From an uncultured Candidatus Binatia bacterium (lineage in GTDB: Bacteria > Desulfobacterota > Binatia > UBA9968 > JAJDTQ01): 64,000 nt of DNA. The position numbers were made by a program, and so were the translations under genes. The notes under the pieces were generated by a model. The model saw only the letters and a program-made list of their open reading frames with translations. It was not told the origin of the DNA and did no database searches. Position 1 is the stretch's first letter; each line of letters begins with the position of its first letter. The stretch is taken from positions 928,001 to 992,000 of the forward strand of contig OZ219754.1 of NCBI GenBank assembly GCA_964291295.2, written 5' to 3'. This document shows, one piece after another, positions 1 through 64,000 of the stretch.

Positions 1-1512
1 GAAGAGCGGGAGCTGGGGCCGGCGGACGTGGATGAAGGAGCCTTCGACCTGCTGCCGGCACCGCTGCTGCGGAAGCGCGGCGTGCTCCCCTTCGACGCCG
101 CCGGCCCGATGGTGAGCGTGGCGGTGAGCGACCCCACGGACCGGACCGCGCTGGACGAGATCCGGTTCATGACCGGCCGCGACGTGAAGACCGCGCTGGT
201 GCGCCCATCGGCCATACGGCACATCCTGGAACAGGGCCCCGGCGGCCACGCGGCGGAGTCGGGCCCGGACCACCGGGCCGCCGCACCGCCCCCGGCGCGG
301 GCGGAACCGGCGGGAGACACATCGGTGGTGGCGCTGGTGGACTCGCTGATGCGGGATGCGGTGGCGCGCCGCGCCAGCGACATCCACGTCGAGCCCTACG
401 AAGAGAGCGTCCGGGTCCGCTTCCGCATCGACGGCATCCTGCAGGAGGTCATGACGCCGCCGCACGCCATGAAGCTGGCCCTGACCTCCCGCATCAAGGT
501 GATGGCCGGGCTCGACATCGCGGAGCATCGGCTGCCTCAGGACGGCCGCCTCAAGCTGGCGGCCGCCGGCGGCGACGTGGACGTGCGGGTCTCCGTACTG
601 CCGACGCGTTTCGGAGAGAAGGTGGTGCTGCGGCTGCTGCACCGGTCCGACCTGGTGACCAGCCTCGACCGGCTGGGCCTGGAAGCCCGGGACCGGCAAC
701 GCTTCGACGAGGCCATGAGCAAGCCGGCGGGCATGATCCTGCTCACGGGTCCCACCGGCAGCGGCAAGTCCACCACCCTGTACGGCATGCTGTCGGAGTT
801 GAACCGGCCGGGGGTGAACATCTCGACCGCGGAGGATCCGGTGGAATACCATCTCGCCGGTGTCAACCAGGTCCAGACCCACGGCGAGATCGGCCTCACG
901 TTCGCCGCCTGTCTGCGGGCGTTCCTGCGCCAGGATCCCGACATTCTCATGGTGGGCGAGGTCCGCGACGCCGAGACCGCCCGCATCGCCATCAACGCCG
1001 CGCTGACCGGGCATCTGGTTCTGACCACGCTCCATACCAACGACGCTCCGTCCACGGTCCACCGCCTGCTCGACATGGGCGTGGAGCCCTATCTCATCGC
1101 TTCGGCCATCGTCATGGTGGCGGCCCAGCGGCTGCTGCGCCGGGTGTGCGACGCCTGCAAGGAGCGCTCCGCATGGCACTCCGGAATGCGCCAGAGGGTG
1201 GAGGAGGTGCGCGACATCGAGGACTGGCGCGGTGCCGGGTGCCTCGAATGCCACCACACGGGCTACAGTGGCCGGGTGGCCATCTACGAGGTCATGCCGC
1301 TGACCGACGATCTCCGCAGGGCGATCCTGCGCGGCGACTCCGTCACCGAGATCAAGGCCGCGGCCGTCGAGAAGGGCATGCGCACCCTGCGCCAGGCCGC
1401 GGTCCGGAAAGTCCGGCAGGGGGTCACCACCATCGAGGAGGCGCTGCGGGTGACGGAGCCGGACCCCGAGGAGGCGCGGGCGGCGCTCCTGTCGGACCTG
1501 CGCGCCGGGTGA
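1..1512 (+). CDS. pilB: Type IV pilus assembly ATPase PilB/GspE family (5' end outside window)
   Basis: Frame open from base 1; ASDIHVEP, RLPQDGR, Walker A GPTGSGKST, AEDPVE, LRQDPDILMVGEVRD, TGHLVLTTLHTND, CxxC...CxxC zinc motif. Confidence 0.93.
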   Translation, partial: EERELGPADVDEGAFDLLPAPLLRKRGVLPFDAAGPMVSVAVSDPTDRTALDEIRFMTGRDVKTALVRPSAIRHILEQGPGGHAAESGPDHRAAAPPPARAEPAGDTSVVALVDSLMRDAVARRASDIHVEPYEESVRVRFRIDGILQEVMTPPHAMKLALTSRIKVMAGLDIAEHRLPQDGRLKLAAAGGDVDVRVSVLPTRFGEKVVLRLLHRSDLVTSLDRLGLEARDRQRFDEAMSKPAGMILLTGPTGSGKSTTLYGMLSELNRPGVNISTAEDPVEYHLAGVNQVQTHGEIGLTFAACLRAFLRQDPDILMVGEVRDAETARIAINAALTGHLVLTTLHTNDAPSTVHRLLDMGVEPYLIASAIVMVAAQRLLRRVCDACKERSAWHSGMRQRVEEVRDIEDWRGAGCLECHHTGYSGRVAIYEVMPLTDDLRRAILRGDSVTEIKAAAVEKGMRTLRQAAVRKVRQGVTTIEEALRVTEPDPEEARAALLSDLRAG

Positions 1513-1516
1513 TTGC

Positions 1517-2737
1517 GTGGCGCTCTACCGGTGGCGGGGCCGAAACCGCCAGGGCAGGCTCCTGACAGGTGAACTGGAGGCGGTGGACCGCGCCGCGGTG
1601 ACGGCCGAGTTGCGCCGGCGCGGGATCCTGCCGCTGGCCTCCGGCATATGGGAAAAGGGCGAGGGGCTGCGGCGGGAGATCGTCCTGCCGGGACTCGCGC
1701 CCAGGGTGCGCGCCGACGACATCGTCGTGCTGACGCGGAACTTCGGCGTCATGATCGAAGCCGGCGTGCCCGTGGTGGACTGTCTGCGGGTGCTGGCCGA
1801 ACAGACCGGGAACGGGGTGGTGAAAGAGGCGCTGGGGGCGGTGCGGCGGGATGTTTCCAACGGCATGACCTTGACCGACGCCATGTCGCGGCACCCCAGG
1901 CTGTTCGACACCGTGTTCGTGCGCATGGTGGCCGCCGGCGAGCACGGCGGCGTCCTGCCGGAGATCCTCGCCCGTCTGGCGCTTTTCATCGAGCGGTCCA
2001 CGCGGCTCAAGCGCAAGGTCAGGACCGCCATGCTCTACCCCGCCACCGTCACCGCGGTGGCCGTGGTGGTGGTGGCGGTTCTTCTCTTCTACGTGATTCC
2101 GGTCTTCGCGGACGTCTACCGGAGCATGGGGCAGGTTCTTCCCCCCTTGACGGAACTCACCATCGCCCTGAGCCGCTGGTCCTACGAACATGCCCTGTCC
2201 ATCCTTGTCGGCCTGCTGGCCGTTCCCGCGGCGATTCACGCGGCCGGCCGCACGGAGAGGGGCCGCCGGGGGCTCCACCGGTGGCTCCTGAGGCTGCCGC
2301 TCCTCGGCGACCTGCTGTGCAAGTCGGCCATCGCCCGTTTCAGCCATAACACCGGCCTGCTGCTCCAGTCCGGCGTGGTGCTGCTGGACAGCCTGACCGT
2401 CACGGCCGGGACCACCGGCAACAAGGTCCTGGAGCAGGCCATCCTGGAGGCCCGGGACGGTTTGGAGAAGGGCCGGACGCTGTCGGAGCTGCTGGCGGCC
2501 ACCGGCCTGTTCCCGGCGCTGGTCTGTCACATGGTCGCGGTGGGAGAAAGCGTCGGCACGCTCGACGCGATGCTCAACCGGGTGGCGGCCTATTACGAGG
2601 AAGAGGTGGACCGGGCGGTGGTGCGGCTGACCGCGCTGATGGAGCCGGCGTTGATGATCGTTCTGGGAGTGGTGCTTGGCGGCATCGTCATCTCCATGTA
2701 CCTGCCGATCTTCCAGATCGGCGGCATGGTGCCATGA
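1517..2737 (+). CDS. pilC: Type IV pilus inner-membrane platform protein PilC/GspF
   Basis: Two T2SSF-like repeats (MVAAGEHGG..., MVAVGESVGTLDAML), AMLYP, EPALMIVLG...MYLPIF; follows pilB. Confidence 0.92.
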   Translation: MALYRWRGRNRQGRLLTGELEAVDRAAVTAELRRRGILPLASGIWEKGEGLRREIVLPGLAPRVRADDIVVLTRNFGVMIEAGVPVVDCLRVLAEQTGNGVVKEALGAVRRDVSNGMTLTDAMSRHPRLFDTVFVRMVAAGEHGGVLPEILARLALFIERSTRLKRKVRTAMLYPATVTAVAVVVVAVLLFYVIPVFADVYRSMGQVLPPLTELTIALSRWSYEHALSILVGLLAVPAAIHAAGRTERGRRGLHRWLLRLPLLGDLLCKSAIARFSHNTGLLLQSGVVLLDSLTVTAGTTGNKVLEQAILEARDGLEKGRTLSELLAATGLFPALVCHMVAVGESVGTLDAMLNRVAAYYEEEVDRAVVRLTALMEPALMIVLGVVLGGIVISMYLPIFQIGGMVP

Positions 2738-3315
2738 GGGTTGTTCGTATGGATGCGGATGGTTGCGCAGAGAATGTCGGGGCAGGCCCCGCCGGAGCGT
2801 GCCGGGCGAAAACGCGGCGGCACGATGCCAAGCACGATGCCGGACACGACGCCGGGCACGATGCCAGGAACGATACCGGGCACGGCATCAGGAACGAGAC
2901 CGGGAACGAGACGCGGCGGCACGAAGGCCGGAGTCCCGCCAGGGGCGCCGGGTTTACCCTGATCGAACTGCTGGTGGTGGTCACCGTCATCGGGATTCTC
3001 GCTGCGGTGGCGATTCCGCAGTTCGGCGGCTACCGGCGCCGGGGCTTCGACGCCGACGCCCAGGCCAATGTCAGGAACATGGCCCTGGCTCAGGAGGTCT
3101 ACCATATGGAAAACAACACCTATACGTCCAATGTCGCGGATCTGGCCACCTTCGGCTACACGCGGAGCGCCAACATCACCGCGGCTGTCACCAGCGCCGA
3201 TGATTCGACGTTCACGGCCACCGCCACGGTAACCGAAGGCTGCGCCGACAACACCGGAGTCGCCACCTACGATCGGGCCACGGGCCGGGTCACGCTGGTG
3301 AAATGCACGCCGTGA
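2734..3315 (+). CDS. Type IV pilin with an unusually long, repeat-expanded leader peptide
   Basis: Class III cleavage site G|FTLIELLVVV with Glu5, hydrophobic helix ending AIPQF, C-terminal Cys pair; ATGA overlap with the pilC stop. Confidence 0.88.
   Translation: MRVVRMDADGCAENVGAGPAGACRAKTRRHDAKHDAGHDAGHDARNDTGHGIRNETGNETRRHEGRSPARGAGFTLIELLVVVTVIGILAAVAIPQFGGYRRRGFDADAQANVRNMALAQEVYHMENNTYTSNVADLATFGYTRSANITAAVTSADDSTFTATATVTEGCADNTGVATYDRATGRVTLVKCTP
2812..2924 (+). repeat. In-frame degenerate 12-bp tandem repeat (CACGATGCCGGG-like) in the pilin leader
   Basis: About 8 units bracketed by identical ACGCGGCGGCACGA at 2812 and 2911 (99 bp apart). Confidence 0.85.
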
Positions 3316-3339
3316 CCGTGGGACCGTCGGCTCGAAAAC

Positions 3340-3437
3340 ATGGAACGAAGGCGATGGAACGAAGGCGATGGAACGAAGGCGATGGAACGAAGGCGATGGA
3401 ACGAAGGCGATGGAACAAAGTCGATGGGACGAAGGCG
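3340..3437. repeat. 14-bp tandem repeat ATGGAACGAAGGCG (5 perfect + 2 degenerate copies)
   Basis: Units start at 3340, 3354, 3368, 3382, 3396, 3410, 3424; no spacers. Confidence 0.95.
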
Positions 3438-3491
3438 CCGGGACCAACGCGAATGGGACGAACGCACGCACGGTGGACCTGCCGCCGGCGC

Positions 3492-3734
3492 CTACTGCGG
3501 GTCGGGCCGCGATTCGGCTGCCGGGGCCGGGGTGGGGAGGGGCTCCTTGTCTTCCTTGATGAAGTCGAAGAGCAGGCGCGGGACGGCGTTGCAGCTTGTG
3601 CAGCGGGGCGTTTTCGGCTGCGTGCCGTCCGGGTAGATCATGTTCTTGAGATAGAACGGCTTCTCGGTGCCCACGTAACCGTCGTAATAGAACGCGATCT
3701 TGCCGCACTCGCTGCATTGGAGGTACTTTGCCAT
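3492..3734 (-). CDS. Small putative zinc-ribbon protein (80 aa)
   Basis: CSEC...CTSC pairs, GC3-biased codons, same strand as the dioxygenase upstream. Confidence 0.7.
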   Translation of the reverse strand: MAKYLQCSECGKIAFYYDGYVGTEKPFYLKNMIYPDGTQPKTPRCTSCNAVPRLLFDFIKEDKEPLPTPAPAAESRPDPQ

Positions 3735-3812
3735 TTCGGGTCTTTCCGCGTTTACGGGGTTCTGTTCCGAGGCTCCTGTTCCGAGGCCCTTGCGCCGAAG
3801 TCACCCGTCGCC

Positions 3813-4889
3813 CTATGCCTCGAAGGTTGCCGTGACCTCCTGGTGGCCATCACCCTCTGTATAGCGCTCCTCCCGGTAGAGGCCAAGAGCCTTCATCACC
3901 GGGGTGTCGTGTATGGCGAACAGGATGGATTCGCCGCCGGTTTCATTGGCGTGCTCGTGCCACGCCCACGGAGGCACCACGAAGAAGTCTCCCGGCTCCC
4001 AGTCGAACCGCTGGCCGTTGATGACCGACCAACCCTTGCCGGCAAAGGCCAGATAGACCGAGCTCTGCACCTGCCGGTGGGCTTGCGTGCGGACGCCGGG
4101 CCGCACCATCTGGATGGTGCAACTCATGGTGGGCAGCACCGGCCCCCCGGTGCTCGGATTCAGGTACTCGAAGCAGACATCGTCATGGGGGCTTGCCGGT
4201 CCCTCGCCGGCGCGTTGAAGCGCCTCGCGGGTCGGTTCCCATTTGAAGTTCAACAGCGGGGAGCGCGGCTCCGGCGGTTTCTCCCAAGTGGGGCGGAGGT
4301 GCGCGCCGCCGAACGTCCGCTCCGACTCGTTGACGGCGGTGACGGGAAAGCGGTGGTCGGGGTACATCTCGAAAAAGGTCGCGTCCAGGTCCCCCACCAG
4401 CGGCACATCGAGTCCATCCATCCAGATCATGGGTTCGTCGGACTCGCAGCCGTGGTCGTGCCAGTCCCAGTTCGGTGTCAGCACGAGGTCGCCCCGGCTC
4501 ATCACGCACTTGTCGCCGTTCAGGTTGGTGTAGGTGCGGTCCCCTTCGATGATGAAGCGGATGGCCGAGGGGGAGTGGCGGTGACACGGCGCGACCTCTC
4601 CCGGCTTGACGATCTGAACCGCGGCCCACAGAGTTCGCGTGGCCGCGTACTTCCCGCCCAGGCCCGGGTTCACCAGCCCCAGGACGCGGCGCTCGCCGCC
4701 CCGCTCGATGGGCACGAGGTCCCCGGCTTCGCGCGCCAGCCGGCGGAGGTCCGCCCAGCGCCACAGATGCGCCTTCACCGGCGACCGCGGTTCCGCAGGC
4801 AGCAGGCTTTGCGTGATGTTCCACAGCGGCACCAAGTGCCTGCGCTCGACTTCCCGGTAAAATGCCTCGGCCGCCGTGTTCGTGCTCAT
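3813..4889 (-). CDS. Gentisate 1,2-dioxygenase-family bicupin
   Basis: LVPLW, ERRVLGLVNPG, HRHSPSAIRF, TPNWDWHDHG, WMDGLDVP, VPPWAWHEH; start moved to MSTNTAA at 4889. Confidence 0.88.
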   Translation of the reverse strand: MSTNTAAEAFYREVERRHLVPLWNITQSLLPAEPRSPVKAHLWRWADLRRLAREAGDLVPIERGGERRVLGLVNPGLGGKYAATRTLWAAVQIVKPGEVAPCHRHSPSAIRFIIEGDRTYTNLNGDKCVMSRGDLVLTPNWDWHDHGCESDEPMIWMDGLDVPLVGDLDATFFEMYPDHRFPVTAVNESERTFGGAHLRPTWEKPPEPRSPLLNFKWEPTREALQRAGEGPASPHDDVCFEYLNPSTGGPVLPTMSCTIQMVRPGVRTQAHRQVQSSVYLAFAGKGWSVINGQRFDWEPGDFFVVPPWAWHEHANETGGESILFAIHDTPVMKALGLYREERYTEGDGHQEVTATFEA

Positions 4890-5229
4890 GGGCACCACAC
4901 TATCACAGAGGGGGCGGGAGTGGCATTCCCGCAGGCCACGCCCGGGGAGTGCATCTCCGGGTCCCGCCCGCTTGCCGGTGACGGCGCATCCATGAGTTCG
5001 CGTCCCGGCGAGAGCCGGTTTGATGTGGTTCGACAGGATCGATCCGAATCGGTAGAATGGTGTGCATGTTGATGGGTCAACGGGGTGGCGGCGCGCGCCA
5101 GCCGGCGATGCGGACGGCGCATACGAATCTTTCGCGAAGTGAGGGCCATCTGTTTGAAGGCCGGCTGTTCTGTCAGCGATCGAACCGCGTGCTCGACGGC
5201 ACCGGTCCCGGCGGGTTTGTCGAGGAGCC

Positions 5230-7338
5230 GTGCAGGAACGGGAGCGGGTGGCCGAGTCCGGCGCCGGTCCTTTGTTTTCGGATGCCGCCGCCGTTCCATT
5301 GCGCGGGACCGGACTCGGAACGGGGGGGCGCGTGGCCGGCGGACTGACGATAGCGGAAGAGGTTCTTCTGCTCATCCTGGACAGCGAAAAGGGCGACATC
5401 CAGTCGTCGCTTCCGGCGCACTCCCGCGACCTCGTGATGGCCGGGGCGGCGCTCATGGATCTGACGCTGGAGAACCGTCTCGATACCGACCTCGAGCGTC
5501 TGGTGGTGGTGGACCCCACGCCCGTGGGCGATGACCTGCTCGACCCGATCCTGTCCGACATCACGGCAGGGACCGAGGTTCGCGACACCGCCTACTGGCT
5601 TGAGCGGATCGCCGGGCGCGGCGACGAGATCCGCCGCAAGACCATCGACCGGCTGGTGGGGCGCGGAATTCTGGAAGCCGAGAGCAACGGTCTGGTCTTT
5701 CTTTCGCGCCTGGTCGCGCGCGCGCGCCGCTATCCGGTGGCGGGCGAGAAGACCATCGAGGAAGTCCAGTTCCGGATCATGCGAACGATATTCAGCGAGG
5801 ACATTCCCGATCCCCGCGATATCGTCATCATCAGCCTGGCCTCGGCCTGCGGGGTTTTCGAGAGCCTTCTTTCCCGGGAAGAACTGGCCGATGTGCGCGG
5901 CCGCATCGACCAGATCGCGAAGCTCGATCTGATCGGCCGGGAGGTGGCGGCGGCCGTCGGGCGGATCAAGCCACAGGCACCGGTGGAGACCGCGGCCCGT
6001 CCTCACGAAGAGATTCCACAGGCGTCGGGACTGCCGCTGGTGGGCAACACTTTCGACTTGTCGGGCGACATCGGGGCATTTCTCGCCAGTGGATACCGCA
6101 AGTACGGCCCGATTTTCCGCGTCCGGGCTTTCAACCGGCGCTTTATCGTATTCGTCGGCCCCGAGGCCGTCGCGTTCATGACCAGGATCGGGAACACGCA
6201 CCTTCGCTCCTTCGAGATCTGGCGCGACTTCGTTTTTTCCATGGGCTCCGCTCACTCGGTGTTGAGCATGGACGGGCGCGAGCATCTTCAGATGCGCAAG
6301 TTTCTGGCCAAAGGGTACGCACCCAAAATCATCGAGACCAGGATGGATGAATGCGTCGACGTCACCCGTCGCCTTGTCTCCGAGTGGCCCCTTGACCGGC
6401 CGCTCGCGGCCCAGAAGGCGATGCAGACAATCGTCGGCGAGGTGATGTGTCAACTGCTGACGAGCGTTTCTCCGCGAGAACATCTGGACGATCTGATCTT
6501 CTACCTGGAAACGAATCTGAAGGTTCACCTTCTGCACAGCCGGCCACGGCTGATGATGTGTTCGCCCCGCTACCGGCGCGCCCGGCGGAGCGTGATGGAT
6601 CTGTATGCCAAGACCCTCGACGCGCACCGGCCGGAGCAGCGCGCAGGGAAACCGCCGGATTTTGTCGACGAGATTCTGGCCATGAACCGGGAAGATCCAC
6701 AGTTCCTTCCCGAGACCGACTACCTGATGACCGTTCTCGGAACCTATATTGCCGGCCTTGACACCGTCGCGAGTGTCTGTTCGTACATGCTCCACGCCCT
6801 GTTGACGTACCCGGATCTGCTGGAAAAAATGAGGGCCGAAGTCGACGCCCTGTTCGACCGGGGAATGCCCGGCGAGGAGAACCTGCGCGCCCTCGACGTC
6901 ACGCACCGCATCGTACTCGAGACGCTGCGCCTGTATCCTGTCATCCCGGCGGTCACGCGCACCGTGTCCAATTCGTTCGAGTTCGGCGGCTATCGGGTTC
7001 CGGCCGGAGCGCAGGTCATCGTCGGCAGTTCCGTCGGGCACCGCTTGCCGGAGTGTTTTTCGGATCCGGAACGTTTCGACATCGAACGTTACCGGCGGGA
7101 CCCCCCGGAACACCGGAAACCGGGCGTGTACGCTCCCTTCGGCCTGGGCAGGCACCGTTGCCTGGGCAGCGGTTTTGCCGAGGTGCAGCTCATGCTCACC
7201 ATGGCAACCATCATCCACGAGGTTGAAATCGCGCCCGAGCAACCCGACCACCGCCTCAAGATCCAATACAGTCCGATCCCCCATCCCGATGCTTCGTTCC
7301 GATTTCGGGTGACAAACAAGCGGAGGCATGTCGCATGA
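5230..7338 (+). CDS. Cytochrome P450 with an N-terminal GPP34 (GOLPH3/Vps74-like) domain
   Basis: N-term LTIAEEVLLL...AGAALMDLTLENR...GDDLLD...LVGRGIL...RYP (GPP34-like); C-term AGLDT, ETLR, DPERF and heme motif FGLGRHRCLG; start codon uncertain. Confidence 0.88.
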   Translation: MQERERVAESGAGPLFSDAAAVPLRGTGLGTGGRVAGGLTIAEEVLLLILDSEKGDIQSSLPAHSRDLVMAGAALMDLTLENRLDTDLERLVVVDPTPVGDDLLDPILSDITAGTEVRDTAYWLERIAGRGDEIRRKTIDRLVGRGILEAESNGLVFLSRLVARARRYPVAGEKTIEEVQFRIMRTIFSEDIPDPRDIVIISLASACGVFESLLSREELADVRGRIDQIAKLDLIGREVAAAVGRIKPQAPVETAARPHEEIPQASGLPLVGNTFDLSGDIGAFLASGYRKYGPIFRVRAFNRRFIVFVGPEAVAFMTRIGNTHLRSFEIWRDFVFSMGSAHSVLSMDGREHLQMRKFLAKGYAPKIIETRMDECVDVTRRLVSEWPLDRPLAAQKAMQTIVGEVMCQLLTSVSPREHLDDLIFYLETNLKVHLLHSRPRLMMCSPRYRRARRSVMDLYAKTLDAHRPEQRAGKPPDFVDEILAMNREDPQFLPETDYLMTVLGTYIAGLDTVASVCSYMLHALLTYPDLLEKMRAEVDALFDRGMPGEENLRALDVTHRIVLETLRLYPVIPAVTRTVSNSFEFGGYRVPAGAQVIVGSSVGHRLPECFSDPERFDIERYRRDPPEHRKPGVYAPFGLGRHRCLGSGFAEVQLMLTMATIIHEVEIAPEQPDHRLKIQYSPIPHPDASFRFRVTNKRRHVA

Positions 7339-8627
7339 CGGACCGTTCGCTGCTCCGCAACCACCCGGAAGAAATATCCGCTGAATGGATGCAGGCGGCG
7401 CTGACGGCCGGCGGAAAATTCGCCTCGCCGCGGATCGAGGCCGTCGAGGTCGATCCAATGGAAGCGGTGACCAATGCGTTGGGAACCCTTGTGCGCTGCC
7501 GCCTGTCCGTCCGCGCCGACTCGTCTCCGGTGCCTGAAAGCGTCATCGTCAAGCTGCCGACGGCCAACCCGAAGTTCATGAAGCTCGCCAAGTGGCTGTT
7601 GCTGCACAAGAGGGAGTACGAATACTACTACCGTTTGGCGCCGCACTCGCCCATGCGGTCGCCGGCCCTCTACTACGGCGCGTACGACGCACGCAGCCAC
7701 CGCTTCGTGCTGATCATGGAAGATCTGCGCCCGATGGAGACGGTGCCGCAGGCAAGGGGTGTCGAGGGCGCGCAGGTGCACCTGGCGATCCGGGAACTCG
7801 CCGGCATGCACGGCCATTTCTGGGACGCCGTCGACCGACCCGACCTTTCCTACCTCTATGACAACTTCAATTCCCGATATGGGCGGATCATGCAGGCCGC
7901 CTACCTTGCCTTCGTTCTTCCCACCCTCGAACGCTTCGGCAACCTCTTCTCGCCCCGCATGCGCCGCTTTTCCGAAGCGCTGGGGCCGCGCATCACCACC
8001 CACTACACGAGCCTCGCGTCCGGTCCGAAAACACTGGTCCATGGCGACTACCGGGCGGAGAACATGTTTTTCGATGCCGCGGCAAAGGACAACTTCGCGG
8101 TGATCGACTGGCAGGGCTGCGGTGCGGGCGGCGGCCTCTACGACGTGGCCTATTTCCTGGCGTCCAGCGTTTCCGTGGACACCCGCCGGCGGATGGAACG
8201 CGAGGTGCTGGAGGAATACCACGACATCGTCTGCCGCATGGGGGGGAGGGGCCGGAACTACACGTTCGAGGATTGTTGGCGCAGCTACCGGCAGAACATG
8301 CTCAACGCCTTTGTACCATGCGTTCTGGGATGCGGCAGTCTGGACGTGATGTCCGACCCCCGGCGCGTCGAACTGGCGACCGCCCTGCTGAGCCGTGCGA
8401 TCGCGGCCATCGAGGATCTTGACGCCGACGAATTCCTGCCGACGCGCGAACGGATCCTGACCCCTGGCTACACCTTCTCGGCCCTGTCCCGCCTGGGCTA
8501 CGGCGCCTACCGCATGGCGCGGCGCCTGCGCCGGAAGAAGGCCTCGTCGAGCGACCGCTCCGCCACCGGTGATGCGGACCGCGGCCCCGCTGCTCCCAAA
8601 CCCCCTGACAGGACCGATGACGACTGA
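7335..8627 (+). CDS. APH/choline/ecdysteroid-kinase-like phosphotransferase
   Basis: VIVK, REYEYY, LIMEDL, Brenner motif HGDYRAENMFF, VIDWQ; ATGA overlap with the P450 stop. Confidence 0.85.
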   Translation: MTDRSLLRNHPEEISAEWMQAALTAGGKFASPRIEAVEVDPMEAVTNALGTLVRCRLSVRADSSPVPESVIVKLPTANPKFMKLAKWLLLHKREYEYYYRLAPHSPMRSPALYYGAYDARSHRFVLIMEDLRPMETVPQARGVEGAQVHLAIRELAGMHGHFWDAVDRPDLSYLYDNFNSRYGRIMQAAYLAFVLPTLERFGNLFSPRMRRFSEALGPRITTHYTSLASGPKTLVHGDYRAENMFFDAAAKDNFAVIDWQGCGAGGGLYDVAYFLASSVSVDTRRRMEREVLEEYHDIVCRMGGRGRNYTFEDCWRSYRQNMLNAFVPCVLGCGSLDVMSDPRRVELATALLSRAIAAIEDLDADEFLPTRERILTPGYTFSALSRLGYGAYRMARRLRRKKASSSDRSATGDADRGPAAPKPPDRTDDD

Positions 8628-10251
8628 GGCCGCCGCGGGTCCGGAAAGGGAAGCGCCAGCGCCCTCGCCAGCGGATACCGACTTCGCGGCCCTCCCCGGG
8701 CGTTCGGTGACGCTGTCCATGGTGTGCGTGCTGCTTGCCATGTTTCTGGCAGCGCTGAGCCAGACCGTGGTGGCTACGCTGCTGCCCCTGATGGTGGCCG
8801 ACATGGGCGGGTTCGAGCGCTACGCCTGGGCCGTGACCGCCTACATCGTCGCCGCAACCGTCGTCTACCCCATCGCCGGTCGGCTGAGCGACATTCACGG
8901 ACGCAAGCGCTCCCTGATCGCCGGCCTGGCGGTCTTCATGGTCGGCTCCGCACTGGTGGGCCTCAGCGCTTCGATGACCCAGGTCATCGCGTTCCGGGCC
9001 ATCCAGGGGATTGGCGGCGGTATCGTCATGACCTGCTGCTACGTCGCCATCGCCGACCTGTTCCCTCCCGAAGACCGGGGCAAGTATCACGGTCTGATCG
9101 GCGCCGCCTATGGCGTCGCCTCCGTCGCCGGACCGATCCTGGGCGGGGTCGTTGTCGAGCGTCTTTCCTGGCAGTGGGCGTTCGTCCTGATCGCCTTGGC
9201 CGGCATCCCGATCCTGGCATTGACGGCGCGGATCTATCCCGCCCACCACCGCACTCAGGATAGTCCCCGACTCGACCTTGCCGGCATGGCGGCCCTGGTC
9301 CTCGCCGTCGTTCCCCTCCTTCTTGCCCTCTCTTCGGGAGGAGTCCAGTACGCTTGGGACACGCCGCTGATCGTCGGTCTGCTCGCCTTCGGGGTGGCCA
9401 TGAGCGGCGCCTTCGTGGTGATTGAAGCGCGCACGTCCGCGCCCATCATGCCGTTGGGAATCTATGCGAACCGGGTAGTGAGCCTGGCCGTGGTGGTGAC
9501 GCTGCTCACCAGCCTGGGACTCTACGGAGGCGTGCTGTTCCTGCCGTTGTTCTTCCAGGTGGTGCTGGGGGTGTCGGCGACCGCCAGCGGCACTCTCCTG
9601 GTTCCCATGCTGCTCGGCATGGTCGCCGGCGGTATCGTCTCGGGACAACTGCTGTCAAGAGCCGGCGGACACTACCGCATGCAGGTTCTGGCCAGCTCCG
9701 GACTCATGGCGGTGGGCATGTATCTGCTTTCCACCATGAACGAGGCGACCAGCCTGGTGGCGTCGGTATGCTACATCTCCATCGCCGGACTCGGCTTCGG
9801 TGGCACCGTGGCCACTCTCTCGGTCGCGGTGCAGAATTCCGTCCCATTCGCTCTAGTGGGCGCGGCCACCGCGGCCCTGCAGTTCTTCCGGTCGCTGGGC
9901 GGCATGCTGGGTCTCGCCGTACTGGGCGCGGTGATGGCGCGGAGCTTCTACCTGACGCTCGACTCGACCCTCCCCGACCCGGTCAGGGAGGCGCTCCCGC
10001 AGGGCGGACTGGAGGCCCTCCGAAACCGTCCGGCCGCGCTGGACGACCGATTCGCCACCGAGTCCCTGACGGCGTACTTCGCGGAAGCCGGACCGGACGG
10101 CCACGCCCTCGCGGCCCTGCTGCACGATGCTTCGGTCGCGGCGCTGTCGGGCGCGCTGAACGATGTGTTCTCCATCGTCGCCGCAGTGACAGTCCTGTCA
10201 TTCGTCGGCGCAATCCTCTTCCGCGTGCCCCCCCTGGGCCGGCTGCCGTAG
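8617..10251 (+). CDS. DHA2/EmrB-type 14-TM MFS transporter
   Basis: AMFLAALSQTVV, motif A GRLSDIHGRK, FRAIQGIGGG, GPILGG; overlaps the kinase stop. Confidence 0.9.
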   Translation: MTTEAAAGPEREAPAPSPADTDFAALPGRSVTLSMVCVLLAMFLAALSQTVVATLLPLMVADMGGFERYAWAVTAYIVAATVVYPIAGRLSDIHGRKRSLIAGLAVFMVGSALVGLSASMTQVIAFRAIQGIGGGIVMTCCYVAIADLFPPEDRGKYHGLIGAAYGVASVAGPILGGVVVERLSWQWAFVLIALAGIPILALTARIYPAHHRTQDSPRLDLAGMAALVLAVVPLLLALSSGGVQYAWDTPLIVGLLAFGVAMSGAFVVIEARTSAPIMPLGIYANRVVSLAVVVTLLTSLGLYGGVLFLPLFFQVVLGVSATASGTLLVPMLLGMVAGGIVSGQLLSRAGGHYRMQVLASSGLMAVGMYLLSTMNEATSLVASVCYISIAGLGFGGTVATLSVAVQNSVPFALVGAATAALQFFRSLGGMLGLAVLGAVMARSFYLTLDSTLPDPVREALPQGGLEALRNRPAALDDRFATESLTAYFAEAGPDGHALAALLHDASVAALSGALNDVFSIVAAVTVLSFVGAILFRVPPLGRLP

Positions 10252-10377
10252 CGGCGCCGGGATGCCCGTGGTTGGCGGCCCACGGCGGTGGAGGGCAGGC
10301 AACACGGTGACCTGCGGGAGCGGGTAACCGGAAACGGCATTTCAACCGTCGCTCGGGCGACAGAAGGAGGCATTGTC

Positions 10378-10962
10378 ATGGCAATCCGGCTTTTCAACTC
10401 CAGGACCTCGATGTTCTGCGAGAAGATCCGCGTGGTCCTGAGCATGAAGAACGTTCCCTACGACGTGGTGGACGTCCGGGCCGACGAGCGCAAGTCGTTG
10501 ATCGCCTTCTCCAACCAGCGGAAGGTCCCCACCATGGACTTCGACGGCCAGTGCATCCAGGACTCCACCCTGCTGGCCAGGTATCTGGAGGAGAAGCACC
10601 CCGAGCCCACCATCTATCCGGACAACCCCTCGGACAAGGGGTTGTGCCTGATGCTCGAGGACTGGGCCGACGAGGATCTCAACGGCGCGGTCATGCGTTT
10701 CCGCAGGGCAAAGGACGAAGAGGAGGTCAGGCAGGCCGAGAAGGCGCTGGCGGTCCATCTGGAGAATCTCGATCTGCTCTATTCCGGGCGGGACTACCTG
10801 TTCGGCCGCATGACCTTGGCCGATATCTCCATCTACGTGCAACTCCACTACCTCTACACCTCCCTGGACCGCGAGATCGACTCCCGCTACACCCATGTGC
10901 ACGCCTTCCTGGAGCGCATGATGAAGGCCACGGGGGTGTCGTCCATCAAGGAGGTGGCGTAG
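10378..10962 (+). CDS. Glutathione S-transferase family protein
   Basis: SMFCEKIR, cis-Pro loop KVPT, DSTLLARYLE, YLFGRMTLADI; SD GGAGG. Confidence 0.85.
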   Translation: MAIRLFNSRTSMFCEKIRVVLSMKNVPYDVVDVRADERKSLIAFSNQRKVPTMDFDGQCIQDSTLLARYLEEKHPEPTIYPDNPSDKGLCLMLEDWADEDLNGAVMRFRRAKDEEEVRQAEKALAVHLENLDLLYSGRDYLFGRMTLADISIYVQLHYLYTSLDREIDSRYTHVHAFLERMMKATGVSSIKEVA

Positions 10963-10964
10963 GC

Positions 10965-11384
10965 TCAGATCCGGCCCCAGCGGATGCACCGCAGCACCCG
11001 GATGCGGATGACGGGCCGTTCATCCAGGGCCATGGAGCGGTACTGCGGATATTTTCGGCGCAGCAGCCGCACCGCCTTCCGGTGGGTCTCGCCGCGCGTC
11101 AGGATCGTTGCCCTGCCCTGGATGATGATGTGGGCCAGCCGGGACCAGTCCTCGTCGTCGTAACGGTGCACCACCACCGATACCCGGGGGTTGACGCGGA
11201 TATTGCGCACCCGCTTCAGTTCCCGCACCGCCGCGGCCTTGGGCTTCTCGTCGATGGGAGAGTAGAGGCACGTGCCGTCGAAGGCGAAGCAGAAGGGCAC
11301 GCCGAGGGGCTGGCCCTGCCCGTCGGCCGTGGCCAGATGACCTGTCCGGGCCTGACGGATGAACGCCGCCTCCCCGCGGGTCAT
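10965..11384 (-). CDS. PPOX-class (pyridoxamine oxidase-like, F420/FMN-binding) protein, Rv0121-like
   Basis: GHLATADG.G.P..VPFCFA, YSPIDEKPK, LKRVRNIRVNPRVS, YDDEDWSRL, KYPQY. Confidence 0.85.
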   Translation of the reverse strand: MTRGEAAFIRQARTGHLATADGQGQPLGVPFCFAFDGTCLYSPIDEKPKAAAVRELKRVRNIRVNPRVSVVVHRYDDEDWSRLAHIIIQGRATILTRGETHRKAVRLLRRKYPQYRSMALDERPVIRIRVLRCIRWGRI

Positions 11385-11514
11385 TCCCTTACCCCGCCGC
11401 GGTTGCCGCGAAGGCGGCCATCGGTGAAGGGGGCGGCGCGGCGGAATCCGCGGATCCTGGCCGCACTCGCATCGCCGCCTTCGCGGCAACCACGGCTCTG
11501 CCGGTGCCGGCCCA

Positions 11515-12510
11515 CTACAGCTTGTAATCCCCCAGCAGCGTCGGTGCGAACAACTCTTCCACCGCCGGGGCCTTGTCGCCCAGCAGGCCCTGCTCGCCCA
11601 TGTAGCGGATCAGCGCCTCGATGACATGGCGGTTGGGCTCGATGCCGTAGGGCCACCAGTCGTTGCCGAAGACGTCCCGCAGCAACGCGATCTCGGCCTG
11701 GAGCCAAGGCAGCGTGCAGGCCATGGTGTTGTCGATGTGCATGCGCGCGAAGGCGTCGTCCTTGGCGCGGCAGAAGGCCGCGTAGAGGCTCCGGGCCACC
11801 CAGGGATTGGCCTCGAACACGTCCTTGCGGATGCAGACGGTGTGCATGATGGGGAAGATCTTCGTGCGCCGGTAGTAGTCGATCTCCACGGACTTGAAGT
11901 CGGGGAACAGGCGGCGGATGTGCGGTGCTCCGGCGGCGTGGCACGACGGGATGCGGGCGGTGACAAGGGCGTCGATCTCGCCCTTGTCCAGCATGTCGTT
12001 CAGGGTGCGGTCGTTGGGTATGGGCCGGACCTTGATCTCCGGCGGCAGCCGCAACTCGATGCGCTCCTTTCGCCCCGGGACTTCCTGGCCGCCGGTGAAC
12101 CACTCGAGGTCGCTCGCCTTGATGCCGTGGTCGTCGCTCAGGAAGCCGCGGATCCACACCGCCGCGGTGATGGAGTATTCCGGCACGCCGACGCGCCTGC
12201 CGCGCAGATCCTCGGGCTTGTCCAGCCCCCGGTCGGTGTTGATGAACACGCAGGAATGGCGGAAATAGCGGGACGGGAACACCGGGATGGCCGTGAACGG
12301 GCTTTCGCCCCGGGAGGTCATGGTGATGTAGTTGGCCAGCGACATCTCCGAGGCGTGGAACTCCTGGTGGTGGCCCATGCGCCAGAAAATCTCCTCCGCC
12401 TGCATCGGGAGATAGTTGAGGGCGATCCCGTCGGGTTCGAGGGAGCCGTCCTGCAGCGTCTTGGTGCGGTCGTAGTCGCCGCACGCCAGTGTCAGAGGCA
12501 GTTTCGCCAT
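11515..12510 (-). CDS. 4,5-dihydroxyphthalate decarboxylase-like protein (periplasmic-binding-protein fold)
   Basis: LTLACGDYDRT, SEMSL, IPVFPSRYFRHS, VGVPEYSITAAVWIRG, IFPIMH, WPYGIEPN. Confidence 0.85.
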   Translation of the reverse strand: MAKLPLTLACGDYDRTKTLQDGSLEPDGIALNYLPMQAEEIFWRMGHHQEFHASEMSLANYITMTSRGESPFTAIPVFPSRYFRHSCVFINTDRGLDKPEDLRGRRVGVPEYSITAAVWIRGFLSDDHGIKASDLEWFTGGQEVPGRKERIELRLPPEIKVRPIPNDRTLNDMLDKGEIDALVTARIPSCHAAGAPHIRRLFPDFKSVEIDYYRRTKIFPIMHTVCIRKDVFEANPWVARSLYAAFCRAKDDAFARMHIDNTMACTLPWLQAEIALLRDVFGNDWWPYGIEPNRHVIEALIRYMGEQGLLGDKAPAVEELFAPTLLGDYKL

Positions 12511-12609
12511 GGCAGTGTTCCTTGTACGCTCGTCCGCCGGAGCCGGCGGCACCCGGGCGAAGGCTTCTTCGCTTTCCGCCTGTAACTTCCTGTTCATGTA
12601 ACTTCCCGC

Positions 12610-13911
12610 CTATGTCTCCACCTTGTGGATCACCAGGCCGGTGACGAGCTTGGGAAAGAAGTAGGTGGACTTCTGGGGCATCTTGTCGCCCTTGAGGGAG
12701 ACGCCGATCATGTCGCCGGCGCTGGGAGGGTTGAGAAGGAATGCGGCCTCGCAGCCGCCGCGCTCCACTTGGGCCAGCGCCTCCTCCGCGTCGTGGGTAT
12801 ACGCCACCGCCTCCGTGTTCACCGCGTCGCGCGTGGAAACGCCCAGAATGTGCTCCAGCAGCAGCACATGCAGCGTGGTGACGTCCAGGCTGCGCAGTTC
12901 GGGGCTCATGTCGGGCGCCAACCGCCGCATCGTCTCCCCGTCCCTGAGCCGCAGCACAAGATGACGCGGGTGGTCCCGGAAGGAGGCGCCCAGGAGCCGC
13001 TGGCCGCCTTCGGGGTGTTCCAGGGTGTCCAGGAACCGCCGCCGCCCCGCGCCGTCCCGGGAGAATGCCTCCAGGTGGAAATGCGGCTGCAGCCTTGCTT
13101 CCAGATCCCGGAGCGGTGCGCCCGGCAGTTCCCGCACCAGCCGGTGCGTGGGCAATATCACCACGCCCTCTTCCTCCAGGTTGGCGAAGTACATCATCAC
13201 CCGGTGGTATCCTTCATTGCCGGCGGCGTCCGGCCGCTCCGCCATGCGCCGGCTGCGGTAGCGGGAGGCGGCCTCGTAACGATGGTGTCCGTCGGCGATG
13301 AAGACCTCCTTCCGGCTCAATGCGTCCCGCATCAGGGCGATGAGGCCCGGGTCGGTCACCGCCCAGAGCCGGGAGGTGCCGAACTCTCCCAGTTCCGCCT
13401 CCACCTTGGGCCGGCGCGAGCGCACGTGCTCGTGCAGGGCTTGGGTCAGGGTGGGCCGGGGGTCGGTGTACAGGCCCAGGATGGCGCTGAACTGCGCGTC
13501 GCAGGCGAGCATCAGCCTGAGGCGGTCCTCCCGGGGTTCGGCAAGGGTGTTCTCGTGGCCGTGGATGCCGCCGCCGAAGTCTTCGATGGCGGCCAGCGCG
13601 ATGAAGCCGCGCCGTTCCCGCCGGACCCCGCCGCGCAGGCGGTATTCCTGGCTCAGGTAGTAGATGGCCGGCTCGTCTTCCGCCACCAGGGTGCCCTCCG
13701 CCTGCCATTCCCGGAACCGCTCGGGCACGGTCTCGTAAGGGTCGGCGTCGCGGCAGAAGTCGATGCGCACGACGTTGCGCGGCGAGCGGTCGTACAACTC
13801 CGCCTGCAGTTCGGGAGAGATGACATCGTAGGGCGGCGCCACCACGCTGGAAAAATCGTCGATCTTCCCGGGGTGGTAGGTCAGCCCCCGGAAGGGAAAG
13901 ATCTTGGCCAT
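12610..13911 (-). CDS. DUF1015 family protein
   Basis: [41 protein letters not shown]. Confidence 0.9.
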
Positions 13912-13922
13912 GGTCTTCGGCC

Positions 13923-14435
13923 CTACCCCTTCAGCTTTTCCTGCAGGTTCCGGTCCTTGGCCTCGACCCCGGCGGCCAGCTCTTCCTTGAAGCGGACGAG
14001 CCGGGCGGCCAGTTCCGGATCCTTCCGGGCGATGATCTGGGCCGCGAAGATGCCGGCGTTGGCGGCACCGCCCTTGCCGATGGCCATGGTGGCCACGGGC
14101 ACCCCGGCCGGCATCTGCACCGTCGCCAGCAGTGCGTCCATGCCGTCCAGCGCCGACGCGCTCAGCGGCACGCCGATGACCGGCAGGGTGGTGGCCGCCG
14201 CCGCCACCCCGGCCAGGTGGGCGGCCGCGCCGGCGCCGACGATGAAGGCCTCGATGCCCCGGTCCGCCGCCCCGCTGGCGTAGGCGTGGGTCCGCGCCGG
14301 CGAGCGGTGCGCCGACGATATGTGCATCTCGTAGGGGATGCCGAAGGATTCAAGCCGCGCCGCGGCCTCCTTCATGACCTCCACATCGGAATCGCTTCCC
14401 ATCAGAATCGCCACTTTCGGAGTCTGCTCCGCCAC
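13923..14435 (-). CDS. purE: N5-CAIR mutase PurE
   Basis: [33 protein letters not shown]. Confidence 0.97.
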
Positions 14436-14495
14436 GTGTGTTTCCTCCTTCGTGTCTGTGCCCGAATCGGTTCGCCCCGCCGGCGTGCGCCCGCC

Positions 14496-15794
14496 TCAAC
14501 CTCGATCCAGCGCGCGCCGGGCAATGTCCCGGCGGCAGTGCATGCCGTCCCAGTTGACCCTGTCCACCCCGCCGTAGGCCTCGCGGGCGGCCGCAGCCAA
14601 GGTGTCGCCAAGTGCGGTCACGCCCAGAACCCGCCCGCCGTTCGTGAGCCAGCGCTCTCCGTCGCGTTTTGTCCCGGCATGGAACGCGTGTCCTTTGTGC
14701 CACGACGCCAGCCCGCCGGACCCGTCGAGCCCGTCTATTTCCATACCGGTTCCGTACTCGCCGGGGTAGCCCCCGGCGGCCAGCACCACGCACACCGCCG
14801 CCTGGTCCGACCACCGGGCGGTCACCTCCCGGAGCCTGCCCTCGGCGGTGGCCAGGAGAAGCGACGGGAGGTCGCTCTGGAGCCGCATCATGATGGGCTG
14901 GCATTCGGGGTCGCCGAAGCGGGCGTTGAACTCCAGTACTTGGGGGCCGTCGCCGGTGATCATGAGCCCGGCGTAGAGCACGCCGCGGTACACCAGGCCG
15001 CGGCGCTCGAGCCCCGCCGCCAGCGGTTTCAGCACCCGCTCCACCACCGCCTCGTGCACGGCCGCGTCCACCACCGGCGCCGGTGAGCAGGCGCCCATGC
15101 CGCCGGTGTTGGGCCCCTCGTCGTTGTCGAAGACGCGCTTGTGGTCCTGGGCCGACGCCAGCGGAAGAAAGTCGCGGCCGTCCATCAGGGCCATGAACGA
15201 GGCTTCCTCACCCACCATCTGTTCCTCGATGACCACCCGGTCGCCGGCTGCGCCGAAGACCTTGCGGCCCATGATGCCGTCGAGGGCGGCTTCGGCTTCC
15301 GCGCGGCCGGAGCACAGGATGACGCCCTTGCCGGCCGCCAGCCCGTCCGCCTTCACCACGCACGGCCGGTCCCGCGCCACGTAACGGCGCGCCTCGCCCA
15401 GGTCCGAGAAGACCTCGCAGGCCGCGGTGGGGATGCCGTTCTCCAGCATCAACTCCTTGGCAAAGGCCTTGCTGCCCTCCAGCCGCGCCGCGTCCCGGCC
15501 AGGCCCGAACACCCTGAGGCCCCTGGCCGCGAACATGTCGCCGATGCCCAGCACCAGCGGCTGCTCCGGTCCCACGACGGTGAGGTCGATGGCTTCGCGG
15601 GCGGCGAACTCCGCCAGCTTGTGGATCTCGCCGGCGCCGATGTCCACCCGTTCGGCCAGCCGGCCCATGCCGTCGTTGCCGGGCGCACAGTAGAGCCGGT
15701 CCACGTGCGGGCTTTGACGCAGCTTCCAGACCAGGGCGTGTTCCCGCCCGCCGCTGCCGACCACCAGAATCTTCATGGTCCGGGCGGGCTGCAT
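14496..15794 (-). CDS. purD: Phosphoribosylamine-glycine ligase PurD
   Basis: GSGGREHAL, VVGPEQPL, LEGSKAFAK, KADGLAAGKGV, QDHKR, GPNTGGMG, EFNARFGDPE; start may be 15776. Confidence 0.97.
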   Translation of the reverse strand: MQPARTMKILVVGSGGREHALVWKLRQSPHVDRLYCAPGNDGMGRLAERVDIGAGEIHKLAEFAAREAIDLTVVGPEQPLVLGIGDMFAARGLRVFGPGRDAARLEGSKAFAKELMLENGIPTAACEVFSDLGEARRYVARDRPCVVKADGLAAGKGVILCSGRAEAEAALDGIMGRKVFGAAGDRVVIEEQMVGEEASFMALMDGRDFLPLASAQDHKRVFDNDEGPNTGGMGACSPAPVVDAAVHEAVVERVLKPLAAGLERRGLVYRGVLYAGLMITGDGPQVLEFNARFGDPECQPIMMRLQSDLPSLLLATAEGRLREVTARWSDQAAVCVVLAAGGYPGEYGTGMEIDGLDGSGGLASWHKGHAFHAGTKRDGERWLTNGGRVLGVTALGDTLAAAAREAYGGVDRVNWDGMHCRRDIARRALDRG

Positions 15795-15802
15795 GCCGCA
15801 CT

Positions 15803-15826
15803 GTCATTCCCGCGCGAGCGGGAAAC
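15803..15826. repeat. Single REP/dRS3-like palindrome GTCATTCCCGCGCGAGCGGGAAAC
   Basis: TTCCCGC...GCGGGAA stem with a GTCA lead-in, typical of dispersed extragenic palindromes; only one clear copy seen. Confidence 0.5.
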
Positions 15827-16064
15827 CGGGGGAGGCGGTGCCGGGGAAGTGGTTGCCGCCGCCGTCGGTCCGGTGCCTGCGGCGCAGGACGTTTCGGCGG
15901 CTGACAGGCGGGAGAGCATGTCCGGATTTTCGTCCATTGCGTCCAAAATGCCGGAAACGTGCAGCCTGGTCCCGTTATCGGACACGAAAAGGGCACCCGG
16001 TGGAACTCTGGTGGATCTCTGTCCCACGAAACTGTCCCACGAAAACTCTCTGCGGCGCAGGCTC

Positions 16065-16460
16065 CTGGTGGTACGTCTCATGAATGGCCTTGCATTTCGA
16101 GATTTTGAGGAAGATGGATTGACGGAAGTGGTCCGGACGAAAGGCTTGGGATTGGCATTGTGGCAAGCCAAGTAGTGCTTGATGGCCACAATCAGTTCCG
16201 GGACGCTGCGAAAGACACTGCGGCGCAGACGTTGGTGAGTCAGCTTTGCGAACCCACTTTCGACGAGATTGAGCCAGGAGGTACGGGTGGGCGTGAAATG
16301 GAGTCGGAATCGCGGGTGAGCAGCCAGCCAAAGGCGCAGCGCTTCATGCTTGTGAGTTCCATGGTTGTCCAGGATGATGTGCAGGGTCCGGTCGCGCGGG
16401 AAGGCACGGTGGAGGCGCCGCAGGAACTTCAGGAACTCCGGATGCCGATACGGACCGATG
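16065..16460 (-). pseudogene. IS630-family transposase C-terminal remnant
   Basis: HPEFLKFLRRL...LHIILDNHGTHKH...RFRLHFTPTRTSWLNLVE...FRSVPEL...HNANPKPF; no N-terminus; 1-bp deletion near 16118 relative to the other copy. Confidence 0.9.
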
Positions 16461-16526
16461 AAGGCGCTGCGTCCAGGTACGACCGACCCCGACCGTGCCG
16501 GGGCCTGCCCGCTGGCGGCTACGGTC

Positions 16527-16874
16527 TCAGCGCCCGGGCGTGGCGGCCAGCACCTCGTCGAGGCTCGTTGCCACCAGCACGGCCTCCGCCCAAGCCTCCA
16601 GTTCGGAGGCCGACGCACGGCGAACCCGCTCGCCGACCGCATCCGGCACATCACCGAAGCGCAACGCCAGTTGACGAAGAAGAAGTTCCGCCAAGGCCTG
16701 TATCCGGCCTCGTTCGATTCCCTTCTCCATTCCCTCGGCCCTTCCTTCAGCCCTTCCCTCGGCTCTTCCCTCAGCTCTTCCCTCAGCTCTTCCCTTTTCG
16801 ATTCCCTTTTCGATTCCCTTTTCGATTCCCTGTTCGATTCCCTGTTCGATCCAGGCTTGCGCGACTGTGCCCAT
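16527..16874 (-). CDS. Putative internally initiated Rpn-S antitoxin (115 aa)
   Basis: In-frame ATG (MGTVAQAWIEQG) preceded by GGGAGG 5 nt upstream, at the position where Rpn-family short products start. Confidence 0.6.
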   Translation of the reverse strand: MGTVAQAWIEQGIEQGIEKGIEKGIEKGRAEGRAEGRAEGRAEGRAEGMEKGIERGRIQALAELLLRQLALRFGDVPDAVGERVRRASASELEAWAEAVLVATSLDEVLAATPGR

Positions 16875-17600
16875 CAGCGCCTCCCAACGGTCCGGCTTTG
16901 TCCGGCGCAGCGACGCCTCCAGCAAGGGCGGCGTCAGGTTCATGCACTCGGCCATGTAACGCACAATATGACGCTCGAACGCGCTCCCTGCAACCGGCCC
17001 GCCCGTCATCTGGTCCAGAAGATCCGTCGGTATGTCCTCGGCATATACCACCTTGAGTGCCAGAAGCCCGGCCCGCACTTCGGGCGAGACCGACAACCGC
17101 CTTGGCGCAATCTCGCCAAGGTCATGCAGCACATAGGCGAACTCCCTGACGAAAGGCTCCAACTCCCCGGGCGCGTCGATCATCCCCGGCACCGAGGGCG
17201 CCGCGGTCCAGCGGCCCCGACCGTGGTAGAAAACCAGCGGAATGATCGCTGGCAGCCGGTCCCCCGCGGCGCCATTCTCGACCTCGCGGCGCCAGATGTT
17301 GACCATGTATTTCAGGAGTTGGAGCGGCGTGTCCGCGTCGACGCGGCTCTTGTGTTCGAGCAGTACATAGAGCCGCGCATCGTGGCCGCTCCTCAGTCTC
17401 ACCCGGAACAGCGCATCGCATTGGGTCCGCGCGGCGTCCTCGTCGACGAAGTGGCCCTCCACCGCCTCGGGCGGAGCCTCGGGGTCGAGGAGAGCGGCGA
17501 CTTCTTGCGGCAGGTATTGCGCCAGCAGCGCGGCGGCGCGGGCCGGCTCGGAGACCAGTGCCCGGAACAGCGCATCGTGGGGCGTCGTCGGAAGGCTCAC
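16527..17600 (-). CDS. Rpn/YhgA-like PD-(D/E)xK nuclease with a DUF4351-like C-terminus
   Basis: HDALF, CDALF...YVLLEHKS, LPAIIPLVFYHG, (EQGI/EKGI/AEGR)n linker, LLRQLALRFGDVP. Confidence 0.92.
   Translation of the reverse strand: MSLPTTPHDALFRALVSEPARAAALLAQYLPQEVAALLDPEAPPEAVEGHFVDEDAARTQCDALFRVRLRSGHDARLYVLLEHKSRVDADTPLQLLKYMVNIWRREVENGAAGDRLPAIIPLVFYHGRGRWTAAPSVPGMIDAPGELEPFVREFAYVLHDLGEIAPRRLSVSPEVRAGLLALKVVYAEDIPTDLLDQMTGGPVAGSAFERHIVRYMAECMNLTPPLLEASLRRTKPDRWEALMGTVAQAWIEQGIEQGIEKGIEKGIEKGRAEGRAEGRAEGRAEGRAEGMEKGIERGRIQALAELLLRQLALRFGDVPDAVGERVRRASASELEAWAEAVLVATSLDEVLAATPGR
16720..16852 (-). repeat. In-frame 12-bp repeats encoding EQGI/EKGI/AEGR
   Basis: About 11 units read directly from the sequence. 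Confidence 0.9.
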
Positions 17601-17616
17601 CGGGCAGGTTCCCCGG

Positions 17617-17770
17617 CGTCTTTCGCAGCGTCCCGGAACGGATTGCCGCCATCAAGCACTACTTGGCTTGCCACAATGCCAACCCCAGACCTTTCGTCCG
17701 GAACACCCCCGTCAATGCCATCCTCCTCAAAATCTCAAAATGCAACGCCATTCATGAGACGTACCACTAG
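17617..17770 (+). pseudogene. Second IS630 transposase 3' remnant (inverted copy)
   Basis: VFRSVPERIAAIKHYLACHNANPRPF...HETYH*, ending in CTAG. Confidence 0.88.
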
Positions 17771-38229: not shown

Positions 38230-38442
38230 ATGACGACCAATGAGAACTCGCTTGATTTTCACACCGCGCAACTCCGAACACGTCCTGATGAAGCCGAAGT
38301 CTTTCGGCTTCTTCAAGAGGCCGCACGACAGTACGAAGAATGCGTGCGCCTGGCGGACTTGGCGAATATTTCCGACATGAGCGAAGCAAGCCAACCCAGA
38401 TACGCCTGGGACAATCCGATAGGGCTTGTGATATTTCGGTAG
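38230..38442 (+). CDS. Small hypothetical protein (70 aa) upstream of the Clp-fold protease
   Basis: GGAGGA SD, helical sequence, same lower-GC block as the next gene, 24-bp gap. Confidence 0.6.
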   Translation: MTTNENSLDFHTAQLRTRPDEAEVFRLLQEAARQYEECVRLADLANISDMSEASQPRYAWDNPIGLVIFR

Positions 38443-38466
38443 GACTCGTGATATCGGGGTGGAAAT

Positions 38467-39411
38467 ATGCCGAGTTGGTCTGATCTTCAGGATGCTTTGA
38501 ATCATATCGATTCCGATAAGCGAGGCGACTACATCGCCTCAGAATCACTGAAACAGGCGAGGACGATTGCGCAACGCTACGACCGAAACGTCCTGTACTA
38601 CGCCTCCAGCTTCTTGCAGAAACCCCAGATGCCGGGACTCTTCACGTCGATCAATATGGAGGATATCAATGGCTTCATGGCCGGGCTTCATGGTCATGAC
38701 TTCGGGAAGGGTCTGCTCCTGATTCTGCATACTCCCGGTGGTTTGGCAGAGGCTGCACAGACTATCGTCGGCTATCTTCGGAGCAAGTATGCTGCCATCG
38801 ACGTGGTGGTCCCCACATACGCAATGTCCGCAGGCACAATGATCGCGTTGGCGTGTGACCGAATTGTCATGGGTCGTCAGAGCCAGTTGGGGCCAACGGA
38901 CCCTCAGCTCATCGTCGGCAATCGGCCCTTTTCGGCACATTCGATCGTGGAGCAATTTGAAGAAGCAAAGGCGGAAATCTCCAGTAGTCCTGTTTTGGCC
39001 CATGCTTGGGCACCTGTATTGCGAGCGTTTGGACCCGCGCTGCTTCAAGAAGCTCGCAAATCAATTTCGTATGGGCAAGCCCTTGTGCGGAACTGGTTGG
39101 AGAAGTACATGTTCTCAGATCGGTCTGATCCGGCGGCGCTTGCGCACGAGGTTGCCGAATATTTTGGGGGCAGCCAATCTGGCAGCCACGGCAGACGGAT
39201 CAGTCGCGACGAGGCGAGGCGACACCACCTTGAAGTGATCGACCTCGAAAAGGACCAGGGTCTACAGGAAGAAATTCTGACCCTCTATCACTTGTCCACC
39301 ATCGCGTTTGAAATGGGGCCAGCAGCGAAATCGGTAATGAGCAGCAACGGTCGGTTATGGGTCAAGAACATGCAGATGGAGGTTGTCGTCCCGCCGTCTC
39401 CACAGGGGTGA
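38467..39411 (+). CDS. SDH/SppA-like ClpP-fold serine peptidase
   Basis: LILHTPGG, AMSAGTMIALACD (catalytic Ser), SQLGPTDPQ, SHGRRI. Confidence 0.88.
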   Translation: MPSWSDLQDALNHIDSDKRGDYIASESLKQARTIAQRYDRNVLYYASSFLQKPQMPGLFTSINMEDINGFMAGLHGHDFGKGLLLILHTPGGLAEAAQTIVGYLRSKYAAIDVVVPTYAMSAGTMIALACDRIVMGRQSQLGPTDPQLIVGNRPFSAHSIVEQFEEAKAEISSSPVLAHAWAPVLRAFGPALLQEARKSISYGQALVRNWLEKYMFSDRSDPAALAHEVAEYFGGSQSGSHGRRISRDEARRHHLEVIDLEKDQGLQEEILTLYHLSTIAFEMGPAAKSVMSSNGRLWVKNMQMEVVVPPSPQG

Positions 39412-39439
39412 TAGGCCAGCCGTACTCGTTGATCTTTCT

Positions 39440-39685
39440 TCAATCTCCGCACTCGACCTTCGCGGCGGTCGTCACCGCATCGAAATCGGCCGATTCCAAC
39501 CCTACGTCCATCGCTGTCTCTCGGGTTCGCACGGCGCTACCCGTGATACCGGTATTCCTCGTCCGTCTTGTCGGCCTCATCCGTGCGTCCCTGCATGATC
39601 GGCCCAGGTCATGACAGGTCGGCGCCAGCGCATTCACGAACCGAAGTTCCGCCGTCACAACGCTCGCGCCGCCCACGAGCCGCAT
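39440..39685 (-). pseudogene. Internally deleted PIN/VapC-like toxin remnant
   Basis: TGATG-coupled to the RHH antitoxin; MRLV.. start joined directly to a PIN-like C-terminal VVTAELRFVNALA segment. Confidence 0.55.
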
Positions 39686-39942
39686 CAGAGTTCACGATGG
39701 CCGTGGTCGCGGTCCTTGCGGATCAGCATTTCCGCTTGGGTATGCGAACGCCCCTCGGTCTTCCGCCGCAGGCGGTCCACCATGGCGAAGAACGAAGCAC
39801 GCTTTGCCGCCATGTCGTCCTCGGCGGCGTTTTGCAGAATGTGGCGGACCTCGCCTTCCAGAGAGCGGTGGTTTCGCGCGGCACGCCGCTTGAGGCGTTC
39901 CAGCACGTCATCGTCGAGTTGCCGCACCTTGATTGTCGCCAT
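39685..39942 (-). CDS. FitA/Arc-like ribbon-helix-helix antitoxin
   Basis: MATIKVRQLDDDVLERLKRRAARNHRSLEGEVRHIL; SD AGGAG. Confidence 0.9.
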   Translation of the reverse strand: MATIKVRQLDDDVLERLKRRAARNHRSLEGEVRHILQNAAEDDMAAKRASFFAMVDRLRRKTEGRSHTQAEMLIRKDRDHGHREL

Positions 39943-39984
39943 GGTCGAGGCTCCTGCTGGTTGGTACGCCGTTTATAGCAAATT

Positions 39985-40000
39985 GATATTATATTATATC
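39985..40000 (-). promoter_or_regulatory. AT-rich promoter/operator of the RHH antitoxin
   Basis: Inverted repeat GATAT-N6-ATATC containing two TATAAT hexamers on the minus strand. Confidence 0.55.
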
Positions 40001-40053
40001 GTCGTCAAATCGCCATCTTGCCGTGCACGGGCATGCAAATGCCGTTCGGGCCA

Positions 40054-40977
40054 TCAGCGGAGGGCGTCGGCGTAGTAGGAAACGTCCAGATATTTTTCCG
40101 GTGGGGGTGGGGGCGAGGCGATGAAGCCCATGTCGGCCCTGAGGTCGAGCGCCGCGGCGACGCCCGGAACGTTCAGCGCGGCCTTGGGGTAGAGCCCGTG
40201 CCGGGGGTCCAGCAGCGCGTCCAGCGTCTCCTCGGCTGCGGCGCCGGCAAGGCCGTTGTGCCGCTCCAGGATATCGAGACAGCCTTGCCGGTTCTCCGGT
40301 GCGAAGCACCACTCGGTGGCGGCCACATAGCAGCGGATGTAGTCCGTCAGGCGGGTCCGGTTCGCTTTCGCCCACCACCGCCGGGCCAGCCCCACCGTCG
40401 CCTGATAGACGGGCACCATCTCCTCGCCGCGGGCGATGACGTGGCAGCCCCTTTCCAGGGCGGCGCCGACAAAGGGCGCTGTCAGCAGGGTGGCGCAGAG
40501 TCTCCCTTCGATCAGGGTCCGGTAACGACTCTCCCAGCCCCCCACCTCCACCAGTTGGTATTCGTCCGGGCCGAAGCCATGATCGCGCAAGGCTTTCTCC
40601 AGGATGAAGACGAAGCCGCTGTCGCGTGCGTCCACCGCCAGCGGCTTGCCCCGCAACGACTCCATGGTGGCGCACCCGGGCGCGCCGACCAGGCTCAACA
40701 GCCCGCTGTGGAGCCCCATGAACGCGAACAGGTCCGAGCCGGGCTTGTTCTCCACGTCACAGACCACATCGTCCGCGGCGGCGTGGCCGACATGGCAGCG
40801 GCCGGTGCGCACCGCCTCCACGAGATACCCCGAGCCCGGCGTGTACTCGACCTCCACGGCAAGCCCGCGGCTGGCGAAGATGCCGTTCTCCACCGCCGCG
40901 TGCACCGGCAGATTGTAGGCGGCACGGAACTGGATCAGTCGGAGGGGAGTCGGTCGGGAAGAGGTCGATGGGGTCAT
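40054..40977 (-). CDS. NMT1/THI5/SsuA-like substrate-binding-fold protein
   Basis: LPVHAAVENGIFASRGL, LRGKPLAVDA, VEVGG..R, ATLL; no obvious signal peptide and no adjacent permease. Confidence 0.8.
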   Translation of the reverse strand: MTPSTSSRPTPLRLIQFRAAYNLPVHAAVENGIFASRGLAVEVEYTPGSGYLVEAVRTGRCHVGHAAADDVVCDVENKPGSDLFAFMGLHSGLLSLVGAPGCATMESLRGKPLAVDARDSGFVFILEKALRDHGFGPDEYQLVEVGGWESRYRTLIEGRLCATLLTAPFVGAALERGCHVIARGEEMVPVYQATVGLARRWWAKANRTRLTDYIRCYVAATEWCFAPENRQGCLDILERHNGLAGAAAEETLDALLDPRHGLYPKAALNVPGVAAALDLRADMGFIASPPPPPEKYLDVSYYADALR

Positions 40978-41377
40978 GGTTACCACCTGAGGGTTGGGCG
41001 CGTGGCGGCGGTGCCGGGACAGGCAGCACAGGAGCCGATGCTGGCCATGATTTGGCGGAGGGAGCCCGTTCGTTGCCGACCTCGACGAGCACTACCGTGG
41101 GCCGGGGCCGGCCAGAGTAAGCGGATGAAGACTGCCGACAACATGAAACGGAAACCGCTCGGCATGGAATTCAGAGAGGAGGACAAGAGAACCAGCACAG
41201 CCATTGTGGACCAGTTGTTAGCCTCCGGGTGCCGTCCAGTTCAAGTGTGGCATGCCGCTCGCCTGCTTGCATGGTTGCCCTCCCTTGGTTCCGTGACAAG
41301 GAGTCGGTCGGAGCACATGACTTTATCCTTCATGTTTTGTCTAATTCCATAATCTCGTACAAAGGGAGGACCAATCA

Positions 41378-41923
41378 ATGCCCGACATCGCCATCGAAAA
41401 ATCCACCTTCGAGCGCCTTCAGCGTCATGCAAGGCCACTTGTGGATACGACGGACACTGTCATCAACCGGGCTCTGGACGCGCTGGAGCTTCGGGACGGG
41501 CATACCAAACCGGAAGAGAACGCGGCGGTCGTGGATCGTTCGGTCGATCCGCGAAAATTGCCGGATCTGACCCATACGAAGATTCGGGACGCATTGCTCG
41601 CAGGACAACGCGTCGTCAGACCAAACTGGAATCTGCTGCTCGAGAAGGCATTGGTCCTTGCGATGAAGCAGGTTGAAAACATGGACAGGCTCATGCATCT
41701 CTGCCCGGCAAACATGGTGCGAGGCCGCAAGGAGGATGAGGGATACCGCTACGTCGCCGAAGTTGACGTTTCATTCCAGCTCATGTCCGCGAACCGTGTG
41801 TGTGAAGCGCTGGTGGCCGTTGCCGGGAGCCTTGGAATCGGACTCGAGATCACGTTCATGTGGCCCTGCAAAGAGGGGGCAGAGTATCCGGGCGAGACGG
41901 CACGGTTGGTACTGCCCGGCTGA
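41378..41923 (+). CDS. Hypothetical protein with an RHH-like N-terminus (resembles the 'SepA-like' family)
   Basis: TFERLQRHARPLVDTTDTVINRALD; PDLTHTK...NWNLLL...GYRY...FMW..KEGAEYPG; SD GGGAGG. Confidence 0.65.
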   Translation: MPDIAIEKSTFERLQRHARPLVDTTDTVINRALDALELRDGHTKPEENAAVVDRSVDPRKLPDLTHTKIRDALLAGQRVVRPNWNLLLEKALVLAMKQVENMDRLMHLCPANMVRGRKEDEGYRYVAEVDVSFQLMSANRVCEALVAVAGSLGIGLEITFMWPCKEGAEYPGETARLVLPG

Positions 41924-42110
41924 CCGGGGCGGGCGGAAGCAAGCGGAGTGGGCCGACGTCTTTGCCGGGTTCCGATCTGGGGAGAGGCGTCGGGCACGCG
42001 AGAGGCATCCGTCGCGCGAGCAGAGACGATGATGCCGAACCGGGCGCGGCGGCGCGCCCGGGGCGCGGTGTTGAACAATGCGGTTTTGAACAGGTGGAGG
42101 ACGAATTCAA

Positions 42111-43716
<1,606 letters not shown>

Positions 43717-43739
<23 letters not shown>

Positions 43740-44850
43740 GGGAAAGTTCCCGCCCGACCAGCGTCTCGACTGGCCGAAGCTGATCCCGTTCATCGGGCCG
43801 GCGTCCGCGGCGCTGGCGCGTTATGACGGGATGCTCGCCGCAATTCCGAACTCCGGTGTTCTGCTGGCGCCGCTGGCCACCCGGGAGGCGGTGCTCTCTT
43901 CGAGGATCGAGGGCACGCAGGCCACCATGGGAGAGGTGCTGCAATTCGAGGCCGGGCGGGAACCCGCCTCATCGGAACGGCGCGAGGACATCCTCGAAGT
44001 GCTCAACTACCGGGACGCCATGCGGCGGGCGGCAAGGATGCTTGATGAGTTGCCGCTGAGTCAGCGCGTTGTCCGCGAGGCGCATCGCGTATTGCTTGCC
44101 GGGGTGCGTGGCCGAGGCAAGTCGCCCGGTGCCTACCGGCGCGTCCCCAACTGGATCGGACCGCCCGGCTGCACCGTTGATAACGCCCGGTTCGTCCCCG
44201 TCGGCGCGGAAAGGTTGCCCGACGCCATGAGCGCCTGGGAGCGCTACTTCCACGAGGAGGCACCCGATCGGCTGGTGCAACTCGCCATTCTGCATGCCGA
44301 GTTCGAGGCCCTGCATCCGTTTCTGGACGGCAACGGACGCCTGGGACGGATGCTGGTGCCCCTCTTTCTTTGGCAGGCCGGCCTCATCCGGGCACCCGTG
44401 TTTTACATCAGCGCCTATTTCGAGGCCCGGCGCGATGCCTACTACGACGGGTTGCTCGCCGTGTCCCGGGATGACGACTGGACCGGTTGGTGCCGCTTCT
44501 TTCTGGAAGCGGTGCGCATGCAAGCCGAGGACAACCTGGGAAAAACCGACAGGATTCTCAAGCTGTATGAAGGGATGAAGGGCCGCATGCCGGCCATGAC
44601 GCGCTCCCAATACGCCATCCGCGCGTTGGACTGGATATTCGAGTGGCCGATCTTCAGGACCACCGATTTCATCGCCGCCGCAGGCATTCCAAAGCCCACC
44701 GCGCGACGGATCCTCAAGGTTCTGCGCGAAGGCGGCATCCTGGAGGTCATCATCAAGGGCCAGGGCCGCCGGCCTTCCGTCCTGGCGTTCCCCGCGTTGC
44801 TGGACATCACGGAGGGGGCGGGGGAGGGAGAGGATGAGGGTGGATTTTGA
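43717..44850 (+). CDS. Fic-family protein with a C-terminal winged HTH
   Basis: [21 protein letters not shown]-terminal [19 protein letters not shown]; overlaps the hsdM stop. Confidence 0.93.
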
Positions 44851-44860
44851 GACTCACTGA

Positions 44861-44998
44861 TGACAGACAAGATGCGTTGTGGGTCACTTTCGAGGGAAAT
44901 GTGGTCGACAAACCGCTTTGTTGCTCATTTATGACACACAACTGGCATTGTGGATCACTTTTGCCAGGAATATGATACACAAATCCCTTTGTGGGGCA
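44861..44998. promoter_or_regulatory. Array of four 26-bp imperfect palindromes TGAnnnACAA-N6-TTGTnnnTCA
   Basis: 44861 TGACAGACAA-gatgcg-TTGTGGGTCA; 44902 TGGTCGACAA-accgct-TTGTTGCTCA; 44932 TGACACACAA-ctggca-TTGTGGATCA; 44973 TGATACACAA-atccct-TTGTGGGGCA. Confidence 0.8.
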
Positions 44999-45059
44999 TG
45001 ACTGAGCGACAACGGAAGTGAGCGACAACGGAACAGTAAGCGGCGCAGAGGGGCTGTTC

Positions 45060-45476
45060 ATGATCGACCATGAAAAATTCAAATCGTCCCTGAAACGTCT
45101 GGAGGAGCAACACGACAACTACCGGCCGCTGGACGAAAGCCTGCCCGAACTGAACCAGGAGGGAATCGCCGAGTCGGTTATCCAGCGTTTCGAGACCTGC
45201 TACGACTGCATGTGGAAGGTGCTGAAAAGATATCTCAACGAGAAATTGGGTATTGCCGACGTGCCCAACAGCCCCAAGCCTCTCATCAGGGTAGCTTATG
45301 AAAACGGCTTGTTCGCTTCCCCGTTGGAAGACTGGCTGGAATATGCCGAAGCACGCATCAATACGTCGCACGATTACGACGGCGCGAAGGCGAAAGCCTG
45401 CTTGGCATTGATGCCCGCATTCATCGACGACGCCATAGGTCTGTACCAGACCATAACCGAGCAAACATGGGAATAG
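45060..45476 (+). CDS. HEPN RNase toxin (HI0074/nucleotidyltransferase-substrate-binding family)
   Basis: IQRFETCYDCMWKVLKRYL, SPKPLIR, RX4HXY motif RINTSHDY. Confidence 0.9.
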   Translation: MIDHEKFKSSLKRLEEQHDNYRPLDESLPELNQEGIAESVIQRFETCYDCMWKVLKRYLNEKLGIADVPNSPKPLIRVAYENGLFASPLEDWLEYAEARINTSHDYDGAKAKACLALMPAFIDDAIGLYQTITEQTWE

Positions 45477-47137
45477 GCCCCTCCATCGACATCACCGCCG
45501 GGCAACGCAGAACCATCCTGGCGCTGCTCGAACGCCACCTCCCGGATACCGAGGCTTGGGTATACGGCTCCCGGCTCAAAGGGACCTCTCGCCCGCAATC
45601 CGACCTCGACATGGTGGTGTTCGCAACGCCCGGTCAGAAGCGCGCCGTGTCCGATCTCCGTGAGGCGTTCGAAGAAAGCAATCTCCCGTTCCGGGTGGAC
45701 CTGTTCGTCTGGGACGAGGTGCCGGAGTCGTTCCGGGGGCAGATTGAGGAGGAGCATGTGGTGCTGGTGCCGGACCGAAACAGGATGCAGACGGCGGTTT
45801 CGGCAAAGTGTGGTTGGCCAACCGCGACTATCCGTGAGATTTCCGAGAAAGTGGCCATGGGTCCCTTCGGATCGTCCATCAAGGTCGAGACCTTTGTTCC
45901 GGAGGGCGTGCCCATCATCAGTGGCCAACATCTTCACGGCGTTCGGGTCGACGACGCCCCTGGCTTCAACTTCATCACTCAAGAGCACGCGAAGCGGCTC
46001 GAAAACGCCAACGTTCGCCGTGGCGACGTGGTCTTCACTCATAGAGGCAACATAGGGCAGGTCGCCTATGTGCCGGAACGCTCGCGCTTCGACCGCTACA
46101 TCATTTCGCAGAGCCAGTTCTACATGCGTTGCGACAGATCAAAGGCTGTTCCCGAGTTTGTCGCCCTGTACTTCACTTCACCCGAAGGCCAGCACAAGCT
46201 GCTGGCCAACGCATCCCAAGTAGGGGTTCCGTCCATCGCGCAACCTGTAACCTATCTGCGCACAATCGAGATTCCTCTCCCTCCCCTCCCCGAACAACGC
46301 GCCATCGCCCACATCCTCGGCACACTGGACGACAAGATCGAGTTGAACCGACGAATGAACGAGACGCTGGAGGCGATGGCCCACGCCCTGTTCAAGTCCT
46401 GGTTCGTCGACTTCGACCCCGTCCGCGCCAAAATGGAGGGACGCGACACCGGACTGCCGGAGGAGATCGCCGATCTGTTTCCGGACCGGCTGGAGGAGTC
46501 CGAGTTGGGCGAGATTCCGGCGGGGTGGGAGGTCAGGACGTTGGGCGACATTTGTCACAAGCCGCAATACGGTTACACGGCTTCTGCCAAGGTTGACGCC
46601 GTAGGGCCACACTTCTTGAGAATAACGGACATTAACAAAGAGTCGTGGGTCTCCTGGTCTCGTGTGCCATACTGCGAAATAACAGAAAGTGATTTGCGGA
46701 AGTATCGACTCGAAAAAGGTGACATTCTTATCGCTCGGATGGCAGATCCTGGGCATGGTATCCTGGTTGAGGAGGACGTTGAGGCGGTTTTCGCGTCGTA
46801 CTTGATACGATTCAGGCCTACGAAGAGACACGATGCTCGAATATTGCAGTATTGGCTCAAGTCCGACAAGTACTGGCAATGGGTCAAGAGTCGAGCTTCG
46901 GGGACGACGAGGATGAGCCTAAACGCACCGGTGCTTAGTGGACTACCTGCTTTGGTTTCATCCGACGCCGTTGCAAAAGGGTTCTCGGCAGCGATCGACG
47001 TCTTTCGGGATCGGTTGGTTGTGATCGTCAAGGAGATGGAGTTGCTCAGCTCCTTGCGGGATATGCTGTTACCCAAACTAATATCCGGCGAAATCCGCAT
47101 TTGTGAGGGCAAGCGAAGGATGGGAGTGAAGCCATGA
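45467..47137 (+). CDS. hsdS: Type I R-M specificity subunit fused to an N-terminal minimal nucleotidyltransferase (MNT)
   Basis: aa 1-100: YGSRLKGTSRPQSDLD (GSX10DXD), LPFRVDL; then TRD1, PLPPLPEQRAIAHILGTLDDKIELNRRMN, GEIPAGW, TRD2, LRDMLLPKLISGEI. Confidence 0.93.
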   Translation: MGIGPSIDITAGQRRTILALLERHLPDTEAWVYGSRLKGTSRPQSDLDMVVFATPGQKRAVSDLREAFEESNLPFRVDLFVWDEVPESFRGQIEEEHVVLVPDRNRMQTAVSAKCGWPTATIREISEKVAMGPFGSSIKVETFVPEGVPIISGQHLHGVRVDDAPGFNFITQEHAKRLENANVRRGDVVFTHRGNIGQVAYVPERSRFDRYIISQSQFYMRCDRSKAVPEFVALYFTSPEGQHKLLANASQVGVPSIAQPVTYLRTIEIPLPPLPEQRAIAHILGTLDDKIELNRRMNETLEAMAHALFKSWFVDFDPVRAKMEGRDTGLPEEIADLFPDRLEESELGEIPAGWEVRTLGDICHKPQYGYTASAKVDAVGPHFLRITDINKESWVSWSRVPYCEITESDLRKYRLEKGDILIARMADPGHGILVEEDVEAVFASYLIRFRPTKRHDARILQYWLKSDKYWQWVKSRASGTTRMSLNAPVLSGLPALVSSDAVAKGFSAAIDVFRDRLVVIVKEMELLSSLRDMLLPKLISGEIRICEGKRRMGVKP

Positions 47138-47634
47138 CCGATGGACTGCTCACCGGTCCTGACCAAAAGGAAGGCCTGTCTCTCGTTTACGCCAAGGCTT
47201 TGGCGGTGCGCGCGGGCTACTCGGTTTCGGTGCCGGGGCCTGACCGAGACAGCGTCGATTTGCGGATTCACGCGGGCGGCGCGTACCGCCCGGCTCTGGA
47301 ACTGCAACTCAAGGCCACGGCCAGCTTCGGCCAGCCGAGAAACGGCACCCTGCCGTTTCGACTGTCCATGAAGAACTACAATGATCTTCGCGTCGAGACG
47401 CAGACGCCACGGCTGCTCGTGGTGCTGGAGCTTCCCAAGGAAGAGGCGCGTTGGTTGACCGTGACCAAGGAGAAGCTCGTTCTTCGGCGTCGAGCCTACT
47501 GGCTGAGCTTGCAACAGGACCATGAGGAAATCACAGGCCAGAGGACAGTAACCGTTCACATTCCCGAACAGAACCTACTCGATGTTGAGGCCCTGCAGAA
47601 GCTGATGGAACAGTCCAGGGTGGGAGAACTCTGA
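47134..47634 (+). CDS. DUF4365-like PD-(D/E)xK domain protein
   Basis: DRDSVDL...LELQLKAT, NYNDLR, PRLLVVL, AYWLSL; ATGA overlap with hsdS. Confidence 0.85.
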   Translation: MTDGLLTGPDQKEGLSLVYAKALAVRAGYSVSVPGPDRDSVDLRIHAGGAYRPALELQLKATASFGQPRNGTLPFRLSMKNYNDLRVETQTPRLLVVLELPKEEARWLTVTKEKLVLRRRAYWLSLQQDHEEITGQRTVTVHIPEQNLLDVEALQKLMEQSRVGEL

Positions 47635-48782
47635 TGAAAGTCAGCATTGATGATCGTGGGGCGCTGATCGCGATTTCTCCGGCGGCGCTGTCTGCCTACG
47701 CCCGCAGCGCGGGTTGGAGCCAGCACGAAGTGTATCGTGAGCACTCCGACATCTATGTTGGCGAGGCGCTGCCGGAGATAATCGTTCCACGCACGACGCG
47801 CCTGGGAGACTATGCCAGTACGGTGGCGGCGTTGATCGAAACGTTTGCGCAAGTTGCCGGCCAGGATGAATTGACCGTGTTCCGCTCGCTGGTGACGACG
47901 GACCGCGACGTTATTCGTATTCGGGCGACGGGGACCGATGATGGCAGCCTGGGGTTGAACGATGGTGTGGACTTGATCGAAGGCGCCCGTGACATGGTGT
48001 TGTCGGCAGCGTGTTCACTCCAAGACCCGCGGCCGGTGCACCGCGCGGGAGCGAACAGGGAGGCAGCGGACCTGCTTCAGACGATGCGGCTTGGACAGAC
48101 GGCCCAAGGCAGCTTTGTGGTGGCATTGTTGACGCCGGTTGTGCCGCCGCCTATTCCGACATTGTTCAAAGACCCGGATGACCATAACGCGCCGATTGCC
48201 CGCCGGATGACGAGGCGTCTTGTCGAAGCGCTTGGTGCGGTGCGGCGGGCGGCGGAACGAGCGAGTTCCGGCGATGGCGATGTCTTCGAAGAGACGGTGG
48301 CCAGCGGGGTGAGCGCCAATCTCTGCGAAGCACTGGCCCGAATCATCAAGCCGTTTCCGGCGTTGGACGTTGATGTCTCTTGGGCTGGAACACGACCGAT
48401 GACGGTGCGAAGGAATGTTGTCCGTTTCGGTCAAGCGGATGCGGCACTGTTGCGTGAGGCTGCGCACTCGTTCCGCGAGCGCGCACCGAAACCCGACGTG
48501 TCTCTCTACGGCTTTGTTCACCTCCTGGAACGCGCAGAGAGCGATGCCCTTGGAACCATCCGACTCCGCACAGAAATCGACGGGCAACGGCAGTCGGTCG
48601 TGGCGGTCCTGGATCAGGTGGATTACGAGCGCGTGCTTGAAGCCCACAAGGCTCGGCTGCCTGTCGTGCTCAAGGGTGATCTTGAGCGTACAGGCCAGCG
48701 ATGGAGGCTGTTGAGTCCTCACGTTGAAGGCGTTTTGCGCGATGATGGGCAGGAAACGGAAGACGGACGGGAAGACGGATGA
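47634..48782 (+). CDS. Hypothetical protein translationally coupled to the DUF4365-like gene
   Basis: TGATG overlap; LSAYARSAGW, RLGQT..GSFV, GVSANLCEAL, possible C-terminal OB-like region. Confidence 0.75.
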   Translation: MKVSIDDRGALIAISPAALSAYARSAGWSQHEVYREHSDIYVGEALPEIIVPRTTRLGDYASTVAALIETFAQVAGQDELTVFRSLVTTDRDVIRIRATGTDDGSLGLNDGVDLIEGARDMVLSAACSLQDPRPVHRAGANREAADLLQTMRLGQTAQGSFVVALLTPVVPPPIPTLFKDPDDHNAPIARRMTRRLVEALGAVRRAAERASSGDGDVFEETVASGVSANLCEALARIIKPFPALDVDVSWAGTRPMTVRRNVVRFGQADAALLREAAHSFRERAPKPDVSLYGFVHLLERAESDALGTIRLRTEIDGQRQSVVAVLDQVDYERVLEAHKARLPVVLKGDLERTGQRWRLLSPHVEGVLRDDGQETEDGREDG

Positions 48783-49011
48783 AGAGGGCGTGTCGCGATC
48801 CGGTGTTTTCGAAATCGCGGTCGAAACTGATCTCCGCCAGTGGCGGACACTGAATGTTGTGCTGCGGTAGGTACGAGGTACTACTTGGGACGTTGTGTTT
48901 ACACTTCCCACGCGAGCAGGTGACCCTGGGTTTTACACCGGATGAACACGCGGCCACGGTCTGCTGCCAAGTCCTGAAGGCGCCTTTGGCGAGCTTGGCA
49001 GGGGAGCGCCC

Positions 49012-50169
49012 GTGACCCGTGTCTCCATCAATCCCGAACTCCTCCGCTGGGCGCGCGAACGCGCCGGCGTGGCGCAGGAAGACTTGGCCGTTCGGTTCAA
49101 GAAGTTGCCTGCGTGGGAAACCGGCCAGGAGCGGCCCACGCTGAAGCAGGTGGAGGCGTTTGCCCACGCCGTCCATGTGCCAGTCGGCTATCTGTTCCTC
49201 TCGGAGCCGCCGGAGGAGGTCGTGCCCATCCCGGACTTCCGTACTTTTGCCGGCCACGCGACCACGCGGCCCAGCCCCAACCTGCTGGACACGATCTACG
49301 CCTGCCAGGAGCGGCAGAGCTGGTATCGGGACTTCGCCCGCGTCGCTGGGGAGTCGGAGCTCGGTTTTGTCGGCAGCGCGTCGGCGGAGGCGTCCCCTGA
49401 ACTGGTCGCGGCCGAGATGCGGGAGACCTTGGGTTTCGATTTGGTTGCCCGCCGAGAGTGTTTGACCTGGACCGACGCGCTGCGATTGTTCATCCGCAAA
49501 GCCGACGAGGCCGGTGTCCTCGTCATGGTGAGCGGTATCGTGATGAGCGACAACCACCGCCATCTCGATCCGGCCGAGTTCCGCGGCTTCGCAATTTGCG
49601 ATCCGCTCGCGCCGCTGGTTTTCGTCAACGGCAAGGACACGAAGGCAGCACAGATGTTCACGCTTGCCCACGAACTCGCACACGTCTGGCTCGGCGCCTC
49701 GGCCCTGTCGAACCTCGGTGCCGTGCCGGGAGCGGATTTCCGGCTCGAGGAGGTGTGGTGTAATGCGGTGGCGGCTGAGCTTCTGGTGCCACTGCATGCC
49801 TTGCGATCCGATCTGCGACGCAACGAACCGTTGCCGGACACGCTGGCCCGGTTGGCCCGCACTTTCAAGGTCAGCACGTTGGTCATCCTGCGCCGCCTGC
49901 TCGACTCGGGCTGGCTGAACCGCACGAGGTTTGACACCGCCTGGGCGCAAGAGAATGAACGTTTGCGGCGGCTCGTCCATGCGGGCGGTATTGCCGGCGG
50001 TGACTTCTATCGCACGACCGTCGCACGGGTCGGACGCCGGTTCGTACGCGCACTGGTGGCAAGCACGCTTGAGGGGCAGACGCTCTATCGAGACGCATTC
50101 CGGATGTTGGGCGTCAACAAGACCGAGACCTTCAACAATCTCGGGCGCGAAGCCAGGGTGATGGGATGA
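49012..50169 (+). CDS. XRE-HTH + ImmA/IrrE (COG2856) zinc metallopeptidase
   Basis: LRWARERAG...WETGQERPTLKQ, PDFRT, FRGFA, FTLAHELAH, EVWCNAVAAELLVP. Confidence 0.92.
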   Translation: MTRVSINPELLRWARERAGVAQEDLAVRFKKLPAWETGQERPTLKQVEAFAHAVHVPVGYLFLSEPPEEVVPIPDFRTFAGHATTRPSPNLLDTIYACQERQSWYRDFARVAGESELGFVGSASAEASPELVAAEMRETLGFDLVARRECLTWTDALRLFIRKADEAGVLVMVSGIVMSDNHRHLDPAEFRGFAICDPLAPLVFVNGKDTKAAQMFTLAHELAHVWLGASALSNLGAVPGADFRLEEVWCNAVAAELLVPLHALRSDLRRNEPLPDTLARLARTFKVSTLVILRRLLDSGWLNRTRFDTAWAQENERLRRLVHAGGIAGGDFYRTTVARVGRRFVRALVASTLEGQTLYRDAFRMLGVNKTETFNNLGREARVMG

Positions 50170-50672
50170 GCGTCTGTCTCATCGATTCGAAGTTCTTCAT
50201 TCAGGCCAGGAATCTGCACTATGGTTTCGATTTCTGCCCCGCATTCCGGGACTGGCTGGTTGCGCAGAACGGCGCGGGCACGGTAGCGAGCATCAAGAAG
50301 GTCGCGGACGAACTGCAAGCCGGAGACGGCGAGTTGGCGAAGTGGGCCGCAGTTCGGGGCAGCGGATTTTTACTGCCACCAGATGGCACGGTGTTGCCTG
50401 CGCTTCACGCCGTGAGCGACTGGGCGAGCCGCCACGGATGCTAGCCAGCGGCGGTCTCAACCTTTCTGCAGGTTGCGGACTACTGGCTTGTCGCACATGC
50501 GTTGGCTCACGAATGCATCGTCGTCACGCACGAAGTCCCGGCCGACACCACCCGCAAGATCAAGATTCCGAACGCCTGCATCGGTCTCGGCATCCGCTGC
50601 ATGACCCCCTATGAAATGCTTCGCCGGGAGCGCGCGAGGTTTGTCTTGGGAACGGGCAGGGTGGCGGCCTGA
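50166..50672 (+). pseudogene. DUF4411 PIN-like toxin interrupted by one in-frame TAG (50442-50444)
   Basis: FIQARNLHYGFDFCPAF...*PAAVSTFLQVADYWLVAHA...VVTHE...KIKIPNAC...ARFVL continues in frame to TGA at 50672. Confidence 0.85.
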
Positions 50673-50890
50673 TGGCCAGAGTCACCGAATGCGAGGCGGA
50701 AGACGCCGCTTTCGATTGGCTGGCCGGGCTGGACCATGCTGTTTTGCACGGTGCGGAGGTCGGCCCGGATGGTCCGACGCTGGGGCGTAGCAGCTGCGAT
50801 GAGGTGCCCTTGACCAGTCGGCTCCGCGGTGCGCTCGCACGCCTCAACCCGCACCTGTCCACGGAGACGCTGGAGGATGCGTCGTTCAAA
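50672..50890 (+). pseudogene. hsdR 5' fragment 1 (about 73 codons)
   Basis: TECEAEDAAFDWLAGL...HGAEVGPD...RLRGALARLNPHL aligns with the HsdR N-terminus at 55999. Confidence 0.85.
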
Positions 50891-50994
50891 GTGTGGCAAA
50901 CTTCGACGGGGGCGTGGGACGAGCCATGCCGGTGCGCTGCTGTTGCGACCGATGATCGCACGCAGCCGCCCCCAACTGTAAAGGATATTTGAGG

Positions 50995-52272
50995 ATGCAC
51001 TATGTCAATTCTGTCATTCCTTTGATGAAAGGGCCAATGGAATTGCGTTGCGGCGATGACAAGAGGCCTGGAGGCCCCACTGTTTCGGTTGTAGCCGAGA
51101 TGCCACTGTCACCGATGCCGCGTGTTCTTATCAAAATCCCACATCAAAGGCATCTGGGTATGCTTGATGAGAGTCCAGATCATGAAAAAACCGTCAGAAT
51201 GCGGCTGCTTGGCAGTTCGACGGATTTTGAAGGGTTTGAGGTACTTAAGAGGAAGACTGATTTCATGAACCAGACCACGACAGTCGAGCCGTCCCAGGAG
51301 CCGGTGACTACGAGAGATGCGGGCAGGCGTATGAGTAAAGTTCAATTTTCCATCATAAATTTCCCGAGCCAGCAAAAAGTATCGATAGACGTTTGCGTTG
51401 TTCCAGACTTGTGGAGAATAGAAATCACGCCCAAAGCGGAACTGGAAAAGACCCTAAAGGTGTTGAAATCCAATGGCGGATACGGACTCACACACGATGG
51501 AGTTCTCCAGAGGTCGGATGGCGGAATGTTCTCCGTCGGAGAATCTGAGGTACTCCTGAGAACTCTCTATTTTTTCCTGTCGTTCGCCCGGGGAGGGCGT
51601 TGCGGTGTGGGGCTCGCGAAGGGCTGGGATGAGGCGTGCAAAGAGGTTTGGACCCAGTGGGGAAGCTATCCCACGCATCCGTGGGTTTGGCTGTCCTCAT
51701 GGCTGGACCATCAGCGTAACAACGAAGCCAGTCTCGCTGAAGCATTCGCTGGTTTTTGGCGCAAGTTCAAGAATAAACTGTCTCCGACAGAGAACCCAAT
51801 TCTCATGGCGTTATACTGGTATATGCGGGCGAACGAGTCTGGCGACGACCCATATACAGCCATAATCTTAGTTCAGGCGGCTCTCGAAAGGCTATCGTGC
51901 GAGGTTCTGTCGGCCTCAGAGCCGAGCGTGAAGGGTGGACAGAGAGAGAAAATCAGTGCGGCATGTAAAATCAGCAAGGCACTTCGGGAGGCACACATCG
52001 ATGCGGCTGTTCCCGCGAAGTGCAAAGAGTTGTTGGCTCTAAAGAAAAAGGATGGTCCCCATCTACTAGCTTACATACGGAACGATCTCGTTCATTCCAG
52101 GATGGACCGATACATGTCCCCGGAAGCGTACATGCAGGCTCGAGAGCTGGGCTTGTGGTATGTCGAACTGCTGCTATTGCGGCTGATTGATTATAAAGGA
52201 CAATACGCCAATCGGATTACCTATATGTACAAAGACAGAAAGGAGCCCGAGCTCGTTCCTTGGGCATGTTGA
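50995..52272 (+). CDS. ApeA-like HEPN-domain protein
   Basis: LYFFLSFARG, ALYWY..AN, QAALERL, HEPN-like RNDLVH; markedly lower GC; start uncertain. Confidence 0.7.
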   Translation: MHYVNSVIPLMKGPMELRCGDDKRPGGPTVSVVAEMPLSPMPRVLIKIPHQRHLGMLDESPDHEKTVRMRLLGSSTDFEGFEVLKRKTDFMNQTTTVEPSQEPVTTRDAGRRMSKVQFSIINFPSQQKVSIDVCVVPDLWRIEITPKAELEKTLKVLKSNGGYGLTHDGVLQRSDGGMFSVGESEVLLRTLYFFLSFARGGRCGVGLAKGWDEACKEVWTQWGSYPTHPWVWLSSWLDHQRNNEASLAEAFAGFWRKFKNKLSPTENPILMALYWYMRANESGDDPYTAIILVQAALERLSCEVLSASEPSVKGGQREKISAACKISKALREAHIDAAVPAKCKELLALKKKDGPHLLAYIRNDLVHSRMDRYMSPEAYMQARELGLWYVELLLLRLIDYKGQYANRITYMYKDRKEPELVPWAC

Positions 52273-52284
52273 CGAGAGTGACGA

Positions 52285-52399
52285 ATGAACCGCTATTCCG
52301 CCGAGTCCGAGGTAGAGGCCGCTGCCCTCGAATGGCTTGCGAGTCTCGGCCGGTGGGGTCGTCCAAGATCCAGATATTGTTCCCGACACGCTCGGTACC
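52285..52399 (+). pseudogene. hsdR 5' fragment 2 (about 38 codons, frameshifted)
   Basis: [16 protein letters not shown] is nearly identical to Hsd[17 protein letters not shown]; after a shift it reads DPDIVPDT versus GPDIAPDM. Confidence 0.85.
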
Positions 52400-52565
52400 T
52401 ATTGGGACGGGATTGTTGCTTATTGCTACCATCGGGAATTTCGTTGCGGGAGTTGCGGAAGCTGGTTTGCGTTGCCAAGTTGAGAAATAGTTCGCTGCTT
52501 GCCTCTTGAAACTTGGACCGCCTGGTTGACGGGAAGCAAACCGCCCGATCTTCGGAGATAGTGCA

Positions 52566-53804
52566 ATGAGTGTAATGACCCCCGAACACAACGCACCGCC
52601 GCGGATGGAGCGCCTCAAGGTGCGAAATTTCCGCGCATTGCGCGACGTCGAGTTCAAGCACCTGACGCCGCTTACCGTGTTGATCGGGCCAAACGGCAGC
52701 GGAAAGTCCACGGTGTTCGACGTGTTCGCCTTTCTCGCCGAGTGTTTCGAGGGCGGTTTGCGCCGGTCGTGGGAGAAACGCGGCAAGGCGAGAGAGTTGA
52801 AATCGCGTGGCGGAGAAGGCCCGATTCTGATCGAAATTGCCTACCGCGAACAGCCACACAAGCCGCTGATCACCTATCACCTCGAACTGGACGAGAGACA
52901 CGGGCGGCCTGTGGTGAAGCGGGAATGGCTGGGCTGGAAGCGTGGAAGCGATGGGAGACCGTTCAATTTTCTCGACTATGCCGAGGGAGGTGGGCGCGTC
53001 GTTTCGGGTGAACTGCCGGATGCCGATGACGAGCGGATCGAAGTGCCCTTGAGTTCTCCCGACATCCTTGCGGTCAACGCACTGGGCCAGTTGGCCGAGA
53101 ATCCCCGCGTCGTCGCGCTGCGCAATTTCATCATGGGATGGCATGTGGCCTGTCTTTCGTCGGAGGAGGCCAGGGGAGAGCCCGAGGCCGGGCCTCAGGA
53201 ACGTCCGAGCAGGGCTGGAGACAACTTGGCCGATGTGATCCAGTACCTGTCCGACGAGCATCCCGAACGCCTGGAGTTCATTTTCGGCAAGCTCAGGGAC
53301 AGGATTCCCAAGTTCGAGGCCTTGACCGCGAATCCAATGCCGGATGGCAGGCTGCTGATGCGGATCAAGGATGCCCCGTTTGCCGAGCCGGTCATGGCTC
53401 GGTTCGCGTCGGATGGCACGCTCAAGATGCTCGCCTGCCTGACCTTGCTGCACGACCCGGTTCCGGCTCCGTTTATTGGCATCCAGGAGCCGGAGAATTT
53501 TCTGCATCCCCGCCTGCTGTACGGGCTGGCGGAAGAATGCCGAGAGGCGGCCGGGTCCACACATGTCCTCGTGACCACGCATTCACCGTTCTTTCTCGAC
53601 GCGCTGCGGCCTGATGAAGTGCGGGTGCTTTGGCGCGGCGAGGACGGCTACACGCGATGTCACTCCCTGAAAGATGACGAAAAGGTCAGGGCGTTCATGG
53701 ATGCCGGCGCCCAGTTGGGTCATCTCTGGATGGAAGGGCAGTTCGGGGTCGGAGACCCGTTGACCGAGTGCGGAATGCCCGCTCAGGGTGGAGGCGGAAA
53801 CTGA
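52566..53804 (+). CDS. AAA_21/AbiEii-like ABC ATPase (Walker B altered)
   Basis: [39 protein letters not shown]. Confidence 0.88.
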
Positions 53805-53805
53805 T

Positions 53806-53904
53806 ATGGCCGCCTCCCATCTCCAGGTTCAGCCTCCCATTTCGGGGTTCACGTGGAAGAGTCAAGTGGAGGAAGTCTCGGTGGAGGCGTTTCTTGCCGT
53901 CTGA
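53806..53904 (+). pseudogene. Remnant of the ATPase partner gene (DUF4276/TOPRIM-like N-terminus)
   Basis: MAASHLQV...VEEVSVEAFLAV* resembles the HLxxLVEExSxEAFL start; contains internal micro-duplications. Confidence 0.5.
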
Positions 53905-53930
53905 CCGTGCGCAAGCGAGAACACTGATCC

Positions 53931-55670
53931 ATGACCATCAGCGACGAGGAAATTCGCCGGCAATTGTGTTTGAGTGAAGACAGCCTCTGGGAGTTCAAGC
54001 AGATCGAATTCAACGGTGATACCCCTACCCGCCCTCGCAGAGACGATCTTGCCGATGAGCTGGGCGCCTTCGCCAACGCGGATGGCGGCGTGCTTCTGTG
54101 CGGTGTGTCCGACGACGGACGGATCCAGGGGATGTCCCGGAAACAGATGGAAGCGGTGGACCGCCTGCTGGTGGAAGTCGGCACCAACTCCATACGGCCC
54201 GCTCTGCGCATCCGGGTTTATCATCGGGAACTTGATGGAAGAGCTTTCGTGCTCGTGGAAGTGCCGCGGGGCGATGCGGTCCACGAGCGGGACGGGCGCG
54301 CGTTCATCCGTGTTGGTTCGAGCAAGCGCCGTCTGGACCACGACGAACGGCTGAGGCTGGCACAAAGGCGCGCACAGAGCCGCTACTTGTGGTTCGACAG
54401 GCAGGTCGTGCCGCAGACCGGCTTCGAGACCCTCGGCGAGCGTCTCTGGGAACCGCTCCTCAGCGTGTCCGGAGCGGTGGACCCGCGCCGGGGTCTGCTG
54501 AATCTTCGCCTGTTGGCGCAGGACGAAGCCGGTAGGCTCCGGGCCACTGTCGCGGGCGTACTGCTTTGTGCCCGGTCGCCACAGGACTGGTTGCCGCAAG
54601 CCGCCATTGTGGCGACACACTATCGTGGAGAAGATCGTGCCTCCGGTCAGTTGGATGCTCAGGAAATTGTCGGTCCACTACCCGTCCAGATCGCCGACGC
54701 GGTGAAGTTCGTCGTGCGCAATATGCGCGTTGCGGCGCGCAAGGCACCGCAGCGCGAGGACATGCCGCAGTACAGCACGGCCGCGGTGTTTGAAGCCGTG
54801 GTGAACGCCGTGGCACACCGCGACTATTCCATCTCCTCGCGGCGCATCAGACTCTCGATGTTCAGGGACCGCCTCGAGATCGACTCGCCCGGTCCGCTTC
54901 CCAATGGCATGACCCTGGACGGCATGGAGGCAAGCCAGGCAACCCGCAACGAAGTGATCGCTTCCGTGTTCGGGAGGATTCCCGTTGGCGATATCCCCGG
55001 ATCGAACCATCGCGGCTACTTGATGGAACGTCGGGGAGACGGCGTGTCGATCATTCACAAGGAGACCCGGGAAACCGCCGGTGCCCCGCCGGAATACCAT
55101 GTCGTTGACGGCTCCAACGTCGTGCTGAGCATCCCCGCGGCCAGACTCGAACTTGTCCCCGCCGACGCCACGGTCACGGTGCACTCGGGAGGAGCGCCCC
55201 TGGTTGGAGTCGAGGTTCTGGCACTTTTTCCGAACAAGACATGGCGGCGGGCAACTACCGACGAGGTTGGCGAGGCGGTTCTTGATCTGTATACGACAAA
55301 CCTTCCGATGACCGTATACGCCGCGGCCCCGGGGTATGCGGCGGGGCTCCAACGGGAATGGCGTCCGCACCGGGGAGGGCTGCTGCTGGAACTCGGCCCG
55401 CTCCCGTCCGGGGGCGCGGTTATTTTCCCCCAAGACACCGGGCATCTCCCCGGCCTGCGGGGGCGGCTGAATCCGATACGCGACACCTCTGACCGGACGT
55501 ATCTGTACGCGGACAATGTCTCTATTGAGGAGGGACGACAGCAGCCCGTGCCCTTTCGGCTGGGCAAGGCATTGCGGCTGGTGGACGCGCACGGCGCCGA
55601 GTTGTCGGTAACCATCGTGGACATTGTCGGACGTTCCGCATTGGTGGAATATCGGCGGGACAAGTCATGA
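53931..55670 (+). CDS. Schlafen/AlbA_2 domain + RecG-C/HATPase-like protein with an extra beta-rich C-terminal domain
   Basis: EDSLWEFK, AFANADGGVLLCGVSDDG, EAVVNAVAHRDYS, RLEIDSPG, MERRGDG. Confidence 0.87.
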   Translation: MTISDEEIRRQLCLSEDSLWEFKQIEFNGDTPTRPRRDDLADELGAFANADGGVLLCGVSDDGRIQGMSRKQMEAVDRLLVEVGTNSIRPALRIRVYHRELDGRAFVLVEVPRGDAVHERDGRAFIRVGSSKRRLDHDERLRLAQRRAQSRYLWFDRQVVPQTGFETLGERLWEPLLSVSGAVDPRRGLLNLRLLAQDEAGRLRATVAGVLLCARSPQDWLPQAAIVATHYRGEDRASGQLDAQEIVGPLPVQIADAVKFVVRNMRVAARKAPQREDMPQYSTAAVFEAVVNAVAHRDYSISSRRIRLSMFRDRLEIDSPGPLPNGMTLDGMEASQATRNEVIASVFGRIPVGDIPGSNHRGYLMERRGDGVSIIHKETRETAGAPPEYHVVDGSNVVLSIPAARLELVPADATVTVHSGGAPLVGVEVLALFPNKTWRRATTDEVGEAVLDLYTTNLPMTVYAAAPGYAAGLQREWRPHRGGLLLELGPLPSGGAVIFPQDTGHLPGLRGRLNPIRDTSDRTYLYADNVSIEEGRQQPVPFRLGKALRLVDAHGAELSVTIVDIVGRSALVEYRRDKS

Positions 55671-55880
55671 AAGCAGTCATGAATGAAACCATGAAAGGAT
55701 CCGTCCCGGGAGCCATCAGGGGGTCCATGAAGGAACCCATCGCGGGGTCCTTGAACCGGTCATCCCCGGTGCTGGAGATCACCACGAACGGGAACGATCC
55801 TTTCGCGAATGGCCGCATCGGTATCGATCCGCGTTGCATCAACCCCCGTGCGGAGCGGTCACGGAAACGGTCGAAGTTCG

Positions 55881-55981
55881 TGCCGAAACCCGACATGCCG
55901 AAACCCGACATGCCGAAACCCGACCTGCTGAAACTTGACCTGCCGAAATCCGACCTGCCAAAATCCGACCTGCCAAAATCC
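55881..55981 (+). repeat. 15-bp tandem repeat TGCCGAAACCCGACM (about 7 copies) just upstream of hsdR
   Basis: Units at 55881, 55896, 55911, 55926, 55941, 55956, 55971; degenerate 12-bp units also at 55667-55760. Confidence 0.9.
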
Positions 55982-55998
55982 AAAACGGTGCCGGCCTG

Positions 55999-59133
<3,135 letters not shown>

Positions 59134-59439
59134 TACTCCAACCGCAAGTCAATGTCCGTCCGGCATCCGGGCGGTTCTCGTATCAGTGGCATCGGGCCGG
59201 CCGAGGGTTTGTCATCGGAAGTTGTCCGCGGCACTGCGGCCCCGCGGGCCGTCCGAAGACGGAGCGAGGCGGCCTCCGGGAACCGGAAGCTGCCGAGAGC
59301 GGCGGCGGGACGATCCGGCAGCCCGGGCGGGTGCCGGACGAGGCTTGCGTGGCACCGGCCGGGTCACTCGGAATACGGTGCCGGAATGCGCGTCCGCTCG
59401 GGGCGTTGGGCGACGGCTCGTTACAAGAAAGGCGTGCGC

Positions 59440-62400
59440 ATGGCGTTGAGAGCCTTTGAAACGGATGACCTCGAGCGCGCGGTGGGGCCTCTATCTCGGT
59501 CACGCGCGGGCGGGACTATTTCAAGCGCGGCAAGGTGCTCCGGGTCGAGTTCGATTCGCGCGGCTGGATCCACGGGGAGGTTTCGGGCACTCGGCGGAAG
59601 CCCTGCACGGTCGTGGCCGAATGCGAGACAGGAAGCGGCGGGAGGCTGCTCTCGGTGGAAGGTCAATGCTCCTGTCCGGTCGGCTACAACTGCAAGCACA
59701 TCGCCGCCGTTCCGCTCGCCGCCCGGGAGCTGTTGCCGGGGGGGCATGACCGTCGCATGAGCGCGCGTGGGGTGATTTCGGACGATGTCCGGATCTGGCT
59801 CGCCCGATGGCCCAACGGAACCGCCGCCGCGGCCGCGCCCCGTACCTCCGGCCCGCCGGAGCCCGGCCGGGTCCATCTGTTCTACGTCATCCGGATGGAT
59901 GCACAGCACCGCATGGGCATCGAGCCCCACTGCGCCCTACTCAACAAGGACGGCACCATCGACAACAGTACCGAGCGTCTCGAACGGCACTCGATCTGGA
60001 CCCGGGGAAACCTGACGGTTCAGGATGCCGGTCTTCTCGGCAGGCTCTCCCTGTTCGCGGGGGAGAGTTACCGGCCATGCAGTTCGTGGCCTGACGGGGC
60101 GGTCCTGGTCGATCTCGTGCGCGAAATCGTCGAGACCGGCCGCGCACGCCTTCACGACATCCATGGCCCCGCACTGTCCTGGGCCGAGCCGCGCCACTGC
60201 GAGTTCGTCCGGGAGATCGACGAGTCCGGGACGCAGCATGTGGCGGTACGCGATCGGAACGGGTCCGCGTTGACCCTGCTGCCGTTTCCGACACCACTCG
60301 TCGTGGAGCCCGCGACCGGCCGGACGAGCGTCGCCGCCACATCGCTTTCGCACCGGCTGGCCGCGTGGCTCGCGGAGGCGCCGCCGGTGCCGCACGGAGC
60401 GGTCGATGCGGTGGCCAGGAAACTGTCGCAGGTCAGCAAGCACGCTCGGTTCCCCCGGATTTTGCAAGTGGAGGAACGCACTGGTGTCGTCCCGGAACCG
60501 GTTCTGATCCTCTATGGGCATGAGCCGAAAGTCATGTCGTCCGGCCCCGGCGCACCTCGCCGCCGACGTCCGGACACGGACGGCTCGATGGTCTGGCCGT
60601 TCGCCCGCCTGGAGATGGCCTATGCGGGCGCCCGCGAGCGCGTGCGGCCCGGCAAGGGCGGCGACCTGCGGATGGTCGGCGAAGACGCTGTGGTACTCCG
60701 GCGGGGCCATGAGCGAGAAGCCGCGTTCTCGGCGCGTCTTCAGGAAGTCGTGGACGCTTGGCGCTCCACGCTCGGGCCGCTGCGCCCTTCCAGGCTCGAA
60801 CTGTTGCGCCATCCCAATCTCAGTGCGCCGCGCGAAGCTCGCGAGGCCGATGTCATCTTCCCGCTCCCGAGGCACGAGGAGATGGGTCGATCCGGGGGAG
60901 GTCTCGGCTTCGTCCTGAGAGCGGTCCCACAACTCCAAGCCGAAGGCTGGCGCGTCGAGGTTGACGAGTCATGGCGGTTGCGGCTGCACGAGGGGGCGGT
61001 GGCATTCTCGACGTCCCTCCAACCCGCGGCCGAGGACTGGTTCTCGGTCTGCCTGTCGCTGGAGGCGAACGGCCAGCGGTTCGACATGACGCCGCTCCTC
61101 CTGCAGATGATCGAAGATCTGCCGGCCGACGAAGGGGGTCAGTTGGAGCCAGGGTTCGACATCAAGCGCCACTTGGCCGACAAGTTGTTTCACGCACGGC
61201 TTGAGGACGGCTCCTGGCTCGTCCTCGACGGCTCCCGGCTCGCACCGTTCGCCGAAGCGTTTCTCGAAGCGCAGGGGCTGCTGGAGTTCAATCGGGCCGA
61301 TGCGGCCAGCCTGTTCGATTTGGCCGAAGAGCTGGAGGGTTGCGGCGCGCCGTGGACCGGCGGACGGGAGTTCCTCGATCTGGGCGCACGGCTCCGGTCG
61401 CTTGCCGAGGCGCCGGAGCAGCCGGCACCGGCTGCGTTGCAGGGAGAACTGCGTCCCTACCAGCGCGCCGGCTACGGCTGGCTCAAGGCGCTCTCTTCGA
61501 CCGGCTTCGGCGGGGTGCTGGCCGACGACATGGGGCTTGGCAAGACATTGCAGGCGCTCGCGCTGCTGGCACACCGGCATCTGGAAGAGAAGACGCCGCT
61601 TCCGAGCCTCCTGGTGGTGCCGACGAGCCTGGTTGGCAACTGGCGGCGCGAAGCCGCGCGCTTCGTGCCCGACCTGAAGCTGCCGGTGCTGCACGGCCCC
61701 GACCGGCAGCGGCGATTCGCGGAAATCCCCGGGCATCACCTGGTCATCACCACCTATCCGCTGCTCAGCCGGGACCACGCGGCGCTGTTCGGCCATGACT
61801 ATGACATCGCGGTGCTGGACGAGGCGCAGGCGGTGAAGAATCCGACGGCGGCCGTCTCGAAACGCATACGGGAGGTCCGCGCCCGCCAGCGCCTGGCGCT
61901 GACCGGGACGCCGCTGGAAAACAATCTCCTGGAGCTCTGGACGCTCTACGACTGGCTGGTTCCGGGGCTGCTCGGCAACCGCAAGAGCTTCACGGCGGCG
62001 TTCCGGACCCCCCATCGAGAAGCATGGCGACCGCGCTCGGCAGCGGCAGCTCTCGATCCGGGTGAAGCCCTTTCTGATGCGGCGCAGCAAGGAAGAGGTG
62101 GCCCCCGAACTGCCGGAAAAGACGGTGATCGACGAGATGGTGCCGCTCGAAGGCGCCCAGGCCGCGCTGTACGAGAGCATCCGGACGGTGATGGACCGGC
62201 GGGTTCGGGAGGCCATCGCCGTGCGGGGTCTGGCGGCGTCGCGCATGGCGATCCTCGACGCGCTGCTCAAGCTGCGCCAGGTCTGTTGCGATCCGGGTCT
62301 GGTGAAGCTCGACGCAGCCCGCAAGGTAACCGCCAGCGCCAAGCGGGCGCGCCTTCTCGCGTTGCTGGACGAGCTGGTCGCCAAGGGGCGCAAGGTGCTG

Positions 62401-62862
62401 GTCTTCTCCCAGTTCGTGGAGATGCTGAAGCTGATCGAACGGGACATCACCGCGCGCGGCTGGGACTACGCCATGCTGCACGGTGCGACCAGGAAGCGCG
62501 ACGCGCAGGTGGCGGCATTCCAGTCGGGCAACCTGCCGCTGTTCCTGGTGAGCCTGAAGGCCGGCGGCACGGGCCTCAATCTGACCGCGGCCGACACGGT
62601 GATCATCTACGATCCCTGGTGGAATCCGGCGGTGGAGCGTCAGGCCATGGACCGGGCGCACCGCATCGGCCAGGGCAAGCCGGTCTTCGTCCATCGGCTG
62701 GTGGCCGAGAGCACCGTCGAGGCGGCAATCCAGTGGATGCAGGCGCGCAAGCAGGGCCTGACCGACGCGCTGTTCGAGGGCACGGGCCAAGGGCCGCTGG
62801 CGCTGACGGGCGAGGATATCGATGCGCTGTTCGGGCCGGCGCCTACGGCCCCCGGCCCGTGA
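59440..62862 (+). pseudogene. SWIM zinc-finger SNF2 helicase with two frameshifts
   Basis: CSCPVGYNCKH, LRPYQ, LADDMGLGKT, DEAQ, LTGTPLENN, then LVFSQF, SLKAGGTGLNL, DPWWNP, DRAHRIGQ; frameshifts near 59500 and at the C6 run 62008-62013. Confidence 0.88.
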
Positions 62863-62992
62863 ACGCAGCGGAAGGAAGCCGCCGGAACAAGAAGGCCGCG
62901 GAGGCCGGGGGCGGAAATGACGCAGACGACGGAGCGCGGCGCTGGCACGAGACCTGGAAGAAGCCGTGCGAGGCGGCCGAGGCCATCCGTCA

Positions 62993-64000
62993 TCATCGTG
63001 GAGACCGAAAGCGCCGGCTGTCGCCGCCCCGGTCTTGAGCCGGGGCACCACCGTTCTCCGACATCTCTTTCCGCAGTTCGCTCAGGTCGTGGCGGATGTG
63101 CTCGGCGATTTCCTCCACTTCCTTCGCCACCCGCGGTTCCAGGCCGAGGTCCTTTTCCAGCGCCGTCGTGAGCGGCAGCATCAGGTCGGACACGGGCGAC
63201 GCCCGGATCAGATCGCGCATTCTCTCCAGCCCGAGTTCGACCGCCATGGCCGTCAAAGCGTCGATAACCTCTTTTCGCGGAACTTTGACTGTATGCAGAA
63301 CCGTCAACGCCGTCTCGACATCCCGCATGCACGCCTCGACATGGTCCTCATGCAGGTACGCCCGGGCGCGGAGCATATACGCCCGTGCAACCGTATCCTG
63401 AGTTTCCGACGCGGGGCTCTTGCCGAAGCGATTGATGACGTCATTCGACACGGACCGTGCTTCCTCCCACCGTTTCAATGCAAGGAGAGCGGCGGCCTTG
63501 TTTTCCAGCGCCATGGCGACATGGTTCAGAATTTCAGGTGTCTCACTCTTTCCGAAGCGCCCGATCAGACGACTCGTGGCGCTCACAGCTTCCTCAAGCC
63601 GGCCCAGCTTGCGAAGGCCGGCGCATTTCCAGTACATGGCCATCGCGACGACGCAGCAAACCGGACGTGCATCGCTCTCTTCGAAGCCACTGACGACATC
63701 GTCCCAGATGGCGAACGCTTCATTCGGACGTTTCAACGCTGCCAGCGCGGTCCCTTTGCTGAATAGAGCTGTCGCTATGGCGATAGAATACCTCCCAGGA
63801 TCGATTGCCCTGGAATGCCGAACAACTTCATCGCATGCATGGATCGCGTCCTCCATCCGACCATCCGCGAAAAGTGCTCTCACATTCTTGAGCAAACCCA
63901 CGATGTCCCACGACAGGGCGGGTGCGACGGGAGACTCGCCCGGCCGACCGGCGAAGGCAGCCTGGGCAAGCGAATGCAACTCCTCGCGGTGCGCTTCGAG
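62993..64000 (-). CDS. TPR-repeat protein, C-terminal part (5' end outside window)
   Basis: Repeated ALFSKG..L..L.R..EA...D.V..RF helices; frame open to the window edge. Confidence 0.8.
   Translation of the reverse strand, partial: LEAHREELHSLAQAAFAGRPGESPVAPALSWDIVGLLKNVRALFADGRMEDAIHACDEVVRHSRAIDPGRYSIAIATALFSKGTALAALKRPNEAFAIWDDVVSGFEESDARPVCCVVAMAMYWKCAGLRKLGRLEEAVSATSRLIGRFGKSETPEILNHVAMALENKAAALLALKRWEEARSVSNDVINRFGKSPASETQDTVARAYMLRARAYLHEDHVEACMRDVETALTVLHTVKVPRKEVIDALTAMAVELGLERMRDLIRASPVSDLMLPLTTALEKDLGLEPRVAKEVEEIAEHIRHDLSELRKEMSENGGAPAQDRGGDSRRFRSPR

Follow-up and report, generated by a model that had tools for sequence, protein, structure and literature searches.

Within the window (the whole stretch of DNA analysed, 64 kb), a gene for a predicted HEPN toxin overlaps the start of an ORF at 45467-47137, whose 556-aa product begins with a minimal nucleotidyltransferase (MNT) domain and continues, with no stop codon separating the two, into the type I specificity subunit HsdS (Table 1). 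Both genes lie in a type I restriction-modification (R-M) operon in which hsdS has its partners, hsdM upstream and hsdR downstream. A Fic/DOC gene is inserted between hsdM and HEPN, as it is between hsdM and the cassette in loci L010, L028, L041, L049, L058 and L064. The HSDR_N, SWI2_SNF2, T1R_D3 and T1RH-like_C domains of HsdR span all 1044 aa, and the operon holds further defence candidates, namely PDC-M02A/B, a HEC-01-like ATPase and a Schlafen/AlbA_2 protein. A sequence-only reading had described a HEPN gene with an RX4HXY motif overlapping the next ORF, and an intact MNT (GSX10DXD) running in frame into a two-TRD HsdS. Its coordinates and ORFs were confirmed, the overlap measuring 10 nt, the domain matches and the uninterrupted junction bear out the fusion, and its family assignments were right (PF08780/TIGR01987 for HEPN, PF18765/PF01909 for MNT and PF01420/PADLOC for HsdS).

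Table 1. Features of the HEPN and MNT-HsdS locus and its operon, in window coordinates.
Feature	Coordinates	Strand	Basis or detail
hsdM, type I methyltransferase subunit	42111..43739	+	PF02384 3.2e-105, PF12161 1.9e-27
Fic/DOC-family protein, C-terminal HTH	43669..44850	+	Fic_N 6.2e-26, Fic 2.4e-17
Repeat-rich intergenic region upstream of HEPN	44860..45033	+	Four 27-nt repeats, two 15-nt repeats
HEPN toxin gene (predicted), HI0074 family	45060..45476	+	138 aa; PF08780, TIGR01987, motif
10-nt overlap of HEPN stop and MNT-HsdS start (ATGGGAATAG)	45467..45476	+	Sequence
MNT (minimal nucleotidyltransferase, HI0073 type) domain	45467..45769	+	Residues 1-101; PF18765/PF01909
Linker, residues 102-114	45770..45808	+	AF2 pLDDT; variable among relatives
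HsdS body: TRD1, central conserved helices, TRD2, C-terminal helix	45809..47137	+	PF01420, PADLOC, AF2
hsdR, intact type I restriction subunit	55999..59133	+	1044 aa, 8.9 kb downstream of hsdS

The HEPN protein carries the motif R99-x4-H104-x-Y106 (RINTSHDY) and, by Pfam, is a bare 138-aa protein without an ATPase domain, its single Pfam domain being PF08780 NTase_sub_bind (1.3e-21). It passes the cut-off of the NCBIfam model for the HI0074 family, TIGR01987 (56.7 bits, cut-off 55.8), and matches the PDB structures 1wty (9.6e-11) and 1jog (3.2e-8). The ATG at 45060 agrees with the start and length seen in relatives (138 aa in 57 of 61 full HEPNs), and the Rx4HxY motif with its acceptor tyrosine is retained in 57 of the 61. 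The fusion ORF begins within the final HEPN codons, giving a toxin-first gene order, and among 60 loci with a full HEPN, 55 show the identical 10-nt overlap. Median dN/dS for HEPN genes beside fused forms is 0.16 (213 pairs), indicating that HEPN is under purifying selection. A complex prediction combining two copies of the MNT (residues 1-110) with two of HEPN, run without controls, scored 0.23 against a mark of 0.32, a result that we weigh neither in favour of binding nor against it. Upstream of HEPN, each 27-nt repeat contains ACAA-N6-TTGT, and these are the sole four occurrences in the window. We rejected the repeats as a conserved TA operator, because a match precedes HEPN in only 1 of 60 relatives; a promoter scan of 41000-48000 returned 0 sigma-70-like sites.

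Residues 19-101 of the fusion match PF18765 and PF01909 (5.5e-8 and 1e-7, both passing the cut-offs), and the MNT matches HI0073 (PDB 1no5) at 4.2e-16. Its GSx10DxD motif reads G34-S35-x10-D46-x-D48, and the third aspartate, D78, is present. Across 97 fused proteins G34, S35, D46 and D48 do not vary, and D78 is found in at least 90%; the MNT motifs are intact in 52 of 53 fused forms and remain so in fused loci without HEPN. The sequence-only reading had proposed testing for purifying selection, and fused MNT gave the same dN/dS of about 0.16 as HEPN (median 0.16 over 481 pairs, versus 0.20 for free MNT genes), which points to purifying selection on the MNT part of the fusion. Against the NCBIfam MntA equivalog model NF047752, the domain reached 37 bits and failed the cut-off of 60. 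Judged by these matches the MNT is related to MntA but is no MntA equivalog, and because its score falls under that cut-off, its homology to proven AMPylators is distant.

PF01420 matches the HsdS body in two stretches (7e-24), the PADLOC Specificity_I models span fusion residues 117-549 (7e-103), and one of the PADLOC profiles, PDLC03086, covers residues 122-547 at profile positions 12-448 of 458. In the AF2 model this body has pLDDT mostly >90, with long helices at 274-314 and 500-540. These data indicate a complete two-TRD specificity subunit. The linker, with AF2 pLDDT <50 at residues 105-113, is predicted to be disordered, and it differs in length and sequence across relatives. In-frame GTG codons occur at V98, V99 and V101, downstream of GAGGAGGAG, and internal initiation at GTG98, GTG99 or GTG101 could yield an MNT-less HsdS; in-frame GTG or TTG codons follow SD-like GAGG motifs in 31 of 53 fused genes. 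We had considered that the linker might be free of internal starts and dropped the idea, a Met being present there in 34 of 111 assessable proteins. The linker Met and the GTG/TTG codons are probably a by-product of the codons for a conserved E-x-E-H-V-V-L.

The fusion extends well beyond this locus. The MNT part was matched at E<=1e-3 by 1323 of 1453 candidate proteins (305-973 aa), where 1323 counts protein clusters at 90% identity, and MNT and HsdS domains occur together in 120 of 120 among the matches listed. The sequence-only reading had called for a search for MNT-HsdS fusions preceded by HEPN genes and had named a junction stop in relatives as evidence against its proposal. No such stop was found: 52 of 80 related loci, from many phyla, hold intact in-frame fusions, and in 38 of these a full HEPN immediately precedes the fused gene. 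One of the 52, L025, was assigned by hand (550-aa ORF, HsdS coverage 98, threshold 100). An HsdM or HsdR match is present in 51 of the 52 intact-fusion loci; across related loci HsdM is 66-83% identical and lies upstream of HEPN in most, and HsdR is 57-80% identical and lies downstream of MNT-HsdS. Of 64 loci with the cassette inside an R-M operon, 60 encode the antitoxin within HsdS (52 intact, 8 cut) and at most 4 encode it separately. The fusion has been retained through many TRD swaps, and a distant fused form, in a lineage 30% identical, is carried on plasmid pZMOB01 of Zymomonas mobilis ATCC 10988. Taken together, these comparisons indicate that the fusion is more than chance and is widespread in bacteria. 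Contigs from a public run cover 44800-47200 without a single difference, one of them spanning 45355-45869; they give no independent support because the run may be the window's own sample. An assembly error was considered as the origin of the fusion and rejected, given the 1323 matching clusters, the 52 of 80 intact loci and the contigs with 0 differences.

The cassette also occurs in other states. The HEPN-MNT pair is free-standing in 16 of 80 loci, of which 12 have no R-M match, and HEPN is missing or cut in 10 of the 52 fused loci, a decay pattern in which the toxin is lost and the antitoxin retained. We counted the free-standing loci and this decay pattern as autonomous TA behaviour; part of the HEPN frameshifts in fused loci may be long-read assembly errors. 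MNT is absent from 55 of the 120 closest HsdS proteins, and deletion variants include P0243, with only 15 MNT residues, and L040, a truncated fusion. Fused forms are interspersed among free ones on the tree, with at least 4 changes forced by well-supported branches and 8 by parsimony. On Acetobacter plasmids MNT and HsdS lie in the same frame, one stop and four codons apart. Within the phylum from which the window comes, few genomes have the cassette (4 of 401 sampled).

To account for these observations we favour, at roughly even chances, the capture of an HI0074/HI0073-type HEPN-MNT toxin-antitoxin cassette by a type I R-M operon, with antitoxin supply locked to HsdS. The cassette would have inserted into a horizontally mobile operon, between its hsdM and hsdS. 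Being toxin-first, it would have put the antitoxin gene against hsdS, and MNT would have become the HsdS N-terminal domain via a flexible linker, a fusion made possible by this gene order, an unusual one among HEPN-MNT pairs. By analogy with characterised type VII HEPN-MNT systems, the MNT domain would AMPylate Tyr106 by the RNase motif and so silence HEPN. The architecture suggests that the antitoxin is produced largely or solely within the HsdS polypeptide, so that its dose, stability and location would follow HsdS. Losing or truncating hsdS or the operon would then remove the antitoxin, and the upstream toxin gene could persist; because AMPylation is covalent, antitoxin loss would free only newly made toxin, unless the modification were removed. 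The net effect would most likely be stabilisation (addiction) of hsdS and its island, and back-up growth arrest under phage attack is a possible extension of this addiction. HsdS itself has no need of MNT, since 55 of the 120 closest HsdS lack it, and the fusion persists without the toxin, as the 10 fused loci with HEPN absent or cut illustrate.

Capture with addiction has to be weighed against the fusion being functionally neutral, which we consider somewhat unlikely. Loss of one stop codon between adjacent, co-transcribed genes would have joined MNT to HsdS; the join would be tolerated because the HsdS N-terminus is free, and it would be common only through horizontal spread of the R-M family. 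The in-frame arrangement on the Acetobacter plasmids, the variable, predicted disordered linker, the intermixing of fused and free forms, the deletion variants P0243 and L040, the identity of HsdM (66-83%) and HsdR (57-80%) across phyla and the rarity of the cassette in the window's phylum are all consistent with it. A neutral appendage is harder to reconcile with retention through TRD swaps and in the 30%-identical Zymomonas lineage, with a fused MNT as constrained as the free one, and with the rarity of the separate-gene arrangement inside R-M operons (at most 4 of 64). The same predominance of antitoxin within HsdS (60 of 64) could instead reflect a guardian of the R-M system, the role inferred in the sequence-only reading. 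MNT would then silence HEPN only as long as MNT-HsdS was assembled into an intact M2S or R2M2S enzyme; once phage anti-restriction proteins acted, HsdS was degraded or the complex was disrupted, the RNase would be released to abort infection, as in PrrC/EcoprrI. A HEPN behind restriction as a second line of defence is an idea found in the available text of PMC3710099 and PMC12707154; HEPN between hsdM and hsdS occupies the position of prrC (PMC3710099, available part), 'RM guardian' is already an accepted category that includes PrrC and PARIS (PMC12707154, available part), and the operon is crowded with defence candidates. Yet the system lacks a sensor domain, and its HEPN lacks the ABC ATPase of PrrC; the pair also works as a stand-alone module (16 of 80 loci), 10 of the 52 fused loci do without the toxin, about half of the closest HsdS have no MNT, the GTG codons at V98, V99 and V101 may permit an MNT-less HsdS, and a dependence of MNT activity on complex state is conjectural. 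We therefore regard this guardian role as unlikely, and hold it equally improbable that MNT-HsdS and HEPN form a new, widespread class of R-M guardian with AMPylation dependent on restriction-complex state.

An older view of HI0073/HI0074 is that of a 'two-protein nucleotidyltransferase', and MNT might accordingly have HEPN as its substrate-binding partner and nucleotidylate DNA, a phage protein or one of the R-M subunits. The family names and the structural literature on HI0073/HI0074, as cited in the accessible part of PMC11586414, fit such a role, as do the MNT motifs that stay intact in fused loci without HEPN; on the other side, all characterised HEPN-MNT pairs in the introduction of that paper, the part drawn on here, are toxin-antitoxin pairs. 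With the RNase motif and acceptor tyrosine also retained in 57 of 61 HEPN relatives, we consider another MNT target very improbable.

If the captured cassette does couple antitoxin to HsdS, the fusion may tie a suicide switch to a restriction system. A second-line-defence role for HEPN RNases inside R-M operons has been proposed since 2013, and to our knowledge PrrC is the sole case in which the connection to the R-M enzyme has been worked out. A covalent antitoxin-HsdS fusion would be a concrete, testable physical link between a bare HEPN toxin and restriction, and it is abundant (1323 clusters), conserved in many phyla and carried by a plasmid of a harmless, cultivable bacterium, Z. mobilis ATCC 10988. 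A fusion of functional consequence would represent either a new route to R-M operon addiction or a novel type of guardian; one without consequence would be a clear case of a neutral domain fusion spread horizontally. An unannotated enzyme domain would, moreover, be hidden in many proteins that carry the label 'restriction endonuclease subunit S'. We found no description of an MNT-HsdS fusion in the literature searched; in the available text of PMC3710099 'HsdS' and 'specificity subunit' occur 0 times, and the label 'RM_TRD' in its figure 5 may hide a drawn example. The fusion is thus apparently undescribed so far.

The closest solved relatives are HI0073 and HI0074 of Haemophilus influenzae (1no5 and 1jog; MNT 4.2e-16, HEPN 3.2e-8), which share a short MNT without a long C-terminal helix and a HEPN with R-x4-H-x-Y but are two free proteins, whereas the MNT described here forms the N-terminal part of a type I HsdS. 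PrrC-EcoprrI (type Ic) is alike in having its HEPN RNase gene between hsdM and hsdS, as also seen in the related loci. PrrC, a HEPN anticodon nuclease, carries a regulatory ABC ATPase domain, and non-covalent association with the R-M enzyme keeps it masked; the HEPN described here, in contrast, is bare, and its link to restriction is a covalent antitoxin-HsdS fusion. HepT/MntA and the Legionella type VII system likewise pair an RX4HXY RNase toxin with a GSX10DXD antitoxin encoded by adjacent genes. According to the available part of PMC11586414, GSX10DXD MNTs AMPylate RX4HXY HEPNs and one such MNT is only 108 aa long; at about 108 aa, this Legionella MNT is similar in size to ours. The relationship is nonetheless distant (37 versus 60 bits for the MntA model; E 1.3e-3 for the Legionella HEPN, 8xdj), and while the MNT gene is 'almost always' first in HEPN-MNT gene pairs (PMC3710099, available part), here the toxin comes first and the antitoxin is fused to HsdS. 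An engineered N-terminal fusion of HsdM to HsdS from Staphylococcus aureus works as a methyltransferase and, once combined with HsdR, as a restriction enzyme (PMC6158711, available part); it too adds a polypeptide to the HsdS N-terminus, but it is artificial and joins two R-M subunits without a toxin-antitoxin component.

A sequence-only reading of this stretch had claimed that a HEPN gene (encoding a putative RNase toxin) overlaps an open reading frame in which a minimal nucleotidyltransferase (MNT, the putative antitoxin) runs on in frame into HsdS, the specificity subunit of a restriction–modification (R-M) system, and this was borne out by coordinates, domain matches, and motifs. The HEPN protein clears the cut-off that NCBIfam curates for its HI0074 family, its nearest solved structures are TTHA0048 (1wty) and HI0074 (1jog), and its motif, RINTSHDY, supplies R99, H104, and Y106. 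Residues 19-101 of the fusion form the MNT (PF18765 and PF01909 both above cut-offs; best structure match HI0073, 1no5, 4.2e-16), with catalytic residues G34-S35-x10-D46-x-D48 plus D78; PADLOC Specificity_I model PDLC03138 matches this part as well (residues 7-101). The remainder is a full HsdS, with PF01420 in two stretches and PADLOC Specificity_I models over residues 117-549. An AlphaFold2 model built with 97 fused homologues as input (mean pLDDT 85.3, pTM 0.73) was confident for the HsdS body and fell below pLDDT 50 in the linker, residues 105-113. No stop was seen at the MNT/HsdS junction in the contigs of a public run, possibly the window's own sample, which tile the whole stretch with 0 differences and include one crossing the junction. 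In-frame GTG codons at V98, V99, and V101 stand behind GAGGAGGAG and could serve as starts of an MNT-less HsdS.

Features in and around the HEPN–MNT-HsdS operon
Feature	Position	Strand	Remarks
hsdM	42111-43739		upstream of HEPN
Fic-family gene	43669-44850		upstream of HEPN
Direct repeats	44860-45033		in 209-nt fic-HEPN gap; four of 27 nt, spacing 41, 30, 41; two exact 15-nt repeats
HEPN	45060-45476	+	138 aa; Pfam NTase_sub_bind 1.3e-21
MNT-HsdS fusion	45467-47137	+	556 aa; start within last HEPN codons (ATGGGAATAG)
PDC-M02A/B, PADLOC candidate pair	47134-48782		DUF4365 protein (166 aa) and 382-aa protein without Pfam match; 1.7e-50 and 2.9e-118; first gene overlaps hsdS stop by 4 nt
HTH + M78 peptidase (ImmA/IrrE-like) gene, then DUF4411 (PIN-like) gene in two ORFs	49012-50672
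DUF4411, first half	50166-50444		profile positions 2-84
DUF4411, second half	50502-50672		profile positions 113-159
hsdR-like ORF	50672-50992		106 aa; first 74 residues 45% identical to N-terminus of intact HsdR
Three genes before intact hsdR	50989-55670		427-aa protein; AAA_21/HEC-01A-like ATPase (PADLOC 3.6e-147); Schlafen AlbA_2 + HATPase_c_4 protein
hsdR, intact	55999-59133		8.9 kb downstream of hsdS
SWIM zinc-finger + SNF2 helicase gene	59535-63038		1167 aa; directly downstream of hsdR

The fusion is widespread. When residues 1-135 were searched against 5.8 billion proteins, 1323 of 1453 candidates of 305-973 aa matched the MNT query (E<=1e-3), and among the matches listed (120 of 1323) all carry both MNT and HsdS Pfam families; 673 of 680 shorter candidates (30-304 aa) match the same MNT, some of them being cut fusions. 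When the 120 long matches are aligned, their MNTs share 53-83% identity with the window's, their linkers differ both in sequence and in length, and behind these come several types of the first target-recognition domain (TRD1) that are unrelated to one another; the MNT has thus stayed put while the TRDs behind it were swapped. Such an exchange behind a constant MNT is shown by a contig from another run, which joins window position 45765 (the MNT end) to 47074 with 507 different letters between. In three public runs, the central conserved region of HsdS (46258-46419) had a summed contig depth 12-80x that of flanking TRD sequence (3282 versus 117 in one run, X1), indicating that many organisms in those samples share the conserved core of this R-M family.

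A relative is encoded by 195 stretches of one-genome-per-species contigs; the best 80 of these, MAG records, comprise 52 intact fusions (one, L025, assigned by hand), 8 fusions cut short, 4 short MNTs with HsdS sequence downstream, and 16 free-standing MNTs. Titles of these 80 name Binatia, Latescibacterota, Acidobacteriota, Verrucomicrobiota, Gemmatimonadota, Rhodothermota, Spirochaetota, Nitrospirota, Actinomycetota, Thermodesulfobacteriota, Hydrogenedentota, and several proteobacterial orders. An HsdM or HsdR match is present at 51 of the 52 intact fusions and absent from 12 of the 16 free-standing loci. A full HEPN gene lies directly upstream of most intact fusions (38/52); in three (L016, L055, L075) an additional, divergent HEPN'-MNT' unit is joined on ahead of the fusion, one (L068) is not assessable at a contig end, and in ten HEPN is absent or cut, often a frameshifted remnant, although many locus records are long-read assemblies and part of these frameshifts may be errors. 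Of the 60 loci with a full HEPN, 55 conserve the 10-nt toxin/antitoxin overlap. Rx4HxY is unbroken in 57 of the 61 full HEPNs, and 52 of the 53 fused genes, the window's included, have intact MNT motifs. Purifying selection was evident in the pairwise NG86 medians, computed only from pairs with dS 0.05-1.5: dN/dS was 0.16 for fused MNT (481/1225 pairs used), 0.16 for HEPN beside fusions (213/703), and 0.20 for free MNT (32/66).

On a quick maximum likelihood tree of HEPN+MNT (59 rows; any row that lacked a full HEPN or had a short MNT was left out), free-standing pairs are dispersed among fused ones, with 8 fused/free changes by parsimony; well-supported branches force at least 4. One 'free' MNT (L040) ends in linker and the first TRD residues and is thus a truncated fusion. 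The 120 HsdS proteins closest in the central conserved region divide into 65 with MNT and 55 without (median 542 versus 427 aa), and one of them (P0243) retains just the first 15 MNT residues. Near-identical HEPN-MNT modules occur in separate phyla. Only 4 of 401 genomes sampled from the window's phylum gave a close match, namely the window's genome, which holds single copies of HEPN and MNT-HsdS, and three of one genus with free forms; the cassette thus moves horizontally along with a mobile R-M family.

Distant versions show that the link of this toxin–antitoxin (TA) type to the hsdS 5' end reaches back further than the close subfamily or has recurred more often. Zymomonas mobilis ATCC 10988 plasmid pZMOB01 (L083, NC_017180.1 3-5154) encodes an HI0074-family HEPN and, after a 4-nt overlap, a 527-aa 'restriction endonuclease subunit S' that begins with an MNT of ~100 residues (30% identity to the window's, motifs unbroken) leading directly into a TRD; hsdR follows. 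The Acetobacter ascendens LMG 1591 plasmid (L084, NZ_CP015170.1 67900-73039) carries HEPN, a 100-aa MNT, HsdS, and hsdR, with HsdS in the same frame as MNT after one stop and four codons; passing from split to fused would take a single stop codon's change. Both cultivable strains would be useful experimental hosts. Other variants have tandem MNT domains before HsdS (P0003, P0005, P0006, P0009; L016, L055, L075); the last three loci have a divergent HEPN' upstream (32-34% identical), as though another TA unit had been added in front and the inner toxin lost. Some MNT-HsdS proteins (P0002, P0006, P0007) contain an inserted nuclease domain, DUF559 (Vsr-like) or GIY-YIG, between the two TRDs, and at one locus (L041:7001-12631) a 1877-aa open frame starts as MNT-HsdS and is without Pfam matches past that part.

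The hsdS-hsdR interval is a row of defense-type genes. Both PDC-M02A/B members also lie downstream of MNT-HsdS in nine relatives (L015, L021, L045, L049, L055, L064, L072, L074, L077). The split in the DUF4411 gene reflects either a frameshift or gene breakage. The hsdR-like ORF, which looks like the 5' remnant of a different, diverged hsdR allele, ends where a lower-G+C block starts (0.49-0.55 at 51000-52500), and the island is probably composite. The block holds the 427-aa gene (no match in Pfam, NCBIfam, or PADLOC); this gene, the HEC-01A-like gene, and the Schlafen-type gene all sit between the hsdR remnant and the intact hsdR. Upstream of HEPN, each 27-nt repeat contains the palindrome ACAA-N6-TTGT, whose only 4 matches in the 64-kb window are here. 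Because the pattern occurs upstream of HEPN in just 1 of 60 related loci, the repeats look like a locus-specific operator array, perhaps tied to the Fic/HTH gene.

How might the fusion work? GSX10DXD MNT antitoxins transfer AMP to RX4HXY HEPN toxins, abolishing toxicity, and the Legionella MNT does so despite a length of ~108 aa, similarly short to the window's (passages of PMC11586414). The window's MNT domain would likewise AMPylate Tyr106 of HEPN and, since antitoxin and HsdS are made as one polypeptide, control of the toxin would track hsdS expression and HsdS stability. MNT is 'almost always' first in HEPN-MNT pairs, according to passages of PMC3710099, whereas here the toxin comes first, an order that leaves the antitoxin adjacent to hsdS; an enzyme with an engineered fusion at the HsdS N-terminus was still active (excerpts of PMC6158711). 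We put at about even the chances of this whole reading, in which MNT AMPylates HEPN, control follows HsdS, and the likeliest consequence is stabilization of hsdS and the operon (addiction).

Fusion anatomy, conservation, and selection bear out the earlier interpretation in part. Strict toxin–HsdS coupling is opposed by an MNT that is optional for this HsdS family, by a toxin often lost beside fusions, by HEPN-MNT pairs that appear to work alone elsewhere, and by the possible GTG starts. A guardian whose RNase is released once the R-M complex is disturbed is an unlikely reading, even with HEPN placed much as prrC is. That the fusion hitch-hikes neutrally is likewise unlikely, though slightly less so than the guardian. 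Another target for MNT is very improbable beside a HEPN whose own motif is so regularly intact. Coupling through MNT-HsdS, the reading we prefer, is a testable hypothesis.

Among HEPN-MNT modules the pair falls within the HI0074/HI0073 branch, and by its motifs it appears to work like a type VII TA; its MNT is not an MntA equivalog (37 versus 60 bits at the cut-off). HEPN occupies a position like that of prrC but has no counterpart of the PrrC ATPase domain. For HEPN genes in R-M operons, Anantharaman et al. suggested back-up roles similar to PrrC's, and they described R-M-associated HEPN domains as fusing only to nucleases, helicases, and ATPases; the searchable passages of that paper make no mention of an antitoxin-to-HsdS fusion (PMC3710099). 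PrrC and PARIS are listed as guardians in a review of R-M biology from 2025, in which a term count gave 0 occurrences of 'HEPN' and of 'nucleotidyltransferase' (PMC12707154). Databases already contain the architecture unremarked, under the NCBI name 'restriction endonuclease subunit S'. We conclude that known parts are combined here in an apparently undescribed architecture that is both abundant and conserved.
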